Shown here: positions 1 to 64,000 of the stretch, piece after piece
Layout of the letters: each line of letters opens with the position of its first letter
How positions within the stretch are numbered: position 1 is the first letter of the stretch
DNA from: a virus
Taxonomy: Duplodnaviria; Heunggongvirae; Uroviricota; Caudoviricetes
Direction: 5' to 3' (one strand)
Length of the DNA: 64,000 nucleotides
Virus record (IMG/VR): IMGVR_UViG_3300032103_000073
Position numbers and translations under genes: made by a program
The notes under the pieces: model-generated
The model's database searches: none
Told to the model about the DNA's origin: nothing
What the model saw: only the letters and a program-made list of their open reading frames with translations

Positions 1-51
1 ATGGCTTGTTAAGTAACAACGCAATTGGTAACGCTGTATAAAGGATAAAAC

Positions 52-735
52 ATGGCGGCATTAACTGACGCTATGAAGTGGTACAGTTTAGGCGGGCAAA
101 AAGCTGCCCGCCTAAAGTATCATTTTAAAGTTGAATTTTTTAGCAGTGGATATACTGAAAAATTAGGAGGAGCTTCAGCTCCTGCTCGTCTTATATTTGA
201 TTCGATTAGAACAATCGAATTACCGAAATACACAATTGAAACAGAAGTTGCAAACTCTTACAATGTAAGACAACTTGTGCCGACTAAAATTATATTTGAA
301 CCTATTAGCATTTCTTTTAACGATACACTAGACAACAGATTCCAAAAGTTCATAACAGCTTATATGGGAATTATTAGCGGAAGTTTTGCTAAATTAGATA
401 AGAGTGTAAGAACAGGATTTGACGATTTCGGTCTTAAGCTACTAGATACAAATAAAGATTGTCCGATAGACAAGATAGAAATTACTCGCTTCTACGGGGC
501 AGATGCAGATGTTAATGAGCTACAAAATAAGAGCAAAATAACACTATGGCGTCCTAAGATAGTTGATGTCCAACACGACACGCTGGATTATAGTGCAAGC
601 GAAGCTATAACATGGCAATTAAGTCTACGTTACGAAAGTGTTACCTATGATGAAGACGCAACCCCGGCACCTGGTGAAAAGCGCACACAGCAAGAATTAA
701 ATTATACTAAGAGCTTGGGAGACTTTGCAGGATGA
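52..735 (+). CDS. T4 gp19/gp54-like tail tube or baseplate tube-initiator protein
   Basis: F.VEF...IRTIELPKYTIETE..N.YN...PTKI.FEPISISFND and final L.LRYE pattern typical of the T4-like tail tube fold; SD GGA upstream. Confidence 0.6.
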   Translation: MAALTDAMKWYSLGGQKAARLKYHFKVEFFSSGYTEKLGGASAPARLIFDSIRTIELPKYTIETEVANSYNVRQLVPTKIIFEPISISFNDTLDNRFQKFITAYMGIISGSFAKLDKSVRTGFDDFGLKLLDTNKDCPIDKIEITRFYGADADVNELQNKSKITLWRPKIVDVQHDTLDYSASEAITWQLSLRYESVTYDEDATPAPGEKRTQQELNYTKSLGDFAG

Positions 736-1010
736 CATTAGAAACAGTTAAATTCGATCAAGTATATGGCAGGTTATTAACAGTAGGGCTTCATATCGAC
801 AAAGCTCGTGTGCTAGCAAAAACATTAATCGACATTAGTACAACACTTGGCATTGATATTAATGTATTGTTAAAGCAAGTAGATGCTAATGGCATGAGAT
901 TTGAAAACGAAGTATACAATCAATTAAACCAAGCAAGGACTAATAGTAGTCAATTGGGCTTTGTAGATTCTAGCAATATTCCTCCTGCAATATTACAACA
1001 GGTGGTATAA
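732..1010 (+). CDS. hypothetical protein
   Basis: ORF coupled (ATGA / TAATG overlaps) to both neighbours. Confidence 0.6.
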   Translation: MTLETVKFDQVYGRLLTVGLHIDKARVLAKTLIDISTTLGIDINVLLKQVDANGMRFENEVYNQLNQARTNSSQLGFVDSSNIPPAILQQVV

Positions 1011-1477
1011 TGGCTAATAACTATACACAGGGTTATTTTACGCCCCTAAACCCTAGTAAGTATATCGGTAACAACCAGCCTAAGTATCGCAGCGGCTGGG
1101 AATTGACAGTTATGAGATTTTGCGACACACACCCGGCAGTTATCGGCTGGGCAAGCGAATGTTTACGCATCCCTTATCGTAATCCTTTTACAGGTAAAGA
1201 TACTACTTACTATCCAGACTTCTTGATAAGTTATCAAGATAAGAATGGTAATAAGATTAGTGAAATTATTGAAGTAAAACCAAAAACTCAAGCAGTACTA
1301 GAGCTAGCAAAAAGCCAACAAGAAAAAGCCGCAGTTGTATTAAATATGGCTAAATGGGAAGCATGTAGAGCTTGGTGCCAACGACACGGGATGAAGTTTA
1401 GAATACTTACAGAAGAAGATATTTACCGAAATTGGCAACCGAGAAGCAAACCTAAACAAAAGCGAGCAAGAAAATGA
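1010..1477 (+). CDS. head completion nuclease, T4 gp4-like (TnsA-type PD-(D/E)xK)
   Basis: NPSKYIG..PKYRSGWE...FCD......WASE..IPY...YYPDF...EVKP motifs. Confidence 0.85.
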   Translation: MANNYTQGYFTPLNPSKYIGNNQPKYRSGWELTVMRFCDTHPAVIGWASECLRIPYRNPFTGKDTTYYPDFLISYQDKNGNKISEIIEVKPKTQAVLELAKSQQEKAAVVLNMAKWEACRAWCQRHGMKFRILTEEDIYRNWQPRSKPKQKRARK

Positions 1478-1989
1478 CAAAGAAACTAGAAGAATTTTTT
1501 AACTTAGATTCGGCGGAACCGGATCGTAGTGAAAGCACAAATGAAGACCAGTTGCCCTTAGCTGCAACTGAGCTAGTGCCAATGCCGGACACACTGACAA
1601 AGATTAAAGATCAACTAAGTGTAGCAACTAAAATAGATGAAGCACTACCGCAAGTTCGTGGACTAGAAACAGAGGACAGGGACTTAGACGACTATGCTAA
1701 TAAAGCAATGGATACATTTGAGCGTTTAATGGATTTAGGATTTAACGTAGATGACCGCAATGCCGGCAAAATATTTGAAGTTGCCAGCACAATGATGAAC
1801 AATGCTATAACAGCAAAAACAACCAAACTAGATAAAAAGCTAAAAATGGTTGAACTACAGTTAAAACTAGCAAGATTACAAAAAGATTTGGGCAAAGAAG
1901 AAGCCGCAGACGATAACAAGCCGGGTGAGTTAAGTACCGACCGTAATGCTATTCTTAACTTAATCAACCAAAACTTAAAGAAGCATTAA
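1474..1989 (+). CDS. hypothetical coiled-coil protein (possible small terminase subunit)
   Basis: Helical, located upstream of terL; small-terminase role inferred from position only. Confidence 0.35.
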   Translation: MTKKLEEFFNLDSAEPDRSESTNEDQLPLAATELVPMPDTLTKIKDQLSVATKIDEALPQVRGLETEDRDLDDYANKAMDTFERLMDLGFNVDDRNAGKIFEVASTMMNNAITAKTTKLDKKLKMVELQLKLARLQKDLGKEEAADDNKPGELSTDRNAILNLINQNLKKH

Positions 1990-2019
1990 ACACAGATAAA
2001 TAATGTATCGGAGAACACA

Positions 2020-2643
2020 ATGAAAACTCTATTTGAATACATAGAAACACTACAACAAAAGCACGATGTTCGCATTAAGCTAGCTTGCGAATGCAATGAC
2101 GACATGTGCGATCGAATTGAAAAGCACTTGGAAAAGTATGATGCTGAAAAAATTAGTCGTCCTAGTAAGACTATTTTACAACGCCGCCCGTTAGATTTCC
2201 CTAACATGGATATGGCAGAAGTTTATATTATAGATTTTACTAGCAACTTGCCAGTTAGTCCTGAGATGCTAAAACAAGAACTAGTAAAACTTCTAAATAT
2301 AAGCGAAGCTGAAATTGTAGTTCGTATGGCTAACGAGCCTCGCGAACTAGAAGCAGAGCATGACGAAGAAGGTGAAAAGTTCTTAAAAGAACCTAAAGAA
2401 GCCAAACCTTTACTAGGCACAGACTATAGCAAAGAAGAAGCTGCTGAAGAAAAAGCAACAGACTTATATGGCGACAAGTATAACAGTGCATTCTTAAAAG
2501 AATTGAAAAAACTTAGCGACGACCGCAAGAAAGAAACTAAAGCACCAAAGCTAAAGGATCCGGATGTTCCTGCAACAGCACCCGAGTTTGGTGATAGTAA
2601 AGCAACAAATACCAAGAGTCCTGTTGCAACTAGAAAGGAATAA
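2020..2643 (+). CDS. hypothetical late protein
   Basis: Long ORF with SD GGAG and upstream GATAAATA. Confidence 0.65.
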   Translation: MKTLFEYIETLQQKHDVRIKLACECNDDMCDRIEKHLEKYDAEKISRPSKTILQRRPLDFPNMDMAEVYIIDFTSNLPVSPEMLKQELVKLLNISEAEIVVRMANEPRELEAEHDEEGEKFLKEPKEAKPLLGTDYSKEEAAEEKATDLYGDKYNSAFLKELKKLSDDRKKETKAPKLKDPDVPATAPEFGDSKATNTKSPVATRKE

Positions 2644-2645
2644 TC

Positions 2646-3368
2646 ATGGATTTAGTAAAGTTATTAAGCAAGTTAAATGCTATCAGCGAAGAAAAGAAGC
2701 CCGATGCTGATAAAGACGGCGTACCTGATTGGGCAGATAAAAAAGCAGGCGATGACGACACTGAAGAAAAGTCTAAAGCCAATGAAGACATTTTTAATGT
2801 GCTAAAAGGTCTAAAAGCCATACAAGAAGGCAATACAGAAGAACAAATCGACGAATGTGGCGAAATGGAGATGAGTCCTTTAACTGCACCTGATGCTGGA
2901 ATCGAAATGCAACCTATGGCTGCAATGATTCATGCAGAACCAGATGGTGACGAAATGCCAGCATTTGCAGCAGAACCTGAAGAAGCTGCTGCACGTTATA
3001 CACTAAGCATACAAAACGGTGACAGCAACTTAAACATGACTACTGATGTTCCCGATGAAATTATTCATATCATGAAGTTAGCAGGCGTACAAGGAAAAGC
3101 CGAAGTAAAGCCAGCTGAACAGGAACAAGCCGGTGAAGAACAGCCAGAAGCAGAAGAAAAAGAAGTCGACGAAGCATGGGGAAACACTCCAGCTGCAACT
3201 AAAGAAAAAGAACCAAAAGCCTATGGTGACATTCGCGACTGGGCGTTAAAGGGTACAGGACAAGGCAAGCCAGGTTATGGTGACCGTCGCGCTCCTGGAC
3301 AAGGCGACAATCCTATGAGCGAAAGCTATATGATGGAAGAATATAAACTGTTTAAATCTGGAAAATGA
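2646..3368 (+). CDS. acidic hypothetical protein with DADKDGVPD Ca-binding-like motif
   Basis: ORF with SD AAGGA; single DxDxDG motif. Confidence 0.55.
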   Translation: MDLVKLLSKLNAISEEKKPDADKDGVPDWADKKAGDDDTEEKSKANEDIFNVLKGLKAIQEGNTEEQIDECGEMEMSPLTAPDAGIEMQPMAAMIHAEPDGDEMPAFAAEPEEAAARYTLSIQNGDSNLNMTTDVPDEIIHIMKLAGVQGKAEVKPAEQEQAGEEQPEAEEKEVDEAWGNTPAATKEKEPKAYGDIRDWALKGTGQGKPGYGDRRAPGQGDNPMSESYMMEEYKLFKSGK

Positions 3369-4900
3369 GTGGCACCCCGGTTTTAGTCAAACAGCCTTAT
3401 AAAAAAGAAAGCTACACGGACAGGCAGATAGCGGAGATTGTAAAAGCCGCTACTGATCCTGTTTACTTTATCAGCGAGTACATGTGGATTCAGCATCCTA
3501 CAAAAGGGCGAGTAAAGTTTGAACTATATGATTATCAAGTAGACCTAATCAAATGCTATCACGAAAACCGTTATAGCATAAACATGCTAGGTCGCCAAAT
3601 GGGTAAATCTACTTGCGCAGCTGGCTATTTACTTTGGTATGCCATGTTTGTTCCCGACAGTACGATTCTTATTGCTGCACACAAGTATACAGGTAGTCAG
3701 GAAATCATGCAGCGTGTCCGCTTCATGTATGAAAACTTACCCGAATGGATTAAAGCTGGCGCAACTAGCTACAACAAAGGTAGCATTGATTTTGACAACG
3801 GCTCGCGTATTGTAAGTGCTACAACAACAGAAAACACAGGTCGTGGTATGAGTATTACACTAGTTTACCTAGACGAGTTTGCCTTCGTTCCGCCTCGTAT
3901 TGCTAAAGAGTTTTGGACTGCTCTAAGCCCAACACTAGCAACAGGTGGTAAGTGTATTATTACCAGCACACCTAACCAAGACAACGACCAGTTTGCGCAG
4001 ATCTGGAATGAAGCTAACAAGAAAGTAGATGCCTACGGCAACGAGCAAAAAGTTGGTAAAAACGGATTTGCCAGCATCATGTATATATGGAAAGATCATC
4101 CAGATAGAGATCATGCATGGGGCGAAACCGAACGAAGTAAAATTGGCGAAGAACGTTTCCTCCGAGAACACGAGTGTGTATTCATTACAGCAGATGAAAC
4201 GTTGGTAAACAGCATGATGCTGACTAACTTGGAAATAATGGAACCTCTTAAAAAGGTAGGACAGCTTAGAGTGTTTACGCCTATTGAAAAAGAATTTACC
4301 TATGTAGTGTCTTGGGATCCTAGTCTAGGTACCGGCAGCGACCCTGCTGCGATTGAAGTATTTAGGCTACCTGACCTACAGCAAGTAGCAGAATGGCAGC
4401 ACAATAAAACAGATGTCCGCGGACAGCTACGTATGCTAGTGACAATTTTAGACTATATTAAAGAGTCGGGTATTGAATCTGATAGCTTATATTGGAGCGT
4501 AGAAAATAATACACTGGGCGAAGCAGCACTAGTAGCCATTACAGAATACGGCGAAGAACGTATCCCTGGCTACTTTTTAAGTGAGCCGGGCGCAAAACGT
4601 CGCGGCTTTAACACAACTAACAAAAGCAAGTTAGCAGCCTGTACCAAGCTCAAGTATTATATTGAATCAGGTAAGATGGTGCCAAAAAGCAAAAACCTAA
4701 TACAAGAGCTTAAGACCTTTGTTGCCCATGGTGCTAGCTTTGCAGCCAAAGAAGGTGAAACAGATGATTTGGTAATGGCTACGCTGCTAGCAGTTAGAGT
4801 TATTGAACACCTAATGAAGTATGACGAAAAGACCTATGCACGTTTAGTAGAGCGACATAGTGATGATTTTGTGGCTCCTATGCCGATAGGCATTTTATAA
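3365..4900 (+). CDS. terL: terminase large subunit (T4 gp17-like)
   Basis: GRQMGKS Walker A, LDEFAF Walker B, ITSTPN coupling motif, C-terminal RNase H-like WDPS...DDLVMA. Confidence 0.95.
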   Translation: MSGTPVLVKQPYKKESYTDRQIAEIVKAATDPVYFISEYMWIQHPTKGRVKFELYDYQVDLIKCYHENRYSINMLGRQMGKSTCAAGYLLWYAMFVPDSTILIAAHKYTGSQEIMQRVRFMYENLPEWIKAGATSYNKGSIDFDNGSRIVSATTTENTGRGMSITLVYLDEFAFVPPRIAKEFWTALSPTLATGGKCIITSTPNQDNDQFAQIWNEANKKVDAYGNEQKVGKNGFASIMYIWKDHPDRDHAWGETERSKIGEERFLREHECVFITADETLVNSMMLTNLEIMEPLKKVGQLRVFTPIEKEFTYVVSWDPSLGTGSDPAAIEVFRLPDLQQVAEWQHNKTDVRGQLRMLVTILDYIKESGIESDSLYWSVENNTLGEAALVAITEYGEERIPGYFLSEPGAKRRGFNTTNKSKLAACTKLKYYIESGKMVPKSKNLIQELKTFVAHGASFAAKEGETDDLVMATLLAVRVIEHLMKYDEKTYARLVERHSDDFVAPMPIGIL

Positions 4901-4920
4901 ACATCTGGCTAAATACACGT

Positions 4921-6186
4921 ATGGCAATTGATTTTAATACCGTAGCAGATAGAGTATTTGACCAGCTAAAAGGCTTTGGTCACAGCATTACTATTTTTGA
5001 CGAAAACGGCAAGCAAACCGTAAACGCAGCAGAAGGACGTTATTTTTATAGCACCGACCAAAAGTTTACAGTTGAGATAAACCAAGACGAAAGCGTTATT
5101 AAGATTAAGTACGGTGAGGGGACAGATCCTGCACGTATGCAAAAATTGCAAAGCACTATTCGCAATGGAATTGCAAAGAAATTTATTTTAGGTGTGGACC
5201 TTAGACCTTATACAGGCAAGGACATTGAACCAAAGGATGTAGAAAATATGGTTAAAGTTCAAGAAAGTTTAGGCCCAGTTGCTGGTTCTATGAAAACAAG
5301 TTATCAGCAAACAGAGGGTGCAAAACTAATTATAAGACACAGCAAGCCTGTAAATGAAGAAGTTCGCGGTAGCCGCAGCAGAAACATTCACGCATTGTTT
5401 ATAGAAAACGCTCAGGGAGAACGATTCCGTTATCCTCACATCCATTTGGCAGCGGCTAGAACTATGACTCAGCACGTAGCAGAAGGTGGCACACCTTATG
5501 ACGACGTTGGTCAAAAAATTATCAGCCTAAGTGAAGAACGTGGTCAACTACTTCAAGTAGCACGTTATATCAAATCAAACGGACTCAACGAACAGGCTAG
5601 CGATGTGCAGTTTGCAGTTGGTCAGCGTTTAGGTGATATCAAAGGATTGTTAAGTGGTAGATTTAGCGCAGAGCGACTAGCTAAAGATGTTCACGAAGCA
5701 GACGAAACAAATCTGGAAGCACTACAAGAAAAACTAACCAAAAACGTATTTGACGAAAACATCGGCACATTATTACCAAAATTAAATGGCTATATGAAAT
5801 CTTATCAAGCACAAATGGAAGCAACTAAGGCATTTGATTCATTAAAACAACAAGTAGAAGAAGCAACAAGCATAGCAGTTAGTGCTATTCCAGATTTAGA
5901 TTTTAGCAGCGTAGTAGTTTATGAAAGCCCGACCGTCAATACAACTGAGTTGATCAATTTGGTTTTACCGGTTCTAGAAGACCAAACGGTTAAAGCAGCG
6001 CTAACAGCAGTAAGCGAGCATGTTGCCGAAGGACGTTTAGATCCAGCAGCAGTTGAAAACTTAACTCGCGGTATCATTGGAAAATGCAGCCGCCAAACTG
6101 CTATGGAAGATAGCCGTTATGAAGTTGGTGCAATGTTTGAAACAGCATTACGCAAGTTCAGCGTTGAAGAAATATTGAAATCGTGA
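4921..6186 (+). CDS. hypothetical late (probably virion) protein
   Basis: 421-aa ORF after CTAAATA late-type motif. Confidence 0.6.
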   Translation: MAIDFNTVADRVFDQLKGFGHSITIFDENGKQTVNAAEGRYFYSTDQKFTVEINQDESVIKIKYGEGTDPARMQKLQSTIRNGIAKKFILGVDLRPYTGKDIEPKDVENMVKVQESLGPVAGSMKTSYQQTEGAKLIIRHSKPVNEEVRGSRSRNIHALFIENAQGERFRYPHIHLAAARTMTQHVAEGGTPYDDVGQKIISLSEERGQLLQVARYIKSNGLNEQASDVQFAVGQRLGDIKGLLSGRFSAERLAKDVHEADETNLEALQEKLTKNVFDENIGTLLPKLNGYMKSYQAQMEATKAFDSLKQQVEEATSIAVSAIPDLDFSSVVVYESPTVNTTELINLVLPVLEDQTVKAALTAVSEHVAEGRLDPAAVENLTRGIIGKCSRQTAMEDSRYEVGAMFETALRKFSVEEILKS

Positions 6187-6335
6187 TATAAATATATTCA
6201 AGAGCAATTTAGCCAAAAGGACAAATTGCTCTTGATTTAGCAAGCAATAGTTTGCTACAATCGTTCATGAGACACTTGTTTCATGATCCAGGCACAAAAT
6301 AGGTTAAACCCTGGCACTTACTAAGGAAAAATATT

Positions 6336-7346
6336 ATGGCAACATTAGCAGAAATCCGCGCTCGTCTACTCGAGCAAGAAAACCGTACAAACGGCAACAA
6401 ACAAGGTGGCACAACAGACAATGCTATCTTCCCGTTCTGGAACATCCCAGAAAATTCAACAGCAGTTATTCGTTTCCTACCTGATGGAGATGAGTCTAAC
6501 ACATTCCCATGGCGCGAACGCCAAATGATCAACTTGGAATTTGCCGGCGTTAAAGGTGGCGATGAAAGTAAGCGCGTGACAGTTAAAGTCCCATGTATGG
6601 AAATGTGGAAAGAAACTTGCCCAATCCATGCAGAGATTCGCCCTTGGTTCAAGGATAAGAGTTTGGAAGACTTGGGTCGCAAGTATTGGAAGAAAAAGTC
6701 TTACATCTTCCAAGGCTTTGTTGTAAACAGCAGCCTAAGCGAAGAAAGCCTTCCGGAAAATTCAATCCGTCGCTTTGTTATCAACACAAGTATCTTTAAT
6801 ATTGTTAAAGGTGCGTTGATGGATCCGGATATGGAAAGTTTGTTTACAGACTACGAAAACGGCACAGACTTCCGTTTGACAAAGACAACTAAAGGTCAAT
6901 ACGCAGACTACTCTACCAGTAGCTTTGCACGTAAAGAACGTGGCCTAAACGAAGTTGAGTTGCAAGCTATTGCTACACATGGTTTGTATAACTTAAACGA
7001 CTTCATGCCAAAGAAGCCTACCAAGGAAGAAGTGGACATGATTTATGAAATGTTCAAAGCCAGCGTTGATGGCGAGTTGTATGATCCTGCACGTTGGGGG
7101 AATCACTTCCGTCCGGGCGGCGTAAATCTTGGCAACTTGATCCCAGCCAATGGCAGCGAAGATGCACCAGCCCGTCCAGCAGCTCCTGCACCAGCAGCCA
7201 AACCAGCTGTTGTAGCAGCTAAACCAGCTGTTGTAGCCGACGAGGACGATGAGCCTCCATTTGATGTAGATGGTGGAGCAGCACCTGAAGCTAAAAAGAA
7301 TGTCAACGACATTCTTGCAATGATTCGTAATCGTCAACAAAAGTAA
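6336..7346 (+). CDS. 32: single-stranded DNA-binding protein, T4 gp32-like
   Basis: AVIRFLPDGD, C....ETCPI, YWKKKSY, GTDFRLTKT..GQYADY motifs, Ala/Pro linker and acidic tail. Confidence 0.9.
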   Translation: MATLAEIRARLLEQENRTNGNKQGGTTDNAIFPFWNIPENSTAVIRFLPDGDESNTFPWRERQMINLEFAGVKGGDESKRVTVKVPCMEMWKETCPIHAEIRPWFKDKSLEDLGRKYWKKKSYIFQGFVVNSSLSEESLPENSIRRFVINTSIFNIVKGALMDPDMESLFTDYENGTDFRLTKTTKGQYADYSTSSFARKERGLNEVELQAIATHGLYNLNDFMPKKPTKEEVDMIYEMFKASVDGELYDPARWGNHFRPGGVNLGNLIPANGSEDAPARPAAPAPAAKPAVVAAKPAVVADEDDEPPFDVDGGAAPEAKKNVNDILAMIRNRQQK

Positions 7347-7377
7347 ATGGGATGGGGGCTAGTCCCCTATTTTAATC

Positions 7378-7638
7378 ATGACACTACCAGACGAACGATA
7401 TCGTGCTGTAATTCAAACTAGAAAATTTTTAGAAGAATTACTAACAACCCCGCGCCTTCCGTCAGCAGTTAAGAATACTGCAAGATGGTGTTTGCGACAT
7501 TATCCTACTGATTGGGATATGAAAGTTGCAACACGTGATTGTCCTGATATATTCCAAGAACGCATGGAACCGTTGACAAGGATGTTAGAAGTTTATAAAA
7601 TAGAACAAAAGGAAGAAAACAATGACAAAGCCCTTTGA
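7378..7638 (+). CDS. small conserved phage protein (BPSL0761-like)
   Basis: MTLPDERYRAV...FL..L...PRLP..V...AR.CLRHYP pattern. Confidence 0.55.
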   Translation: MTLPDERYRAVIQTRKFLEELLTTPRLPSAVKNTARWCLRHYPTDWDMKVATRDCPDIFQERMEPLTRMLEVYKIEQKEENNDKAL

Positions 7639-7676
7639 TTTGATAAATAAACAGTATAGTTATAAGGAACCTTACT

Positions 7677-8306
7677 GTGTATCAATCTTATGTTTATCGA
7701 GTCATTAATTCTATCACTAATCAATTCTATATAGGATCACGGACAGAAAATGTTACTAAATGTAGGCACCCTGAAGATGATTTGTGGAAATATTATTTCA
7801 CATCATCTAAAAGGGTTAAACAGATGATAGCAGAATATGGCTTAGATTCTTTCGTTGTTGAGATATTATCTAAGCACGATTCGTATGAAGAATGTTTCTG
7901 GGAAGAACAGCGTTTAATTTTAGAAAGCAAGCATAATCCTTTGAGACTCAATAAAGCATATGTAGATCCATCAACTGGTACAAAGGTATTGACTAGTTAT
8001 AATGAGACAGAAGAAGAAAAAAATTCCAGGATGAAAAAAATGTCCAAAACAAAAAAAGGAAAATTTAATTCAAATGGACATTATGGACTAAGACACACCG
8101 AAGAAACCAAGCAAAAAATACGAGAATCACAAGCTAAGTTGGGTTATACTCACTCTGAAGAAGCTAAACAAAAAATGCGCGGCAGAGTAAGGACGGAAGA
8201 ACACGCTAAAAAGTTAAGCGAATCAAAAAAAGGAAAGCCGTGGTCCGAAGCTCGACGGCTTGCTCAATTAAATAGAAAAGGAAAAAATCATGGCTCGCCC
8301 ATTTGA
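7677..8306 (+). mobile_element. free-standing GIY-YIG homing endonuclease with NUMOD3 repeats (Seg-like)
   Basis: YVYRVINSITNQFYIGSR; HTEETKQKI / HSEEAKQKM / KGKPWSE repeats; GTG start with SD AAGGA; late motif GATAAATA at 7642. Confidence 0.85.
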
Positions 8307-9360
8307 TGTAAGTAAATTTAGAAAAAGCATTACTAAGAGCATTGACGGCCTTAGTATTGGCTTTAACGATCCTACAGATTGGATCTCAACCGGCAACTAT
8401 ACACTTAACTACCTAATTAGCGGAGACTTTTTTAAAGGCGTACCTATGGGTAAGGTTACTGTGTTTGCAGGTGAATCGGGTGCAGGTAAGTCGTACATCT
8501 GCTCAGGTAACCTGATCCGTCACGCACAAGAACAAGGCATTTATGTTGTTCTTATTGATAGCGAAAACGCACTCGATGAAGCATGGCTGCATGCACTTGG
8601 TGTTGATACAAGTGAACAAAAGCTACTAAAACTTAACATGGCTATGATTGACGACGTAGCTAAGACTATTACTCAATTCGTTGCAGATTACAAAACCTTA
8701 CCCGAAGACGAACGCCCGAAAGTATTGTTTGTTATCGACAGCTTGGGTATGTTGCTAACACCTACTGACGTTAATCAGTTTGAAGCAGGTGACTTGAAAG
8801 GTGACATGGGTCGTAAGCCTAAAGCACTTACAGCACTGGTTCGTAACTGTGTTAACATGTTTGGTAACCTAAACATTGGTCTAGTTGCAACTAACCACAC
8901 CTACGCAAGTCAGGACATGTTTGACCCTGATGACAAGATCTCCGGCGGTCAAGGCTTTATCTATGCAAGTTCAATCGTTGTTGCTATGCGTAAGTTGAAG
9001 TTGAAGCTAGACGAAGACGGTAATAAGACTACTACAGTTAACGGTATCCGTGCTAGTTGTAAGATTATGAAAACTCGTTATGCTAAACCGTTCGAGTCAG
9101 TTCACGTGCAGATTCCATACAGCACTGGTATGAGTCCTTACAGCGGTTTGTTTGACATGCTAGAAGAACGCGGCAGTCTAAAGCGTGAAGGCAATAGTTA
9201 TCTATACACAACTAAGGATGGCGAAATCTTTAAGGCCATGCGTAAAGGCTGGACTAATGATTTGCTAGATAAAGTCATGGCAGACATCATGCTGAGAGAT
9301 TTGACAGCGGAAGTAAATACAGCAGAAGTTGCTAAGGAGGAATTGGCAGATGCTGCATGA
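8290..9360 (+). CDS. uvsX: RecA-like recombinase UvsX
   Basis: AGESGAGKS Walker A, VLIDSENALD, VIDSLG, GGQGFIYASS, KTRYAKPF. Confidence 0.95.
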   Translation: MARPFDVSKFRKSITKSIDGLSIGFNDPTDWISTGNYTLNYLISGDFFKGVPMGKVTVFAGESGAGKSYICSGNLIRHAQEQGIYVVLIDSENALDEAWLHALGVDTSEQKLLKLNMAMIDDVAKTITQFVADYKTLPEDERPKVLFVIDSLGMLLTPTDVNQFEAGDLKGDMGRKPKALTALVRNCVNMFGNLNIGLVATNHTYASQDMFDPDDKISGGQGFIYASSIVVAMRKLKLKLDEDGNKTTTVNGIRASCKIMKTRYAKPFESVHVQIPYSTGMSPYSGLFDMLEERGSLKREGNSYLYTTKDGEIFKAMRKGWTNDLLDKVMADIMLRDLTAEVNTAEVAKEELADAA

Positions 9361-9613
9361 AGATGAAGTTAATCTTATTGTAGACGCTTGGGAAAGTGTT
9401 AAGATTTATATTGATAAAAAAGAGCGTTATGATGCTGCTAGTGCATTGTTGCGTAGTTTAGAAAATCACTATGAAATGGATAGTGTTGCAGAAGAACTTC
9501 GTGGTAATGACTCGGTACTAGATGCAGTTATTACAGACATTTATGGTCTAGCAGATTCGGGTGATGATAACTATGACGATAGTGACTATGACTGCGATTA
9601 CGACGACGAATGA
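9350..9613 (+). CDS. acidic hypothetical protein
   Basis: ATG at 9350 with SD AAGGAGG. Confidence 0.65.
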   Translation: MLHEDEVNLIVDAWESVKIYIDKKERYDAASALLRSLENHYEMDSVAEELRGNDSVLDAVITDIYGLADSGDDNYDDSDYDCDYDDE

Positions 9614-10071
9614 GTAATTGGTATAGACGAGTATCCGACGATGTTAGCACATTGCCGGATGCTATATCCTACTTCGAAGCTGAATTGGTTAGTGCCCGAA
9701 TGGAAACTAGCCTTAAAGGCAACTTGGAATCCAACGCTAGGCTAATGCCCGGCGTTGTTGAACATAGGTTTAACCAACTGCAAGAAGTTGAAGCCATACT
9801 TGAATGGCTCAACATACAGTTACGAAAAAAGCGTAGCGAAGTCTTTAAGAAGTTTATTGAAAACTACAACAGGGCACTAAGCAGCCGTGATGCTGAGAAA
9901 TATGTCGACGGTGATGCCGAAGTTTATCAATGGCAATTATTGATAAACGAGTTTGCTATGATTCGTAACAAGTATCTTGGCTTGATGAAGGCTATTGATG
10001 CGAAACAGTTCCAAATAAACAACATTACAAAACTCCGTGTTGCCGGCATGGAAGATACTACACTAGGTTAA
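9610..10071 (+). CDS. uvsY: recombination mediator UvsY
   Basis: Helical; SSRDAEKYVDGD and KQFQINNITKLRVAGMED motifs; next to uvsX. Confidence 0.8.
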   Translation: MSNWYRRVSDDVSTLPDAISYFEAELVSARMETSLKGNLESNARLMPGVVEHRFNQLQEVEAILEWLNIQLRKKRSEVFKKFIENYNRALSSRDAEKYVDGDAEVYQWQLLINEFAMIRNKYLGLMKAIDAKQFQINNITKLRVAGMEDTTLG

Positions 10072-10100
10072 TTGACACAAATTGGTTTGGGTGCTATAAT
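10072..10100 (+). promoter_or_regulatory. sigma70-like early promoter
   Basis: TTGACA-17 nt-TATAAT. Confidence 0.85.
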
Positions 10101-10132
10101 ACATACATAGCGTAACAAAACAGGAGTCGGTT

Positions 10133-10372
10133 ATGATCAAGCGTTTTAAAGCAGGCCAAAAGTTTCGTATTGTGTCTGGATACGCTAGCTTCTACGCTAC
10201 TGCAAAACAAATTCGCAACGGTGTCGGTGATATGTCGGCGTTTAATTTCGCCGCGCAGAAGTGTTTGGATGTGTTAGAAGCTCAACGAAACGGCACCGAT
10301 ATCCTAGCAACTTCCACTGGACTTGCTGGCAACTGGAATGGTATTGTAATCCAGCTCGACATGGCTAGTTAA
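10133..10372 (+). CDS. early hypothetical protein
   Basis: SD AGGAG; downstream of promoter 10072. Confidence 0.7.
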   Translation: MIKRFKAGQKFRIVSGYASFYATAKQIRNGVGDMSAFNFAAQKCLDVLEAQRNGTDILATSTGLAGNWNGIVIQLDMAS

Positions 10373-10401
10373 TTGACACAAAATATAGCAGATGGTATAA
10401 T
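10373..10401 (+). promoter_or_regulatory. sigma70-like early promoter
   Basis: TTGACA-17 nt-TATAAT. Confidence 0.85.
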
Positions 10402-10471
10402 ACATACATGTCAGCAAAGAATAGTTCTAAGCGGCATACTTTAGAGGCCTTGAGCCAGAAAGAAACTTATC

Positions 10472-20044: not shown

Positions 20045-20610
20045 TCAGTACAGACGTTGACATTGACTTTGCTAACAGAGAACAAGCGCTGGCATTTGTT
20101 GAGCATACTGTTGCAATGATCCGAGATGGCAACAAAGAAAAAAAGCACAATACTGGTGTTTACTTTCATAATGCTCCAGTGAATCCTTTTACTGGCCTTG
20201 CAACATTGGATTATAAACAAGCAGAATCTCAAGGTTGGTTTAAGATTGACCTGCTAAACGTGGGAATTTATGCAGAGTTTGCTAGCAATGAAGAAATAGA
20301 TAATTTACTAGCTAAAGAACCGGTTTGGGAATTACTAGAACATAAAGAAATTATAGAGCAGTTGTTTCACATACACAATCACGCAGACACTGTGATTAGG
20401 ATGAAGCCTAGAACAATCGAACAGCTGGCTATGGTGTTAGCTGCAATACGTCCCGGCAAAAAACATTTAATTGGGCGTAGTTGGAACGAAATTGAACAGG
20501 AAGTTTGGACTAAAACAGATGATGTTTATAGTTTTAAAAAAAGCCATAGTCTTGGTTACGCAATGGCGATTGTAGTGCAGATGAATAAGTTGGCTTATGG
20601 TAGCTTTTGA
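20041..20610 (+). CDS. miniature DNA polymerase III alpha (DnaE)-like protein
   Basis: TDVDIDF, KHNTGVY, FKIDLL, LAAIRPG, YSFKKSH.LGYA appear in the order of C-family polymerase motifs in only 189 aa. Confidence 0.75.
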   Translation: MISTDVDIDFANREQALAFVEHTVAMIRDGNKEKKHNTGVYFHNAPVNPFTGLATLDYKQAESQGWFKIDLLNVGIYAEFASNEEIDNLLAKEPVWELLEHKEIIEQLFHIHNHADTVIRMKPRTIEQLAMVLAAIRPGKKHLIGRSWNEIEQEVWTKTDDVYSFKKSHSLGYAMAIVVQMNKLAYGSF

Positions 20611-20966
20611 ACTAGTTGTATTTGTCTGCGTTTAATTCGTCTGGTTATGATGTTTTGCAAGCTAACAGGTTCACCTTGTACAATCTCGAAATCTTTAATA
20701 TTGTATGTTCGCAAGCAGTAGCTTAACTTTTTAAATTTTGGTCCTATAACCAAATTAATCGGCAGCAGGCGATTACTTCCCCACCACCATTCTTCTCCAA
20801 ACTCTAAAAATTCCTGCTTGTCATCTGTGCATTTAAGCACGTTGTAGACATATATGCTGGCGATTGTTTGCGTATAATTTTGAATTATACCTATTAATTC
20901 CTCATCGCCTATCTTACATAAACTTAAAAAGGGAAATTTCTCTAATATTTCACTATGATTTGCCAT
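20595..20966 (-). CDS. hypothetical protein
   Basis: ATG-initiated ORF filling the gap, divergent from 21007. Confidence 0.6.
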   Translation of the reverse strand: MANHSEILEKFPFLSLCKIGDEELIGIIQNYTQTIASIYVYNVLKCTDDKQEFLEFGEEWWWGSNRLLPINLVIGPKFKKLSYCLRTYNIKDFEIVQGEPVSLQNIITRRIKRRQIQLVQKLP

Positions 20967-21006
20967 TCGATATTATTTATAACCAAAATCAAATATAAAT
21001 ATAACT

Positions 21007-21792
21007 ATGAGCGATACGACAACCTTTCTAACTTACCCCGATAGAAGTATTCTTATATACGCGGAGGGCTATAGCAGGACTAAAAATATGCCATTTAATA
21101 CTACACGAAAAACAATTTATAAAGGCGTAGATAGCGTCCTGAGCTTTGATATTAAAAATCAAGACCGTAAACCAGTTAATATACTAGATAAGGATGTGAT
21201 GGTCAATATCATGCAGGTTAGAACAGGGGAACTAGTAGTACAACGTAGAGCACAGAAAATACAAGCAGAAAACGGCTACTGCGAAGTGACAATCTTTGCC
21301 AGTGATATCGAACAACTAGCCCCGGGCTTTTATCAAATTAGTGCAGTGATATATGAAACAGACGGCATTGCCAGAAGTTTGTTCACTGATCACAATCGCC
21401 GGGCTACAATGGAATTGGAAATATGTGATGGCGCATATCCAAAATTCATTCCAAGTGTAGAAGTAGTATTTACTGAACAAGACGGTCAGTGGGTTAGTCA
21501 GCCACTTAGAGGTAATATGCAGTTTAACGATACTAGCTTATTGCACACTATACAGATCAAAGTCACTGGATTTACCGGATCGTTTAGAGCTATTGCTTGT
21601 TTAGAATATAGCGAAGCCCGTGATTCTTATTTCGTTTGCCGATTTTTAGACGGTAGTACTAGCATCAGGTTTGACAATGCAACAGACGTACAAGGCTGGA
21701 ATTTCGCAGTAGATGCTCGTTGGATAAGAATCATCTATACTCCTGATAGTTCGAACACTGGCACAGTTGACAAAGTACTTTACAGAAGTTAA
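21007..21792 (+). CDS. beta-rich hypothetical virion/baseplate protein
   Basis: Late motif TATAAATA upstream; Ig-like/beta-rich composition. Confidence 0.45.
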   Translation: MSDTTTFLTYPDRSILIYAEGYSRTKNMPFNTTRKTIYKGVDSVLSFDIKNQDRKPVNILDKDVMVNIMQVRTGELVVQRRAQKIQAENGYCEVTIFASDIEQLAPGFYQISAVIYETDGIARSLFTDHNRRATMELEICDGAYPKFIPSVEVVFTEQDGQWVSQPLRGNMQFNDTSLLHTIQIKVTGFTGSFRAIACLEYSEARDSYFVCRFLDGSTSIRFDNATDVQGWNFAVDARWIRIIYTPDSSNTGTVDKVLYRS

Positions 21793-21804
21793 AATACAAA
21801 GGCT

Positions 21805-22077
21805 ATGTCAGCCTTACTACAATTATTACAAACAAAACTACATACAACCATGCAACCTGGTAAATGGTTAACCATTTACTGTCACATGTGTCCGGGGTAT
21901 GGTACTAAGTCTTTTAAAAAGAAAAAGGCTGGAGTATCAGTAGATGATGCAGGCGTTTTTAGATATAATTGCTTCGAATGCAATTACAAAGCGAAATACG
22001 ATCCTTCGACAAAAATAAACAAAAAAGCTAAGGATGTATTATTACGACTAGGCTTTACAGAAGAACAACTTAAATGA
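21805..22077 (+). CDS. stand-alone primase-type zinc-binding domain protein
   Basis: W..I.CHMC...K.K.G...G..RYNCFEC.YKA colinear with the N-terminus of the adjacent primase. Confidence 0.7.
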   Translation: MSALLQLLQTKLHTTMQPGKWLTIYCHMCPGYGTKSFKKKKAGVSVDDAGVFRYNCFECNYKAKYDPSTKINKKAKDVLLRLGFTEEQLK

Positions 22078-23051
22078 CTATGTTTGCCTTACAAACATTA
22101 TTACGCAGCAGAATAACAGGCAAACCTAGTCCCAAGGGTTGGGTAAGTTTTAACTGCCCAATGTGTGCAGTCAATGGCCAAAGCAGAAACGATACTAAGC
22201 GCCGCGGAGGATTATTGTTTAATCCAGACGGCGCAGTTAGTTATCATTGTTTTAACTGCGATTACAAAACCAGCTGGAGTCCCGGGAGAACACTTAGCTT
22301 TAAAATGCGTAAGTTGTTGCGACAACTGGGTTTTGATGAAGCAGAAGTACAACGTTTGGGATTAGAACTTCTAAGTCAAGCAGACGTTGAAAATTTAATA
22401 CAACGTGAACCAGAGCCAGCTTGGACACCTACTTGGCCTGAATTTGATTTTGGCTTTGAAGTTAGGCAGTTGACTAGCCCTGATAAAATTGCCTATTTGC
22501 AAGACCGGGGTATTTACGAACTCGCAACATGGCTAGAAACAGATGAACGTTATGCAGGCCTGCATAAACGTGCGATATTGCCATTTACCTATGATAACAA
22601 AATTGTTGGATATCAAAGTAGGTATGTTGGCACAGTGCCGGAAAACCTTGCCAAGTATTATAAAAAGTCACCAGCTGACTATGTATTTGGATTAGACAGG
22701 CAACAGGAATCTAGGCAGTATGTTATAATAACAGAGGGAGAATTCGATGCCCTGCTAACTGGTGGATTGGCTTTAGGTAGCAATAATATAAGCAACCGCC
22801 AAGTACAGCTAATAGAAGATTTAAATATAGAACCGATACTGTTGCCGGATGCTGACAGATCGGGACGGGACTTAGTAGAGCGAGCTGCTGACTATGGGTG
22901 GAGTGCAAGTTTTCCCGAATGGGAGGGTTGTAAAGACATGACAGATGCGGTTAAGAAATATGGAAGACTTTTTGCAGTATACAGCATATTGCAAGCGGCG
23001 GAGCATAGTCCAACTAAGATAAGATTGTTAGGAAAGAAATATTGTCAATGA
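22074..23051 (+). CDS. 61: DNA primase (T4 gp61-like)
   Basis: CPMC...YHCFNC Zn domain; YLQDRG, YQSRY, ITEGEFDAL, PDAD...KD..D TOPRIM. Confidence 0.9.
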   Translation: MTMFALQTLLRSRITGKPSPKGWVSFNCPMCAVNGQSRNDTKRRGGLLFNPDGAVSYHCFNCDYKTSWSPGRTLSFKMRKLLRQLGFDEAEVQRLGLELLSQADVENLIQREPEPAWTPTWPEFDFGFEVRQLTSPDKIAYLQDRGIYELATWLETDERYAGLHKRAILPFTYDNKIVGYQSRYVGTVPENLAKYYKKSPADYVFGLDRQQESRQYVIITEGEFDALLTGGLALGSNNISNRQVQLIEDLNIEPILLPDADRSGRDLVERAADYGWSASFPEWEGCKDMTDAVKKYGRLFAVYSILQAAEHSPTKIRLLGKKYCQ

Positions 23052-24523
23052 GTGAAGAAATAAAAGAGTATAGTGCAGATTTACAAAAATTGTTTTTAGA
23101 GTTTTTAGTTAGCGATAGAGAACTATTAAGTCGTTGTCAAAACGTTTTAGATGATAGTCACTTTACTCGTAGCCTGCAGGAAACTGCAAAGTTTATCAAG
23201 GACTATGCTAACAAGTATAGCGATTGTCCTACGACAGAGCAAATAACAGCAGTTACTGGCACTGAGTTAAAAAAGGTACCTGGCGAAACAAGCAGTCATA
23301 AGGATTGGTTCTTAACAGAGTTTGAACAGTTTGCTAGACACAAGGCGCTGGAAAAAGCTATTCTCAAAAGTGCAGACTTATTAGATAAGCAACGCTATGG
23401 AGAAGTCGAACGCTTAATCAAAGAAGCCAGCAGTGTGGGTTTGCCAAAGAGTTTTGGTACAGACTACTACGCAGACCCTTATGCACGTTTGATGGATTTG
23501 AAAAACGCCAACGGTGGCACAAGTACTGGTTGGAAAAGTATCGACTATGCACTTTACGGTGGATTTAATAGAGGCGAGCTTAATATCTTTGCCGGAGGTT
23601 CGGGTGCAGGCAAGAGCTTGTTCTTGCAGAATCTAGCATTGAATTGGAGTCAACTAGGACTTAACGGCGTTTACTTTAGTCTCGAACTTGCAGAAGGGCT
23701 TTGTGCTAAACGTATGGATAGTATGGTAACTGGAGTCGAGTCTAAAGATATTTACAAAAACATCGACGAAGTTGTAATGAAAGTCGGCATGAAAGGCAAG
23801 AGCTCGGGCAAAATTCAAATCGTTCAGCTAACAGCAGGTGTAACTGTCAATGACTTGAAAAGCTGGTTAAAAGAATTTCAAATTCAGTCTGGTAAAAAAA
23901 TTGACTTTGTTATTGTAGACTACTTGGACTTGATGATGCCTGCTGGTCAAAAGATTAGTGTTGCTGACTTGTTTATTAAAGATAAGCTAGTATCTGAAGA
24001 ACTTAGAGCAATGGCGACACAAGGGCAGTACTTATTCTGTACAGCTAGCCAGTTGAACCGAGGTGCTGTGGAAAGTGTTGAGTTCGATCACAGTCACATT
24101 AGCGGCGGCTTATCAAAGATCCAAACTGCCGACAACGTGATTGGTATCTTTAACAGTATTACTATGCGCGAACGCCAGCGGGTCCAGGTCCAGTTTATGA
24201 AAACTCGTAGCTCTAGTGCAGTGGGTACTAAAGTAGAGTTATTCTTTGACACTGCAACTTTGCGTATCTCTGACTTAGATGAAGATTCCCCCGAAGCACC
24301 TACTACAGTTGATGTATTACACGATAAACTAAAGCGCAAGGCAGAAATGGAAAAGTCGGATAACTCAGGTCCATTGGATGTTAGTAAAGCACCATGGGCC
24401 AAGCCTACAGGCGGGACTCATGCATGGGATAAACCTGTACAAACAGGAGACAAAAAAGAGTCCACGATTAGAACCATGGACTCTCCGAATAGCAAACTTG
24501 CTAGTATTTTGAAAAAGGTTTAA
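23048..24523 (+). CDS. 41: replicative helicase (T4 gp41/DnaB-like)
   Basis: GGSGAGKS, FSLEL, IVDYLDL, TASQLNR, KTRSS. Confidence 0.92.
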   Translation: MSEEIKEYSADLQKLFLEFLVSDRELLSRCQNVLDDSHFTRSLQETAKFIKDYANKYSDCPTTEQITAVTGTELKKVPGETSSHKDWFLTEFEQFARHKALEKAILKSADLLDKQRYGEVERLIKEASSVGLPKSFGTDYYADPYARLMDLKNANGGTSTGWKSIDYALYGGFNRGELNIFAGGSGAGKSLFLQNLALNWSQLGLNGVYFSLELAEGLCAKRMDSMVTGVESKDIYKNIDEVVMKVGMKGKSSGKIQIVQLTAGVTVNDLKSWLKEFQIQSGKKIDFVIVDYLDLMMPAGQKISVADLFIKDKLVSEELRAMATQGQYLFCTASQLNRGAVESVEFDHSHISGGLSKIQTADNVIGIFNSITMRERQRVQVQFMKTRSSSAVGTKVELFFDTATLRISDLDEDSPEAPTTVDVLHDKLKRKAEMEKSDNSGPLDVSKAPWAKPTGGTHAWDKPVQTGDKKESTIRTMDSPNSKLASILKKV

Positions 24524-24993
24524 GCCTTTAAGTCTCTCATGCTAGCCGTAGGGGCTACTGGTGCAGCAGTGCTAGGTGCTCCTACTTCAGGTCCTGCTGG
24601 TGCAGCAGTGTTTGATGGGTTAGCAGCAGCTTGCTTATCTTTAGCTAGATCGCCTTTTAAACGCTGGAATAACGCATTGTCTTCTGCAACATAACTCAAT
24701 ACAGTTTCTAATAAATCCATAAGAGCTGTCATTTGTTGTAGGTTAGGACGACGGTTCATGTATAATGCACGAACACCTGCTCTTAACGCATTAAAATGAT
24801 CTTCTGCTACAGCATCCTTAATAGCGCTAAGACGCTGCATGGTTCTAGTGAAACTAGCGTTATCAATTTCGTTTCCGCCCACTTCCATACCAGGATCGTG
24901 ATGTGGTGTAGATTGATGGTCTTCGGGACCAGCTTCGGCGATACTGCGGAGCTTGTTCATAACCGCTCCCATATCAAATCTTGTACTTTGCAT
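24520..24993 (-). CDS. hypothetical protein
   Basis: Sole long ORF in the gap, convergent with helicase. Confidence 0.6.
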   Translation of the reverse strand: MQSTRFDMGAVMNKLRSIAEAGPEDHQSTPHHDPGMEVGGNEIDNASFTRTMQRLSAIKDAVAEDHFNALRAGVRALYMNRRPNLQQMTALMDLLETVLSYVAEDNALFQRLKGDLAKDKQAAANPSNTAAPAGPEVGAPSTAAPVAPTASMRDLKA

Positions 24994-25085
24994 AATTTGC
25001 TCCAATGTTAAAGTTATTTATCGTTTTTGATACTCTTTTAAATTATTTATATAAATATTTGTGTAAATAATTACAGGAGCAAACT

Positions 25086-25532
25086 ATGGAAGAGTGGAAA
25101 ACACTTAAAAGAATTCCGCATTATGAAATTAGCAATACTGGTAAAGTTAGGTCTACGAGATATAATAAAATAAAGATGTTAAAACAGTCGTGTACAGCTG
25201 GCGGGTATCTATTAGTCTGCTTATCAGACGGTAATAAAAAGTACACCAGTTATGTTCATAGATTGGTAGCAGAAGTTTTTTTACCCGAACCTGGTGTTGA
25301 TCAATTAGTAGTTAATCATAAGAATAAAATCAGACACGATAACGATGTAAAAAATTTAGAATGGGCAACAGTTAAGGAAAATATGATGCATGCCTTGGCA
25401 TTCGATTCTCACATTAAATTTCGAGACCTTGCTAATATTTGTTATAAAATGGATCTTGCTCAACTAGACGAAATGATTAGATTTGGTAATACGTTAATAA
25501 CAAATAGCGATAAATACCTTATAAGGAATTAG
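25086..25532 (+). mobile_element. NUMOD4-HNH homing endonuclease
   Basis: EEWK...YEISNTGKVRS (NUMOD4), VHRLVAEVF...VNHKN...N.V.NLEW (HNH_3); TATAAATA at 25050. Confidence 0.85.
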
Positions 25533-25535
25533 ACT

Positions 25536-25796
25536 GTGCGTAAGCAAACTAGATCACTTTTAGAAGAAATTACCAACATTGTGCCCCAGCGCGACAAGGA
25601 AAGTTTTGTTGAAAACAAAGCAGTAAATGTCATTGCCAGCACACGATATCTTGTAGAATACATACAAGAAAACTTTACCAAAGAGCAAAGTGACGATCTA
25701 CTCAAGAGATTGTTTAACAGCTTAAAAACAGGGGATGAAATGAAATTCCGTCGTGGTATAAAGCAAATTAAAGAAGCAAAACATGGAACAATTTGA
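25536..25796 (+). CDS. hypothetical late protein
   Basis: GTG start, SD AAGGA, GATAAATA upstream. Confidence 0.6.
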   Translation: MRKQTRSLLEEITNIVPQRDKESFVENKAVNVIASTRYLVEYIQENFTKEQSDDLLKRLFNSLKTGDEMKFRRGIKQIKEAKHGTI

Positions 25797-26547
25797 AGAC
25801 TCTGAAGCATGGGACTTGATGATTGAAAGTCGACAGTATAGAAATTTAGCCAGCATTCGCAGCTTAAATTTACGTAGTGTTAGTGACTTTGCCTTTTTAG
25901 ATTTGCTAACATTATTTGTTTTACACAATGAATACGAAACTGCGCCTATAGCTGCACGTTATGCTGACAAGACTATTAGCTTTAGAAACTTTGCAAAAGC
26001 AAGGTTGAGTGGAACTGATTTGTATGTAAGTTTGAATATTTTGAGTGATCCTGCTAGTGTATTTGCAAAAAAGATAGCGCAGAATCCAGAAGCAGATGCA
26101 ATTCTTCGTTCTAAAGTTTCTGTAAATTTGCCAACAGTTAAACGCTACTTAGAATTACTGGCAGACGGTGATTTAACAAGCACCGGCGCGGGAGTTTTAC
26201 TATTACGTTTAGAAAAGCAATTGAATATAACAGATAGTAAATTACGCAGTTTGCGCCGCCTAATTCAAGACTGGCAAGGCTTAAATACAATGCAGCGTAG
26301 TTTAGCTGTGACAAGAATGTTGCAGTTTTATAAGAGATTTGCTAAACGTAGCGAATTATCAGTCTTCTTAGAAGATCTAGGAAAGACAAAAGGTTATGAA
26401 CTTCGTGGTCCGATTGATGCTGAACTTGCAAATTTAGGTTTAGGTACAAGTAAGCCTGGATTTATATCAAGCGTTGCTCCGGCAGCAGCATTATTTGGCG
26501 GATATCACCTAGGTAAACGCCTATTTGGACCTAAAGAAGATAAATAA
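25783..26547 (+). CDS. hypothetical protein
   Basis: 254-aa ORF. Confidence 0.65.
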   Translation: MEQFEDSEAWDLMIESRQYRNLASIRSLNLRSVSDFAFLDLLTLFVLHNEYETAPIAARYADKTISFRNFAKARLSGTDLYVSLNILSDPASVFAKKIAQNPEADAILRSKVSVNLPTVKRYLELLADGDLTSTGAGVLLLRLEKQLNITDSKLRSLRRLIQDWQGLNTMQRSLAVTRMLQFYKRFAKRSELSVFLEDLGKTKGYELRGPIDAELANLGLGTSKPGFISSVAPAAALFGGYHLGKRLFGPKEDK

Positions 26548-26589
26548 AAGTAAGAAACAAACGTTTCGAAAGATCAAAGGAGTCATATT

Positions 26590-26901
26590 ATGGCAAGAGT
26601 AAATGGTGGCGTACGCCCAGGTGTTTTCGGAGCACCTACATTAGCATATTTTACAGTATCTACAGCAGTAGATCTAAGCGGTGATGTTGGTTTACCTAAC
26701 ACAGCGTTAGAAGCAGTTGTCCAAGTTGTCCAAACTAAAGCAACTACTTTCATTATCGGTGAAGTTGCCGCTGGTGGTTTCCGTGTTGCTTGCGAGCCAA
26801 GCGCATGGACAGCAGGTGATCTAGAAGCAGCTATCGTTGCTTTAGGTACTGTTAACGGCGACGACCTAAGTGGTACTGAAGTTGCTGATTTTGCATTCTA
26901 A
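26590..26901 (+). CDS. small virion-like protein
   Basis: SD AGGAG, late motif; shares YFT..T.VD.S with 26993. Confidence 0.55.
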   Translation: MARVNGGVRPGVFGAPTLAYFTVSTAVDLSGDVGLPNTALEAVVQVVQTKATTFIIGEVAAGGFRVACEPSAWTAGDLEAAIVALGTVNGDDLSGTEVADFAF

Positions 26902-26992
26902 TCAGTAAGCCCTAACACGGGATGGGAAGCCGCAGTGACATTTTGTCCTGCGGTTTTTCTTTTGATAATAAATACAACAAAGGAATTTAATT

Positions 26993-27436
26993 ATGCAAGC
27001 AACAGCAAGAACAGGTGAATACATCGGCGGTAATATAGAGTATTTTACTTGTTATACTCTAGTAGATATTTCTGACACAGGAGTATATGATCCAGCCGCC
27101 GGCACTAATTACGAACAAGCACAGAACCTAAATGCACTATTGCAAGCAATCAGTTTAGGTAGCCAGCCTATTTTAACCAGTGTAGAAAAACTAACAGCAG
27201 CAGATCTAGCCGACTTTGAATTTGGTACAGATTTTACTGGCAATCATAATCTTTGGATTTTACGTTTTGCTAGCGAGCGAGCAGGAACAATTACAGTTGA
27301 ATCTCTAGTTCGAGACATAGACGGATTACCTGTTTATGACGATCTAGAAGAAACAGCAACATTTGATACAACCGTTTTTGATACAGCAGCAGCTGATCAA
27401 CTAAACGTGTATTTTGTCCGCAACGACAACCTTTGA
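26993..27436 (+). CDS. small virion-like protein
   Basis: SD AAGGA, late motif; acidic. Confidence 0.55.
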   Translation: MQATARTGEYIGGNIEYFTCYTLVDISDTGVYDPAAGTNYEQAQNLNALLQAISLGSQPILTSVEKLTAADLADFEFGTDFTGNHNLWILRFASERAGTITVESLVRDIDGLPVYDDLEETATFDTTVFDTAAADQLNVYFVRNDNL

Positions 27437-27524
27437 TAAATACTACAAACTATTTTGGCTCACATTTTGGCACACAACAAGGCTCATATAAAAACAACAA
27501 CATTTATTAAAGGAGGAATTTGTT

Positions 27525-27824
27525 GTGTCTGATATTGTTCATGATATAGAAAAAACGAGCTTAGATGCTCATGTAACGTTATGCTCTGAAAGGTACCGTC
27601 GTTTGGAAGACAAATTTGATGTATTAGAAGTTCGTCTGGAAAAACTCAGCGAAGAAGTTGCTTCTATGAAAACTAAGCAACAAGAAGATATGGAAGAGAT
27701 TAAAGAGCTCATCCAAAAAGGAAGTGATAATAGATTTAAAGCTATAGTTGCTGGCAGTGCTACGATTGTTGCTGCTTTAATTAGCGCACTAGCTTATGTA
27801 ATTAGCCGCTTACCACTGCACTGA
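27525..27824 (+). CDS. coiled-coil protein with C-terminal TM helix (holin/XhlA-like)
   Basis: Heptad coil then AIVAGSATIVAALISALAYVI; SD AGGAGG. Confidence 0.45.
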   Translation: MSDIVHDIEKTSLDAHVTLCSERYRRLEDKFDVLEVRLEKLSEEVASMKTKQQEDMEEIKELIQKGSDNRFKAIVAGSATIVAALISALAYVISRLPLH

Positions 27825-27825
27825 T

Positions 27826-28125
27826 ATGACAGAAGAATTCGAAATCATAGGCGAAGAAACAGTTACCGAGGCCAAGCGTGTCTGGGCTAAACGCGGCAAA
27901 AAACTCAAGCGTATGATTCGATGCACTAGCGGTAAGAAAAAAGGTCGTACTGTTGCTAGCGTTGGTGCATGCAGCAAGGCAATCGACGTAAAGAAAAGAT
28001 TTAAAATGAAGCGAATTAGAAAACGCTTCAATGCTAAAATAGTTAGAAAAGCACGTAGAACAAAACAATTTAATCCGCTAAGTAAGAGATTAAAGACAAT
28101 GAATAAAACAGCAAACAAGAGGTAA
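27826..28125 (+). CDS. basic hypothetical protein
   Basis: Lys/Arg-rich ORF in the operon. Confidence 0.55.
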   Translation: MTEEFEIIGEETVTEAKRVWAKRGKKLKRMIRCTSGKKKGRTVASVGACSKAIDVKKRFKMKRIRKRFNAKIVRKARRTKQFNPLSKRLKTMNKTANKR

Positions 28126-28128
28126 TAT

Positions 28129-28563
28129 ATGGCAGACGATCGTAGTTTAAAAGATGTAATAAGATTTGTAGATCCTAGCGGGGATATGACAGATGCCGAT
28201 ATTGCAGCTATCAGTAGTAAATTAAAATTTACAGAGGTGTTGGATATTATCACTTATGTTGGTAAGGATGAGCTAAACAAGGCAAGAGATATACTCGGTA
28301 AGTATGATAGCCGTTTTGCAGCATCCCAAGAAGAATCTATTACAAACGAATACAGTAATGTTCCTACTGCAAATCGACCCTCTGGGTTTAAACCAATCAA
28401 ACCAATTGGTCCTACTCCTAGTATCGCAGGCAAGCCTACTAATCCCAACGGACAACAAGCCTCGGGCGAAGAAGATGCAGATGATTTATTAAACGATCCT
28501 GCAAATCAAAATCGTCCAGAAGTAAAACAAATACAAAGTTTATTGCAAAGGATGAAGCGATGA
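28129..28563 (+). CDS. hypothetical protein
   Basis: ORF with SD GAGG. Confidence 0.6.
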   Translation: MADDRSLKDVIRFVDPSGDMTDADIAAISSKLKFTEVLDIITYVGKDELNKARDILGKYDSRFAASQEESITNEYSNVPTANRPSGFKPIKPIGPTPSIAGKPTNPNGQQASGEEDADDLLNDPANQNRPEVKQIQSLLQRMKR

Positions 28564-28952
28564 GGGTTCGCGACATTGTGTCTGAATCATATCACGGATT
28601 TATCGGCAAGGCAAAAGACTTGGGAACTACTCGCGGAGAAATAGACCCAGCGTTGCCTAATGCCAGAATAGAACCGCAACTACGAAACACGGATACTTAC
28701 ATGCAATGTCGCTACGGGCAAGCATTAGCCGCAGCCGCAGCAATGCAAGATGAAAATTTCGAACAAGAATCTACTTGGGCCGAGAACTTTGGCATGATAG
28801 CGTATAGCGACGAAGAAGTAGAAATGATCAAACAAGCCGATAAGCTAATGGGCGTTAAAAGTATTGCATTAACTAAAAAGAGCCAAGAACGCAAAGACAT
28901 TGGCAGTAAGAGCCCTGTAGCCAGCACAGATTGGAGAAAGAGTTCCAAATGA
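28560..28952 (+). CDS. hypothetical protein
   Basis: ORF with ATGA coupling. Confidence 0.6.
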   Translation: MRVRDIVSESYHGFIGKAKDLGTTRGEIDPALPNARIEPQLRNTDTYMQCRYGQALAAAAAMQDENFEQESTWAENFGMIAYSDEEVEMIKQADKLMGVKSIALTKKSQERKDIGSKSPVASTDWRKSSK

Positions 28953-29164
28953 AAATAGCGGAACTATTTAACGGACTTCGTTATATGCTTACTCGTGAGC
29001 AAAAAGAAGTAGTTGATATAATCAAAGAACAGCCCAGCATCGCTCGCACTGAACTAAGCGAGCGACATCAACGCCTTGCAGAGCAAATGACAGGCTTGGG
29101 AATTATTGATAGAATTTACGATGAACAAACGCAAACAGTTGCCTACAAATTATTCGATAGGTAA
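28949..29164 (+). CDS. hypothetical protein (winged-helix-like)
   Basis: ORF with ATGA coupling. Confidence 0.5.
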   Translation: MKIAELFNGLRYMLTREQKEVVDIIKEQPSIARTELSERHQRLAEQMTGLGIIDRIYDEQTQTVAYKLFDR

Positions 29165-29603
29165 TGTAAATCCCGATAAGCTAACCAAAAAAGTAAGTGC
29201 ATTACTTGATAATGCTATACCAAAAACTATATTAGGTATGTTATCGTTAGCAGAAGATCGCGAAAATTGCTTGGTATTTTATAAACGCTGGGCATTGGTT
29301 ATCAATAACAAAAATGACTACAGCGTAGTAGATTTGATATCTAATGAACCAGTTTATACTAAAATTGCCTTACTTATAAGTGCTTTGCATATTGTTTTCC
29401 AACTAAACAAGCAGACAACGTGTAAAGATCTACAAATATATCGTGCTGACCAAGAATACTATCGCTGCTTGGAAAATATAAAATTCTATAAAGCAAAGCT
29501 GAATACTGCTGATCTAGACAAAAAGATATTGCTAGCAGCACGTTTGCAGGATAGCATCTTTCGATTAGAAGAAATTAAAACTCGATTATCTAAAACATAT
29601 TGA
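29121..29603 (+). CDS. hypothetical protein
   Basis: ORF; start uncertain. Confidence 0.55.
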   Translation: MNKRKQLPTNYSIGNVNPDKLTKKVSALLDNAIPKTILGMLSLAEDRENCLVFYKRWALVINNKNDYSVVDLISNEPVYTKIALLISALHIVFQLNKQTTCKDLQIYRADQEYYRCLENIKFYKAKLNTADLDKKILLAARLQDSIFRLEEIKTRLSKTY

Positions 29604-29626
29604 TAAATAAAATAAAGGATACTGTT

Positions 29627-30325
29627 ATGAACACCTCTGAAATTTTTAATCCAGCTCAGCGCAAAAAGCGTGTAGTTGAAAACTTTTTAAACAGCCAATT
29701 TGGCTTAAAATTACAAGCTCGCGGTGACGCAGCTCAAGTGCAATCGCTTATTGCTAAATTGGTAAATGAAAACCAGTCAATGGCTTCTAGCGTTCGCGGT
29801 TATGAAAACGACAGTCGTTTTGTTAAAAACACAATGATTATCGAAGCGCTTAAGCACGTTCTAAAAGAAATTGCACCAATGCGTAGCCCACGCCGCGTAA
29901 ATGAATCTAACGGCGAAAACCTAGCTCAAGCAGAACTTATTTTAGTTGCTAAGAACATGGTTGAAGAGCTACAAAAGATGGCCGAAGATGTTGCACAAAT
30001 GCAAACCGACGATCTAATGCCTTTAGTTGAAAAAATTAAAGTTGAATTTGGTCAAGACGTTGGACAGCAGTTTAACGATGCAGCCGACGCAGCTTTTACT
30101 ACGCTATTGGATGCAGTTAAAGCTGGAAAAGATGCACTAAGCAATGCTCAAGGCATCCTGAGTGGCGAAGCCCCGGCAGCTATGCCAGGTGCTGAGATGG
30201 GTGCAGACGCCACCGGCGATCTAGACGCATTAGGCGCAGAGCAAGGGCTAGGAGGCGACGAATTTGGCGGAGCTGATGCTGCCAGCGGTGAAGAAGAATT
30301 GCCAACAGGCCGTGAGCTAAAATGA
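29627..30325 (+). CDS. hypothetical late protein with acidic Gly/Ala tail
   Basis: SD AAGGA, GATAAATA upstream. Confidence 0.6.
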   Translation: MNTSEIFNPAQRKKRVVENFLNSQFGLKLQARGDAAQVQSLIAKLVNENQSMASSVRGYENDSRFVKNTMIIEALKHVLKEIAPMRSPRRVNESNGENLAQAELILVAKNMVEELQKMAEDVAQMQTDDLMPLVEKIKVEFGQDVGQQFNDAADAAFTTLLDAVKAGKDALSNAQGILSGEAPAAMPGAEMGADATGDLDALGAEQGLGGDEFGGADAASGEEELPTGRELK

Positions 30326-30651
30326 GATTATTTGAACTAGTTGATAGTGATATAGAAGTAATAGGCTTGCTTAAGCCTATTCTTCTTCGCGCCAAAGCAG
30401 AAGGTGCAACAACTATTGATATGAGTCAATTACTCAACGATTTAGACAATGATGATAACATTAGTCCTGAAATGATGATTGATATTTTAAATAGACATCG
30501 TCAAGATTTAAAAGACATCGTTTCTAGTGCTACAATAGACAGCGTTGTATTAAACAAAGGTCCTGCAAAGACCATGACTAGCAAGTTTGACCAAGACACT
30601 GCTAAAATGAAAACAACTGCAATAAATCAAGCCAAAGATCAATTAAAATGA
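30322..30651 (+). CDS. hypothetical protein
   Basis: ATGA-coupled ORF. Confidence 0.6.
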   Translation: MRLFELVDSDIEVIGLLKPILLRAKAEGATTIDMSQLLNDLDNDDNISPEMMIDILNRHRQDLKDIVSSATIDSVVLNKGPAKTMTSKFDQDTAKMKTTAINQAKDQLK

Positions 30652-30989
30652 ATAATGTAATGCTAACAGCCGCAGAAGCCCGTGCAAAAACACAAAATGA
30701 CACGGTTATATTTAATGAAATACGAGATATAGAAGATACTATCTTAACTTCTGTTGCTGCTGGCTTATATGATGTAAATGTATTCGAAACTACTATGACT
30801 GCAACTGATCCAGTTGGTGTAATTGCAGCTAGAGTATATTTTACAACGTGGCAAGGCGGCGTAGATGATCGTGCCAAATTTATCCAAATGAATAAGGTAA
30901 TCACTTACTTTACAGACTTGGGCTATTCCATTGAGCGTAGAACCAATAGTACAACCGGTGATACCTTTAATTGGCACATTAGCTGGTAA
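30648..30989 (+). CDS. hypothetical protein
   Basis: ATGA-coupled ORF. Confidence 0.6.
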   Translation: MNNVMLTAAEARAKTQNDTVIFNEIRDIEDTILTSVAAGLYDVNVFETTMTATDPVGVIAARVYFTTWQGGVDDRAKFIQMNKVITYFTDLGYSIERRTNSTTGDTFNWHISW

Positions 30990-31031
30990 TAAGCTATAGA
31001 CTTTTCTTGCAAATTGTTATAAAATAGCAAT

Positions 31032-31694
31032 ATGCTATTCAATCCCAAATATCAATATTCTACTCTAAAACGAGTAGAGACAAATGGTACTCGCCTATAC
31101 GAAACCCCTGCTGGTGCAGTAGCTAGTGTTACTACAATCCTTGACAAGACTAAAGATAAAACATTCCTCATGGAATGGCGCAAGCGAGTAGGCGATGCAG
31201 AAGCCAATCGTATTAGCAAAGAAGCTGCTGGTCTTGGCACGCTCATGCACTTGCACTTAGAAAACTATGTGCTAGGTAAACCACGCCCCGCAGGATCTAA
31301 CCTAGTACAAACAATGGCCAAGGACATGGCTGATACTATGATCAACGAAGCCTTTGTACATGTTGACGAAGTATGGGGTATCGAAGCACCGTTGTATTAT
31401 CCCGGACTTTATGCAGGCACTAGCGACATGATTGGTGTATGGAAAGGCAAGCCTGCTATTATCGATCATAAAACAACTAACAAGCCCAAGAAGAAAGAAT
31501 GGATCGAAGACTACTTTTTACAGTGCTGTGCTTATGCACTTGCACATAACGAAGTCCATGGAACAGACATTAATACCTGCGCTATTAACATTATTGACCG
31601 TAATGCTGCACTACAAAGTTTTGTAATAGAAGGTTCGGAGTTTGATCATTATGCAGAACTATGGACAAAAAGAGTTGATCAATTCTATAAATAA
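31032..31694 (+). CDS. PD-(D/E)xK exonuclease (Cas4/lambda-exo-like)
   Basis: SVTTIL, GT.MH..LE, EAPLY..G.YAGTSD...IIDHKT...DY.LQ..AYA. Confidence 0.85.
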   Translation: MLFNPKYQYSTLKRVETNGTRLYETPAGAVASVTTILDKTKDKTFLMEWRKRVGDAEANRISKEAAGLGTLMHLHLENYVLGKPRPAGSNLVQTMAKDMADTMINEAFVHVDEVWGIEAPLYYPGLYAGTSDMIGVWKGKPAIIDHKTTNKPKKKEWIEDYFLQCCAYALAHNEVHGTDINTCAINIIDRNAALQSFVIEGSEFDHYAELWTKRVDQFYK

Positions 31695-31714
31695 CTTTTT
31701 AAGCAGGGATAATA

Positions 31715-32167
31715 GTGTATCACGATTTAAGTCTTTGGTATAAAAATACAACAGAAAAGATATTAGCTTGGCGCGAGTTTAGAACGCAGGCTAAAGATAA
31801 AACGCTAGATGACGTTATCAATCTAGTAGACTTGTGGTGGACATATACGCCGTGGGTCAAAAAAACAATAGACCCGTTTAAACCTGAAACATGGCCTAGT
31901 CCGTGGGATATGATTAGCAAGGGTGAATTTTGCCGCAGTGCAATTGCCTTGGGTCAGGCCTATACATTGTGGATGTGTTTGCCCGGCTCAACAGTTGAGC
32001 TTTGGTTGATTAATAATTTTAGCGAAAAAGACGTACATCTAGTAGTAGTTATTGATGAGAAAACTGTGCTAAATTACACCCTGGGCCATGTGTTAGCTAT
32101 AGAAGATTGCGACTTTGAGGTAATTGACAAGTTTACCAAAGACAGCATTCCTAACATTAAAATATAA
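31715..32167 (+). CDS. possible transglutaminase-like cysteine protease-fold protein
   Basis: FCRSAIAL..YTL...VHLVVVID..VLN may supply a Cys-His-Asp/Asn triad. Confidence 0.35.
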   Translation: MYHDLSLWYKNTTEKILAWREFRTQAKDKTLDDVINLVDLWWTYTPWVKKTIDPFKPETWPSPWDMISKGEFCRSAIALGQAYTLWMCLPGSTVELWLINNFSEKDVHLVVVIDEKTVLNYTLGHVLAIEDCDFEVIDKFTKDSIPNIKI

Positions 32168-32231
32168 TAGAATTATTAAAACACAGGATTAAATAGACTA
32201 CTAAAAAGATGAATAATAAAGGACAAAATAC

Positions 32232-33710
32232 ATGATAATGTCGGGGAAACCTATCACAGTGCTCAAACGTAGCGGAGAGCATGAATTATTGCAAATTGAA
32301 AAGTGGCAAGCTCAGATTTCTAAAGTATGCACTGGTATTGCAGATGTTAGCCAAAGCATGATTGAAATCAAAGCTCAACCTCATTTCTTTGATGGAATTA
32401 CTACAAGAGAAATTGACGAAATTACTCTACGTGCAATTGTAAATTTAATAGACGTAGAATCTAATCCAGAAATAGGACATACAAATTATCAATACGTAGC
32501 AGGAAAGCAGCGATTAAGCATGCTACGAAAAGATGTGTACGGTGACTACCAAGTACCGCATATTTTTGAAATAGTAAAAAAGAACGTAGCGGTTGGTTTA
32601 TACACTCCTGAACTACTGGAATGGTATACAGAAGCAGACTGGAATAAGATGAATGACATGCTGGATCATGAGAAAGATGAACAGTATAGTTATGCAGCTA
32701 TCGAACAGTTAATTGAAAAATATCTAGTTCGCAATCGTGCTACAAAAGAAATTTATGAAACACCGCAGATCCGTTATATGGTTGCGGCAGCAACAGTTAT
32801 GCATAAAGAAGAGCCTAATAGCGCTCGTATGAGATTGATTAAGGAATACTACAATGCTTCTAGTGATGGGCTCTTTACTCTTGCTACACCTGTTCTTGCT
32901 GGTCTTGGCACTCCGACAAAACAATTTAGTAGTTGTGTGCTTATCAGGAGCGATGATGATTTGGATAGTATATTTGCTAGTGGCGAAATGATGGCCAAGT
33001 ATGCTAGCAAACGTGCTGGCATTGGCTTAGAGATTGGTCGCTTGCGCAGTCTAGGAAGTCCTATTAGGGGCGGCGAAATTATGCACACTGGTATGGTACC
33101 ATTCTTAAAGAAATGGTTTGGTGATCTACGCAGTTGCAGTCAAGGAGGTATTCGTAATGCTAGTGCTACGGTTTTCTATCCCATCTGGCATCATCAATTC
33201 GATGACCTTATTGTTCTCAAGAACAACCAAGGAACAGACGAAACTCGTGTCCGCCACATGGATTATGGTGTTGTGCTTTCTGCGTTTTTCTGGAGGAGAC
33301 TCAAGAACAAAGAAAATATTACCTTCTTTGACCCTAATGAAGTTCCCGACCTCTACGAAGCGTTCTATTCAAATACGGACAAGTTCAACGAACTTTATGA
33401 ACTGTATGAAAAGCGTACAGACCTACGTAAAAAAGTAATGTCAGCTGAAGAAGTATTCAAAGGCGGCATACTTAAAGAACGTACAGACACTGGACGCATA
33501 TATCTAGTATTCATTGACAACGTGATGAATCAAGGTCCGTTCGACCCTGAATACCATACAATTTATCAATCGAATTTGTGTCTGGAGATTTTGCTTCCGA
33601 CAGTTGCAATGGGAACAACTAAGAAAAAACTAATTAAAGTCCGCAAAAACAAAGCAAGTGATTTCTTAATGAACAAACCGGAGCAGTTTGTAAAATTGAA
33701 GAAGTTATAA
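32232..33710 (+). CDS. nrdA: ribonucleotide reductase class Ia alpha, N-terminal piece
   Basis: ATP-cone, ATPVLAG, FSSCVL (C225-equivalent), SNLCLE (N437/C439/E441-equivalent), then Lys-rich tail and TAA. Confidence 0.92.
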   Translation: MIMSGKPITVLKRSGEHELLQIEKWQAQISKVCTGIADVSQSMIEIKAQPHFFDGITTREIDEITLRAIVNLIDVESNPEIGHTNYQYVAGKQRLSMLRKDVYGDYQVPHIFEIVKKNVAVGLYTPELLEWYTEADWNKMNDMLDHEKDEQYSYAAIEQLIEKYLVRNRATKEIYETPQIRYMVAAATVMHKEEPNSARMRLIKEYYNASSDGLFTLATPVLAGLGTPTKQFSSCVLIRSDDDLDSIFASGEMMAKYASKRAGIGLEIGRLRSLGSPIRGGEIMHTGMVPFLKKWFGDLRSCSQGGIRNASATVFYPIWHHQFDDLIVLKNNQGTDETRVRHMDYGVVLSAFFWRRLKNKENITFFDPNEVPDLYEAFYSNTDKFNELYELYEKRTDLRKKVMSAEEVFKGGILKERTDTGRIYLVFIDNVMNQGPFDPEYHTIYQSNLCLEILLPTVAMGTTKKKLIKVRKNKASDFLMNKPEQFVKLKKL

Positions 33711-33766
33711 TAATTAAATGTGCCTAAAGTACAGAGTAATGATAAATAGATGTACAGGAGGCACAA

Positions 33767-34537
33767 ATGAACTACTCGGGTTTTATATATGAATGGACAA
33801 ATAAGTTAGACGGTATGAAGTATTTGGGTTCACATAAAGGAACTATAAATGATGGTTATACTGGCAGCGGAAAAAGATTTGAAAATGCCAAGAACAAATA
33901 TGGTATTGAAAATTTTGATAGAGTAATAGTAGAATATGTTGAAAAGGAAGAAGATATTTTGATTAGAGAGCAATATTATTTGGACGAAAGAGATTGTGCC
34001 AAAAGTACTCTCTACTATAATATCTCACCCAACGCAGGTGGCGGCGGTGCAGCGGGCAATGGTCCTAAAATATCTGCTACTAAGAAAAAGAGATTTGCTT
34101 CCGGAGACTTAGTAACACACAACAAAGGTAAGGCAATGAAGGATGAGCAAAAACTTAAATTAGCCGACGAGTGGGAAGTTATTACCCCTGCTAACGAAGT
34201 TTTGACTATCACTAATATGCTTGAATTTTGTCGTCAACATAAACTAAATGCCAGTGCTATGAGCGCCGTGGCCCGTGGCAAGAAGAGTATGTATAAAGGT
34301 TATAAATGTAAAAAGTTAACCAATAAAAGAGATGTTGAATATGAACACAAAGAATATGTGTTTATGACTAAAGAGGAAAGAAGTCAACAACTAAAAGATT
34401 TGGCCATAAAGGGCGGAAAACATCACGAAGCAGTAAAGATTGAATACGAAGGTGTTGTTTATAGTAGTATCGCAGAAGCAAAAGAAGCAACAGGAAAAAG
34501 TTATTTTTTGATTACGAAATATGGAAAAAGAATATGA
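33767..34537 (+). mobile_element. GIY-YIG homing endonuclease inserted within nrdA
   Basis: GFIYEWTNKLDGMKYLGSH..Y.GSG; SD AGGAGG; GATAAATA at 33741. Confidence 0.88.
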
Positions 34538-34815
34538 TTACATTTTATCCTCGTGATATAGGAATGTGGAGAAAAGAATTTAATTTCAGTGATAGACATT
34601 CAATTACATTAGAAGCAAAAGAATATGCTGACCGAAAAGTATTGTATGACCGAGACGAACTAATTGGATTTCTGAAGGAACACGGCGTTAAATTGGATGA
34701 CCCAAATAACCCACTAAGAATTACAGGACCGCACGACAACGAATGGCTTGGGCCAGACACATACGATGTGGTGCAATGGTCTTTACTAGGATGGATTAAG
34801 GATGATTACAAATGA
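34534..34815 (+). CDS. hypothetical cargo protein within the nrdA insertion
   Basis: ATGA overlaps with both the endonuclease and the nrdA C-piece. Confidence 0.6.
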   Translation: MITFYPRDIGMWRKEFNFSDRHSITLEAKEYADRKVLYDRDELIGFLKEHGVKLDDPNNPLRITGPHDNEWLGPDTYDVVQWSLLGWIKDDYK

Positions 34816-35843
34816 ATGAATTATATGAAGAAATAGAACGTCTTCCAGAAGAACTGGATGATGAATATGAGTACTATGAGGTAGATGAAGATGCCGCGAG
34901 GATTAGTTTATGCACTCTCGGTAGTATTAACTGGGGTGCTTTCCGCAATCCAGAGGACATGCGCCGTGCTTGTCGTATCCTGCATCGTAGCCTTAATAAC
35001 ATTCTTGACTATCAAGATTTCTTAAGTATTCAATCTAAACTATCTAATGATGAAATCCGCCCTCTTGGCATCGGTGTCACTAACTTGGCCTACTGGCACG
35101 CCAAACGCGGTATGCAGTACGGCGAACGAGATGCACTGGCAGAAGTTAAGACATGGATGGAACACCAAGCATATTATCTAACAGAAATGTCGGTTGAGTT
35201 GGCTAAAGAACGCGGCGCGTGTGTTGATAGTGGTAAGACACGTTATGGACAAGGCGTGTTCCCCTGGGAGTTACGTGCAGATGGTGCCAACGAGCTAACA
35301 GACTTTACCCCGGAGTTAGATTGGGAAACACTACGTGCCAACATGAAACAATATGGTGTTCGTAATGCTACACAAATGGCAGTTGCACCAGTCGAGTCTA
35401 GCAGTGTTGTTATCAATAGCACAAACGGTATTGAAATGCCAATGAGCTTGATTAGCACAAAAGAATCAAAAGCCGGTAGCTTTACACAAGTCGTTCCTGA
35501 GTATAATAATGCCAGAGTTCGTAAAAACTACCAACTAATGTGGGAACAGCGTGATTGTATTGGGTACTTAAAGACCAGTGCAGTTATTGCAGCATATACA
35601 GATCAAAGTATTAGTACTAACACATTTTACAATCCTGCATATTTTGCAGATAAAAAAGTACCAACAACATTGATTGCTAAAAACCTAATGCTAGCACATC
35701 ACTGGGGATTAAAGACTTTCTACTATAGTTTAATTAACAAGCAAGGTGCAAAAGTAGCACAAGATGAAAATATCATCCATCTCAACACAGTTAAACAAGA
35801 TCAAGAAGAAGATGACGGTGTTTGCGAAAGTTGTGTATTATAA
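34812..35843 (+). CDS. nrdA: ribonucleotide reductase class Ia alpha, C-terminal piece
   Basis: Acidic leader, ISLCTLGSINWG (C462-equivalent), AVAPVESSS, KTFYY Tyr pair, terminal CESC. Confidence 0.92.
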   Translation: MNELYEEIERLPEELDDEYEYYEVDEDAARISLCTLGSINWGAFRNPEDMRRACRILHRSLNNILDYQDFLSIQSKLSNDEIRPLGIGVTNLAYWHAKRGMQYGERDALAEVKTWMEHQAYYLTEMSVELAKERGACVDSGKTRYGQGVFPWELRADGANELTDFTPELDWETLRANMKQYGVRNATQMAVAPVESSSVVINSTNGIEMPMSLISTKESKAGSFTQVVPEYNNARVRKNYQLMWEQRDCIGYLKTSAVIAAYTDQSISTNTFYNPAYFADKKVPTTLIAKNLMLAHHWGLKTFYYSLINKQGAKVAQDENIIHLNTVKQDQEEDDGVCESCVL

Positions 35844-35885
35844 AGGATTTTAACAAGCAGGCGCGCCGAGATGATAAATAACTGC

Positions 35886-36476
35886 ATGAAAGAAAAATAT
35901 GGCCTGACAAAACAATGCAGTTATTGCGGCTCGGCTTTTATTACAAAGCCTAGATTTATAGATTTTTGTTCGCAGAAATGTAAAAATCCTTTAAATAGGG
36001 GAGAGTTTGATCCTTGGAATAAAGGGTTAAAATTGACTGAAGAACAGAAATCTAAACAAAACACTTCTGGCTTGTTAAAAGGACATGGATGGAACAAAGG
36101 TCTTCCAAATGAAAAACAAAGCAAAAAATGGAAAGAAAATAATCCAAATAAAGATGGTAGATTAAATAATTTACGTCCAAAGTCCTATGTAGATGATGAA
36201 TTTACAGCATACAAGAGAGAAGTCCGTAAAGCAACGTATCGTTCTCGCTATCAAATGAAAATAGATGGAGAGATACCGTTAAACACAGGAAAGCGTAAAG
36301 ATCAGTTTCAGCTTGATCATATCGTTCCTTATAAACAGGGTTTTGAGTTAGGAATACCGCCGCATATATTAGGTAGCAAGAGCAATCTAAGGTGGATACT
36401 GGGGGAAGAAAACAGACAAAAATAGGATCGCTTCCAACCAGATGATGTTATTAATAAATTACTAAAGGGAAAATAA
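35886..36476 (+). mobile_element. zinc-finger/NUMOD3/HNH endonuclease with in-frame TAG at 36423-36425
   Basis: C..C...FCSQKC, PWNKG/GWNKG, LDHIVP...SNLR...EENR; frame stays open 16 codons past TAG to a TAA overlapping the iscU ATG. Confidence 0.75.
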
Positions 36477-36878
36477 TGGCTTACAGCGAAAAAGTTATAG
36501 ATCATTATGAGCAACCTCGGAACGTAGGATCTTTTGTCAAGGATGAGCCGCATGTCGGCACCGGCATAGTCGGTGCACCGGCATGCGGCTAGACTAGGCG
36601 ATGTAATGAAGTTGCAAATAAAAGTAAATCCAGAAACAGGCATAATCGAAGATGCACGTTTTAAAACTTACGGCTGCGGCAGTGCTATTGCTAGCTCTAG
36701 CCTAGTTACTGAATTAGTCAAGGGAATGACATTGGATCAAGCAACAAGTATTAAAAATTCTGCCATAGCAGAAGAACTTGCATTACCTCCTGTTAAGATT
36801 CACTGTAGTATTTTAGCAGAAGATGCGATTAAAGCAGCAGTAGAGGATTATAAAAAGAAAAATGATCACTCTAACTGA
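36476..36878 (+). CDS. iscU: Fe-S scaffold IscU interrupted by a 10-nt insert (putative ribosomal bypass)
   Basis: MAYSEKVIDHYEQPRNVGSF...GAPACG (36476-36589) and DVMKLQIKV...KTYGCGSAIAS...PPVKIHCS (36600-36878) join into canonical IscU once 10 nt are removed. Confidence 0.9.
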
Positions 36879-37182
36879 AGCCGCTGTTAAAAAAATTCGA
36901 GCAATGATAACCCGAAGAGGTTCGGGTATTGGCATACGGGTTGGCGTTAAAACAACAGGTTGCTCGGGCTTGGCTTATGTGTTAGAATATGTAGATGCTG
37001 CACAACCCGGAGATGAGAAAATCTTGTGCAACGGTTGTGAAATATATGTAGATCCAAAAAGTTGTCCATACTTACAAGGTATGACAATAGACTTTGTTCG
37101 AAATGGCTTGAACGAAGGGTTTGAATTTAAGAATCCCAATGAGCGAGATCGTTGCGGATGTGGAAGTAGTTTTAGAGTTTAA
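36862..37182 (+). CDS. iscA: Fe-S carrier IscA
   Basis: ITLTEAA, VKTTGCSGLAY, F.F.NPN...RCGCG.SF. Confidence 0.92.
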   Translation: MITLTEAAVKKIRAMITRRGSGIGIRVGVKTTGCSGLAYVLEYVDAAQPGDEKILCNGCEIYVDPKSCPYLQGMTIDFVRNGLNEGFEFKNPNERDRCGCGSSFRV

Positions 37183-37184
37183 TA

Positions 37185-38285
37185 ATGAGTAAAGAACAAT
37201 ATAATTTAACAACACCAACGGACTATACTAGTCGTAAGATGTTTCTAGACCCAGCCGGTCCGGTGACTATTCAGAGGTTTGAAGAAGTTAAGTATAACAA
37301 GATTGCAGATTACGAAAAAACTGCTCGCGGATTCTTCTGGGTCCCCGAAGAAGTTAGCTTAACAAAAGATGCAGCAGACTTTAAGGATGCTAGTGATGCA
37401 ATCAAGCATATCTTTACCAGCAACGTTTTACGTCAAACTGCTCTTGATAGCTTACAAGGCCGCGGTCCAAGTCAAATCTTTACACCAGTTGTAAGTTTGC
37501 CTGAATTGGAAGCACTAATGTATAACTGGAGCTTCTTTGAAACAAATATTCATAGCCGTAGTTACAGCCATATTATCCGCAATATCTATAACGTGCCTAA
37601 AGAAGTGTTTAACACAATTCACGACACTCGAGAAATTGTTGATATGGCGTCAAGTGTAGGAAAGTATTATGATGCACTACACAGGATCAACTCGTTAAAA
37701 GAAATTGGCGGCGATGTCAAAGAAGACGAACACGTTAAGGCAATTTACCTAGCCTTACACGCAAGTTATGCACTAGAAGCTTTTCGCTTTATGGTATCGT
37801 TTGCTACAAGTCTTGCTATGGTTGAGAACAAAATCTTTATCGGCAATGGCAACATTATTAGCTTGATTCTGCAAGACGAACTGCTACACAAAGGCTGGAC
37901 TGCTTTCCTTATCAATCAAGTCGTTAAAGAAGATAGTCGTTTTGCCCGGATAGCAGAACAATGTAAAGAAGAAGTCTATCAAATCTATATGGATGTTATC
38001 CGTGAGGAAAAGGCTTGGGCAGATTACTTGTTTAAGAAAGGACCTGTTATCGGACTTAACGCGAACATTCTTAAAGACTTCGTTGATTACACAGCACACA
38101 GCGCATTAAAGGACATTGGTATTAAATATCAAGCTCACGCACCTAAAACTACTCCTATCCCGTGGTTTAATAAACACAGTGATACTAGTAAAAAACAAAC
38201 GGCTTTACAGGAAAGCGAAAGCACTAGTTATGTTATTGGTGTAATGAGTGATAGTATTGACTACGACGAATTGCCTGCACTATGA
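37185..38285 (+). CDS. nrdB: ribonucleotide reductase class Ia beta
   Basis: FFWVPEE, ETNIHSRSY, LEAFRF, DELLH di-iron ligands, C-terminal ESTSY. Confidence 0.95.
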   Translation: MSKEQYNLTTPTDYTSRKMFLDPAGPVTIQRFEEVKYNKIADYEKTARGFFWVPEEVSLTKDAADFKDASDAIKHIFTSNVLRQTALDSLQGRGPSQIFTPVVSLPELEALMYNWSFFETNIHSRSYSHIIRNIYNVPKEVFNTIHDTREIVDMASSVGKYYDALHRINSLKEIGGDVKEDEHVKAIYLALHASYALEAFRFMVSFATSLAMVENKIFIGNGNIISLILQDELLHKGWTAFLINQVVKEDSRFARIAEQCKEEVYQIYMDVIREEKAWADYLFKKGPVIGLNANILKDFVDYTAHSALKDIGIKYQAHAPKTTPIPWFNKHSDTSKKQTALQESESTSYVIGVMSDSIDYDELPAL

Positions 38286-38452
38286 CTACTAAACAAAAAA
38301 GAAAATCTTGGTGCCCTATGGACGGCACAGGGTATGAAGGATTTTGTCTTGATAGTGTTGCAACTATTAGAGTTAAAAGCGGCAAATGCAATAAAAGACA
38401 CGAATGCCAACAATTAAAAGAACAATTAGACAGGAAGAAAAATGAAAGTTGA
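38282..38452 (+). CDS. small Cys-rich protein (56 aa)
   Basis: MTTKQKRKSWCPMDG...FC...KC.KRHEC; overlaps both neighbours; below the ORF-track cutoff. Confidence 0.45.
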   Translation: MTTKQKRKSWCPMDGTGYEGFCLDSVATIRVKSGKCNKRHECQQLKEQLDRKKNES

Positions 38453-38678
38453 AATTTACACAAAAGATGCTTGCCCATATTGCGTACAGGCAAAAAAGTT
38501 ATTTGAATCTCGCGGCTGGGAATATACAGAACATTACATTGGCCCGGAAACCAGGGAAGCAATGATTGCAGAATTGACTACTCGCCTGGGTGTTGCACCT
38601 CGTACAGTACCTCAAATTTTTATCGACGATGTTAGCATCGGCGGCTACACAGAATTAACAAAATGGACAAAGGAATAA
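38442..38678 (+). CDS. grx: glutaredoxin
   Basis: CPYC, TVPQIFI, IGGY. Confidence 0.92.
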   Translation: MKVEIYTKDACPYCVQAKKLFESRGWEYTEHYIGPETREAMIAELTTRLGVAPRTVPQIFIDDVSIGGYTELTKWTKE

Positions 38679-38679
38679 C

Positions 38680-38988
38680 ATGTTAAAAGAAAATAAAATC
38701 AATCAAATTATCAGTTTGAAATTAAGCAGCGGCGATGAAGTCGTTGGTAAGATAACAGGCCAAACTGCCGAAGGTCTTACATTGAGCAAGCCTGTTATAC
38801 TAGCTGCTAGCAGAGATGGTCTTGCAATGGTGCCGTTTATGATGACAGCAGATCCTGATAGCGACTACATGTTTAAGGAAGGCAATATTATGTGCGTGGC
38901 TAACACTAATCAACAGGTTAGTGATGCTTATTTCCAAAGCGTAACAGGGATTACACCGGTTAGAAATTCCGGTATTATAACAGCATAA
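38680..38988 (+). CDS. hypothetical protein (Sm-like fold)
   Basis: LKLSSGDEVVGK beta pattern; SD AAGGA. Confidence 0.5.
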   Translation: MLKENKINQIISLKLSSGDEVVGKITGQTAEGLTLSKPVILAASRDGLAMVPFMMTADPDSDYMFKEGNIMCVANTNQQVSDAYFQSVTGITPVRNSGIITA

Positions 38989-39257
38989 TGCCTGAAATAC
39001 ATAGACAGGGCGATGCTAATACAGCAGGAGCCCCTGTTACATCTACACTGCAACAAACGGTATTTGCAAACAATGCATTGGTTAGTGTAGATGGCAGTTC
39101 CGTTGCTGATCACGGGCGCAGAAAGCACGATGCCCCGGTTACTGCCAATGGTAGTAGCACGGTGTTTATCAACGGTATCCCTGTTAATAAATCCGGAGAT
39201 GCAGATACCTGCGGGCATACTAGAGCTACAGGAAGCCCGGATGTTTTTGCAGATTGA
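38988..39257 (+). CDS. PAAR-domain spike tip protein
   Basis: R.GD....G...V.ANN...V.G..V..H...H......GS.TVFING.P....GD...CGH. Confidence 0.85.
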   Translation: MPEIHRQGDANTAGAPVTSTLQQTVFANNALVSVDGSSVADHGRRKHDAPVTANGSSTVFINGIPVNKSGDADTCGHTRATGSPDVFAD

Positions 39258-39275
39258 CCTAGTATAAATATTACT

Positions 39276-41378
39276 ATGGCAACCATACCTCCTATCAATA
39301 TGGGTGCGTTAAAAGTAACGTTCCCTGCAAATTTACCCAGAAACGAAAAAGACCTTATCTGTATGCTTCTTGCAGGCAGATTAAAAGACTTGTGGAACGG
39401 TAAGTTGATCTGTGCTCAATTGGCACTGGATGATTTGATTAAAAGCACAACAGGGGTATCGGGACTAGAAACACTGCGTTCTGCATTGATCGGTGCTAAA
39501 GGCTCGTTGGATAAGTTTAAGCAGGCCAGCGGCTATGATAAGATACTAAACGGTGTTAATAAGGCCCTGGGCCAAGTTAGCAACGTTTTTAGTTTAGGTG
39601 GATTATGTCCTAGTCCAGTAACTGCACCAAAAATCCCCGATATACTAGGTCAACTTAATCAAAACTTATTCGGGCAAGCCAATGGAATTTTAAATGCACT
39701 AGCACAAGCTAGCAATCCTAAAGTTTGCCTTGGAGGCGGTCCGAAAGGTTTCGGTATTGATTGGAGCAAGGTTACCGGCGACTTAAAAAACTTAAAAAAT
39801 GCCATCAATCAATTTAAGCAAAACCCGGCAAACTATCAAAATACAATCAAGGCATTTGAAGCCAACTTAAAAGCACAGGGCAGACGATTAAATGCAGAGC
39901 TTAAGCGATTAGAAAAAAACATTACTGATCCGTTAGGCATTAATGATAAAAAAGCAACTGCTAGTAATATACAACGTGCTAAAGCGATATCTGACGGATT
40001 CCCCGTCAAAGATAAAAACGGAGTAGTGCATAAAAATCCCTTACGTTCTATGCTAACAGGTGAAATAGACACAGTGATTGCAAGAACTGATCCGTTATTC
40101 TCGACACCTATAAAATATCAAACATTTCCTGTGTATGACTATTGCGGTGAACTAGTTGGCTATGAACGAAAAATACTTACAGGTGATGCCGACTATATGG
40201 GTTGGGATACTGTCTTTACAGACAACAATACTAGTCCGGGCAGTGCGTTGCCAAGTGCCAGCATTGCACAATATGATTATTCTATCATTGAGCAACAAGG
40301 GCAAGTTAAAGTGTTAGACACGTCAGGCACAGCGACTAGCTTGATTCTAACTCGCGGTCAACACTATAGAATTAAAATAGAATTAAGTTCCTTATCTTTT
40401 AATATTTTAGACACTACTTCTGTATGGTCATCCGGTATAAAAGCCGTTGCTAATCCCGTATTTGGATCCGGAGTAGAAGTCATAACAGCGGATTCTACTA
40501 CGGTCTTTGATAATAAGTTTATAGAACTTGATTGGGCAGTGCAGATTGAAAATCCAACAACACCTAACAGTTTAACAATATCGGCAAGTAATGGACAACA
40601 ACTTCCTATAACAATATCAGGAACAACTGCATTAGTTGATGCAGATAAAACTTATGATTTAACCAACGCTGCAAACAAGGCCCTGTTGTTTACAGAAACT
40701 GTTCCGTTTGCTCTAGACGATGGTTATGTTTTAACCGACAGGCCTGTTGAATCAAGAACTTATAGCGTAAGCTCTACAGCATCAGGTCTACACTTGTTTA
40801 CTGCTACTAGCACCGCCGCGTGGAATAATGGATACACAGTTGAAGTAGATACAGAAACACTTGATGACTCTGGGCTAGCGATCGAAGGCAATAAGATATT
40901 AAAATTTATACAAGCAGTGGATAGTAAGTTTTTAGTTACTAAACTTTACCTTAACGAAGCTAACGGTATGGACATAAAACAATATGTTGCTTACTTAACT
41001 GAGGATTTATCTACAGATGACACTGCAGAGCTATTGGCAACGTATCATTATGATACTAGTGTAGATTTGCCAAACGATTCTCGTTTGCCATTTAAAGACT
41101 CTAAAGAATATATGCTAACACTAGCAGATGGCGTTAAATTGGTAAACACTGATGATATAACAGTTAGTAAACTATCAGAGACTGAACTAAAGTGGTCGTT
41201 GACTTCTGGTGCTGATCCGTTGCCTGCAGGTGAGTTTATCTTTGACATAGTTATTACAGTAGACCCAACAGATGTTGATCGTAGCTATCATTCTACTAAT
41301 CCTGTATTAAAAAGCATCACAGCCAAATTTAATGGCACCAATTTTAGTTTTGAACAAGTGATCGTATTAAGTAATTGA
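39276..41378 (+). CDS. large late (virion/baseplate) protein
   Basis: TATAAATA upstream; follows PAAR; beta-rich C-half. Confidence 0.5.
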   Translation: MATIPPINMGALKVTFPANLPRNEKDLICMLLAGRLKDLWNGKLICAQLALDDLIKSTTGVSGLETLRSALIGAKGSLDKFKQASGYDKILNGVNKALGQVSNVFSLGGLCPSPVTAPKIPDILGQLNQNLFGQANGILNALAQASNPKVCLGGGPKGFGIDWSKVTGDLKNLKNAINQFKQNPANYQNTIKAFEANLKAQGRRLNAELKRLEKNITDPLGINDKKATASNIQRAKAISDGFPVKDKNGVVHKNPLRSMLTGEIDTVIARTDPLFSTPIKYQTFPVYDYCGELVGYERKILTGDADYMGWDTVFTDNNTSPGSALPSASIAQYDYSIIEQQGQVKVLDTSGTATSLILTRGQHYRIKIELSSLSFNILDTTSVWSSGIKAVANPVFGSGVEVITADSTTVFDNKFIELDWAVQIENPTTPNSLTISASNGQQLPITISGTTALVDADKTYDLTNAANKALLFTETVPFALDDGYVLTDRPVESRTYSVSSTASGLHLFTATSTAAWNNGYTVEVDTETLDDSGLAIEGNKILKFIQAVDSKFLVTKLYLNEANGMDIKQYVAYLTEDLSTDDTAELLATYHYDTSVDLPNDSRLPFKDSKEYMLTLADGVKLVNTDDITVSKLSETELKWSLTSGADPLPAGEFIFDIVITVDPTDVDRSYHSTNPVLKSITAKFNGTNFSFEQVIVLSN

Positions 41379-41403
41379 CACAAAAAGGATATTCTCGTAT
41401 ACT
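41375..41403 (+). promoter_or_regulatory. sigma70-like promoter
   Basis: TTGACA-17 nt-TATACT. Confidence 0.8.
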
Positions 41404-41425
41404 AGTATAGTTAAGGAGAATATCC

Positions 41426-41887
41426 GTGATACAACTATTAACTAAAATTCTTACCAAACTCGGACGTAAACGAGTTGTTTTGGACAGGCAAGCCAATGAA
41501 CCATATCTCGAACGCTATTACCTATTTCTCAAGGACAGAAAGCGTTTTCCCTTTAATGTGTTCCTACATAAATTTCTTAAGTCAGATCCCGATGATGTGC
41601 ATGATCATCCATGGCCTTACGCTACTCTAATTTTAAAAGGTGGTTATTATGAATGGATTCCGCAGTTTAATAGCAAAGGCGAAAAAGTTGGCGAGATTGC
41701 AAAGTGGCGAGCTCCTGGTCATTTCCGTTTTTGTCGTGCTGATAGTTATCACAGGATTGAGTTAGACCCAAGCGTTGAATGCTGGACCTTGTTTATGCCA
41801 GGTCCACAAAAGCGTGAGTGGGGTTTTCTAGTTAAGAATAAATGGGTGCATAACGATGAATATCTAACAACTAAGGCAGTAAAATGA
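41426..41887 (+). CDS. cupin-fold protein
   Basis: LHKF..SD....HDHPW....ILKGGY.E...HRIEL. Confidence 0.6.
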   Translation: MIQLLTKILTKLGRKRVVLDRQANEPYLERYYLFLKDRKRFPFNVFLHKFLKSDPDDVHDHPWPYATLILKGGYYEWIPQFNSKGEKVGEIAKWRAPGHFRFCRADSYHRIELDPSVECWTLFMPGPQKREWGFLVKNKWVHNDEYLTTKAVK

Positions 41888-42084
41888 TACAAGAACATTT
41901 TAAAAAACAAATAGAAGCAGGCACTGAGATATTTTTCTACGGGCTAGACAGAGGTACTGAACAAGATGGCAGTATTGTTGCTAGCATTATGCGTCACAAA
42001 GGCTCACTAGATACATTCCCTACTAATTTAGAATTTGTTAAAATGATGACCGAAAGTACCCCACTATTTAAGGAAGTAAAATGA
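41884..42084 (+). CDS. hypothetical protein
   Basis: ATGA-coupled ORF. Confidence 0.5.
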   Translation: MIQEHFKKQIEAGTEIFFYGLDRGTEQDGSIVASIMRHKGSLDTFPTNLEFVKMMTESTPLFKEVK

Positions 42085-42383
42085 CTGATAAAGACTTTAA
42101 ATTTGAATCGAACCTAACAGACGAGCAATGGGTTGAGTTTAGAGCATGGATTGCTGGTCATCTTAAAATGGGCCCGGTTACTATTACCTTTACTAAAAAA
42201 GACGGCACCGAACGAGTGATGAACTGCACTCTGCAACCCGAAGTGTTGCCAGTAGTAGAACTTAAAGAAGGCACGGTTGAACGTAAAGAAAATACAGACA
42301 CACTACGAGTATTTGATTTAGATAAAAAAGAATGGCGTAGCTTTACAGTTAAAAGCGTTAAACAAGTTAAATTTGAGCTATGA
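42081..42383 (+). CDS. SH3/WYL-like small protein
   Basis: VTITFTKKDGTERVM.CTL...VFDLDKKEWRSF. Confidence 0.6.
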   Translation: MTDKDFKFESNLTDEQWVEFRAWIAGHLKMGPVTITFTKKDGTERVMNCTLQPEVLPVVELKEGTVERKENTDTLRVFDLDKKEWRSFTVKSVKQVKFEL

Positions 42384-42485
42384 TTTAATGTTTATGGAAG
42401 GCAGCAAAAGCATTGACTGACGTTTCTGTTTTGCAATATAAGCAAGTTATTATAAAGATGTTATAATATAACTTTAAGGAAGATT

Positions 42486-42920
42486 ATGAAAAGGTTCTAC
42501 GCGGCATACGGCATGAATACTAACATGGGAGAAATGGCATACCGTTGCCCGGGTGCAGTTTGCATTGGCGCTGGAAGCATTGCCGACTATAAGCTGACAT
42601 TTAGAACACATGCTGACATTGAAGCTTGTGAGGGCAGTGAAATCAAATGCGTTGTTTGGCAAATTACACCTGAATGCGAATGTAATTTAGACATGCTGGA
42701 AGGTTATCCGTTTTATTACATTAAGAAGGAGTTCGTTGTAAAACTTGACAACATGTATAAAAACATGACGCATCTATCGGCAATGGCCTACCAAATGACT
42801 AATCAAACTGGAAATGAGTTCCCGGGAGACTGGTATGTGGATTGTCTTTTAGAAGGCTATGCAGAACATGGGGTTGATGTTGATCAAATTTATCAAGCAC
42901 TGGAGGAATGTAGTGTCTGA
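42486..42920 (+). CDS. gamma-glutamylcyclotransferase-family protein
   Basis: YAAYGMN.N...M..RCP.A...LD.LEGYP..Y. Confidence 0.8.
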   Translation: MKRFYAAYGMNTNMGEMAYRCPGAVCIGAGSIADYKLTFRTHADIEACEGSEIKCVVWQITPECECNLDMLEGYPFYYIKKEFVVKLDNMYKNMTHLSAMAYQMTNQTGNEFPGDWYVDCLLEGYAEHGVDVDQIYQALEECSV

Positions 42921-43218
42921 TGCAGCAAATGCTCTTAAAGATTTTATTATTAGATTTAATATAAAAGACGTTGAAATCGAACAGCAACGAACAGTAGATT
43001 CTATGCCTGTTAGTTGGTATGATCGGTCTTATTCTATCGAGCAGTATTTTACAACTTATCAAATGAATATGGTAAAGTTAAAGTTGCCCGAAGAAAATTT
43101 AAAGCATATAATTAGTCTAATACAAGAATACGAAGATTTACTTGCCGACACTGAGGCAAGAGAATTAGTCAATCAAGCAAAATTTATATATAGGTTAAAA
43201 CATGGCGCAAAGGTCTAA
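42913..43218 (+). CDS. hypothetical protein
   Basis: GTG at 42913 with SD GGAGG. Confidence 0.55.
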   Translation: MSDAANALKDFIIRFNIKDVEIEQQRTVDSMPVSWYDRSYSIEQYFTTYQMNMVKLKLPEENLKHIISLIQEYEDLLADTEARELVNQAKFIYRLKHGAKV

Positions 43219-44041
43219 ATATTGGAGCTGCACTAAATTTGCAGACTGGCTACGTGGAACTAGCAAGCCTAAAATGGGCACAGGCGAGCAATGGGATGAT
43301 TGGCATAGCCTAGCTAGTTCTACTCACAAAATTCGCTATTGGCTAGCAGAAGAAGCACTTGATGCAGTACAAAACTTTATCTGGTGGCCTGTAGATAAAA
43401 TCTATAGCGCCAAGTACTATATCAACAATCGCTGGGTCACTAGCACTCATGCGCTGACTGCAAGCCCTTGTGATATTCGTCCTGGCACTTGGTGTGATGT
43501 AGGTTATCGTTTCCTGCCTTGTTTGTTTAATGAGCTACAAAACTACGTTGAACAAGAACTTGCATGGTGGCACATCGCTTGGGATGACGCTGCAAAGAAA
43601 AAGTACAAAGCACCGTTTTGGGCTCGCGGTTGGTTCCGCTGGCGCACATGGCGTTGTCCCGAAGCGGGTATCGCTAACCTCGAATGGCAACAGAGTTTAA
43701 CAAACAGTTATCTCAACGAAGATCACGCGGACTATAATAAGCCAAGTCCTCAAGCCAAAGACGCCGCAGAAATTCTTGCCCTTTACAAATGGTGGACAGA
43801 AGTTTATCGCAACCGTCCTGATCCTCATGAAGCTAGTGGCTGGAGCGCCTACTGCGACGAAAAGCGCAATCTAAATCCCGGCTCCGTGAGCTTGTTTAAC
43901 AGCAAGAACGAAACAAAAGAAATGAAAAAGCGCGGTATTAAAGCACTTGACCTTTCTCGTAAGATTGAGCAAGGCTATGAGCGAGAAGATGAAAAGATGA
44001 TGATCCGTTTGATCAAAATTCGACATAAGTTGTGGACATGA
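43202..44041 (+). CDS. Trp-rich hypothetical protein
   Basis: 279-aa ORF. Confidence 0.65.
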   Translation: MAQRSKYWSCTKFADWLRGTSKPKMGTGEQWDDWHSLASSTHKIRYWLAEEALDAVQNFIWWPVDKIYSAKYYINNRWVTSTHALTASPCDIRPGTWCDVGYRFLPCLFNELQNYVEQELAWWHIAWDDAAKKKYKAPFWARGWFRWRTWRCPEAGIANLEWQQSLTNSYLNEDHADYNKPSPQAKDAAEILALYKWWTEVYRNRPDPHEASGWSAYCDEKRNLNPGSVSLFNSKNETKEMKKRGIKALDLSRKIEQGYEREDEKMMIRLIKIRHKLWT

Positions 44042-44463
44042 TTGAAAATCGCCGGGCACATTACGACTACGAAATACTCGAAACCTACGAGAGCGGGCTC
44101 GTGCTAGAATCTTGGGAAGTTAAAGCCATCGCAGCCAAGACTTGCAACATTGCTGGCTCGCACTGTAAGGTTATGAACGGAGCAATCTACTTGATCGGTG
44201 CCAGCATTGGATCAAGTGACAATGAACAACAGCGTAGCCGCAAACTGCTATTGCACAGTAGAGAAATCAGCCGTTTGATTGGCCAAACACAAGAAAAAGG
44301 CTTGACACTTGTGCCTTTGCGAGTATATAATAAGAATGGAAAGTTTAAGTTAGCTATGGGTCTTGCCAAGGGTAAGAAAGAGTTTGACAAGCGCGAGACT
44401 GAAAAGAAACGCACTATTGAAAACGAAACTCGTCGTATTGTAAAGAGCCAAAAGTTAGCATAA
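44038..44463 (+). CDS. smpB: SsrA-binding protein SmpB
   Basis: NRRAHYDY...YESGLVL..WEVK, RSRKLLLH, GLTLVP, GLAKGKK.FDKRE; adjacent to tmRNA. Confidence 0.92.
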   Translation: MIENRRAHYDYEILETYESGLVLESWEVKAIAAKTCNIAGSHCKVMNGAIYLIGASIGSSDNEQQRSRKLLLHSREISRLIGQTQEKGLTLVPLRVYNKNGKFKLAMGLAKGKKEFDKRETEKKRTIENETRRIVKSQKLA

Positions 44464-44475
44464 ATAGTTTTAACA

Positions 44476-44765
44476 GCGTAAAGTGAAATAAAGAACGTGG
44501 TTCAAGAAAGGGGTTCAAATCCCCTGTCCTCCACCAAAAGCATTATCACAATTAAGGGTTGGTTGCCAGATATAGACCAGATAATGCTTTTGATGGGGGA
44601 CCTCCGGAATCGATTGGGCCGTAAGTAAGTATTTTATCGCTCGGGAATGTAGAACTCGTTAGGATTGGGGTAACCCGGTCGAAGAAGCAAAACAAAGTAA
44701 ACGCAAACTCTGACGTATACGAATTGGCAGCGTAAGCTGACTTGGGTAACTATACCTCGAAACAG
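44476..44765 (+). ncRNA. ssrA: circularly permuted (two-piece) tmRNA
   Basis: T-arm AGGGG-TTCAAAT-CCCCT and GTCCTCC-A-CCA (44509-44536) lie upstream of the 5' strand GGGGGAC (44595) with G3.U70; tag ORF ANSDVYELAA* at 44703-44735. Outer ends approximate. Confidence 0.9.
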
Positions 44766-44773
44766 AAAATAGC

Positions 44774-44800
44774 AATAGGACCTTCGGGTCCTATTTTCTT
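44774..44800. terminator. intrinsic terminator after tmRNA
   Basis: AATAGGACC-TTCG-GGTCCTATT plus T-tract. Confidence 0.8.
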
Positions 44801-46091
44801 ATACAATTTCCTGCCAGCCTAACTGTGCCATAACATCAGCGTTATTAGCAGTTGATGTAAGAGCAAGAGTGATTATATCACTCACACCGGCAACACTGCG
44901 ACCTAATTGACACTGGAAAGCATCTGCACTTAACATTGCAACTTCTCTACTGCTAGTATAACCGCTTTGCAACTCAACACCTCCGGTTATAGCAGTTGCA
45001 CCTGTATCATATTTGACTGTTCCTGTTGTGCTAGTACCGGACCAAGTTGCTCCTGTTAAGCTAGGATTTAACAATAAGACCCAACGATAGTAATTGACAC
45101 TTGGGCTTAAAATATCAACTTGTCTTGGTAAAACAATACTGTCTAGTCTATTAGAATCTAATTTTATACTGACCATTGGGTAATAAGTACCGGCAGTTAC
45201 TAATCTCTTTTGATTGATTCCAGTTCCGGCACTTTCGGTACAGCTAAATCCCTCGTAGCCGCCTTCGCTAATAACACTGCTACAAATCTGTTTGATACTA
45301 ACACTAGCGCCTGTGCTGATTAATTCGTACCTAATAGGTAGTCTAGCAGTAGTCATATAAACACTGTCTATTAAATTGGCATGATTAAAAATGTGTGCAA
45401 TATAATAGTTACCATTTATAACAAACCCGGTTCTAACACTGCCGACACCTAGCCACTCGATATCAACAAACATAATCTGTGCTTTAGTAGTGTCTAGTGT
45501 TATACCACTTGGTCCTGTTCCATCTAATCTATCTACATTCCATTGTGATTGATCGACAGCAGTATCAACGACTGACCCGGTTATATAACTTCGCTTGCAC
45601 ATGCGTAACTGACCATTTGACTTTTCTAAATAAATCCCATTTTGTGCGCTAAAATAACCTGCACGTTGAGTAACTCCGGCAGTGCCAGCAGACATAACAA
45701 AAGTATTAAACACTAACAAACTCTTGCCGGGTTGATAGGCAAATACTCTTTTAGATTCGGCTACGACACTGCCTTCACCTGAGCAACTTAATCTTACGCT
45801 ACTTTCGTTTGGCAAATAAGTAGCGGCGCCTGCGCCGCTAGCACCATAGCTGAATTTGTCATTTAGGCGATATCTGTTCTGACTGTCGAAAATAGTGTAA
45901 GGGCTGCTGACACGTAGTCTTCCGAACGCATCAGTTGCGGCATTTACGTTGCCGCCACCACCTACACTAGGGTTACCTCCTGTGCTAAACCTAGCAGCGA
46001 CCCTAATCTCAGGCTGGGACTGCGGGTTATACTGCATTGTTTGGTGCAAGTTAAATAATTTTGGGTCGTCGGGGTGTTGATAGTTAGACAT
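44799..46091 (-). CDS. Gly/Ser/Thr-rich beta-sandwich (probable virion) protein
   Basis: ATG at 46091 with SD AAGGA; beta-rich composition. Confidence 0.6.
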   Translation of the reverse strand: MSNYQHPDDPKLFNLHQTMQYNPQSQPEIRVAARFSTGGNPSVGGGGNVNAATDAFGRLRVSSPYTIFDSQNRYRLNDKFSYGASGAGAATYLPNESSVRLSCSGEGSVVAESKRVFAYQPGKSLLVFNTFVMSAGTAGVTQRAGYFSAQNGIYLEKSNGQLRMCKRSYITGSVVDTAVDQSQWNVDRLDGTGPSGITLDTTKAQIMFVDIEWLGVGSVRTGFVINGNYYIAHIFNHANLIDSVYMTTARLPIRYELISTGASVSIKQICSSVISEGGYEGFSCTESAGTGINQKRLVTAGTYYPMVSIKLDSNRLDSIVLPRQVDILSPSVNYYRWVLLLNPSLTGATWSGTSTTGTVKYDTGATAITGGVELQSGYTSSREVAMLSADAFQCQLGRSVAGVSDIITLALTSTANNADVMAQLGWQEIV

Positions 46092-46142
46092 AATAGTATC
46101 CTTTTTAGTATTTACCAAAATTTTGGCAAACTAAATAACACT

Positions 46143-46826
46143 ATGAAACCAGATGTATATATTTGTGGCTGTAGCTTTTCTTCTGGATTTTACCGAAAAG
46201 AAAGCAATCCGTTTGTTGCCGGTCAATTCATCCCTTATCCTGAAATATTTTGCAGTATAAAAGAATTGACATTTGTTAATTTGTCATTTCCTGGTGCATC
46301 TAACTATGCTATAACTAAACAGGTTGAATTTGCTATAACACAAAAACCAAAGTTAATCATAGTCAATCTTACAACCTCAGGACGATTAGATTGGACTCAT
46401 TCAAACAAACGATTAGCAGCAGCACCTACGTTGAGGGATATTACATATAATCAATCATCAGATCATCCGTTACTTAATGCAAGCAACACTATATTATCTA
46501 TGCCTATTGCAACCATGATAAATGAAGATAATGTAGACAGTATAGTTGCAGAATATATTGCAGAATATATAGATATTCGATTATTATCGGACAAAGATCG
46601 CTTATTAATTTTAGGTATGTTTTCGTTATTAGACGGCTCTACTATACCTTATTTAGCAGTGAATTTTTCAAAAAAACTTGGAAAAAAAATTAGACCGGAA
46701 GTCTATGATGTCTCACTTCTTTCTCTGATTAACAATTATCCTATACCAACGGATGATTGTCATTTTAATCAACTTGGACATCAATACATTGCACAACTGC
46801 TTGTTGCTAATTATGTTGGAGATTAA
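46143..46826 (+). CDS. SGNH/GDSL-like hydrolase
   Basis: ICGCSFS block I, NLSFPGASN, D.CHFN..GH. Confidence 0.6.
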   Translation: MKPDVYICGCSFSSGFYRKESNPFVAGQFIPYPEIFCSIKELTFVNLSFPGASNYAITKQVEFAITQKPKLIIVNLTTSGRLDWTHSNKRLAAAPTLRDITYNQSSDHPLLNASNTILSMPIATMINEDNVDSIVAEYIAEYIDIRLLSDKDRLLILGMFSLLDGSTIPYLAVNFSKKLGKKIRPEVYDVSLLSLINNYPIPTDDCHFNQLGHQYIAQLLVANYVGD

Positions 46827-46921
46827 AATATATTTGGCAAACTAGCCCATTGACTATTGTGTAAGTTTATATGTATAATGGTGCTAGGGCGAAAGTCCTA
46901 TTTTAAAAAGGAAATTGAAAT

Positions 46922-47374
46922 ATGAAAAAAATTGCATTAGCATCCGTTATCGCACTAGCAGCGGCCGCAGTCGGAGCAGCAGAAGTTGGCGTTACAACAA
47001 CTCGTGATTACAGCGGAGCAGAAAATCGCAATGGCGCAGGCATCACGCTAGGCCAAAGTGTCGGCCAATTTGGCGTCACTGCAGGCTTTGAACGAGCAAC
47101 AGCAGGTTCTAACGATCAAGATCGTTATAGTCTAGTAGCAGGTAAAGATGTTGCTCGTTTTGGTCAAGTAACTATTACACCTAAAGTAGGTGTTGCTTAT
47201 TTGAATAACCAAACATCTGCTGATGGTTATGCTATGACAGTCGGTCTAGGCGCAACTATGCCGGTTACTAAGCAGGTTAGCTTGGGCGTTGATTTTGCTC
47301 GTCAATACGGTCAAGACCGCGTTGCTCAATTTGACGGCAATCGTGTTTCAGTTGGCTTGAAATACAAGTTCTAA
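46922..47374 (+). CDS. small outer-membrane beta-barrel protein
   Basis: Signal peptide, amphipathic strands, terminal VGLKYKF. Confidence 0.8.
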   Translation: MKKIALASVIALAAAAVGAAEVGVTTTRDYSGAENRNGAGITLGQSVGQFGVTAGFERATAGSNDQDRYSLVAGKDVARFGQVTITPKVGVAYLNNQTSADGYAMTVGLGATMPVTKQVSLGVDFARQYGQDRVAQFDGNRVSVGLKYKF

Positions 47375-47392
47375 TTAATCTAGGGCTATGAT

Positions 47393-47417
47393 AAAAGGCT
47401 GCTTGTGCAGCCTTTTT
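47393..47417 (+). terminator. intrinsic terminator
   Basis: AAAAGGCTGC-TTGT-GCAGCCTTTT. Confidence 0.75.
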
Positions 47418-47440
47418 CCTTATCAGGTTTGCCAAAAGAC

Positions 47441-47469
47441 TTGATTTTAATAATAGTCTATTGTAAAAT
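47441..47469 (+). promoter_or_regulatory. sigma70-like promoter for the tRNA/ompA unit
   Basis: TTGATT-17 nt-TAAAAT, 9 nt before the tRNA. Confidence 0.6.
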
Positions 47470-47478
47470 ACACGTATA

Positions 47479-47555
47479 GCGCTAGTAGCCCGTAAGGTAA
47501 GGGCAGCTGATTCTAAACCAGAGTGTAGCAGGTTCGATTCCTGTCTAGCGCACCA
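47479..47555 (+). tRNA. tRNA with CUA anticodon (putative amber suppressor)
   Basis: GCGCTAG/CTAGCGC acceptor, GCCC/GGGC D-stem, loop TT-CTA-AA, GCAGG-TTCGATT-CCTGT T-arm, A73, encoded CCA; anticodon stem only 3 of 5 Watson-Crick pairs. Confidence 0.8.
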
Positions 47556-47572
47556 AACATAGAGATATAAAA

Positions 47573-48184
47573 ATGAAAAAATTACTGTTAACTGCAACTC
47601 TGTTTGCTTCTGTTGCAAACGCACAAACAAATGACAACTGGATGGCATCTGGTCAGCCCGTTCGCAATAGCACAGGTCTGTGTTGGCGTGACGCCAACTG
47701 GACTCCGGCAACTGCACACCTTGATTGTGATGGCGCGCTAAAACAAGTTGCCCAAGCACCTGCACAAAAAGTTGATATCACCAGGCCCTCTGCAACTATT
47801 GCAGCTCGTGCTCCTATCAAGCCCGACGCAGTTAAAACTAGCTATGCCGCAGATGCATTGTTTGACTTTGATAAGTCTGTTTTGAAACCTCTTGGTAAGG
47901 CGACACTAGACGGTCTAGTCGAGCGCATCAATGGTATTTCACTCGAAGTAGTGATTGTAGTTGGTCATACTGACAGCGTTGGAACTGACGCATACAATCA
48001 GAAACTTGGTCAGCGCAGAGCAGACGCAGTTAAGGCTTACCTTGTGAGCAAAGGCATTGACTCTAAAAGAGTATACACAGAGAGTCGAGGCGAAAAGCAA
48101 CCGGTTGCAGACAATAAGACTAGCAAAGGCCGTGAGCGTAATCGCCGTGTTGAAATCGAAGTAGTTGGAACAGTAAAGCAATAA
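47573..48184 (+). CDS. ompA: OmpA-family protein
   Basis: Signal peptide, CWRDANWTPAT, ALFDFDKS.L, VGHTDS.G...YNQKLGQRRA.AV, RNRRVEI. Confidence 0.92.
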   Translation: MKKLLLTATLFASVANAQTNDNWMASGQPVRNSTGLCWRDANWTPATAHLDCDGALKQVAQAPAQKVDITRPSATIAARAPIKPDAVKTSYAADALFDFDKSVLKPLGKATLDGLVERINGISLEVVIVVGHTDSVGTDAYNQKLGQRRADAVKAYLVSKGIDSKRVYTESRGEKQPVADNKTSKGRERNRRVEIEVVGTVKQ

Positions 48185-48210
48185 TCATGCAAAACATTAG
48201 GAGAAACGTA

Positions 48211-48570
48211 ATGCGTAGTGTAAAGATTGACAAGAAGAAGTTATTGGGTATTGTTCGCGAGAATAAGGAAAAGCACATTAAGGACTTTAATGAAAGCGTT
48301 GAGGATTTTAAGGCCCTTGCAGTTAAGATTACAACTGCAAACCTTGAACTAGCTAACTCTGCTGACTTAGCTAAAATTTCTCGTATTAGATCAATTCCTC
48401 AGGCTCCTACTAGCCATGAAAAGGAATACGAACGTGCCATTCGTATGCTCGAGCTAAGTGTTGAAAAAGAAATCGAAGTTGAAGAAGATATCTTTAATCA
48501 ACTAGTGCTAGATGAGTGGGCATGGAAGAACCAGTTTATCGCCAGCGCAAGTTTGTATAAAACAATGTAA
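48211..48570 (+). CDS. hypothetical protein
   Basis: ATG at 48211 with SD AGGAG. Confidence 0.65.
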   Translation: MRSVKIDKKKLLGIVRENKEKHIKDFNESVEDFKALAVKITTANLELANSADLAKISRIRSIPQAPTSHEKEYERAIRMLELSVEKEIEVEEDIFNQLVLDEWAWKNQFIASASLYKTM

Positions 48571-48579
48571 GGATACAAT

Positions 48580-49026
48580 ATGTCTATAACAATTAAAAAC
48601 TTAGAAGCGGCATTGGCGGGTGAAAGCCAAGCACATATCAAATATCGTTATTTTGCTAAGATTGCTCGTGAAGAAGGTTTCGAGGAAGTTGCAAAACACT
48701 TTGAACACACCGCAGACCAAGAGTTACTTCATGCCTGGGGTCACCTTGAACTATTGATCGGCAAGCCCTCTACTAAAGAGTGTCTTGAACGAGCCATCGA
48801 AGGCGAAACATACGAATTTACCGTTATGTATCCAGGTATGGTTGCAGGCGCACAGCAGGAAGGCCATATAGCAGAGCAAGAATTTATCGAGCAAATAGAC
48901 GAATCAAAAGAACATGCTGAACAGTTTAAGGCAGTTCTTGCCAAGGCAGAAAAGCGTTTTGCAGCGTTAGCAAAAGTTGAAAAACGACATGCTGAAGCAT
49001 ATAAACAAGTTATGGAGAATATGTAA
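48580..49026 (+). CDS. rbr: rubrerythrin
   Basis: AALAGESQA...Y..FA..A.EEG, QELLHA, EGETYE..MY, ESKEHA, EKRHA. Confidence 0.9.
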   Translation: MSITIKNLEAALAGESQAHIKYRYFAKIAREEGFEEVAKHFEHTADQELLHAWGHLELLIGKPSTKECLERAIEGETYEFTVMYPGMVAGAQQEGHIAEQEFIEQIDESKEHAEQFKAVLAKAEKRFAALAKVEKRHAEAYKQVMENM

Positions 49027-49154
49027 TGGAATACGTTTGCGTAGTATGTGGTCATGTCCACGATGAAGAACTTGAAGGTAAATGGGATGAGCTTCCTGAT
49101 GATTTTCTTTGCCCTGAATGTGGCGTTGGCAAAGAAGATTACGAAGCTATCTAA
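49026..49154 (+). CDS. rub: rubredoxin (42 aa)
   Basis: YVCVVCGHVHDE...WDELPDDFLCPECGVGKEDY; below the ORF-track cutoff. Confidence 0.9.
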   Translation: MEYVCVVCGHVHDEELEGKWDELPDDFLCPECGVGKEDYEAI

Positions 49155-49158
49155 AGAG

Positions 49159-49338
49159 CAGCGGTTTCTTTTCTAAGTTGAATCCAGTATGAGTTGCACG
49201 GTAAGCTAGATAAATCCGTGGGCAGGCAAGAGTATCAAAATGTAACTTAGATGACAGCTGGGAACAGACTGGCACTATTAAATAGTATTGTAACACCAGT
49301 TACAACCAACAGACTTTAAGAATTATGCGTTTAGTCTG
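49159..49338 (+). ncRNA. candidate structured leader RNA
   Basis: TCTAAGTT/AACTTAGA, CACGG/CCGTG, TTGTAAC/GTTACAA, CAGACT/AGTCTG pairings in a 205-nt non-coding gap. Confidence 0.4.
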
Positions 49339-49359
49339 TACGCAGTAAAAGGAAGAAAA

Positions 49360-50301
49360 ATGATGTTTCAATCAAAACTCGTTGCGAGTCTAAAAGCTAA
49401 CGGCAAGATCCTCCGTGAATTCAAGGACACAGTCTATATTCCATTTGGCAGCGAATATAGCTTTCTAATCAAGAACCTCAACACCACACGAGCACTGGTC
49501 AATATCTTTATTGATGGGAAAAATGTCATTGAAGGCGGCTTGGTTCTCAATGCAGGCCAAGAAGTTGACTTGGAGCGTTATGTAAAGAACGGCAACCTAA
49601 ACGAAGGCAACCGCTTCAAATTCATTGAGCGCACAAGTGCAATTGAAAACGGTCCGCGTGGTGCAAAATTGGAGGACGGACTTGTCCGTATCGAATTTCA
49701 ATTTGAAAAACCACCTGTGCGTGTTGCAGACTTACCTGAATGGCAACGTCGATCTATCTTTGGTCCCATGTACGGCAACCACGGTGGTATCGTTGGAAGT
49801 AGTAATACGAGTGAGTACCCTGGTGCCGTTGACAAGTACAGCAAGAGTACCACCGCCGGTTGGGTTGCTACTAACGGTGTAACATTCAGCCAAGTAAATG
49901 TAGGCGGAGTATTGCGTGGTGTTGACTACAGCAGGAACGGCAAAGTAACAGCACAGGCAGCAAGTGCCGCAGTAGACAAGTATTGTGCCGACAACGGTAT
50001 TATCAACCAAGTTGAACTGCACGATGGTATGTCTACAATGGACTGGATGGCGAACGATGTTGGTATCACAGTCCCTGGCAGTAAGAGCGAACAAAAGTTC
50101 CAAACCACCTACATGGGTGCAATGGAAGCTGAAAAGCATACCATTGTTCTAAAACTGTTAGGAGAAACCGCCGATAACAAACCTGTAGTAAAACCTGTTA
50201 CAGTTAAGGCCAAGCAGAAATGCGATACCTGCGGACACACAAACAAAGCCACTGCCAAATTCTGTACAGAGTGCGGTACGAGTTTAGTAATCTACGCATA
50301 A
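49360..50301 (+). CDS. hypothetical protein with C-terminal zinc ribbon
   Basis: KCDTCG..N...AKFCTECG. Confidence 0.65.
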   Translation: MMFQSKLVASLKANGKILREFKDTVYIPFGSEYSFLIKNLNTTRALVNIFIDGKNVIEGGLVLNAGQEVDLERYVKNGNLNEGNRFKFIERTSAIENGPRGAKLEDGLVRIEFQFEKPPVRVADLPEWQRRSIFGPMYGNHGGIVGSSNTSEYPGAVDKYSKSTTAGWVATNGVTFSQVNVGGVLRGVDYSRNGKVTAQAASAAVDKYCADNGIINQVELHDGMSTMDWMANDVGITVPGSKSEQKFQTTYMGAMEAEKHTIVLKLLGETADNKPVVKPVTVKAKQKCDTCGHTNKATAKFCTECGTSLVIYA

Positions 50302-50302
50302 C

Positions 50303-50326
50303 AAAAAGGGGCAATTGCCCCTTTTT
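50303..50326. terminator. bidirectional intrinsic terminator
   Basis: AAAAAGGGGC-AATT-GCCCCTTTTT. Confidence 0.75.
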
Positions 50327-50328
50327 AA

Positions 50329-50357
50329 TTGACACAAAATAGCAAAAACTATATAAT
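50329..50357 (+). promoter_or_regulatory. sigma70-like promoter
   Basis: TTGACA-17 nt-TATAAT. Confidence 0.85.
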
Positions 50358-50419
50358 AATACTAAATAAACAAGAGAAGCGATAGACGCAACTCGGACAA
50401 CTATTGTAAGGATTTTACA

Positions 50420-50782
50420 ATGTCAAAAGCAACTACATTCACCGTCGACAAGTTCTATATCTTGTCAGCAATCAACAAAACAGGCGAGCGTGTCTATTAC
50501 GACACTGACGCACACTCTGGTGGCTACCCGTACTGGAGCACTTTTTCGTCTATGGCTTGCAACAAGAAGTTCGCCAAACTGGACGACATTCCTACATTTT
50601 CTAGCACAGATTACATGCGCCGTGATGTGACAAGCATCGAGGTGCTGGAAGTCACTACTCGGGCTAAAGTAGTAGAAACTACTGAAATCGTTAGTGAAGC
50701 CCGCGCAAAGGCTATGGCAGAAATCGCCAAAATCGAAAAAGAACTGGCACAAAAAATTGCAAGACTGGAAGGTGTAAAATGA
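50420..50782 (+). CDS. hypothetical protein
   Basis: SD AAGGA; first gene of the NMNAT unit. Confidence 0.65.
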   Translation: MSKATTFTVDKFYILSAINKTGERVYYDTDAHSGGYPYWSTFSSMACNKKFAKLDDIPTFSSTDYMRRDVTSIEVLEVTTRAKVVETTEIVSEARAKAMAEIAKIEKELAQKIARLEGVK

Positions 50783-51798
50783 CTAAGCCATATGGAACTA
50801 TTATGCTGATCGGGCGTTTCCAACCCCTGCACTCGGCACACCTCGAAATTATCAAGCGTTGCACTGCACTTACCGACCAGCTGGTTGTAGTGGCAGGCAG
50901 TGCTAATCAACCCCGTACTTACAAGAACCCGTTTACTTTCGAGGAACGGGCAAAGATGATCCGTGCCGCAACAGCCGGACTAAGTATGCGTGTTTATGTT
51001 GAGCCTAACATTGACACAATCTACAATGACCAAGCCTGGGCAGTTCGTGTTCAAGGTATTCACAGCAAGTATCGCATCCTTGGTACTAAAGATGCTATCA
51101 TTGGTCACAAGAAAGACGACAGCTCGTTCTACCTTGATATGTTCCCACAGTGGGAGTACATCAATGTGGAAGAAATCGAACCCTTGAGCGCAGTTAACAT
51201 TCGCGACCTGTACTTCAAGAGCGATTGCAATATGCGTTTCATTAAAGGCGTTGTTCCTGAAACTACTTTTGATTTTCTTGAACAGTTCAAGACTACAGCT
51301 GACTACGAGCAAATCATTCGTGAGCGTGAGTTCGTAGCTAACTACAAAAAGCAATACGCAAGTCTCCCTTACCCTCCAATCTTCAGCACTGCTGATGCTG
51401 TGGTAATCCAAAGTGGCCACGTGCTGATGATTAAACGCAGAGCCGAGCCCGGAAAAAATCTAATGGCCCTGCCAGGTGGGTATGTAAATGCTCAAACGGA
51501 TAAAAGTGTAGAAGATGCCGCAATCCGCGAACTTCGTGAAGAAACTATGATTAAAGTGCCCGAGCCGGTGCTTAGGGGTTCAATTGTTCGCAGTAAAGTA
51601 TATGATGCTATTGATCGCAGTCCGCGGGGCAGAATTATAACTCACGCATTCTTAATCCAATTGCCTGATGGGGAGTTGCCAAAAGTAAAAGGATCTGACG
51701 ATGCCCTTAAAGCAAAATGGATTCCGATTGCCGAAATTAAGAGTGAGGAGACCTTCGAAGATCATTATGAGATCATACAAGACCTAGTTGGGTTTTAA
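50779..51798 (+). CDS. nadM: bifunctional NMN adenylyltransferase / ADP-ribose Nudix hydrolase (NadM-Nudix, NatV-like)
   Basis: IGRFQPLHSAH, GSAN...KNPFT..ER, Nudix box PGG...AAIRELREET, GSDDA. Confidence 0.92.
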   Translation: MTKPYGTIMLIGRFQPLHSAHLEIIKRCTALTDQLVVVAGSANQPRTYKNPFTFEERAKMIRAATAGLSMRVYVEPNIDTIYNDQAWAVRVQGIHSKYRILGTKDAIIGHKKDDSSFYLDMFPQWEYINVEEIEPLSAVNIRDLYFKSDCNMRFIKGVVPETTFDFLEQFKTTADYEQIIREREFVANYKKQYASLPYPPIFSTADAVVIQSGHVLMIKRRAEPGKNLMALPGGYVNAQTDKSVEDAAIRELREETMIKVPEPVLRGSIVRSKVYDAIDRSPRGRIITHAFLIQLPDGELPKVKGSDDALKAKWIPIAEIKSEETFEDHYEIIQDLVGF

Positions 51799-52720
51799 TT
51801 ATTGTTTCGATATCGTTGAATTTATGATAAGGGATTCTTAACAATAGTATATTGTTATCTTCACAGAACTTGTTCTTGATGTTATCATTAGCAAGTCCAG
51901 TTAAGAATCCTGCTTCATTCTTTTGTTGATCTGAGTGACGAGGAACAATCTTAAAATGTTGAACTCCGTCATATTCTATACACAAGTTATGGGATGGGAT
52001 GTAAAAGTCAAATTCAAGTGGAGCCTTGTTTCTACATTCATCAAACTTATGTTGTTCAATAAATTCAACGTCAAGGCTTTTAAGGACTGTTGCAACTCTA
52101 TCTTCGCCCTTGGATCTATTACATTTGGAACATCCGTGACCGCTGAGATGATAACCAGCAACTTGATTAAACTCGCCGTGAGTTTTACATATAATGGTTA
52201 ATTTCTTGTTATCACCTAAGTATTGAGTTTTGGAATAGTCATAGTTATCACTGTGCTTATGTTTTGCTTTTTCTATAAACATTTCGGTGGTATGGAGTTT
52301 TCTAATACGAGTCGCGTGAGCTGCACATTTGGGACAACCGTTCCCGCTTCTGTGGCTATGAGGAGTTTGTAGGAAGTCGCCGTGTTCTGGACAAGTGATA
52401 ATAATCTTAGTTGCCCAGTTTATGTAGTCAACTTTGGAATAGTCGTATTTGTTGTTATGAATAGAATTAATCTCGGCGATAAAGATTGCCGAATCTTTTC
52501 TAAAACGGAGAGAATTATTTTGTTTGCCACATTCAGCACAGCCATTTCCGTTTAAGTGGTATTCGGGCTTTTGTTGAAATTCGCCGTGGATTGGGCAGGT
52601 AATTTGTATTTTGGTTTGAAAGTTTTTGTATACTACATTAGTATACCTGTATTTGGAGTTGTGAATTATGTTCGCTCTTGCTATAAATTCGTCAGTTGTT
52701 AATCGTTTACCGGTTGCCAT
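51773..52720 (-). mobile_element. DUF723-repeat homing endonuclease with Vsr/PD-(D/E)xK-like C-terminal domain
   Basis: Three H..KY.YS...Y......I.I.C..HG.F.Q....H..G.GC..C repeats; FDFYIP..NLCIEYDG.QH; GATAAATA on minus strand at 52740-52747. Confidence 0.8.
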
Positions 52721-52782
52721 TGTATTTGTCCCTTCAGTTTATTTATCATTTTATGCTAAGAACTGTGGGCTTTACAAGGTGC

Positions 52783-52811
52783 TTGACAGAATGGTCGAAC
52801 GGTGCTATAAT
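52783..52811 (+). promoter_or_regulatory. sigma70-like promoter
   Basis: TTGACA-17 nt-TATAAT. Confidence 0.85.
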
Positions 52812-52837
52812 ATACACATCAACAAAGAAAGTATTGT

Positions 52838-53077
52838 ATGAACGAACGAATTAAAGACCTTTGGCAACAAGCCGCATGTTTTGTCAATCCATTGAAAGAA
52901 GGTGGTGAGTGGCAAGCAGAGTTTGTTGAAAAATTCACTGAATTGGTAGTGAAGGAATGTGCTATGTGTATCACTACACCAAACATTCAAGCACTACCAC
53001 CAAATGATGTTATAATGAAAACGGTTCTAGATGTGTTAGTAAGTGACATGAACGAACATTTCGGAGTCGAAGAATGA
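52838..53077 (+). CDS. small hypothetical protein (paralog A)
   Basis: MNERIK.L...F.ELVVKEC...EHFGVEE. Confidence 0.65.
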   Translation: MNERIKDLWQQAACFVNPLKEGGEWQAEFVEKFTELVVKECAMCITTPNIQALPPNDVIMKTVLDVLVSDMNEHFGVEE

Positions 53078-53313
53078 ACGAACGAATTAAAGAACTCAGA
53101 GCAAAATCTATGGTTCCTGTCCAAAAAGACGGATACACCTCTTGGGTATTTGACGAAGAACAGTTCGCCGAGTTGATTGTTCGGGAATGTCTAGAGATTG
53201 TTGAAGATGGTGTATTGAACAGCGATGGTGAAGGTGTTTGGTTTGAAGGCTATCAGCGAGGTGCTAACGAGTGCCATCGTAAGATTAAACAACATTTCGG
53301 AGTTGAAAAATGA
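53074..53313 (+). CDS. small hypothetical protein (paralog B)
   Basis: MNERIK.L...FAELIVREC...QHFGVEK. Confidence 0.65.
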   Translation: MNERIKELRAKSMVPVQKDGYTSWVFDEEQFAELIVRECLEIVEDGVLNSDGEGVWFEGYQRGANECHRKIKQHFGVEK

Positions 53314-53504
53314 CTACCAAAGAATATGACCGTTTGAATGAAGGTGCAATCGACGAAGTTGATGCAGCCGTTTGGGGCGGCGATATGTTTATCAATCGAG
53401 AAAACATTGCCGACTTTCGTAGCATGCTCAAGCGTTGGGAACAAGGCCTAAAAGAAGCAGAAGCTATTCTTGATGAAATGGAAACAATTTATGATAGTCC
53501 CTGA
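53310..53504 (+). CDS. hypothetical protein
   Basis: ATGA-coupled ORF. Confidence 0.55.
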   Translation: MTTKEYDRLNEGAIDEVDAAVWGGDMFINRENIADFRSMLKRWEQGLKEAEAILDEMETIYDSP

Positions 53505-53748
53505 TTTAGTCAATGCAGTCGAAAAAGGACGACAACATATGAACGGATATAATTTTAATTTTGCAGTAAGTGCTACTATTAGCGAACGGGTAGTTAAAGA
53601 AATGATTACCCGAGTGGTTGAGGAGCAAACTGGCAAGAAAGTCTCTAAGGTAGAGATGAATATGAAAACTGTAAGTAAAGGCTCATATCGGGGCGAATAC
53701 ACCGAAACAGTTTTCGAAGGCGTAACTGTATATTTTGAAGGAGCATAA
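53491..53748 (+). CDS. hypothetical protein
   Basis: ORF overlapping neighbours. Confidence 0.5.
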   Translation: MIVPDLVNAVEKGRQHMNGYNFNFAVSATISERVVKEMITRVVEEQTGKKVSKVEMNMKTVSKGSYRGEYTETVFEGVTVYFEGA

Positions 53749-53948
53749 TGGCCGATCCATTAGACGAAGCAGCTGAAGTAACCGAAATGTTGCTACAGCG
53801 AGCACTGAATACCAAGGCCGCAGTACCGGAAAAAACCGGATTCTGTTTGACCTGTGAAGAACCAACTCCCGGGGCATTTTGCTCTACAGAGTGCAGAGAA
53901 ATCTATGAGCAAGAGCAAAAGCTACGAGCTATTAGAGGAAAAAGTTGA
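53748..53948 (+). CDS. TraR/DksA-like zinc-finger protein
   Basis: MADPLDEA.E...GFCLTCEE...FCSTECR..YE. Confidence 0.7.
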   Translation: MADPLDEAAEVTEMLLQRALNTKAAVPEKTGFCLTCEEPTPGAFCSTECREIYEQEQKLRAIRGKS

Positions 53949-53973
53949 CACAAAAATAGGTTTGTGTTATACT
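53945..53973 (+). promoter_or_regulatory. sigma70-like promoter
   Basis: TTGACA-17 nt-TATACT. Confidence 0.8.
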
Positions 53974-54026
53974 GTAAGCAAGTCCTAAGGAAAGACCTAA
54001 GGCAATTTTAGTAAAGGAACTTTATT

Positions 54027-55427
54027 ATGAAACTCGCAAGCAACATTTTGCTGAACACAGACAGCTACAAAGTTAGCATGTTCAAACAATACCCACAAGG
54101 AACTACAGGTGTTTATTCTTACATCGAAAGCAGGGGTGGGCGTTACGATCGCACAGTATTCTTCGGACTACAGGCCTTTATCAAGGAATACCTACTCGAA
54201 CCTATTACTCAGGCAGACATTGATATCGCTGACGAAATCCTTACCGCACACGGTGAGCCTTTCAACCGAGCAGGATGGCAATACATTCTTGACAAGCACA
54301 ATGGATACCTCCCAGTTGTCATTAGAGCCGTTCCTGAAGGAACTGTTGTTCCCGTAAAGAACGTTCTGGCAACTATCGAAAATACAGACCCAGAGTGCTA
54401 CTGGCTAACTACTTATTTGGAAACTGCTTTGCTTCGTGCAGTGTGGTATCCTACTACAGTCGCAACACAAAGTTGGACTATTAAACGAGTCATTCTTGAT
54501 TATTTGGAGAAAACTGGTGACCCTACTCTTATCGATTTTAAGTTGCACGACTTCGGCGCTCGTGGCGTATCGAGTATGGAAAGTGCTGGTATCGGCGGAG
54601 CAGCGCACCTGGTCAACTTTATGGGCACTGACACTATTACTGGTATCCTTTACGCTCGTGAGTATTACAATGCTGGCATTAGCGGTTTCTCAATCCCTGC
54701 CGCAGAACACAGCACCATCACAAGTTGGGGTCGTGAAAACGAAGTAAAAGCCTATGAAAATATGCTTGCTCAGTTTGCTAAGCCTGGAGCTATTGTCGCT
54801 GTGGTGTCTGACAGCTATGATATTTACAATGCGGCCAGCAAACTTTGGGGTGAAGAACTCCGTGAAAAGGTTGTTGCCAGCGGTGCTACCGTTGTCATTC
54901 GTCCTGATAGCGGCGATCCTCTCACTGTTAATCAACAATTGATTGAGATCCTTGGAGAAAAGTTTGGATACACAAAAAACAGCAAAGGATTCAAAGTTCT
55001 TAACAACGTTCGTCTTATCCAAGGTGACGGTGTAAACGAACTCACTATCCGTAGCATTCTTGGTGGCTTTATGGCTATGGGTTGGAGTGCTGACAATATT
55101 GCTTTTGGTATGGGAGGAGCCCTACTGCAAGCAATTGATCGCGATACTCAGAAGTTTGCGATGAAGTGTAGCGCAGTTGAAATCGGTTCAGGCAACTGGA
55201 TTGATGTGCAAAAAGATCCTATTACCGATCCTGGTAAAAAGTCTAAAGCAGGTTGCGTGACTCTTTGGAAGTCAGGTGGCGAGTATGTTAGTGCAGTTAA
55301 CAAACCAACTGGTTGGACTGACCGGGGCATTGGCGATTTCGTTGATGTTCTGGAAACTGTTTACTGTGATGGTAAGTTGATCAAGGAAATTGACTTCGCT
55401 ACTGTTCGTGCTAACAGCATGAAGTAA
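54027..55427 (+). CDS. nadV: nicotinamide phosphoribosyltransferase
   Basis: LNTDSYK.S, LHDFGARG, IPAAEHS, VSDSYD, VIRPDSG, IQGDG, FGMGG, K.SK.G. Confidence 0.93.
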   Translation: MKLASNILLNTDSYKVSMFKQYPQGTTGVYSYIESRGGRYDRTVFFGLQAFIKEYLLEPITQADIDIADEILTAHGEPFNRAGWQYILDKHNGYLPVVIRAVPEGTVVPVKNVLATIENTDPECYWLTTYLETALLRAVWYPTTVATQSWTIKRVILDYLEKTGDPTLIDFKLHDFGARGVSSMESAGIGGAAHLVNFMGTDTITGILYAREYYNAGISGFSIPAAEHSTITSWGRENEVKAYENMLAQFAKPGAIVAVVSDSYDIYNAASKLWGEELREKVVASGATVVIRPDSGDPLTVNQQLIEILGEKFGYTKNSKGFKVLNNVRLIQGDGVNELTIRSILGGFMAMGWSADNIAFGMGGALLQAIDRDTQKFAMKCSAVEIGSGNWIDVQKDPITDPGKKSKAGCVTLWKSGGEYVSAVNKPTGWTDRGIGDFVDVLETVYCDGKLIKEIDFATVRANSMK

Positions 55428-55505
55428 ATTGGTAAACAAGAGAGTAGGCAGAAATGCCTACTCCTGCTATAATAAACAAATCAACAATACATTAAGGCAA
55501 ACAAA

Positions 55506-56621
55506 ATGGCATCTTACTTTCTGAAATCTGGCAATACTTACAGCGTCTCCAGCAAAGAGGCAATGGACCTGCATGACTTCCTGCCCGCAGGTAACTATGT
55601 GGTCAAACAAAATCCAATGACCAAACAGTTCTACCTCGAAGTTATTGACAGCTTTGAGATCAAGGGTAAGCTCTACGGTAACACCACCCGCCATGCAGAT
55701 CGTATCCTAAACACTTTCAAGGATCGTGGCGCCAGCACTGGTGTTATGCTGACTGGTGAAAAGGGTAGTGGTAAGACTCTGCTGACCAAGCAGATCAGTA
55801 TCAATGCTGCCGAACAAGGTATCCCCACCATTGTTATCAACAGCCCTTGGTGTGGTGATCCTTTCAACAGCTTTATGCAGAACATTGATCAGCCTTGTGT
55901 GATCCTGTTTGACGAGTTTGAAAAGGTCTACGACAAAGAACAGCAAGAGGCAATTCTGACTCTGCTGGACGGTGTGTACCCAAGCAAGAAACTGTTCCTG
56001 CTGACTTGCAATGACAAGTGGCGTGTGGACCAACACATGCGTAACCGTCCTGGTCGTATCTTCTACATGATCGACTTCAAAGGTCTGGATGTTGACTTCG
56101 TTCGTGAATACTGTGAAGACAACCTGAAGAACAAGGACCACATCCAATCGGTCTGTAACATCAGTAGCATCTTTAACCAATTTAACTTTGACATGCTCAA
56201 GGCCATGGTTGAGGATATGAACCGCTACGGTGAAACTCCGCAAGAAGTCATCAAGCTACTGAACGCCAAGCCTGAGTTCAGCAGTGAAGTCAAGTTCGAC
56301 GTTAGCCTGCAGGTCAAGGGTATTGACGTTGAGTTCGAGCAGCTGGGTACCAAACAGTGGAGTGGTAACCCGCTGACTGATGAGTCCGAAATCAGCTGGA
56401 AGAACTACACTGATGAAGATAGTGAAGACGAAGCTCCTGTGCTAACAGCGGCTACTACTTCCAAGTCACGTGACTGGAACTGGGATTACGCCTGCTTCAC
56501 ACCTCGTAACCTGCTAAAGGTAGACGCTGCTAACAGCAAGTTTATCTTTGTCAATGAAGACGGAGACCGCATGGTGCTGACTCGCAGTAAGGAACGAACC
56601 TTCCATTACGATGCGTTTTAA
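55506..56621 (+). CDS. AAA+ ATPase
   Basis: GEKGSGKT, LFDEFEK, LLDG, LTCN, NRPGRI. Confidence 0.88.
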   Translation: MASYFLKSGNTYSVSSKEAMDLHDFLPAGNYVVKQNPMTKQFYLEVIDSFEIKGKLYGNTTRHADRILNTFKDRGASTGVMLTGEKGSGKTLLTKQISINAAEQGIPTIVINSPWCGDPFNSFMQNIDQPCVILFDEFEKVYDKEQQEAILTLLDGVYPSKKLFLLTCNDKWRVDQHMRNRPGRIFYMIDFKGLDVDFVREYCEDNLKNKDHIQSVCNISSIFNQFNFDMLKAMVEDMNRYGETPQEVIKLLNAKPEFSSEVKFDVSLQVKGIDVEFEQLGTKQWSGNPLTDESEISWKNYTDEDSEDEAPVLTAATTSKSRDWNWDYACFTPRNLLKVDAANSKFIFVNEDGDRMVLTRSKERTFHYDAF

Positions 56622-56629
56622 TAAATAAA

Positions 56630-56668
56630 TTAGAATATTACACGGATAGATTCCGTGTAATATTCTAA
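56630..56668. repeat. perfect 17-bp inverted repeat
   Basis: TTAGAATATTACACGGA-TAGAT-TCCGTGTAATATTCTAA. Confidence 0.9.
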
Positions 56669-56678
56669 GATTATAGTA

Positions 56679-58037
56679 ATGTCATTAACATTTAATAAAG
56701 AAAGTTTTTGCCCTGAGGTATGGAATCAACTTGAAATAAACATGGCAGGTGATTTCAGTCTTTGCTGTTTAGCAAATTACGATAAAGAATTCGGAATGGC
56801 TCTAGACACTGATGGCAATCAAATGAACATCCTGACCCACTCGTTTGAAGAAGCAATTAATAGTGCAATACACAAAGAACATCGCTTACAATTAAGCAGA
56901 AATGAAAAACCGCTTCGTTGTAGAAATTGTTACGACAGCGAAGAAAGCACACGAAACCCTTGTGGAAATTTAAAAGAACAAAAGGGAATGAGCAAACGGC
57001 AACGGGTATTAGCCAATATGCCTGGGTACGTTAACGTGTACTCTGCTTCAGATGTAACAAACACAGACGGTTTAGTTAATAGCAATATAGTAAATTTACA
57101 TATACGGTTTGGTAATCTTTGCAATTTAAAATGTTTGCAATGTAATCCGCAAAGTAGTAGCCTTTGGACTGATGATTGGTTGGCATTAAACAAATCGACT
57201 GGAACTGATACTCCTGTTTTTAAATTAGGGAAAACCGAATATAAGATAGTTGTTGATCAGCATGGCAGAAATAAATTAGATTTTCCCAACTGGTGGGAAA
57301 CTGATATTTGGTGGGAAAAGTTTAAAAAAATAATGCCACAATTAAAGTATATTTATTTTACTGGCGGTGAACCATTTTTAGTCCCTGCTATGGATAAGTG
57401 TTTAGATCTTCTTATAGAAGCAGATCTTGCAAAAGATATTATTTTACGGTTCGATACTAATTTATCAGTTATTAACGATAAGATATTGAACAGGTTATCT
57501 AAATTTAAGGATATAAAACTTTGCGTTAGTATAGACGAAGTAGACACTCGATATGAGTTTATTAGATATCCAGGTAAATTTGAAAAATTTGTTTCGAATC
57601 TAGAATCGGTTATCGAACGTAATATTCCTGTGGAATATATCAGCACTTGTATTGGCATTGCTACTATATTTACTGTTCCGAGAGTTAATTCGTTTGCAAA
57701 AAAATACAAGTTGACTAGCACATTTAGATTCCTGGAAAATCCGCCCTGGTTGGATATTAGATGCTTGCCTCCCAGTGCAAAAGACGATATTATTGAATTT
57801 TATAACAAAGAAAATGAAGTCGAAAGCGACCCAAATTTTATAAAATATAATACCGCAGTAATCAAGCTATTAACAAAATACAAAGATAGCTCACACACTG
57901 ACTATACAAAACTAAATGAATTTGTTAATAATATGGATAAATTAGATAAACTTCGAGGAACTAACTGGAGAACGACATTGCCAGACGTGTACAATCTTTT
58001 GATAAAAAATTGTAAGAATAATATTGTATCTTTATAA
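56679..58037 (+). CDS. radical SAM protein with N-terminal Cys-rich (SPASM/twitch-like) region
   Basis: CNLKCLQC, FTGGEP, FDTN, SID; FCPEVW...SLCC...CRNCY. Confidence 0.88.
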   Translation: MSLTFNKESFCPEVWNQLEINMAGDFSLCCLANYDKEFGMALDTDGNQMNILTHSFEEAINSAIHKEHRLQLSRNEKPLRCRNCYDSEESTRNPCGNLKEQKGMSKRQRVLANMPGYVNVYSASDVTNTDGLVNSNIVNLHIRFGNLCNLKCLQCNPQSSSLWTDDWLALNKSTGTDTPVFKLGKTEYKIVVDQHGRNKLDFPNWWETDIWWEKFKKIMPQLKYIYFTGGEPFLVPAMDKCLDLLIEADLAKDIILRFDTNLSVINDKILNRLSKFKDIKLCVSIDEVDTRYEFIRYPGKFEKFVSNLESVIERNIPVEYISTCIGIATIFTVPRVNSFAKKYKLTSTFRFLENPPWLDIRCLPPSAKDDIIEFYNKENEVESDPNFIKYNTAVIKLLTKYKDSSHTDYTKLNEFVNNMDKLDKLRGTNWRTTLPDVYNLLIKNCKNNIVSL

Positions 58038-58062
58038 AAAAAGCCCCTTAAAGGGGCTTTTT
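58036..58062. terminator. bidirectional terminator between convergent radical SAM genes
   Basis: AAAAAAAGCCCCT-TAA-AGGGGCTTTTT. Confidence 0.8.
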
Positions 58063-59416
58063 ATGCTTTTGTGTTTGGGCAATGTCTGCGTAGTAAATCG
58101 CAAATGTCAGGGAGGGTAGTCCTCCAGTTAGTCCCTCGAAGTCTATCTAATTTATCCATGGTAGAAACGAATTTTGCTAATCTATCGATTCTTACATGCT
58201 TTTCATCCATATACTTCTCTAAAAACTTGATCATAGAGTTATACCATCTTTTTCTGTTATCGCTGTGATCAGCGAGCTCCTTATAAACATTAATAATTTC
58301 CATTTTAGCAGATACTGGTAATGATCGTAAATCTAACCAACTCGGTCCTTCGAGATATCTAAATTCGCACGGTACTCCTAACTTTTCTGCTAATTCGGTT
58401 AATCGTATCATAGAATATATACTAGCTATTCCAACACAGCAAGACAGGTAATGAATGTCCATGCCATTATCTTTTAAGGTAGCAATGTTTTTAACAAGCG
58501 TATCGAACTTGCCAGGGAATCGTATTAGCTCGTAACGTTCTTCTACGTCATCCATGCTAACACAAAAATTTATGTTTTTAAAATGCTTGAATTGATCTAT
58601 AACCCTGCTATTTAATGCAGACAAGTTTGTATCAAATCTAAGTATGATATTTTTTGCAAAATCTTTTTCTACTAATCGTTTAAGTATTTCTTCTAATATA
58701 GGAGCAATTAGTGGTTCTCCTCCACTGAAATATATGTGTCTAAGGTCGGGAGCGATTTCTTCAAATCGCTCCCACCAAATATCCGTTTCCCACCACTTGG
58801 AATAGTTTACTTTATTTTTACCAACTGAGTTTACTTCGATATTGTAGGTCTTGTATTGAACGCTGGGAGGTAGCACGTTTGCGTCATATCCGTACAATTG
58901 TACCCAATCGTCAGACCAAAGACTACTGAACTCTGGGCTGCACATTATGCATTTTTGATTGCAAAGGTTACTGATACGCAATCCGAGATTGACCACTTTT
59001 GAAGTAATTGAACCATCCGCTAGTGTATAACGATCTGCGGTATCGCATCTAACGTATTCAGGAATAAGACTTGCTGTGATGTTATTCACCCGTTGCCTTT
59101 TACTTCTTCCTCGTTTTTTTATATCGTCGTTACCCCATGCATCATCGCCCTTAATACTGTCTTCGCTATCGTAACAATTTCTGCAGCGTTTAACTTTAAT
59201 ATTATCTTTCAATTGCAGCCGATGCTCTTTATGTGTAACGCTATTCATGGCCTCGTTGATAGAATGCGTCATAACATTCATTACATTACCATTTTCATCA
59301 AACGCAAGACCGTAATCGTCGTCATAATTTGCTAGGCAGCAAATCTTATAATCGCCCATGGTGTTTATTTCAATTTGGCTCCATAGTTCGCCACAAAAAC
59401 TTTCATTATTAAACAT
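58061..59416 (-). CDS. radical SAM protein, paralog of 56679
   Basis: CNQKCIMC, FSGGEP, FDTN; shared ends FN.ESFC.E.W and MDKLD.LRGTNWRTTLPD; ATG at 59416 preferred. Confidence 0.88.
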   Translation of the reverse strand: MFNNESFCGELWSQIEINTMGDYKICCLANYDDDYGLAFDENGNVMNVMTHSINEAMNSVTHKEHRLQLKDNIKVKRCRNCYDSEDSIKGDDAWGNDDIKKRGRSKRQRVNNITASLIPEYVRCDTADRYTLADGSITSKVVNLGLRISNLCNQKCIMCSPEFSSLWSDDWVQLYGYDANVLPPSVQYKTYNIEVNSVGKNKVNYSKWWETDIWWERFEEIAPDLRHIYFSGGEPLIAPILEEILKRLVEKDFAKNIILRFDTNLSALNSRVIDQFKHFKNINFCVSMDDVEERYELIRFPGKFDTLVKNIATLKDNGMDIHYLSCCVGIASIYSMIRLTELAEKLGVPCEFRYLEGPSWLDLRSLPVSAKMEIINVYKELADHSDNRKRWYNSMIKFLEKYMDEKHVRIDRLAKFVSTMDKLDRLRGTNWRTTLPDICDLLRRHCPNTKA

Positions 59417-59487
59417 ATGGATATTTATATCCTTGACATCAATTTTAGATTTGCTATAATAAATATTCTTAATAAAGGAAATCAAAA

Positions 59488-60051
59488 ATGACAAAACAAT
59501 AGATCGAAATCGCTTGCAAGGATGTGGTGTTCCATTTTAACAAAAAACATCTCGAAGACCAAACTATTCCCATGTGGGTCTTAAAAGCACATGGCGACAC
59601 TTACTACGTAAATCACGTAGATTGCACACTTCCATGGAGCACTAAAGAAACTAGTGATAATCCGCATACTAAAGGAAGTATCAAGGTAAAAGATTGTTTG
59701 CTAACAATTGATTCTGATAACCGTGCAACTTTATCCAAACTTACCTTAATAGACCGAGTCCGATTGAGAAATCAACGCTTGGGCATTACTCGCGTCATCT
59801 TTAGAGACAACGACTTTGAGAAAGTTCTTAAAGAAGAAGGTATCAAGTTTAGTCCATTTAAGCGAGTAACAGGCGCTTGTTATACAACGTATACAGTTTG
59901 CGATATACTAGACCGACATGATGCTATGATTTTAAGTTTAAAGTATCCGGGTAGATTTAGAGTGTTGCAGCCAAACGAAACTTATTATCAAGCCTATGAT
60001 GATAAGAAACTGTGGGATAAATTACAAAGAGAAAGCTACGAATATGATTGA
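59488..60051 (+). CDS. hypothetical protein with in-frame TAG at codon 5
   Basis: SD AAAGGA, then ATG ACA AAA CAA TAG ATC GAA ... in frame with the 59524 ORF. Confidence 0.6.
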
Positions 60052-60463
60052 TTGTTTAATATTAGGCGACAGTATTGCAGTAGGCACGCACCAGCAGAGA
60101 CTGGAATGTGTTGCCTTGGCCCGTGGCGGCATAAACAGCTGGCAATGGAATAAGCAGTATGGTGCCAATAATCTAACGGCTGATACTGTTATTATCAGCT
60201 TGGGTAGCAATGACCACAAAGGAGTTAAGACCTATGACGAACTGCAACGAATGCGCTCAAAAGTTAAAGGCAGCAGGGTGTTTTGGATATTGCCAGCAGG
60301 TAACCTTAAGGCCGGTGGTGTTGCAATCGAAACTATACAGCACATTGTTAAAGAAATAGCCCAACAACACGGCGATACTGTTTTGCCTATTACCAGCTTA
60401 AGTAAAGACGGAATACATCCCACTGGACAAGGATATCGGAGCTTGGCAAACAACTCTAGATAA
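60044..60463 (+). CDS. SGNH/GDSL hydrolase
   Basis: ILGDSIA, ISLGSND, DGIHP..QGY. Confidence 0.8.
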   Translation: MIDCLILGDSIAVGTHQQRLECVALARGGINSWQWNKQYGANNLTADTVIISLGSNDHKGVKTYDELQRMRSKVKGSRVFWILPAGNLKAGGVAIETIQHIVKEIAQQHGDTVLPITSLSKDGIHPTGQGYRSLANNSR

Positions 60464-60545
60464 TTCTCTAGGTTCTAGACTTGTTGTGCTATATAATAGT
60501 GTAAGAACACAAGTTCTTGCATAACACACAGAAAGAGAGATTACT

Positions 60546-60779
60546 ATGTCAAATGGATTTGAAATTCGTCTTGAACTACTCAAGATGGCAAAAGAAATGC
60601 TAGAGCAAGACTGGCATGCACAGCGTGAGGCAGTTATGAGTGACTATAACACTAGAATTAGTTTTGCAGATCATGCAACAGATCTCCCACCGACACCAAC
60701 CTTCAAACCTTTCCCCGGTGAAGCAGACATTATCGCCAAGGCCAAAACGTTAAATGAATTTGTCACTCAACGACAATAA
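60546..60779 (+). CDS. hypothetical protein
   Basis: FEIRLELLKMAK...II.KAK.LNEFV. Confidence 0.6.
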   Translation: MSNGFEIRLELLKMAKEMLEQDWHAQREAVMSDYNTRISFADHATDLPPTPTFKPFPGEADIIAKAKTLNEFVTQRQ

Positions 60780-60891
60780 AAGGTAAAGTTGTCCCATAAA
60801 ACGGTAAGATGCACTGTTGCTCTTACCGTTTTTTTATGTAATAATAGTTCTACATTGCAAACGCAATGACGACATTTAAAACATAAGGACT

Positions 60892-61149
60892 ATGAAAATG
60901 ACAAAATCTAGCAAACTATTGGCAGCGCTACAAGCTGGTGAAAAACTAACAGCAGCTCAAATCACAGCACGTTTTGGTATTAAGAACCCACGTGCAACTG
61001 TTAGCGATCTACGCTTTAGCGGTTATGCCATTTATGCTAATCAGCACAAGGATACTAAAGGTCGCGAAACTACCAAGTATCGTTTAGGCAATCCTAGCAA
61101 GCGAGTAATCGCCGCAGGTTACAAAGCTCTTGCAGCTGGCTTGATCTAA
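60892..61149 (+). CDS. winged helix-turn-helix protein
   Basis: LL.ALQ.GE.LTA.QI..RFG..NPRATVS.LR..GY.I. Confidence 0.65.
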   Translation: MKMTKSSKLLAALQAGEKLTAAQITARFGIKNPRATVSDLRFSGYAIYANQHKDTKGRETTKYRLGNPSKRVIAAGYKALAAGLI

Positions 61150-61196
61150 TTAGGTTTCGCTTTGTAAATAAAAGGACACGTATGTGTCCTTTTTTC

Positions 61197-61823
61197 ATGA
61201 GCACTATGGACTTAAAACAAATCATAACAACTAACAATGATATACGCCATTTAGTTAACATTGTCGACGATCCGTCCGGCAGCGGCAATGCATCGATAGA
61301 TTTTACAAGTTTATATGCTGATCCTTGTGCAATTGAAATGATTTCAGATTGGTTTGATTTATTAGTCAGCAAACATAATATTTCGTGTATTGTTGCAATA
61401 GAAACTCGAGGTTTAATTTGGGGCTCGATTGTTGCATCTAGGAATAAGTTGCCACTGCTATTGTCAAGGAAAGTAATAAATATACCTGGAGATAATGTCT
61501 CAACTCGATTTATCTCCAGGTCTAGGCTGCATATTGCTACCATTGCAAAAAATTTCAAACCAACCGGAAATGTTATGCTAGTCGATGATACGATTGTTTC
61601 AGGAGCTACTCTTGAAGGGACATCATCTTTAATATCAACCCATTGGAAAATTCCGCCGTCTAATCAAGTGTTAGCATCAGTTTTGTATTGTGATAATTTA
61701 TCAGGAGTAGACCGTTTGTCGGCTCTAGGCTATAAAGTTGAATATATGAATCGGATTACAGCACCCGGATACGTGTTCGATCGGATTCGTGAGAACATTG
61801 GAACATTGAGCAAGGAAAGCTAG
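61197..61823 (+). CDS. type I phosphoribosyltransferase (APRT-like)
   Basis: IVAIETRG..WG, VMLVDDTIVSGATL PRPP loop. Confidence 0.75.
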   Translation: MSTMDLKQIITTNNDIRHLVNIVDDPSGSGNASIDFTSLYADPCAIEMISDWFDLLVSKHNISCIVAIETRGLIWGSIVASRNKLPLLLSRKVINIPGDNVSTRFISRSRLHIATIAKNFKPTGNVMLVDDTIVSGATLEGTSSLISTHWKIPPSNQVLASVLYCDNLSGVDRLSALGYKVEYMNRITAPGYVFDRIRENIGTLSKES

Positions 61824-62631
61824 AAGCAGGCACAGCCCAATCAGCTACAAATACATTTCCGAGATCCCTGCCACCGCATGCACTGGCGCTGGCCCAGCCT
61901 CGACCACTTATAAAGATATAATCAACACCAGCAAAACATTGCCGACCAGTATAGACAAATTCTGGGTTTTGAATTATCCTTGGGTCAATCCACACTGGCT
62001 GCGGTTGATCAAACTCGCTCAACACCGGCTCTGGCGGAGTCCAATCCTCCGGTCTTCCATTGATTAAATTTATATCTTTGTTAGAGTAGCCAGACCAATA
62101 GTCGTGTCCTCCTACTGCTTCTCTTGTTAAGATTTGTTCGTGAACTGCAAAACCTTGACTGGTTAGTTCTTCTATTCTTGCTCGATCTTCTAGGATTTTC
62201 CCCGGCATCAACGGAATAACAATATCCAATTTAACATTATTATCTTTGCATAAATCTACTACAAAATCTAACACGCTGGGATTTTGCCAACTGTGTTGAG
62301 TAAATTTAATATGATCTACCATATTGATAATGGGCATTAAGTCGAACCAAGTTTCGCCGCCATTGGTATCTAGTCGAACATGGCTGGGTTTCTTTTTAAT
62401 ATCAGCAAGGATGATATCCAATCCGGGAAATTGCAATGGTTCCCCACCGCCTAGTTTCCATTTGATTGTTTCTGCATGTTGATACCTACTGGCTTGTAGT
62501 TTTCTAATAACAGCTTGATATTCGTCTATACCCCGGGTCAGTGTATTTCCGCTGTATTTACTAGGACAATAGCTGCATCCTTTGTTGCACACATCGGTTA
62601 GGTTCCAATGCACTTCTGCTTGTTTAATCAT
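61756..62631 (-). CDS. radical SAM protein
   Basis: WNLTDVCNKGCSYC, LGGGEP, LDTNG, C-terminal C.AG...SAC...C.MFQC; ATG at 62631 preferred. Confidence 0.85.
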   Translation of the reverse strand: MIKQAEVHWNLTDVCNKGCSYCPSKYSGNTLTRGIDEYQAVIRKLQASRYQHAETIKWKLGGGEPLQFPGLDIILADIKKKPSHVRLDTNGGETWFDLMPIINMVDHIKFTQHSWQNPSVLDFVVDLCKDNNVKLDIVIPLMPGKILEDRARIEELTSQGFAVHEQILTREAVGGHDYWSGYSNKDINLINGRPEDWTPPEPVLSEFDQPQPVWIDPRIIQNPEFVYTGRQCFAGVDYIFISGRGWASASACGGRDLGNVFVADWAVPASSFPCSMFQCSHESDRTRIRVL

Positions 62632-62713
62632 AATATCACCATAAAAGTTGACAAATCCTCGCTGTCTATATATACTTATATAATACCACCCGGGTACAGT
62701 TATAAATAAGTTG

Positions 62714-63991
62714 ATGGCATTTTTATTATATTTCACAGCAGTAATTTTAAGCGGCATTGCAGCCTATTATAGCGTTATCGGTTTGGTAGCGATTTTTAGT
62801 GCAGCCGCAATTCCCGTAGCAGTTATGGGCGGCAGTTTAGAAGCTGCTAAATTGGTAGTAGCAAGTTGGCTATATCGTCAATGGAAAAATATTCCATTGT
62901 TGATGAAAGTATACTTTGTTTCTGCATTGGGTATCTTAATGCTGATCACCAGCATGGGTATCTTTGGCTTTTTAAGTAAGGCTCACAGCGACCAAAGTCT
63001 TGTAAGCGGCGATGTTGCAAGTAAAATTGCAATTTACGACGATAAGATTAAAACAGCAAAGGACAATATTGATGCAAATCGTAAGGCTCTCAAACAAATG
63101 GATGAAGCAGTGGATCAAGTTATGGGCCGCTCTACAACAGAAACAGGTGCCGACAAAGCAGTTGCTATACGCAGGTCCCAGCAAAAAGAACGAGCTCGAC
63201 TACTATCCGAAATCGCAGCCGAACAGAAAACTATTAGTCAAGTCAATGAAGAACGAGCACCAATTGCCGCTGAAGTCCGCAAGGTGGAAGCAGAAGTCGG
63301 TCCGTTAAAATATATTGCAGCTTTTATCTATGGCGATAATCCAGATGAAAACAGTTTAGAACGCAGTGTTCGTTGGTTGATTATTCTGTTGATTTGCGTA
63401 TTTGATCCTTTAGCAGTTTTAATGCTAATAGCAGCCAATTTAACACAGATAAAAACGCAAGAAAAAAACAAGGGAGAACAAGTCGATGATAAGCCGATTG
63501 AAGTTATATCTAACCAAACTGAGTTGCCAGTGGTTGCTCAAACACCAGAACAGCCAGAAGCACCTGCAATTGATGCAACGGAAATTGAGCCCGTTATTGA
63601 ACCCGCAGCCACAGTGGAAACAGTGGGAGTAAAGCCTTCTAAAAAAAAGACAGCGAAAGTAAAACCAAAAAACGAACCAGAAGTAGAAATTAAACCAGAA
63701 ATCTTAACCTTTGGTATTGATGCAATCGAACGCCCAGGAGACTATATAACACCTGCTGAGCAGACCATTGCACTAGTCAAAGTTGAAGAACAGACTGCTG
63801 ATGATAAATCAGTTAGTCAGGGCCTAATCGGCCAACCGATTACTGTTGACAGCGAAGTTGAAAAAATGATTGTAGCTGGAGACGAACAAGGCCTGGAGCA
63901 AGTTTATAAAAAGATTGTTAAAGAACTTGCCAAGACAAAACGAAATAAAACTACCCACTGGGGACCTTTAAAGAACAACAAAAATGGATGA
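62714..63991 (+). CDS. multi-TM coiled-coil membrane protein
   Basis: Three N-terminal TM helices, long coil, one further TM (WLIILLICVFDPLAVLMLIAA), acidic tail. Confidence 0.65.
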   Translation: MAFLLYFTAVILSGIAAYYSVIGLVAIFSAAAIPVAVMGGSLEAAKLVVASWLYRQWKNIPLLMKVYFVSALGILMLITSMGIFGFLSKAHSDQSLVSGDVASKIAIYDDKIKTAKDNIDANRKALKQMDEAVDQVMGRSTTETGADKAVAIRRSQQKERARLLSEIAAEQKTISQVNEERAPIAAEVRKVEAEVGPLKYIAAFIYGDNPDENSLERSVRWLIILLICVFDPLAVLMLIAANLTQIKTQEKNKGEQVDDKPIEVISNQTELPVVAQTPEQPEAPAIDATEIEPVIEPAATVETVGVKPSKKKTAKVKPKNEPEVEIKPEILTFGIDAIERPGDYITPAEQTIALVKVEEQTADDKSVSQGLIGQPITVDSEVEKMIVAGDEQGLEQVYKKIVKELAKTKRNKTTHWGPLKNNKNG

Positions 63992-64000
63992 TACTCAAAA

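Follow-up and report, generated by a model that had tools for sequence, protein, structure and literature searches.

How can a ribonucleotide reductase (RNR) function when the gene for its large subunit is broken inside the catalytic barrel and the two new ends carry long, oppositely charged tails? This question is raised by a locus in the window, the 64,000-nt stretch of DNA analysed here, which derives from a giant phage found in lake water. In the window, nrdA consists of two separately translatable ORFs with a free-standing homing endonuclease gene between them, without an intron or intein around it. The locus and its neighbours comprise the following features.

32232..33710, plus strand: nrdA-a, ORF for the N-terminal 492 aa of class Ia RNR alpha, with the ATP cone, the all-alpha domain and the first half of the barrel (Pfam PF03477, PF00317 and PF02867 positions 1-219), carrying C235, N448, C450 and E452.
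33615..33707, plus strand: basic C-terminal tail of NrdA-a, residues 462-492, net charge +9; its start becomes 33603 if the altered loop stub VAMG is counted in.
33719..33765, plus strand: predicted RNA hairpin, in which GUGCCU (33720-33725) pairs with the AGGAGG ribosome-binding region of the endonuclease gene (33756-33764).
33767..34537, plus strand: free-standing GIY-YIG homing endonuclease gene, 256 aa (Pfam GIY-YIG, 3.5e-5; PHROG 314 homing endonuclease, 1.8e-30).
34534..34815, plus strand: orf93, 93 codons, overlapping the endonuclease stop at one end and, with its stop codon (ATGA), the start of nrdA-b at the other.
34812..34877, plus strand: acidic N-terminal tail of NrdA-b, residues 1-22, net charge -9.
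34812..35843, plus strand: nrdA-b, ORF for the C-terminal 343 aa of RNR alpha, the second barrel half (Pfam PF02867 positions 220-522), carrying C34 (equivalent to C462), Y304/Y305 and C338/C341.
35871..36425, plus strand: orf184, directly following nrdA-b, with weak similarity to HNH endonucleases (PHROG 5104, 1.4e-9; PHROG 1271 HNH endonuclease, 1.5e-4).
37185..38285, plus strand: nrdB, the RNR small subunit and partner of the split large subunit (Pfam PF00268, 2.5e-41).

The break lies in a surface loop between the C439/E441 and C462 equivalents, where the earlier note had placed it: the ORFs, the division of the RNR barrel profile PF02867 at exactly 219/220 and the alignment to E. coli R1 agree on this position. 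NrdA-a residues 8-461 align to R1 5-450 and NrdA-b residues 23-322 to R1 451-747 (PDB alignment), so that the junction corresponds to R1 450/451, and the RNR core is complete across both halves, with no segment lost. The redox pair is indeed divided between two polypeptides, with the C225 equivalent (C235) on piece a, together with N448/C450/E452, and the C462 equivalent (C34) on piece b, together with Y304/Y305 and C338/C341. The three domains and the equivalents of C225, N437, C439, E441, C462, Y730, Y731 and C754/C759 (Pfam, PDB alignments, invariant columns) are those of a class Ia NrdA.

A decaying pseudogene, with the phage dependent on the host RNR, has next to no probability. Nothing beyond the interruption itself speaks for decay, whereas each half is an uninterrupted reading frame of full length, and between them they retain every catalytic, radical-transfer and C-terminal redox residue; their relatives, 75-90% identical, show no frame disruptions in more than 100 clusters. 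A glutaredoxin gene and nrdB follow downstream in the same operon. Moreover, the split RNR of Aeromonas phage Aeh1, whose nrdA-a/mobE/nrdA-b arrangement is credited to Friedrich et al. 2007 in PMC3045599, is a fully active enzyme (Crona et al. 2011, PMC3045599).

The translated ORFs show that NrdA-a ends in SNLCLEILLPTVAMGTTKKKLIKVRKNKASDFLMNKPEQFVKLKKL* and that NrdA-b, with AAGGA 9 nt upstream of its ATG, begins with MNELYEEIERLPEELDDEYEYYEVDEDAARISLCTL. The residue counts given previously, 11 K/R against 2 D/E at the end of the N-piece and 14 D/E in 27 aa at the start of the C-piece, are right. NrdA-b residues 23-29 (EVDEDAA) correspond to the end of the ancestral loop and lie outside the true acidic extension. 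When the same pair of tails was sought in other split phage nrdA genes, as the earlier note had suggested, both recurred among metagenomic proteins, in more than 100 clusters, and certain positions proved invariant (K466, V470, K472, F478, K482 and V487 in the basic tail; M1, Y5, Y19, Y21 and, just beyond the acidic extension, E23), and therefore the tails are not chance sequences. Nearly all of the best 120 NrdA-b-length proteins bear the same acidic tail. Length, charge and specific residues are conserved across 60 distinct acidic and 14 distinct basic tail sequences, with net charges of +6 to +10 for the basic tails and a median of -13 for the acidic ones. The tails are missing in 115 intact relatives (distinct B-core sequences; the recovered ones are ~77-81% identical to the window protein), which have only the 11-residue loop KSFKRLDDxxG at this site; the possibility that intact homologs hold the charged segment as an internal loop is thus not seen among them.

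The basic tail extends this family to Aeh1. The basic tails of the window and Aeh1 compare as KLIKVRKNKASDF against MLFKVKKSEVDKF. Scores against the window-family profile are 15.6 bits for Aeh1 (at most 1 of 5000 shuffles as high) and 23.4 and 20.3 bits for L171 and L173, two related T4-like metagenomic phages (0 of 5000 shuffles each). On this sequence evidence, the basic tail of the window is homologous to all three. For the acidic tail, a profile HMM, a right-anchored ungapped PSSM and a reverse HMM all failed to beat composition-matched shuffles in detecting homology to Aeh1-type tails, and the sole feature common to the two kinds is D[DE]EY 18 residues before the Cys.

These data bear on whether the tails are neutral insertion debris, arisen by read-through to the first stop and from a fortuitous start, in halves that need only the native barrel interface to assemble. 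The DNA that encodes the tails and lies between the genes is AT-rich, as foreign DNA would be (GC 0.30 at 33600-33749 vs ~0.40 in the flanks), and Aeh1 halves lacking their tails still form the a/b heterodimer (PMC3045599). However, such debris would not be expected to conserve length, charge and specific residues over so many distinct sequences, to persist after loss of the endonuclease (L007, L086) or to leave a basic tail recognisable between nrdA lineages only ~41% identical. Since deletion of the Aeh1 tails cuts activity ~2000-fold (PMC3045599), we regard roleless tails as very improbable.

Rejoining of the pieces into one polypeptide or mRNA is extremely improbable, be it through an intron that escaped detection, a degenerate split intein or ribosomal bypass. 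Related phages do have a split intein at another nrdA site (L007; P0123-P0125) or an intein at the catalytic Cys (P0101), the iscU gene of the window phage has a 10-nt coding gap, and Crona et al. named a degenerate intein as a possible origin (PMC3045599). Against this, the sequence bears no sign of the splicing into one ORF that had been raised as a refuting case, neither an Rfam intron nor an intein domain. No Rfam intron family matched positions 32000-38500 at E values up to 1, the one match found there (19 bits) being irrelevant, and the window halves have no intein/Hint Pfam matches (PF14890, PF07591), whereas relatives with real split inteins have them. The basic tail lacks the starting nucleophile block, and the acidic tail lacks a final HN preceding Cys, Ser or Thr. 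A separate stop, ribosome-binding site and start codon serve each half, in endonuclease-free alleles as well, and purification of the Aeh1 proteins yielded two chains that still bore their tails (PMC3045599). By homology to Aeh1, the tails of the window would likewise stay on the mature proteins.

The DNA between the halves belongs to a family of cassettes with variable cargo. Residues 116-251 of the GIY-YIG endonuclease match residues 106-228 of Aeh1 MobE (36% identity, E = 3e-22; BLASTP), and, judged from this match, the enzyme shares ancestry in its C-terminal half with the DNA-binding half of MobE, an HNH enzyme. We therefore treat the window endonuclease as a putative nuclease swap within the same cassette family. 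The hairpin over its ribosome-binding site has a predicted energy of -21.2 kcal/mol (z = -3.07; 1 of 200 shuffles equally stable); in Aeh1, an RNA structure is said to restrict MobE expression, according to the legend of Fig. 5 in PMC3045599. A scan of the locus for promoters and terminators gave nothing above shuffle expectation. orf93 has no Pfam or PHROG match, and other copies of the cassette have different small ORFs at its position. Relatives have a MobE-like HNH gene at the place of orf184, before nrdB, clearly so in L003; in the window, iscU and iscA intervene between orf184 and nrdB. Among the relatives, the cargo between the halves is of five kinds, namely two GIY-YIG types, a third ORF, HNH MobE or nothing, and in the cargo-free cassettes the halves are only 45 and 7 nt apart. 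The tails are still present where the endonuclease has been lost (L007, L086).

Split and intact genes are interleaved on the nrdA tree. The state requires 55 changes among 239 sequences, of which 24 are forced by well-supported branches, on an unrooted tree that does not distinguish gain from loss, and a single split clade is rejected by the AU test (p = 9e-5). The nearest neighbour of the window nrdA is an intact gene (90% identity), as is that of Aeh1 nrdA (the PX29 gene, 93%). This interleaving leads us to conclude that the tails travel within a mobile, non-splicing cassette, although it could partly reflect recombination within nrdA and not cassette movement alone. At the DNA level, the tails often resemble each other more closely than the cores beside them do; between L007 and L162, the tails are 95% and 90% identical and the cores 67% and 75%. 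The nearest intact relative, L110, was considered as the empty member of an isogenic filled/empty pair with the window and was ruled out, the DNA being just 70-92% identical. Neither the locus nor L171 had a megablast match among GenBank phages.

What the tails do is a separate matter. The earlier note regarded them as evolved, non-splicing assembly elements, specifically as a clasp that re-assembles the enzyme. The first part is supported by homology to Aeh1, with its ~2000-fold loss of activity. The clasp is an oversimplification, because the Aeh1 tails serve formation of (a/b)2, the holoenzyme and activity and not a/b pairing (PMC3045599). A stronger version, in which the two peptides bind each other autonomously as an antiparallel salt-bridged strand pair, hold NrdA-a to NrdA-b and could serve as a portable tag, is doubtful for the same reason. 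The opposite net charges of +9 and -9, conserved in sign across the family, and the period-2 residue patterns in both tails (KLIKVRK in the basic tail, EYEYYEVDE in the acidic one) are consistent with this version, and assembly by charge-charge contact was raised as one option by Crona et al. for the Aeh1 tails, which have pI values of 10.4 and 3.8 (PMC3045599). Every basic-tail variant also pairs with its own acidic-tail variant at 14 loci, but this linkage is equally explained by both tails lying on one cassette. Furthermore, hydrophobic and aromatic positions are conserved in both tails (L4, Y5, I8, L11, P12, Y19 and Y21; I468, V470, F478 and V487), which, together with a central helix-like pattern, suggests a small folded unit and not a purely electrostatic zipper.

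Structure prediction was of low confidence. A complex prediction with the tails only (NrdA-a 453-492 and NrdA-b 1-33, each with its own alignment) gave a score of 0.29 against a mark of 0.32, without control runs, and counts neither way on binding. A read-through fusion from L007, a relative without the endonuclease, was modelled with AlphaFold2 (P0136:136-680; the stops TAG and TGA translated as residues) and gave a mean pLDDT of 56, with the basic tail as strand-helix-strand (pLDDT ~60-66) and the acidic tail as a strand (54-70), from a MAFFT alignment that misplaced the acidic-tail columns. NrdA-a alone (49 rows) gave a mean pLDDT of 53, with the tail below 50 and just a helix at 472-481. 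The two AlphaFold2 runs thus agree, weakly, solely on a predicted helix in the middle of the basic tail.

As a tentative proposal, which we think less probable than not, the tails may together form a small autonomous two-chain domain, with a strand-helix-strand basic tail and a helix-strand acidic tail, that the endonuclease cassette carries as its own 'antidote'. If so, such cassettes would join introns and inteins as a third class of self-neutralising mobile element, one that invades essential genes with no need of splicing, and would be a natural supply of portable tags for heterodimerisation. A basic-tail profile search of 1.84 billion representatives, a library that hides split forms clustering with intact genes, gave no donor family; the matches were two NrdA-a fragments, one spurious repeat protein and one chimera. 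On a short contig (L177), the end of the basic tail is fused to an unrelated DUF3008-like gene adjoining the same endonuclease.

We consider it likely, with a probability of about 0.8, that the locus is a member of an Aeh1-type genes-in-pieces class Ia RNR family with the following cassette and assembly tails. A homing-endonuclease cassette would occupy the surface loop that links the catalytic finger (C439/E441 equivalents) to the C462-equivalent strand. It would give the upstream half ~31 basic codons and a stop, bring an endonuclease gene (here GIY-YIG, plus orf93) and give the downstream half a ribosome-binding site, a start codon and ~22 acidic codons. The halves would be translated apart and assemble non-covalently into a composite active site and, with NrdB, into an (a/b)2-beta2 enzyme. 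By analogy to Aeh1, both extensions would be required for productive assembly, mainly where a/b heterodimers pair and bind NrdB. Together the two extensions probably make up a small mixed alpha/beta fold, stabilised by charge and by the conserved hydrophobic and aromatic residues. The tails would belong to the mobile element and not to the host gene, and the cassette would move between nrdA lineages by homing or recombination, its endonuclease being exchangeable or losable while the split gene still works. The present analysis itself shows the anatomy, tails that are conserved in split genes and missing from intact ones, a basic tail and an endonuclease DNA-binding half homologous to those of Aeh1, the interleaving of split and intact genes on the tree and the variation in cargo; separate polypeptides and the need of the tails for activity are taken from the Aeh1 experiments, and we infer how the tails fold and make contact and how the cassette homes.

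In the literature searched, the Aeh1 split RNR is still handled as a lone curiosity, and a 2023 paper speaks of such splits 'in at least one instance' (PMC10448857). The arrangement is instead a large, still-moving family spanning lake-water giant phages, Aeh1 and many cultured T4-like coliphages, in which conserved tails accompany an endonuclease that is replaced in some members and missing from others. Such a pattern favours the view of Crona et al. that a mobile element brings its own remedy for its damage. The dozens of natural tail variants are available for structure and design work, and phages tractable in E. coli, such as e11/2, are suited to studying how short peptides reassemble a split active site.

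Several known systems resemble the window locus to different degrees. One is the class of fractured genes described by Dassa et al. 2009 (PMC2677866), which combine a split intein with a free-standing endonuclease and whose halves presumably associate electrostatically. As in the window, an essential gene, often nrdA, is present as two ORFs around an endonuclease gene; however, those halves have intein blocks and are covalently joined by trans-splicing, whereas the window tails have no intein motifs. In phage T4, topoisomerase II gp39/gp60 is split by mobA, and extra residues at the new C- and N-termini form an 'assembly bracket' (PMC11461880), with the same charge pattern pointed out by Crona et al. 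(PMC3045599). Here too an essential enzyme is split in association with an endonuclease, but the enzyme and the tails are different and gene 60 needs a 50-nt translational bypass.

T4-like coliphages are closer. Escherichia phage e11/2 (KJ668714) has the same split site and cassette layout as the window and a homologous basic tail, RLIKIKKSDVAKF, together with an acidic tail containing YEDDEYTT. Unlike the window, the coliphage cassettes have HNH MobE and an Aeh1-type acidic tail. The e11/2 locus is annotated as NrdA/MobE/NrdA, with just two NrdA entries, and our literature search found no paper discussing the split nrdA of these coliphages.

The closest experimental counterpart is Aeh1. In both phages, the same gene is broken after LPT plus 4-11 residues and before xSLCTL, the separately translatable halves carry a basic C-terminal and an acidic N-terminal tail of similar length, a hairpin is predicted over the endonuclease ribosome-binding site, and the closest relatives have intact nrdA. 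They differ in the nuclease domain (GIY-YIG in the window, HNH in MobE) joined to a common C-terminal DNA-binding half, in the extra 93-codon ORF of the window cassette, in the nrdA core (only ~41% identical) and in the host genome, an uncultured lake-water phage on a ~267-kb contig as against a T4-like Aeromonas phage. Two tailed polypeptides in an active (a/b)2-beta2 enzyme are known for Aeh1 only, and the function of the window tails is a presumed one, transferred from Aeh1 across this ~41% identity. The idea of assembly tails is not new, since Crona et al. 2011 (PMC3045599) had it for Aeh1; the window arrangement is real and instructive, but it is a relative of the Aeh1 case and not a new kind of thing.

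[quoted passage not shown] The locus and the operon that follows it contain these features:

32232..33710: nrdA-a, 492 aa, C-terminal end ...SNLCLEILLPTVAMGTTKKKLIKVRKNKASDFLMNKPEQFVKLKKL*
33719-33765: predicted hairpin in which GUGCCU pairs with AGGAGG, the endonuclease gene's ribosome-binding region (-21.2 kcal/mol, z = -3.07)
33767..34537: GIY-YIG homing endonuclease, 256 aa (Pfam 3.5e-5; PHROG 314, 1.8e-30)
34534..34815: 93-codon ORF without Pfam or PHROG match, its stop overlapping the nrdA-b start (ATGA)
9 nt upstream of the nrdA-b start: AAGGA
34812..35843: nrdA-b, 343 aa, N-terminal start MNELYEEIERLPEELDDEYEYYEVDEDAARISLCTL
35871..36425: HNH-endonuclease-like ORF (weak similarity), 184 aa, directly after nrdA-b
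36476..36878: iscU-like gene
36862..37182: iscA-like gene
37185..38285: nrdB (Pfam)
38442..38678: glutaredoxin-like gene, identified from its ORF (in relatives, a Pfam Glutaredoxin match is recorded at that position)

Pfam matches to the ATP cone, the all-alpha domain and barrel positions 1-219 fall in the nrdA-a ORF, and those to barrel positions 220-522 in the nrdA-b ORF. In the alignment to E. coli R1, piece a covers residues 5-450 and piece b residues 451-747, and the core is complete. Beyond the core, piece a has residues 462-492 (net +9) and piece b has residues 1-22 (net -9) as added segments. The ORFs, the barrel split at 219/220, the R1 alignment and these net charges thus bear out the break and the charged extensions that the earlier note had described. 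Piece a carries the counterparts of C225, N437, C439 and E441; the counterparts of C462, Y730/Y731 and the two paired cysteines at the C-terminus are on piece b, and the redox pair C225/C462 is indeed divided between the two pieces.

A length-restricted protein search for NrdA-b returned 1881 proteins, and of the best 120, nearly all measure 335-355 aa and have the N-terminal tail MNxLYEEIExLPEELDDEYEYYE[IV]DE. Two scans of IMG/VR yielded ~600 related loci. The possibility that the charged segments are an internal loop of intact homologs was checked, and the intact genes kept (~77-81% protein identity to the window) read LPT-KSFKRLDDxxG-RIALCTL, an 11-residue loop without either tail. Among 14 split loci with both halves, the tails occur as two linked variants. 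The first, the window's kind, joins basic VAMGTTKKK...EQFVKLKKL to acidic ...YYEVDEDAARISL, and the second joins basic KSFKRLDPxRKLIRVKKSNVDEFMKNKSNDIVKIRKIK to acidic ...YYEIDEAEGRVAL. Net charge is +6 to +10 in the basic tails, with a median of -13 in the acidic tails. Since the invariant or near-invariant positions include, besides charged residues, I468, V470, F478 and V487 of the basic tail and L4, Y5, I8, L11, P12, Y19 and Y21 of the acidic tail, the sequences point to a packed unit more than to a zipper held by charge alone. The structure predictions give one consistent hint, a helix midway along the basic tail; the strands flanking it, and another at EYEYYEVDE, come from a low-confidence fusion model alone. 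Conservation agrees with this strand-helix-strand picture: hydrophobic residues are spaced i/i+2 in KLIRV and in DIVKI, and i/i+3/i+4 in VDEFM.

Rfam searches of the interval 32000-38500, with E values up to 1 admitted, gave no intron family, and neither window half matched intein/Hint Pfam domains, in line with the non-splicing arrangement proposed earlier. In the relatives with intein/Hint matches, a split intein breaks nrdA at a further site or an intein sits at the catalytic cysteine. The latter is seen in P0101, a metagenomic protein (365 aa) closely related to NrdA, in which the intein C-fragment ...GILVHN abuts CEILLPT, the catalytic cysteine site; it is the third place within this short part of nrdA where a mobile element sits. 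At the metagenomic locus L007 (1-3669), nrdA is in three pieces. At the first break lies a split intein whose N-fragment is very short (CVTPDTWVEVLDEDNSIDK*), then a 369-aa ORF without family match, and a C-fragment ending THN|SQGG; the second is of the tail type, without an endonuclease. One gene therefore holds both a trans-splicing and a non-splicing solution.

The tails were also compared with those of Aeromonas phage Aeh1, whose nrdA halves flank mobE. Against a profile of lake-phage basic tails, with 5000 composition-preserving shuffles as control, the Aeh1 basic tail scored 15.6 bits (at most 1 of 5000 shuffles as high), and those of two T4-like metagenomic contigs, L171 and L173, 23.4 and 20.3 bits (0/5000 each). 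The aligned core is KLIRVKKSxVDEF versus MLFKVKKSEVDKF. As for the acidic tails, the Aeh1 type (xFYEDDEYTT) and the window type (ELDDEYEYYE) have in common their composition and D[DE]EY 18 residues before the cysteine, and in every test applied their likeness was indistinguishable from that of shuffles. In GenBank phages, 163 records span the T4-like NrdA-a end including the tail, mostly from T4-like phages of Escherichia, Shigella, Yersinia and Salmonella. One of these layouts, that of Escherichia phage e11/2, bears the annotation NrdA / MobE / NrdA.

The gene between the halves varies among the window, phages and metagenomic loci (L numbers).

Table. Cargo between the nrdA halves.
Window-type GIY-YIG gene: window, L088, L093, L162, L163
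Second GIY-YIG type: L003, L090, L091
243-aa ORF with MobE-like C-terminus: L087, L092
HNH MobE: Aeh1, L171, L173, e11/2
None (stop, ribosome-binding site and start retained): L007 (45-nt gap), L086 (7-nt gap)

The C-terminal halves of Aeh1 MobE (HNH) and the window's GIY-YIG protein are alike (36% identity, E = 3e-22); the two proteins therefore have one DNA-binding module in common and differ by a swap of the nuclease domain. Four endonucleases at the same nrdA site (window 33767-34537; L005 2948-3661; L087 4261-4989; L175 3-614) combine one C-terminal DNA-binding module with an N-terminal part that is GIY-YIG, HNH or without family match, which plainly shows nuclease domains being exchanged on a shared targeting module.

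An unrooted tree was built from the core of piece b in 124 split and 115 intact sequences. On it the split/intact state has to change 55 times, and well-supported branches impose at least 24 of these changes; shuffled labels require ~80. Since the tree has no root, gain and loss of the split state are indistinguishable. The sequence closest to the window's comes from an intact gene (90% identity), the one closest to that of Aeh1 from the intact PX29 phage nrdA (93% identity), and a single split clade was rejected (AU test, 51 sequences; delta lnL 143, p = 9e-5). Tail-coding DNA is often closer than the flanking core; between L007 and L162 the tails are 95% / 90% identical and the cores 67% / 75%. 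Given also the ~41% identity of the Aeh1 and window nrdA backbones, these sequences are most simply read as one cassette, made up of the tails together with the endonuclease slot, which would spread among nrdA alleles via homing or recombination. Intragenic recombination contributes to the interleaved pattern. On the 839-nt metagenomic contig L177 (370-839), a 79-aa DUF3008-like ORF ends in the last 25 basic-tail residues (KVKKEVASDFLLNKPEQFVKLKKLK) and is followed by the same GIY-YIG endonuclease gene as in the window; this is either an assembly chimera or an ectopic cassette copy that includes a stretch of the tail.

In Aeh1, RNA structure is reported to limit MobE expression (PMC3045599), and by analogy the hairpin at 33719-33765 may hold down endonuclease translation within the RNR transcript. 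Where the window has the weak HNH ORF, relatives (L003 7025-7735) have a clear MobE-like HNH gene ahead of nrdB. The position just before nrdB is the classic T4 mobE location. The IscU-like and IscA-like Fe-S cluster assembly genes (36476-37182) stand between nrdA-b and nrdB within the RNR operon; in the relative L162 they are upstream instead, next to a B12-binding radical SAM gene. The window's iscU (36476-36878) is broken by a 10-nt coding gap, TAGACTAGGC. Its frame from ATG 36476 reads MAYSEKVIDHYEQPRNVGSFVKDEPHVGTGIVGAPACG up to a TAG stop at 36590, and the conserved continuation DVMKLQIKV resumes at GAT 36600 in the +1 frame. GGC ahead of the gap and GGC at its end resemble a take-off/landing pair, and the local fold is not significant (z = -1.25). 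Other window genes encode the large terminase, helicases and a nicotinamide phosphoribosyltransferase (54027-55427; PHROG 448, E = 1e-166), a NAD-salvage auxiliary gene typical of large phages. The phage is uncultured, its longest contig is ~267 kb, and a nucleotide search against GenBank phages gave no match to the window.

The split nrdA of Aeh1 was studied by Crona et al. 2011 (PMC3045599). [quoted passage not shown] These authors proposed that the tails arrived with the mobE insertion and serve as interaction domains, possibly via charge (PMC3045599). The mechanism suggested in the earlier note is thus known in outline, and its inference is a rediscovery. Its picture of a clasp needs qualifying, as pairing of the Aeh1 halves survives loss of the tails (PMC3045599). 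The split nrdA with tails is real and, by strong analogy, probably functional. Compared with the literature searched, the family size, the basic-tail homology across distant phages, the endonuclease-free alleles and the evidence for tails travelling with the element are new. The window's feature belongs to the Aeh1-type cassette family, with the nuclease domain swapped.

Follow-up and report, generated by a model that had tools for sequence, protein, structure and literature searches.

To our knowledge, programmed translational bypassing has so far been found in T4 gene 60 and its homologues and in yeast mitochondria. The gene 60 bypass and the HNH homing endonuclease mobA form a mobile cassette (bioRxiv 10.1101/2022.08.31.505936; bioRxiv 10.1101/2024.12.09.627546; Bonocora et al., 2011, cited there). 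In gene 60, forward bypassing has been proposed to be driven by pairing of the mRNA on the exit side of the ribosome (bioRxiv 10.1101/2024.12.09.627546). Synthetic stop-hops have been obtained in E. coli with engineered constructs (Weiss et al., 1987, as summarized in the review PMC5009743). The same 2016 review knew of no natural in-frame stop-hop, shorter counterparts of bypassing having long been presumed (PMC5009743).

Here we describe an interrupted iscU gene in the DNA of an uncultivated aquatic (freshwater) giant/jumbo phage. The whole stretch analyzed, hereafter the window, is 64,000 nucleotides long. The features at and around iscU are as follows.

35871–36476, plus strand: gene for an HNH-like freestanding nuclease (PHROG HNH, E 1.5e-4), open to 36425 under table 11
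36476–36589, plus strand: iscU ORF1, codons 1–38, ending with Cys37 and Gly38 (NifU_N positions 1–35, E 2.3e-9)
36539–36545, plus strand: SD-like purine motif AAGGATG (GGAGG in most relatives), directly 5' of the hairpin
36546–36590, plus strand: hairpin of 13 + 7 pairs with a 2-nt bulge and the loop AUA (RNAfold, covariation)
36590–36596, plus strand: gap, made of the stop TAG and the spacer ACTA, predicted to be untranslated from the sequence and from relatives with TAA, TAG or TGA plus 0–4 nt
36597–36599, plus strand: landing codon GGC (GGN then GAY GTN in 72/72 unique interrupted iscU)
36600–36878, plus strand: iscU ORF2, from Asp39 (GAT) to the stop at 36876–36878 (NifU_N positions 35–125, E 7e-38)
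36862–37182, plus strand: iscA, overlapping the 3' end of iscU (Pfam Fe-S_biosyn, E 8e-22)

The iscU ATG is found at 36476, and 38 codons lead from there to GCA TGC GGC, with the take-off GGC at 36587–36589. This codon is followed by TAG (36590–36592), ACTA (36593–36596), a second GGC (36597–36599) and GAT GTA ATG AAG TTG, which confirms the GGC-TAG-ACTA-GGC layout of the original prediction. Read with table 11, the iscU frame is broken after these 38 codons. The first ORF covers positions 1–35 of the Pfam NifU_N profile and the second, counted from the landing glycine, positions 35–125. Since the two halves abut at position 35, omission of 10 nt makes the profile continuous, without any added or missing residue, and the predicted exact restoration of IscU fits. 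The IscU/NifU_N ligands are all present, namely GAPAC (Cys37), D39, YGCGS and IHCS, the last two being encoded in ORF2. As ORF1 ends with Cys37-Gly38, the hop would indeed come right after Cys37.

The 10-nt insert is real and not an assembly error, a possibility that the original prediction had asked to check: contigs of three studies carry it. The Logan contig of the source sample (25.8 kb), made from the same sample by an independent assembler, keeps the 10 nt and shows 0 differences over 801 bases. Contigs from two other studies (X3 record 5 and X4 record 11) span the site with 11 and 8 differences, respectively, and 0 gaps. In both strains the take-off codon is GGT instead of GGC, with the stem pairing kept as G-U, and 6/6 differences from the window downstream of the gap are third-position changes that are synonymous in the landing frame. 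A run labelled as metatranscriptomic (X5) gave a single contig, which spans 36854–37000 only.

Elsewhere in the window, a tRNA with the anticodon CUA, of the amber suppressor type, is found at 47479–47555 on the plus strand (Rfam tRNA, 50.9 bits; "Pyl" according to ARAGORN). This tRNA could read the UAG at the iscU take-off site as well as an in-frame TAG in the nuclease gene. Reassignment of TAG was rejected, the longest ORFs being no longer when TAG is read as sense. A permuted tmRNA lies at 44475–44735 on the plus strand (Rfam RF04321, 74.6 bits), for which ARAGORN gives the tag ANSDVYELAA. Upstream of the iscU region, the nrdA gene is broken exactly at Pfam barrel positions 219/220, and its two parts are separated by a GIY-YIG endonuclease gene and a 93-aa ORF (32232–33710, 33767–34537, 34534–34815, and 34812–35843, plus strand). 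This split nrdA resembles the mobE-split nrdA of Aeromonas phages.

A sample of 80 viral iscU loci, fetched by the C-terminal part alone and without selection for a stop, contains five interrupted genes. All are interrupted directly after Gly38 by GGN-stop-N1-3-GGN, the stop directly following the take-off codon in 5/5. The 80 loci showed no break of another type. A viral scan limited to the pattern VGAPACG followed by T[AG][AG] returned 76 unique matches, of which 72 are iscU. In all 72, GGN-stop-N0-4-GGN occurs at the same codon, both take-off and landing codons are GGN (GGC/GGC in the window), and the landing GGN is followed by GAY GTN in the downstream frame. The alignment of related phages thus bears out the original prediction, with the same insert codon in 72 unique iscU and a covarying hairpin. 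Random inactivating indels, which would have spoken for decay, were not found among the 80 sampled loci: the break is at one codon.

Among the 71 full-length unique sequences, the insert is 6 nt (3 sequences), 7 nt (35), 8 nt (18), 9 nt (13), or 10 nt long (2). When partial loci are included, the 10-nt class comprises 4 unique forms in the viral scan, and a metagenome scan for this class, in which the matches listed are mostly chance matches, added at least 5 further variants with spacers such as ATTA, ATTT, and CCCA. The class of the window is therefore the longest and rarest, yet its form is not unique. The spacers are free to vary (ACTA, AACC, ATTT, ATTA, CCCA; C, G, A; CA, CT, CC). The exact site pattern gave 0 matches in the IMG/VR collection that was searched, from which the window itself is absent. 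No interrupted iscU was seen in phage GenBank records, which hold only distant iscU genes (63–73% identity), nor in bacterial genomes among the at least 120 matches listed, which are chance matches. On trees, we counted 26–29 changes of insert state for the C part, 18 for the first 66 nt, and 3 for the N part with the hairpin, compared to about 47 with shuffled labels. This pattern suggests mosaicism or homing; the segments are 66–264 nt long and the trees noisy, and we do not use them as evidence. In three phage contigs, the C-part ORF of iscU is 1278–1299 nt long and its frame continues for about 1.3 kb beyond the usual end, suggestive of IscU fusion proteins.

The hairpin lies in the coding sequence of the first ORF. 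The APACG codons make up its 3' arm, the last bases of which are the take-off GGC and the U of the stop. The stem originally proposed, of 12 + 7 pairs, is an equivalent variant of the 13 + 7 pairs given above, and its claimed end on the take-off codon and the stop holds. The stem lies 5' of the gap, and a role as A-site take-off stem-loop does not apply to it. Neither is such a stem-loop formed by the start of the gap, as only 3–7 nt separate the two codons. RNAfold gave an MFE of -44.3 kcal/mol for a 91-nt stretch (z = -5.8), and 0/200 shuffled sequences were as stable. As a control, all 2,343 "XYN-stop-N0-4-XYN" sites on both strands of the window were folded. The iscU site has the strongest upstream fold ending on a take-off codon, with -35.4 kcal/mol compared to a mean of -7.6 (sd 3.9) for the 2,343 sites. 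Beyond the landing codon, we detected no extra RNA structure (MFE of -4.6 vs. -4.7 for controls) and no conservation beyond the protein level.

Covariation was analyzed in 22 distinct sequences, in which a 10-bp core is 100% paired. Pair 15–45 is AU in 10 sequences, CG in 8, and UA in 4, and pair 18–42 is UA in 11, CG in 7, GC in 2, and UG in 2; neither is unpaired in any sequence. Shifting the partner by 1–3 columns lowers pairing from 87.5% to 33–40%. In the 13-pair register, insert-bearing genes form 10–13 pairs whereas uninterrupted genes form 3–9, with two at 11. Synonymous diversity is reduced in the hairpin arms, and the hairpin imposes H or Q at position -12.

The list of signals in the original prediction was incomplete: it missed both the upstream nuclease gene and an SD-like motif directly 5' of the hairpin. 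Relative to the take-off codon, GGAG or GAGG lies between -49 and -45 in 68/71 insert-bearing genes compared to 2/70 genes without insert (unique sequences, p = 8e-34), and the looser AGGA in 71/71 and 6/70, respectively. The G positions of the motif are invariant in insert-bearing genes only. The motif is preserved as a nucleotide sequence, whereas the amino acids encoded there differ (KED, KGD, EET, EEI). The window's own version is weak (AAGGA).

The stop is mostly followed by C or A (UGA-C in 26/32, UAA-C in 13/14, and UAG-A in 15/25). In E. coli, termination is weak in such contexts, and the prfB site has UGA-C. In the 9-nt inserts, the stop is always TAG. As for the matched codons that had been put forward, the take-off and landing codons are GGN everywhere, but an exact match is not conserved: their wobble class agrees in 38/71 sequences, where 35 are expected. 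The commonest pair is GGT to GGA (23 unique sequences), and such a wobble mismatch implies either that re-pairing relies on two G-C pairs or that a tRNA-Gly reads all GGN. In the 6 sequences that have GGG one nt before the landing codon, take-off and landing codons are GGC or GGT, of the same tRNA class, in 6/6.

We consider it likely, with good confidence, that peptidyl-tRNA-Gly makes a programmed hop from GGN to GGN and that normal IscU results. The insert lengths fall into three classes modulo 3 with the same flanks, so that no single frameshift or read-through event fits all of them, whereas a GGN-to-GGN hop does. The reading of the site as a programmed bypass is thus supported in silico by its recurrence in 72 unique genes, by covariation, and by selection on both gene halves.

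Conventional recoding could still account for the inserts if each length class had its own mechanism, with +1 frameshifting for 7 and 10 nt, -1/+2 for 8 nt, and read-through for 6 and 9 nt. It would add 1–3 residues between Gly38 and Asp39 (G-R-L-G-D in the product of the window). Inspection of the insert strings showed that no alternative path meets a stop within the gap, which is compatible with recoding, as are the constant TAG of the 9-nt inserts in view of the tRNA(CUA) carried by the phage and the fact that UGA-C is the prfB +1 context. However, three or four unrelated mechanisms would be needed at one codon that shares the hairpin, the SD-like motif, and the GGN...GGN frame. The tRNA-Gly in the P site would also have to slip from GGN to GNU or GAU without cognate overlap. 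In addition, the spacer is free to vary as would untranslated bases, and the added residues would fall between the ligand Cys37 and Asp39. Recoding of this kind is therefore unlikely.

The pattern of substitutions indicates that both iscU halves are under purifying selection across the family. For 71 unique insert-bearing sequences, we obtained pN/pS values of 0.26 for the codons upstream of the hairpin, 0.14 for those that form it, and 0.23 for the C part; uninterrupted iscU gave 0.15–0.18. The D39 and V40 codons vary synonymously only (GAT 59/GAC 12; GTA 40/GTC 16/GTT 10/GTG 5), and this synonymous-only variation of GGN GAY GTN argues that the stretch is translated in the landing frame.

The same codons bear on the idea of a split gene, in which a 38-residue N-peptide and a second product reinitiated at Met41 (ATG at 36606) would assemble. 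An ATG does lie 6–10 nt past the landing codon in 59/71 unique sequences, and the GGAGAT before it can resemble an SD sequence. Codon 41 is, however, CTT or TTA and not ATG in 12 unique sequences, and in 9 of them the following 30 codons contain no ATG, GTG, or TTG. Moreover, the codons GGN GAY GTN between the stop and the ATG vary synonymously with the encoded residues unchanged, and uninterrupted genes have the same GDVM coding sequence. At the level of sequence, the 12 genes without ATG rule out reinitiation as a general mechanism, and we hold a split gene to be very unlikely.

If a hairpin-guided cut-and-ligate reaction or a polymerase jump took 6–10 nt out at the RNA level, the exact end of the hairpin at the gap would find an explanation, and large phages often encode RNA ligases. 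Against this, we know of no enzyme that removes 6–10 nt beside a hairpin, realignment of a polymerase would rest on 2–3 matching bases, and a stop at the first gap position in a weak termination context would have no role, which makes RNA-level removal highly improbable. Transcriptional slippage or a polymerase jump was rejected as a candidate in its own right (no homopolymer run, 2–3 matching bases only). Finally, a dead gene, due to a sequencing or assembly error or to a recent inactivating indel after nuclease attack, would explain the table 11 frame broken after 38 codons but is scarcely credible given the insert in three studies, the 6/6 synonymous differences downstream, a family pN/pS of 0.23, the same site with a covarying hairpin in 72 unique sequences, and no other break type in 80 sampled viral iscU.

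The programmed hop could proceed as follows. iscU would be decoded up to Gly38, at which point the P site would hold peptidyl-tRNA-Gly paired to GGC and the A site the UAG. The slow-to-decode stop would open a time window for take-off; the tRNA would then leave the take-off GGC, the mRNA slide by 10 nt, and the tRNA re-pair with the next GGC, after which decoding would restart at GAT (Asp39) to yield normal IscU. When take-off occurs, the ribosome would enclose the 3' arm of the outer stem (-9 to +3), with the 5' arm and the SD-like motif already outside. The 5' arm may zip with the 3' arm (the APACG codons), drawing the mRNA out on the exit side and thus moving the ribosome forward, as proposed for exit-side pairing in gene 60. 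The folded hairpin would place the SD-like motif at its foot within a few bases of the landing codon, where, more speculatively, pairing with 16S rRNA might help to set the landing register. Two points speak against parts of this scheme. After a slide of 7–10 nt, the 3' arm of the outer stem would have emerged only partly, so that the pull by the hairpin is a model and not an observation. Furthermore, decoding of the take-off UAG by the tRNA(CUA) of the phage could lead ribosomes into a dead frame.

The gene upstream of iscU encodes a putative nuclease whose N-terminal part has a Cys4 zinc finger; it also has NUMOD3-like WNKG repeats and, in the C-terminal part, a DH...N...N motif that is conserved in alignment A2. 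Besides the PHROG HNH match (E 1.5e-4), Pfam HNH stays below threshold in 9/23 relatives. In structure comparison with VIA, the Gme HNH nickase ranks first (Z 5.0), and the top Foldseek rows are colicin/pyocin DNases with E > 1. No match was found against the PDB by sequence, nor by Foldseek at E <= 0.001. The HNH assignment is thus weak but consistent. An in-frame TAG interrupts the gene at 36423–36425, where 21/22 relatives have a Trp (K-W-DRFQP). The 16 codons past this TAG are conserved, and the read-through ORF ends with TAATG, overlapping the iscU start. This TAG may have arisen as a recent nonsense mutation, or the suppressor tRNA of the phage may read it.

A homologue of this nuclease lies directly upstream of iscU in 73/112 insert-bearing contigs and in 0/73 uninterrupted ones (p = 5e-23); in unique sequences, the figures are 46/66 and 0/66. 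The linked ORF is on the same strand and ends between 4 nt before and 45 nt past the iscU start. The nuclease is absent from 39/112 insert-bearing contigs. The nrdA/iscU/nrdB neighborhood occurs in several states: insert and nuclease are both missing from L063 and L066, which also lack iscA, L194 carries the insert alone, and the window has both. L232 and L236 hold nuclease remnants of roughly 70 aa. By comparison with described elements, this distribution of insert and nuclease is that of a homing-endonuclease life cycle, parallel to mobA/gene 60. DNA identity to the relatives used for the cassette borders (L194, L063, and L004) is only 60–79%, too low to be informative.

Three other iscU-linked nucleases (L208, 320–1072; L240, 3063–3812; L235, 546–1298) keep the same N-terminal zinc-finger/NUMOD3-like part, while a DUF559/Vsr-like domain replaces the HNH motif (DUF559, E 9e-7 in L208 and L240, which were scanned). 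They represent a nuclease-domain swap on one targeting module. The genes of L208 and L235 adjoin 10-nt TGA inserts.

At the DNA level, the insert may break the conserved APACGDVMK-coding sequence as the target of the upstream HNH-like nuclease. The nuclease gene, the hairpin-bearing 5' end of iscU, and the insert would then spread as a homing cassette that spares the invaded gene. We infer that, besides being hopped over, the insert probably protects iscU from the linked putative homing nuclease. Taken as a whole, we find it reasonably probable that these sites form a natural and widespread family of 6–10 nt stop-hops, driven by a tripartite 5' signal. This signal would have evolved separately from T4 gene 60, serving as the self-immunity half of a homing-nuclease cassette. 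It would consist of the SD-like motif, the hairpin with its 3' arm inside the ribosome, and the Gly-stop take-off site.

If true, this would be the first natural family of short stop-hops, with dozens of natural variants comprising five gap lengths, three stop codons, and many compensated stems. The signal is about 60 nt long and of reporter size, which makes the exit-side mRNA-pairing model directly testable. It would also provide a second, independent homing nuclease that travels with a translational fix for its own damage. "Nuclease plus bypass" could then be a general route by which selfish DNA invades essential coding sequence with neither intron nor intein. In practice, gene callers will label an insert-bearing iscU as a pseudogene or as two fragments.

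Our literature searches found no paper on translational bypassing in iscU and nothing relevant on iscU, phages, and homing endonucleases. The MobA preprint does not mention iscU, and its survey of MobA cassettes covers topoisomerase genes only. The iscU site and gene 60 share a Gly take-off codon, a stop in the A site, and a Gly landing codon, and both have a 5' stem-loop in the coding sequence and an SD-like element. Both are stop-containing inserts in a conserved gene beside a freestanding nuclease gene, with presence/absence polymorphism of the cassette among related phages. At 6–10 nt, compared to 50 nt in gene 60 (20 in one Aeromonas clade), the iscU gap is too short to accommodate an A-site take-off stem-loop or a 3' barrier as in gene 60. 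The hairpin lies 0 nt from the take-off codon in iscU, whereas that of gene 60 lies 9 nt upstream (10.1101/2024.12.09.627546). The SD-like motif is 5' of the hairpin in iscU and 6 nt before the landing codon in gene 60. The invaded gene is iscU instead of a topoisomerase gene (II large subunit), and it is not split in two by the nuclease gene, unlike gene 60/mobA. Comparison of the iscU nuclease with T4 positions 1–7000, which include mobA and gene 60, gave no tblastn match (P0001) and only E > 1 with the profile (A2), and this lack of similarity argues for an independent origin of the iscU-linked nuclease.

The 6-nt class (GGT TAG GGC, GGT TGA GGA) has the exact form of the synthetic E. coli stop-hops. 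Compared to these, the proposed iscU hop is natural and conserved, can change frame (7, 8, or 10 nt), and has dedicated stimulators in the hairpin and the SD-like motif. The mitochondrial byps of Magnusiomyces/Saprochaete are, like the iscU inserts, short mobile inserts in conserved genes with matched codons, but they are longer and GC-rich, fold within the gap, and occupy many sites per mitochondrial genome (PMC5009743). The iscU inserts instead occupy one site in one gene, in phages, with the structure upstream of the gap. With prfB (RF2), iscU shares a poor UGA-C stop context in the A site and an SD-like stimulator, which in iscU would likewise act through the 16S tail. In prfB, the +1 shift occurs at CUU UGA C, re-pairing overlaps by one base, and the SD lies 3 nt upstream. 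In iscU, the new codon does not overlap the old one, and the SD-like motif is about 45 nt upstream, coming near only if the hairpin folds. The analysis as a whole supports the iscU site as a new, short, and structurally distinct form of programmed bypassing that is linked to a putative homing nuclease.

What the first reader, a model, noticed from the sequence alone, without database searches (positions are those of the whole stretch)
44038..44800. Phage-encoded circularly permuted tmRNA next to its own SmpB
Seen: the acceptor piece (T-arm, GTCCTCC-ACCA ending at 44536) precedes the coding piece (GGGGGAC at 44595, G3.U70). They are separated by an intervening hairpin (AAAAGCATTATC/GATAATGCTTTT). 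P2-like pairing links GGTTCAA (44499) and TTGGGCC (44614). The tag is (A)ANSDVYELAA. A late-type CATAAATA lies upstream and a terminator downstream. Established: permuted ssrA is known in alphaproteobacteria, some cyanobacteria and some betaproteobacteria. Inference: a phage two-piece tmRNA-SmpB pair may be captured or an independent permutation, and could rescue ribosomes stalled by the phage's own recoding sites.
Basis: partly seen in the sequence, partly recalled or inferred. Interest (0 to 1): 0.7.

Follow-up and report, generated by a model that had tools for sequence, protein, structure and literature searches.

The report
Jumbo-phage two-piece tmRNA with SmpB
An uncultured giant phage carries a complete ribosome-rescue kit: a split ("two-piece") tmRNA gene directly behind its own SmpB protein gene. 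The kit looks real and functional, but it is a new member of a kind already described in phages, not a new kind of system.

Summary
ARAGORN calls a permuted tmRNA at 44444-44826 with tag ANSDVYELAA. Rfam tmRNA_permuted scores 74.6 bits against a threshold of 47. The ORF at 44038-44463 is a full-length SmpB (Pfam, 150 bits).

The window is a T4-like jumbo phage. Its terminase is 55% identical to that of Pseudomonas phage PA5oct, and its contig is 267 kb. The layout is not a mis-assembly. The same tmRNA family occurs on 48 IMG/VR viral contigs. Across them there are at least 9 different, always complementary acceptor stems (G3.U70 kept), covarying T stems, and a variable spacer that always closes into a 9-13 bp stem.

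The SmpB belongs to a monophyletic clade found only on metagenomic contigs (>=120 clusters, 65-100% identical). It is at most 51% identical to any bacterial SmpB. It does not sit inside the Beta/Gammaproteobacteria clade.

The donor lineage of the tmRNA is unresolved. Some members fit the beta model best and others the alpha model.

A "late" promoter is not supported. A perfect sigma-70 promoter inside smpB is the better candidate. I found no stop-codon reassignment in the window.

Phage two-piece tmRNAs (PMC9004378) and huge-phage tmRNA and SmpB (PMC7162821) are published. This scan has also noted phage two-piece tmRNAs on many other genomes. Verdict: new member of a known kind, of modest interest.

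The parts
44038..44463 (+). smpB, 141 aa, full length including the C-terminal tail with the DKR motif. Its ATG overlaps the TGA stop of the upstream ORF (ATGA).
   Evidence: Pfam PF01668 scores 150.4 bits over profile positions 2-142 of 143. It aligns to solved SmpB chains through the tail, E 4e-33. 51 invariant columns among 12 clade members.
44302..44331 (+). Perfect sigma-70 consensus promoter (TTGACA, 18 nt, TATAAT) inside the 3' part of smpB. It is the candidate promoter of the tmRNA precursor.
   Evidence: 12 of 12 consensus matches. The same offset (+264 in smpB) holds in L004 and L011. In L001, L003, L156, L160, L161, L166, L158 and L172 a perfect TTGACA-N17-TATAAT lies directly upstream of the tmRNA. 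Function is inferred.
44475..44536 (+). Acceptor piece: 3' strands of P2, the T arm (44509-44525), the acceptor 3' strand GTCCTCC (44526-44532), and discriminator plus CCA (44533-44536). The 5' end is uncertain: ARAGORN starts at 44444, the beta model at 44429.
   Evidence: T stem and acceptor stem covary across relatives.
44537..44594 (+). Intervening spacer (58 nt), predicted to be removed during maturation. A closing stem pairs 44537-44547 with 44580-44590. The last 4 nt (TGAT) are unpaired before G1.
   Evidence: ViennaRNA fold gives -13.5 kcal/mol. Relatives have spacers of 23-382 nt with unrelated sequence but the same closing-stem geometry. The spacer is 40% identical to L011 while the flanks are 98-100% identical.
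44595..44773 (+). Coding piece: acceptor 5' strand GGGGGAC (44595-44601), P2 5' strands (including 44614-20), a hairpin at 44643-44656, an invariant 18-nt motif hairpin (44658-44675), the tag ORF, helix 5 and a 3' hairpin.
   Evidence: The distance from G1 to the motif is constant at 61-65 nt in all relatives where it was located.
44703..44735 (+). Tag reading frame: resume codon GCA, peptide ANSDVYELAA, stop TAA.
   Evidence: ARAGORN. Relatives encode ANDSQFALAA, ANDESYALAA, ANDEQFALAA and others at the same place.
44774..44795 (.). Intrinsic-terminator hairpin (9 bp, 4-nt loop) with T runs on both strands. It is shared with the convergent minus-strand virion protein gene at 44799-46118.
   Evidence: Compensatory changes appear in relatives.

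Best explanation
This is a working trans-translation module carried by an uncultured T4-like jumbo phage.

Shown or directly read from sequence: the gene order, the helices, and their covariation.

Inferred mechanism:
1. smpB (44038-44463) is translated, coupled to the upstream gene.
2. The tmRNA precursor is transcribed through 44475-44795. It is made either by read-through from smpB or, more likely, from the consensus sigma-70 promoter at 44302-44331. It ends at the terminator at 44774-44795.
3. The precursor folds so that GGGGGAC (44595) pairs with GTCCTCC (44526).
4. RNase P cuts 5' of G44595, and 3' trimming ends the upstream piece at CCA (44536). The 58-nt spacer is discarded.
5. The acceptor piece and the coding piece stay together through the acceptor stem and the P2 helices.
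6. G3.U70 directs charging with alanine.
7. The phage SmpB binds the tRNA-like domain, and the complex enters ribosomes stalled on broken or stop-less mRNAs.
8. Translation resumes on GCA and adds ANSDVYELAA. The LAA end should direct the product to host ClpXP-type proteases, and the ribosome is released.

The likely benefit is to keep ribosomes free while host and phage mRNAs are being cut during infection. This last step is the least certain.
For: Detection:
- ARAGORN calls a permuted tmRNA.
- RF04321 scores 74.6 bits against 47.
- RF01850 scores 78.6 bits over the full model.
- SmpB scores 150 bits and is full length with its tail.

Selection on structure:
- RNAalifold predicts the P2, T, acceptor, spacer-closing, helix-5 and terminator helices. 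25 of 71 pairs are compensatory and the G.U pair is invariant.
- An alignment-free scan finds 9 distinct acceptor stems, all fully complementary with G3.U70, and more than 10 distinct T stems.

Conservation:
- The SmpB-tmRNA pair recurs in L001-L004, L007, L009, L011, L012 and in 8 of the 11 loci L182-L192; the other three end too soon to show it.
- The tmRNA family is on 48 IMG/VR contigs.
- The SmpB clade has at least 120 clusters, on contigs up to 385 kb. It is monophyletic, SH-aLRT 96.
- Consensus sigma-70 promoters sit directly upstream of the tmRNA in many relatives.

Phage identity.
Against: - There are no expression or processing data.
- The window's tmRNA scores slightly below the beta_tmRNA threshold (78.6 against 84).
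- Its tag differs from the ANDSQFALAA found in near-identical relatives, and the relative L011 ends in MVA. Tagging for proteolysis may therefore be relaxed in this sub-lineage.
- Two near-complete related genomes (354 kb and 320 kb) carry the tmRNA but no SmpB. The phage SmpB is therefore not required for this tmRNA family to be kept.
- The biological benefit is inferred, not shown.
Confidence: 0.82

Rival explanations
1. The module serves mainly to rescue ribosomes at the phage's own recoding sites: stop-containing hop or bypass inserts, a release-factor gene with an in-frame UGA, and the amber suppressor tRNA.
For: - iscU in this window is split by a short insert that starts with a stop codon. 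One frame ends ...GAPACG at 36592 and the next frame continues ...DVMKLQ.
- Earlier notes of this scan report further such sites in the same genome.
- A tRNA with anticodon CUA lies 3 kb downstream and recurs near smpB in L009, L011 and L013. Read-through past TAG could send ribosomes to mRNA 3' ends.
Against: - A failed hop at a stop codon ends in ordinary release-factor termination, which does not need tmRNA.
- The window shows no stop-codon reassignment. No real gene is split by TAG or TGA, and TAG ends only 3 of 60 plus-strand ORFs.
- The same tmRNA family sits on 48 viral contigs, in varying gene neighbourhoods. Whether those phages have such inserts was not tested, so no link between the two has been shown.
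Confidence: 0.07
2. The RNA and SmpB act as a decoy or hijacker of host trans-translation rather than as a rescue system. They could out-compete host tmRNA so that stalled products receive a phage-chosen tag, or escape degradation, or so that a host abortive response is blocked.
For: - The tag ORF is a replacement hot spot. It is 40% identical to L011 while the preceding 108 nt are 100% identical.
- Tags in the clade include endings MVA, LMAA and AFA, and 28-32-residue tags.
- A phage tRNA-like-domain-only tmRNA (mycobacteriophage DS6A) is discussed as an inhibitor in PMC4131195.
Against: - The window's tag still ends in LAA.
- Most relatives encode canonical proteobacterial tags such as ANDSQFALAA.
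- A full SmpB with an intact tail and all tmRNA helices are under purifying selection, as expected for complete trans-translation.
Confidence: 0.07
3. It is not a phage gene at all. It could be host DNA, a tmRNA fragment left by integration at ssrA, or an assembly chimera that produces an apparent permutation.
For: Most SmpB hits in GenBank 'phage' records are prophage-edge artefacts: smpB lies within the first or last few hundred bases of the record.
Against: - Phage hallmark genes lie on both sides in a 267-kb contig.
- Both tmRNA pieces, the tag and the terminator are complete.
- The permuted order recurs in more than 40 independent contigs from different samples, with covariation.
- The SmpB is at most 51% identical to any bacterial SmpB found.
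Confidence: 0.02

Closest known systems
Phage-encoded two-piece tmRNAs of aquatic myophages (OM43 phage Melnitz, pelagimyophages, cyanophages; PMC9004378)
   Same: A circularly permuted ssrA carried by lytic T4-like phages, placed behind an early-type promoter, with a proposed role in keeping the hijacked translation machinery running.
   Different: - Those phages are not reported to encode SmpB.
- Melnitz's gene carries a glutamine riboswitch and groups with alphaproteobacterial tmRNAs.
- The family here has no blastn match in 50,697 GenBank phage records.
- It types ambiguously between the beta and alpha models.
tmRNA and SmpB of 'huge phages' and Lak megaphages (PMC7162821; GenBank MK2500xx, LR7565xx)
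   Same: Giant phages that carry tmRNA and SmpB as part of a large translation gene set. This genome also has a tRNA array and a release-factor-like gene, according to earlier notes.
   Different: - Their SmpBs are only 31-35% identical to this one, so this is a separate SmpB lineage.
- The paper gives one sentence on the subject and no anatomy, adjacency or permuted form.
Betaproteobacterial two-piece tmRNA (Rfam RF01850; Sharkady and Williams 2004, as cited in PMC9004378)
   Same: - Same gene order: acceptor piece, spacer, coding piece.
- No PK2-PK4 pseudoknots.
- Full-length alignment to the model.
- Four relatives exceed its threshold, at 88-104 bits.
- Proteobacterial tags of the AND..(F/Y)ALAA type.
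   Different: - True Burkholderiales members score 169-296 bits. The window scores 78.6, below the threshold of 84.
- The phage form has a longer P2 and an extra invariant hairpin.
- The SmpBs of those bacteria are 41-44% identical and are not sisters of the phage clade.
- In those bacteria smpB and ssrA are not adjacent.
Caulobacter / alphaproteobacterial two-piece tmRNA (Rfam RF01849; Keiler et al. 2000, as cited in PMC9004378)
   Same: The working model is the same: one precursor is cut into two base-paired RNAs, which are charged with Ala and act with SmpB.
   Different: The SmpB-linked relatives score only 34-45 bits on this model, below its threshold of 50. Some SmpB-less members of the same phage family pass it, at 52-78 bits.
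One-piece tmRNAs of mycobacteriophages (Bxz1 group) and Bacillus phage G (PMC4131195)
   Same: A phage-borne ssrA.
   Different: They have the standard, unpermuted gene form. They have no phage SmpB. Their hosts and phage groups are unrelated.

Membership tests
tmRNA (ssrA), permuted gene form | A tRNA-like domain: a 7-bp acceptor stem with G3.U70, discriminator A plus CCA, and a 5-bp T stem with a 7-nt T loop. | tested here: met
   - GGGGGAC pairs with GTCCTCC, with G.U at position 3.
- ACCA at 44533-44536.
- AGGGG, loop TTCAAAT, CCCCT.
- Covariation in relatives.
tmRNA (ssrA), permuted gene form | The acceptor (3') piece is encoded upstream of the coding (5') piece, separated by a spacer that is not conserved in sequence. 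| tested here: met
   ARAGORN tmRNA* call. RF04321 covers the full model 1-213. Spacers are 23-382 nt with unrelated sequences.
tmRNA (ssrA), permuted gene form | Long-range P2 helices join the tRNA-like domain to the mRNA-like domain. | tested here: met
   RNAalifold pairs columns 56-59/261-264, 64-69/255-260 and 81-86/237-242, with compensatory changes.
tmRNA (ssrA), permuted gene form | A tag reading frame with an Ala resume codon, a hydrophobic C-terminus (..LAA) and a stop codon in helix 5. | tested here: met
   GCA...TAA at 44703-44735 reads ANSDVYELAA. Helix 5 is predicted around the stop.
tmRNA (ssrA), permuted gene form | A pseudoknot (PK1) upstream of the resume codon. | tested here: inconclusive
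   Two adjacent hairpins are predicted at 44643-44656 and 44658-44677. The second is invariant, so covariation cannot test it. No pseudoknot-aware folding was run.
tmRNA (ssrA), permuted gene form | The precursor is processed into two RNAs, is aminoacylated, and tags proteins in vivo. | not testable with these tools
This needs Northern or RACE, a charging assay, and mass spectrometry.
beta_tmRNA subtype (RF01850) | Score at or above the curated threshold of 84 bits. | tested here: not met
   The window scores 78.6 and L011 scores 72.3. Relatives L001-L004 score 88-104. Bona fide bacterial members score 169-296. Other members of the same phage family fit alpha_tmRNA best.
SmpB (PF01668) | A full-length SmpB fold domain scoring above the curated cut-off. 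| tested here: met
   150.4 bits against a cut-off of 27, covering profile positions 2-142 of 143.
SmpB (PF01668) | A basic C-terminal tail with the D-K-R motif needed for entry into the empty mRNA channel (established from E. coli and Thermus work; my own knowledge). | tested here: met
   GKKEFDKRETEKKR...KSQKLA aligns to the tails of solved SmpBs. D117, K118 and R119 are invariant in 12 clade members.
SmpB (PF01668) | Binds its cognate tmRNA's tRNA-like domain. | not tested
   No binding prediction or assay was run. Adjacency and co-conservation are only suggestive.

The most novel reading that the evidence does not exclude
The tmRNA family on these uncultured jumbo phages may be a separate, phage-resident lineage of permuted tmRNA. 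It would be either a fourth independent permutation or the vehicle that moved permuted ssrA between bacterial groups. In one subclade it is paired with an old phage-specific SmpB, forming a self-promoted, portable ribosome-rescue cassette. The tag and spacer of that cassette are swapped between otherwise near-identical phages.
Probability: 0.17. Interest if true: 0.6.

Novelty: new member of a known kind. Interest (0 to 1): 0.3.

Why it matters
It adds a well-documented case to the list of translation genes that giant phages carry. In at least one large uncultured phage clade the RNA and its protein partner travel together, behind host-type promoters. Close relatives make do with the RNA alone.

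That contrast is a natural experiment on when a phage needs its own SmpB. The rapid replacement of the tag between near-identical phages hints that the fate of tagged proteins may be under selection during infection.

None of this changes the current picture of trans-translation.

Tried and rejected
- **Near-identical or distant DNA matches in GenBank phages.** None were found for the window region or for two family members.
- **Typing the donor lineage with covariance models.** SmpB-linked relatives fit beta best (88-104 bits, against alpha 34-45, cyano 29-34, standard at most 26). Other family members fit alpha best, so I dropped 'captured from the beta lineage'.
- **nhmmer with a phage coding-piece profile against 33 Burkholderiales tmRNA loci.** Two-piece (15-32 bits) and one-piece (up to 32 bits) score alike, so this was uninformative.
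- **Fetching alphaproteobacterial tmRNAs.** I tried through two loci labelled Sphingomonadaceae and Martelella, and through the 'class' of the first. None were found. Those genomes are evidently not alphaproteobacteria with this RNA, and two calls were wasted.
- **SmpB tree.** It resolves the phage clade but not its sister. The nearest row is a long-branch 8.9-kb 'Saccharibacteria' MAG contig, which I do not trust as a donor.
- **Stop-codon recoding (TAG, TGA, TAA).** Rejected for this window.
- **T4-type late promoter for the tmRNA.** Rejected as unsupported. TATAAATA itself is mildly enriched in the window and often sits just before gene starts.
- **Whole-record search of the metagenome contigs L006, L007, L009, L011 and L013 for a distant tmRNA.** The records are not held.
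- **The look-up of sequencing runs.** It was closed, so read laying could not be used.
- **Not run:** structure prediction, complex prediction and the representative-protein search. None would have changed the verdict.
Full report
**1. What is in the sequence**

- An ORF starts with ATG at 44038. This ATG overlaps the TGA stop of the upstream ORF, and the ORF ends with TAA at 44461-44463.
- It scores 150.4 bits on Pfam SmpB over almost the whole profile.
- It aligns to solved SmpB structures through the basic C-terminal tail.

Behind the ORF, three detectors find a permuted tmRNA.

- ARAGORN calls a permuted tmRNA at 44444-44826 with tag ANSDVYELAA.
- Rfam tmRNA_permuted (RF04321) matches 44475-44735 at 74.6 bits, against a threshold of 47.
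- beta_tmRNA (RF01850) aligns over its whole length at 78.6 bits, just under its threshold of 84.

The individual elements are all in place.

- T arm at 44509-44525.
- GTCCTCC-ACCA ending at 44536.
- A 58-nt spacer whose ends pair with each other.
- GGGGGAC at 44595, giving a 7-bp acceptor stem with G3.U70.
- GGTTCAA pairing with TTGGGCC.
- A tag frame at 44703-44735.
- A 9-bp terminator at 44774-44795.

**2. Is it a phage, and is the layout real?**

The window is a phage.

- It encodes a T4-type large terminase, 55% identical to Pseudomonas phage PA5oct and 49-51% to the Agrobacterium and Sinorhizobium jumbo phages.
- It also encodes gp32, a UvsX/RecA-like protein, helicases, ribonucleotide reductase, NAMPT, an NMNAT-Nudix protein and virion proteins.
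- There is no nucleotide match in 50,697 GenBank phage records.
- The SmpB look-up shows that the window's own contig is 267 kb.

The permuted layout is not an assembly artefact.

- Four IMG/VR contigs have an SmpB 73-77% identical, followed by a permuted tmRNA.
- An invariant 18-nt motif of the coding piece finds 48 IMG/VR contigs.
- 30 of these are called by ARAGORN. The 14 I then scanned with Rfam all pass RF04321, at 61-109 bits.

**3. Evidence for selection on the two-piece structure**

RNAalifold on five relatives predicts, with no prior input, the P2 helices, T arm, acceptor stem, spacer-closing stem, helix 5 and terminator. 25 of 71 pairs show changes on both sides, and the G.U pair never changes.

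An alignment-free scan gives the same picture.

- There are nine different acceptor stems, including GGGGGAC, GGGCCTG, GGGCCCA, GGGGATG, GGGGGTG, GGGGGAG, GGGGGTC, GGGCCAT and GGGCCAG.
- Each has a perfectly complementary partner located across the spacer.
- There are more than ten different T stems.
- The spacer ranges from 23 to 382 nt with unrelated sequences. It always starts a 9-13 bp stem right after the CCA and ends 4 nt before G1.
- The distance from G1 to the motif stays at 61-65 nt.

This is the signature of a functional precursor that is cut into two base-paired RNAs. The processing itself was not observed.

**4. SmpB**

The protein search returns at least 120 clusters at 65-100% identity. 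All are about 141 aa, and they sit on contigs of up to 385 kb.

Bacterial SmpBs reach at most 51% identity. The SmpBs of the three Burkholderiales genomes that have a true two-piece tmRNA are 41-44% identical.

In a maximum-likelihood tree:

- The phage clade is monophyletic (SH-aLRT 96) on a long stem.
- It lies outside the well-supported Beta/Gammaproteobacteria clade.
- It sits near that clade and Campylobacterota in an unresolved region.

The gene is therefore old in this phage group, and its donor cannot be named.

Among deposited phage genomes, the real phage SmpBs are those of the Lak megaphages and the 630-735 kb 'huge phages'. These are 31-35% identical to this one. The remaining hits are mostly smpB at the very edge of prophage records.

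**5. How tightly are the two genes linked?**

- In SmpB-bearing loci with enough flank, the tmRNA follows within 2.2 kb in almost all cases.
- L006 and L013 have none within 4 kb. In L006, SmpB sits inside a tRNA array.
- Only 4 of the 48 motif-bearing IMG/VR loci show SmpB nearby.
- Two near-complete genomes (354 kb, 98% complete; 320 kb, 92% complete) have the tmRNA and no SmpB at all.

So the tmRNA is the commoner cargo, and SmpB is an addition in one subclade.

SmpBs 97-98% identical to the window's sit between different neighbouring genes in different contigs. The cassette therefore lies in a plastic region or moves.

**6. Which permuted lineage?**

- The SmpB-linked relatives fit the beta model best: 88-104 bits, against alpha 34-45, cyano 29-34 and standard at most 26.
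- Genuine Burkholderiales two-piece tmRNAs score 169-296 bits, and only 3 of 151 sampled genomes have one.
- Other members of the same phage family fit the alpha model best and pass its threshold.
- A sequence profile of the phage coding piece scores one-piece Burkholderiales tmRNAs as high as two-piece ones.

I therefore leave 'capture versus independent permutation' open. On priors I favour old capture followed by divergence.

**7. Promoter and tag**

*Promoter.*
- CATAAATA is not enriched in the window.
- A 12-of-12 sigma-70 promoter lies inside smpB at 44302-44331. It sits at the same offset in L004 and L011.
- In many relatives a perfect TTGACA-N17-TATAAT sits directly before the tmRNA.
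- Expression by host RNA polymerase, probably early, is thus more likely than late expression. This is inferred.

*Tag.*
- Compared with L011 (SmpB 98% identical), the acceptor piece is 98% identical and the 108 nt from G1 to the tag are 100% identical.
- The spacer and the tag ORF are only 40% identical.
- Other near-identical relatives encode ANDSQFALAA.
- The window's tag still ends in LAA. L011 ends in MVA, and more distant relatives have 28-32-residue tags.

**8. The recoding idea**

- The window uses the standard genetic code.
- iscU is indeed split by a short insert that starts with a stop codon, as earlier notes of this scan say.
- An amber-suppressor-type tRNA lies at 47479-47555.
- Failure to hop at a stop codon leads to normal termination, so tmRNA is not obviously needed there.

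The link is possible but untested.

**9. Comparison with what is known**

- Two-piece tmRNAs in phages are published. PMC9004378 reports 53 unique ones among isolate genomes, mostly aquatic.
- Huge phages with tmRNA and SmpB are published (PMC7162821).
- The 2025 tmRNA database lists 79 phage sequences (PMC11915505).
- This scan itself holds many notes on phage two-piece tmRNAs in other genomes.

What is new here is limited to four points:
- a distinct, large, phage-only SmpB clade;
- its tight pairing with a permuted tmRNA behind host-type promoters;
- relatives that carry the RNA alone;
- the tag and spacer as replacement hot spots.

Verdict: real, very probably functional, a new member of a known kind, and of modest interest.

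Noticed in passing
window 47479-47555 (+); also L009:8352-8425, L011:7472-7548, L013:7167-7242: A tRNA with anticodon CUA (amber-suppressor type) lies about 3 kb downstream of smpB and recurs at a similar distance in three relatives. TAG ends only 3 of 60 large plus-strand ORFs. No gene in the window is split by TAG.
   Followed up: partly
window 36458-36878: iscU is split. One frame ends ...GAPACG at a stop at 36590-36592, and another frame continues ...DVMKLQIKV. This fits the short stop-initiated insert that earlier notes of this scan describe as a ribosome hop.
   Followed up: partly
window 44537-44594 and 44703-44735, compared with L011: The spacer and the tag ORF are only 40% identical to a relative whose flanking tmRNA parts are 98-100% identical. 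These look like patch-wise replacements rather than gradual drift.
   Followed up: partly
L006:6866-7284: A GOLLD RNA (Rfam, 212 bits) lies in a 385-kb metagenomic phage contig, inside a 14-tRNA array that also contains the SmpB gene. No tmRNA lies within 4 kb.
   Followed up: no
L135, L139, L150 (spacers of 232, 220 and 382 nt); L161; L167 and L174: Some relatives have very long tmRNA spacers. One spacer (L161) contains a tRNA-like T-arm sequence. Two (L167, L174) contain ATG-initiated stretches that might be small genes, as earlier notes of this scan report for related phages.
   Followed up: no
L135, L138, L139, L145, L147, L150, L159, L160, L167, L171, L173: A subgroup of the same tmRNA family, with no SmpB in the locus, has GGCAGTG in place of the usual TTCRANT T loop. 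It still scores 81-109 bits on tmRNA_permuted where scanned.
   Followed up: no
L007:4603-5039, L009:5681-6148, L012:4407-4877: More distant SmpB-linked tmRNAs carry 28-32-residue tags. Examples are AKTSTT...MEMVA and a close variant in a second phage. These tags do not end in LAA. They score just below the RF04321 threshold, at 41-46 bits.
   Followed up: no
L182-L191 compared with window 43202-46118: SmpBs 97-98% identical to the window's are flanked by different genes in different contigs: an oxidoreductase, a DUF6934 protein, or unrelated ORFs upstream, and 297-aa or 489-aa ORFs downstream. In two contigs a 129-aa ORF is inserted between smpB and the tmRNA.
   Followed up: partly
window 32232-33710, 33767-34537, 34812-35843: Two separate ORFs both match the ribonucleotide reductase large subunit. 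The second matches only the C-terminal barrel (profile positions 220-522). A 256-aa ORF lies between them. This may be a split or invaded gene.
   Followed up: no
window 6187, 20994, 31686, 39263, 62701 (+): TATAAATA (the T4 late-promoter consensus) occurs 11 times against 5.6 expected. Several copies lie 10-30 nt before gene starts, so the phage probably does use T4-type late promoters, though not for the tmRNA.
   Followed up: partly
G001 (Herminiimonas contaminans) and G002 (Burkholderiales MAG): L130-L133: Each of these two bacterial genomes has two SmpB genes belonging to different sub-branches of the tree.
   Followed up: no

What the first reader, a model, noticed from the sequence alone, without database searches (positions are those of the whole stretch)
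47441..47555. Amber-anticodon (CUA) tRNA with its own promoter
Seen: a complete 77-nt cloverleaf with encoded CCA. The only register giving U33 and a standard 5-nt variable loop puts CTA at 34-36. The anticodon stem has terminal G.A and A.C mismatches and the D-loop starts with atypical G14/U15. By manual reading, only 2 of about 97 called CDS end in TAG (25530, 61821), while TAG appears inside coding frames at 36423, 36590 and 59500. Inference: partial or conditional amber suppression rather than full recoding. The amino acid is unknown (A73, G1-C72). TAG is generally the rarest stop, so its scarcity alone is weak evidence.
Basis: partly seen in the sequence, partly recalled or inferred. Interest (0 to 1): 0.75.

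Follow-up and report, generated by a model that had tools for sequence, protein, structure and literature searches.

The report
Phage amber-suppressor tRNA gating one gene
A giant freshwater phage that otherwise uses the normal genetic code carries a real tRNA that reads the stop codon UAG. Its conserved target is a single UAG at codon 5 of one phage gene 12 kb away, so that protein can probably be made only while the phage's own tRNA overrides the stop.

Summary
The tRNA is real: 47479-47555 (+), anticodon CUA, encoded CCA, called by ARAGORN and by Rfam (50.9 bits). I collected 90 distinct relatives.

The window is not recoded. TAG still ends genes, and a complete 364-kb relative shows no excess of in-frame TAG.

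The likely target is gene 59488-60051. It has a perfect sigma-70 promoter, a ribosome-binding site, then ATG-ACA-AAA-CAA-TAG and 182 conserved codons. Of 167 related phage loci (109 distinct), 160 keep ATG, 1-5 (rarely more) codons, then TAG, never TAA or TGA. A CUA tRNA lies on the same strand in 105 of the 109.

A second in-frame TAG (36423) sits at a conserved Trp codon of a homing-endonuclease gene.

The inserted amino acid is unknown. Lysine is my inference from A73, G1-C72, U35 and the loose 31-39 pair. The function of the gated protein is also unknown.

This scan has already noted the same tRNA-gene pairing in other genomes. I found no description of it in the papers I searched. Nothing here is experimental.

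The parts
47397..47417 (+). Terminator-like hairpin (GGCTGC-TTGT-GCAGCC followed by a T run) that closes the upstream outer-membrane beta-barrel gene. It isolates the tRNA from upstream transcription.
   Evidence: Read directly from the sequence. The consensus scan did not list it.
47441..47469 (+). Sigma-70-like promoter TTGATT-17-TAAAAT, ending 9 nt before the tRNA 5' end.
   Evidence: 9 of 12 matches. In relatives, a promoter of at least 9/12 lies 3-14 nt upstream of the CUA tRNA in 44 of 85 distinct cases, against 2.9% at random positions.
47479..47555 (+). tRNA with anticodon CUA (loop UUCUAAA), G1-C72, A73 and encoded CCA. The anticodon-stem core is 3 base pairs, flanked by G27.A43 and A31.C39.
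   Evidence: ARAGORN. Rfam 50.9 bits. Family model R1 70.5 bits. Covariation across 90 distinct relatives.
59433..59460 (+). Perfect sigma-70 promoter TTGACA-16-TATAAT with TG before the -10 hexamer, driving the gated gene.
   Evidence: 12 of 12 matches.
59475..59502 (+). Gate: Shine-Dalgarno AAGGA, then ATG (59488) ACA AAA CAA TAG (59500-59502).
   Evidence: The same layout occurs in 160 of 167 related loci, and the stop is always TAG. Pattern counts are TAG 173, TAA 9, TGA 9.
59488..60051 (+). Amber-gated gene. 182 conserved codons follow the TAG (IEIACKDVVFHFNKK...). The protein has no Pfam family. The predicted fold is an N-terminal beta domain plus an ACT/RRM-like domain.
   Evidence: (pLDDT 91.2). 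Codons just after the TAG vary synonymously.
35871..36476 (+). HNH homing-endonuclease gene with an in-frame TAG at 36423-36425. The L161 homologue has TGG (Trp) there. The 16-codon tail after the TAG is conserved, and its TAA overlaps the iscU ATG.
25530..25532 (+). TAG used as a true stop of a NUMOD4/HNH_3 endonuclease gene. The next conserved gene starts at GTG 25536 in the same frame.
61821..61823 (+). TAG used as the stop of a phosphoribosyltransferase-like gene (61182-61823). Read-through would add 29 residues (30 codons including the TAG). No match to that tail was found in the related loci.

Best explanation
The tRNA is a functional, phage-encoded amber suppressor that serves one dedicated codon rather than a recoded genome. 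It is transcribed from its own early-type promoter and most likely charged by a host synthetase. My inference for the amino acid is lysine. It reads the UAG at codon 5 of gene 59488-60051. Without the tRNA, ribosomes that start at the strong SD-ATG make only a four-residue peptide. With it, they continue into the 182 conserved codons. The gene's output therefore depends on the level and charging of the phage tRNA relative to host RF1, which makes it a one-codon translational gate or delay. What is shown: the tRNA's structure and its conservation; the invariance of the TAG; the protein-level constraint on the codons right after it; the tRNA-gene linkage. What is inferred: that this tRNA decodes this codon; which amino acid is inserted; what the gate is for. 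A side effect is that sporadic TAG mutations, such as the Trp-to-TAG change in the HNH gene at 36423, can be tolerated.
For: (1) The tRNA is real and under selection. ARAGORN and Rfam agree. In 90 distinct relatives, acceptor-stem positions pair in 88-90 of 90 and T-stem positions in 89-90 of 90, with several compensatory pair types. UCUAA is invariant, and CCA is encoded in all. (2) The target: in 160 of 167 related loci the conserved ORF is preceded by SD-ATG, 1-5 (rarely more) codons, then TAG, and never by TAA or TGA. Across the same DNA the pattern 'SD-ATG, up to 5 further codons, stop, ORF of at least 80 codons' occurs 173 times with TAG, 9 with TAA and 9 with TGA. (3) The codons right after the TAG are translated. 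Ala, Cys, Lys, Asp and Tyr codons vary at third positions while the residues stay the same. They form the first beta-strand of a confident model. The nearest possible internal start is usually not a start codon: codon 8 is ATG in 4 and GTG in 13 of 92. (4) Linkage: a CUA tRNA is found in the fetched locus for 105 of 109 distinct genes, always on the gene's strand, at a median distance of 312 nt. In most loci it is the only tRNA. (5) There is no conserved RNA structure around the TAG that could drive read-through in cis. The base after the TAG is always a purine: A in 85 and G in 7 of 92. (6) There is no genome-wide recoding. (7) In L126 the family gene lacks the TAG, but the adjacent PTH2-like gene has TAG at codon 3. 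(8) Lysine inference: A73 in 82 of 90, G1-C72 in 90 of 90, U35, and a 31-39 pair that is unpaired or weak in 89 of 90. E. coli LysRS uses U35 and A73 and prefers a flexible 31-39 pair. GlnRS wants U1-A72, G2-C71, G73 and prefers C31-G39 (PMC1483225). No Glu/Gln-type or Lys/Asp/Asn-type synthetase domain was found in five large relatives.
Against: Nothing is experimental. In this window the tRNA lies 11.9 kb from the gate, the largest separation seen, so here the link rests on comparison with relatives. Three lineages keep the tRNA although the family gene has lost its TAG: L109/L112, L127/L130 and L126. Only in L126 did I find another gated gene. The tRNA may therefore have other targets or another role. 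Both the tRNA and the gated gene carry early-type promoters, so a simple early-to-late switch is not evident. The weak anticodon stem could mean low decoding efficiency. The lysine assignment borrows E. coli rules for an unknown, probably betaproteobacterial, host. The only in-frame TAG with a sense-codon homologue aligns to Trp, not Lys. The gated protein's function is unknown, so no rationale for gating can be checked.
Confidence: 0.7

Rival explanations
1. The tRNA is a general nonsense buffer or has another primary role, for example reading through host or phage UAG stops to make extended proteins. On this view the conserved TAG in the family gene is a hostage that keeps the tRNA linked, and it has no regulatory meaning.
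For: The tRNA persists in lineages whose family gene has lost the TAG. The window holds a sporadic TAG at a conserved Trp codon of an HNH gene whose tail is still conserved. Read-through of the HNH stop at 25530 would fuse it to the next gene, which is in the same frame.
Against: The gate TAG is fixed in 160 of 167 loci, at one position, with an in-frame SD-ATG. No comparable excess of other in-frame TAGs was seen. TAG stops are not avoided more than in ordinary genomes: 7.3% in relatives.
Confidence: 0.12
2. The ATG-x-TAG unit is a mini-ORF leader. Ribosomes terminate at UAG and re-initiate at the adjacent AUU/AUC/AUA, or at a downstream GUG or AUG. The tRNA is then not needed for the protein.
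For: The codon after the TAG is ATT, ATC or ATA in 82 of 92 distinct genes. In the window an AAGGA lies just before GTG 59524/59527. The SD-ATG-few codons-stop layout resembles lambda bar minigenes (my own knowledge).
Against: This does not explain why the stop is always TAG, or why a CUA tRNA is always linked on the same strand. In 10 of 92 genes the next codon is GTA, GTT or ACT, which are not start codons. Codon 8 is rarely ATG or GTG. Residues 1-8 belong to the first beta-strand of the model.
Confidence: 0.06
3. The phage uses TAG as a sense codon in a block of genes outside the 64-kb window (partial code 15). The gate is only one instance of this.
For: Only 64 kb of a much larger genome could be read. 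Block-wise recoding with phage suppressor tRNAs is known from gut phages (bioRxiv 10.1101/2021.08.26.457843).
Against: The window includes the terminase, a structural protein and replication genes, all with no in-frame TAG. The complete 364-kb relative G003 has one CUA tRNA, 16 TAG stops out of 327, and fewer TAG-split ORFs (15) than TAA-split (54) or TGA-split (30).
Confidence: 0.05
4. The tRNA-shaped RNA does not decode. It could be a processing or stability signal for the downstream mRNA, an integration site, or a decaying gene.
For: In most relatives it sits 22-400 nt upstream of the gated gene on one transcript. The anticodon stem is weak and the window copy has G14.
Against: UCUAA is invariant in 90 of 90 while the rest of the molecule varies. 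A36-A37-A38, U33 and the encoded CCA are conserved. In this window the tRNA is 12 kb from the gene and has its own promoter.
Confidence: 0.05

Closest known systems
Phage-encoded Sup-CUA tRNAs of TAG-recoded ('code 15') phages: crAss-like, Lak, Agate and others (bioRxiv 10.1101/2021.08.26.457843; PMC9523058)
   Same: A phage-borne tRNA with anticodon CUA acts in a standard-code host. In-frame TAGs make expression of certain genes depend on the phage's own translation component. The authors also propose regulation of gene timing.
   Different: In those phages, tens to hundreds of TAGs are spread through late and lysis genes, TAG is largely abandoned as a stop, and the inferred residue is Gln. 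Here there is one conserved TAG at codons 3-5 (rarely later) of one gene, TAG still ends genes, the acceptor-end features (G1-C72, C2-G71, A73) do not fit GlnRS, and the habitat is freshwater jumbo phages.
Amber-gated gene plus CUA tRNA pairs noted earlier by this scan in other jumbo-phage genomes (e1-5370680, e1-5370690, e1-5364437; PTH2-like variant e1-1681951, e1-1835197)
   Same: The gated protein family is the same (M-x-TAG-IE[YFIL]ACKD...), and the tRNA lies on the same strand. I re-derived this independently on 167 loci.
   Different: In this window the two parts are 11.9 kb apart, each with its own promoter. Those notes are unpublished AI notes and not independent evidence.
prfB (RF2) autoregulation through an in-frame UGA
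   Same: A single early in-frame stop codon makes a gene's output depend on competition between termination and an alternative decoding event.
   Different: prfB uses a +1 frameshift sensed by RF2 itself, with no dedicated tRNA. No feedback loop is evident here.
Pyrrolysine and selenocysteine decoding
   Same: A dedicated tRNA reads a stop codon at specific sites in an otherwise standard code.
   Different: The tRNA here has an ordinary cloverleaf (G18G19, T-loop GTTCGAUUC, 5-nt variable loop). It has no tRNAPyl or tRNASec features. I found no conserved cis element.
Lambda bar minigenes (recalled from my own knowledge)
   Same: A strong SD, ATG, one to a few codons, then a stop.
   Different: bar minigenes act by peptidyl-tRNA drop-off and are not followed in frame by a conserved ORF or paired with a suppressor tRNA.

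Membership tests
tRNA (Rfam RF00005), elongator type | Cloverleaf scoring above the curated threshold, with U33, G18G19, a T-loop and a 7-bp acceptor stem | tested here: met
   50.9 bits against a gathering score of 29, full model. ARAGORN agrees. The stems covary in 90 relatives.
Amber suppressor tRNA | Anticodon CUA in a 7-nt loop with U33 and A37 | tested here: met
   The loop is UUCUAAA in the window and YUCUAA(A/C) in 90 of 90 relatives.
Amber suppressor tRNA | Is aminoacylated and inserts an amino acid at UAG in vivo | not testable with these tools
   No expression or charging data.
tRNA-Pyl (ARAGORN's label) | The tRNAPyl architecture (recalled from my own knowledge): 3-nt variable loop, short D-loop without G18G19, no T-psi-C motif, 6-bp anticodon stem | tested here: not met
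   The variable loop is 5 nt, G18G19 and GTTCGATTC are present, and the anticodon stem has 5 positions of which 3 pair. ARAGORN's label follows from the anticodon alone.
Initiator tRNA | A 1-72 mismatch and three consecutive G-C pairs at the base of the anticodon stem | tested here: not met
   G1-C72 in 90 of 90. The anticodon stem is weak, with 31-39 mostly unpaired.
Code-15 (TAG to sense) recoded phage | Many in-frame TAGs at sense positions of conserved genes, and TAG abandoned as a stop | tested here: not met
   The window has one conserved and one sporadic in-frame TAG, and TAG ends at least two genes. In the complete relative G003, TAG makes 16 of 327 stops and there is no excess of TAG-split ORFs.
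Amber-gated gene / CUA-tRNA module of jumbo phages (the scan's own provisional class) | SD-ATG, 1-5 codons, TAG, then a conserved ORF in frame | tested here: met
   Window 59475-60051. 160 of 167 loci.
Amber-gated gene / CUA-tRNA module of jumbo phages (the scan's own provisional class) | A CUA tRNA on the same strand in the same genome | tested here: met
   In the window it lies 11,945 nt upstream. It was found for 105 of 109 distinct genes.
PTH2 peptidyl-tRNA hydrolase (as the gated protein) | Sequence or fold match to PF01981 | tested here: inconclusive
   The window protein has no Pfam hit and no PTH2 among the listed fold matches. A separate PTH2-like gene is the gated one in L126 (19.6 bits, below the cut-off of 23).

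The most novel reading that the evidence does not exclude
A private suppressor tRNA and a single early UAG form a portable one-codon translational gate. It makes one conserved phage protein depend on the phage tRNA's abundance and charging relative to host RF1. The gate can move between genes: it sits on a PTH2-like gene in L126, and a homing-endonuclease ORF is fused behind the gated leader in L093 and L156. This would be a natural counterpart of the amber-codon switches built in synthetic biology, present in well over a hundred standard-code jumbo phages.
Probability: 0.45. Interest if true: 0.8.

Novelty: new variant of a known kind. Interest (0 to 1): 0.7.

Why it matters
Phage suppressor tRNAs are currently read as markers of genome-wide stop-codon recoding, or are left unexplained. 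Here the tRNA has one identifiable, deeply conserved target codon in a standard-code genome. That turns an annotation oddity into a testable regulatory device. It explains why such 'orphan' suppressor tRNAs exist in large environmental phages. It also warns annotators. Standard gene callers truncate the gated gene. Callers set to code 15 print a spurious Gln, as in database proteins P0043 and P0035. The tRNA family may also be of practical interest as a set of natural amber suppressors with an unusual, conserved weak anticodon stem.

Tried and rejected
- No whole genome is held for this window, so the rest of this phage, including its tRNA array and RF1-like gene, could not be read.
- megablast of 44000-50000 against GenBank phages found nothing.
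- Foldseek against PDB and AFDB clusters, VIA-align wide and the ESM Atlas gave no informative match for the gated protein. The only signal was a generic ACT/RRM-like C-terminal domain at Z of 6 or less.
- Database homologues that show Gln at the TAG position (P0043, P0035) were called with TAG=Q, so they say nothing about the inserted residue. For P0001 and P0003 no DNA was available.
- Relatives with a sense codon near the gate are uninformative. L169 has AAT there. L088 and others start directly at ATG-ATC-GAA.
- Nearest-neighbour comparison of the CUA tRNAs with 406 other phage tRNAs gave no clear parent: Thr 18, Lys 15, Val 14, Arg 10.
- A bulk test for sense residues aligned to in-frame TAGs was too noisy, because non-coding frames of conserved DNA also align. 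The rates were similar for all three stops: TAG 32%, TAA 25%, TGA 35%.
- An RF-1 domain gene was present in only 1 of 5 large relatives, so it is not an obligate partner. No Glu/Gln-type or Lys/Asp/Asn-type synthetase domains were found.
- The gate-like patterns at 36552-36567 and 42835-42850 were rejected. The first lies in the HNH frame across the iscU start. The second lies inside a GGACT-family gene in another frame.
- RNAalifold found no conserved structure around the TAG.

Full report
**The observation**

ARAGORN finds exactly one tRNA in the 64-kb window, at 47479-47555 on the + strand, with anticodon CTA. Rfam's tRNA model matches the same place at 50.9 bits against a gathering score of 29, E 5.6e-08, over the full model. 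Its alignment marks 27-43 (G.A) and 31-39 (A.C) as non-standard pairs. CCA is encoded and the D-loop starts G14-U15. A sigma-70-like site, TTGATT-17-TAAAAT (47441-47469), ends 9 nt before the tRNA. A hairpin followed by a T run (47397-47417) closes the upstream gene.

**Genomic context**

The window is part of a large phage genome. It encodes a large terminase, a virion protein, a gp32-like SSB, helicases, ribonucleotide reductase and a nicotinamide phosphoribosyltransferase. It also encodes SmpB next to a permuted tmRNA. No whole genome is held for it and it has no near match among GenBank phages. Earlier notes of this scan call it a giant freshwater phage with a tRNA array of about 35 genes and an RF1-like gene outside my window. 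I could not read those parts.

**Is the code changed?**

No. Among 94 greedy ORFs the stops are TAA 51, TGA 40 and TAG 3. Reading TAG as sense lengthens hardly any plausible gene. A complete 364-kb relative (G003) has one CUA tRNA, set apart from its main tRNA array. TAG ends 16 of 327 ORFs there, and TAG-split ORFs (15) are fewer than TAA-split (54) or TGA-split (30). TAG makes up 7.3% of stops in relatives.

**The target**

At 59433-59460 lies a perfect promoter, TTGACA-16-TATAAT with an upstream TG. It is followed by AAGGA, then ATG ACA AAA CAA TAG, and then an open frame of 182 codons ending at 60051.

I fetched relatives of this protein from IMG/VR in three scans. Anchoring on the conserved F-x-F-N-K motif, 160 of 167 loci have a TAG 9-12 codons upstream of it (one more, L003, at 14), and never TAA or TGA. 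In the first 88 loci listed every one had an in-frame ATG one to a few codons upstream, and the 16 bases before it hold an SD-like motif in nearly all.

Across all this DNA, on both strands, the pattern 'SD-ATG, up to five further codons, stop, ORF of at least 80 codons' occurs 173 times with TAG, 9 with TAA and 9 with TGA. Of the 173 TAG cases, 160 are this family.

The codons right after the TAG are translated:
- Ile-Glu-(Tyr/Phe/Leu/Ile)-Ala-Cys-Lys-Asp is kept while third positions vary (GCT/GCA/GCG, TGT/TGC, AAA/AAG, GAT/GAC).
- In an AlphaFold model with mean pLDDT 91.2 these residues are the first beta-strand.
- Internal initiation cannot be the general route. Codon 8 is ATG in 4 and GTG in 13 of 92 distinct genes, and codon 9 is GTG in 49 of 92.
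- No conserved RNA structure surrounds the TAG.
- The base after the TAG is always a purine, A in 85 of 92. From memory, this context favours suppression in E. coli.

**Linkage**

ARAGORN finds a CUA tRNA in 76 of the first 88 loci, always on the gene's strand and usually as the only tRNA present. Rfam and inspection recover further copies that ARAGORN misses. Counting distinct gene sequences, 105 of 109 have a CUA tRNA in the fetched stretch. The four without one are two short contigs of about 11 kb (L016, L025), the 944-nt contig L088, and L098. The median distance is 312 nt. The window's 11,945 nt is the largest.

A promoter scoring at least 9/12, placed 3-14 nt upstream of the tRNA, occurs in 44 of 85 distinct cases against 2.9% at random positions. 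This supports the 'own promoter' part of the finding.

**The tRNA family**

In 90 distinct sequences:
- Acceptor-stem positions pair in 88-90 of 90 and T-stem positions in 89-90 of 90, with several compensatory pair types.
- Pairs 28-42, 29-41 and 30-40 hold in 90 of 90.
- Pair 27-43 holds in only 57, and pair 31-39 in only 24 (C.A 43, A.C 14, C.C 7).
- G1-C72 is invariant, C2-G71 occurs in 86, A73 in 82, and the loop is YUCUAA(A/C) in all.

The window's 'defects' are therefore conserved traits of a functional family. The window's D-arm variant recurs in L069, L017 and L058.

**Which amino acid?**

There is no direct evidence. Database proteins that show Gln at the site were called with TAG=Q. 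Relatives without the TAG either start at that position or carry an uninformative codon. No parent isoacceptor stands out. Five large relatives encode no Glu/Gln-type or Lys/Asp/Asn-type synthetase domain, so a host enzyme must charge the tRNA.

By E. coli rules quoted in PMC1483225, LysRS uses U35 and A73 and prefers a flexible 31-39 pair. GlnRS uses U1-A72, G2-C71 and G73 and is favoured by C31-G39. The family's features fit Lys better than Gln. This is an inference carried over to an unknown host. The host is probably betaproteobacterial, to judge from beta-type permuted tmRNAs in relatives.

**Other TAGs in the window**

- TAG 36423 lies in an HNH endonuclease gene. The 66%-identical L161 homologue has TGG (Trp) there, and the next 16 codons are conserved up to a TAA that overlaps the iscU start. 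This is either a tolerated truncation or a suppressed nonsense codon.
- TAG 36590 is in the iscU frame but opens a 10-nt insert, so suppression cannot restore the frame. Another report of this scan deals with it.
- TAG 25530 is a true stop of a second HNH gene. The next gene, which has homologues in relatives, starts at GTG 25536 in the same frame.
- TAG 61821 ends a phosphoribosyltransferase-like gene.

**Exceptions**

L088, L109/L112, L127/L130 and L126 lack the TAG in the family gene. Except for L088, which is only 944 nt, all keep a CUA tRNA upstream. In L126 the adjacent PTH2-like gene begins ATG AAA TAG. In L095, L111 and L121 that PTH2-like gene has no TAG while the family gene does. 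L109 and L127 keep an ATG-TTG-TAG-ATT remnant, now separated from a new SD-ATG by a hairpin-containing insert. The gate can thus be lost or sit on another gene, and the tRNA may have further targets.

**The gated protein**

It has no Pfam family. There are 164 representatives at E of 0.001 or better in 1.84 billion proteins. Its N-terminal domain of about 78 residues also occurs at the C-terminus of unrelated phage proteins of about 180 residues. Fold searches give only a generic ACT/RRM-like match for residues 84-175. The ESM Atlas gives nothing. Function is unknown.

**Mechanism and comparison with what is known**

The best-supported reading is a dedicated suppressor tRNA that licenses translation of one gene through one early UAG. 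Placing the stop at codons 3-5 limits the cost of failure to a short peptide. This last point is inference.

The nearest known system is stop-codon recoding with phage Sup-CUA tRNAs in gut phages. That involves many TAGs and, where assigned, Gln. Recent jumbo-phage surveys likewise discuss suppressor tRNAs only in connection with alternative codes. I found no paper describing a single conserved gated gene.

This scan has already noted the same pairing in other genomes. Those notes gave me the lead, and I tested it independently here. Later checks of similar notes put the bold 'switch' reading at about 20%. I therefore keep two claims apart. That the tRNA decodes this TAG I put at about 0.7. 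That it serves as a regulatory switch I put at about 0.45.

Noticed in passing
window 44032-44826: A phage-encoded SmpB gene (Pfam 150 bits) lies directly upstream of a permuted tmRNA (Rfam RF04321, 74.6 bits; tag ANSDVYELAA). In relatives, a tmRNA lies within about 15 kb of the gated gene, on the same strand, in 24 of 109 distinct loci, often 0.5-1.5 kb away.
   Followed up: partly
window 35871-36476: The HNH endonuclease gene carries TAG (36423) where the L161 homologue has TGG (Trp). The 16-codon tail is conserved and its TAA overlaps the iscU ATG.
   Followed up: yes
window 36476-36878: iscU is interrupted after ...Ala-Cys-Gly by a 10-nt insert that starts with TAG (36590) and contains a second TAG. 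Amber suppression here would continue in the wrong frame and would compete with any bypass. This is the subject of another report.
   Followed up: partly
window 25086-25796: A NUMOD4/HNH_3 endonuclease gene ends in TAG one codon before the GTG start of the next conserved gene, which is in the same frame. Read-through would fuse the two proteins.
   Followed up: partly
L093:4470-5135, L156:9311-9994, L140:5417: An ORF of 219-225 residues with a NUMOD3 motif (homing-endonuclease type) is fused in frame behind an 'ATG-x-TAG-IEY...' leader, just upstream of the intact gated gene. The endonuclease seems to have inserted into the gene's 5' end and duplicated the gated start.
   Followed up: partly
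L126:9631-10005: A PTH2-like gene (Pfam PF01981, 19.6 bits, below cut-off) begins ATG AAA TAG, while the adjacent family gene has no TAG. In L095, L111 and L121 the arrangement is the reverse.
   Followed up: partly
L109:9870-10000 and L127:2400-2530: A remnant ATG-TTG-TAG-ATT is separated from a new SD-ATG start of the family gene by an insert with a terminator-like hairpin. This is a lineage that has lost the gate but kept the tRNA.
   Followed up: no
L069:9894-9970: This CUA tRNA differs from the window's at only 3 positions, although the gated proteins are only about 62% identical. There it sits 28 nt upstream of the gate, beside 23 other tRNAs. The tRNA may have been exchanged between phages.
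   Followed up: no
window 46922-48184: The tRNA is flanked by an outer-membrane beta-barrel-like gene (weak Pfam hit) and an OmpA-family gene with a signal-peptide-like start. A rubrerythrin gene follows at 48580-49026. These are envelope and oxidative-stress genes in a phage.
   Followed up: no
window 50779-62757: An NAD salvage set (NMNAT-NUDIX fusion 50779-51798, NAMPT 54027-55427, PRTase-like 61182-61823) and two radical-SAM genes on the minus strand (58061-59494 with a SPASM domain; 61756-62757) flank the gated gene.
   Followed up: no
L085:2714-2794 (-): A freshwater-2 RNA motif (RF02980, 78 bits) lies 64 nt from a CUA tRNA (2858-2927), on the opposite strand.
   Followed up: no
proteins P0043 (L167) and P0035 (L168): Public protein predictions for this family were made with TAG=Q, so they show a Gln at the gate that rests on the caller's assumed code alone.
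   Followed up: yes
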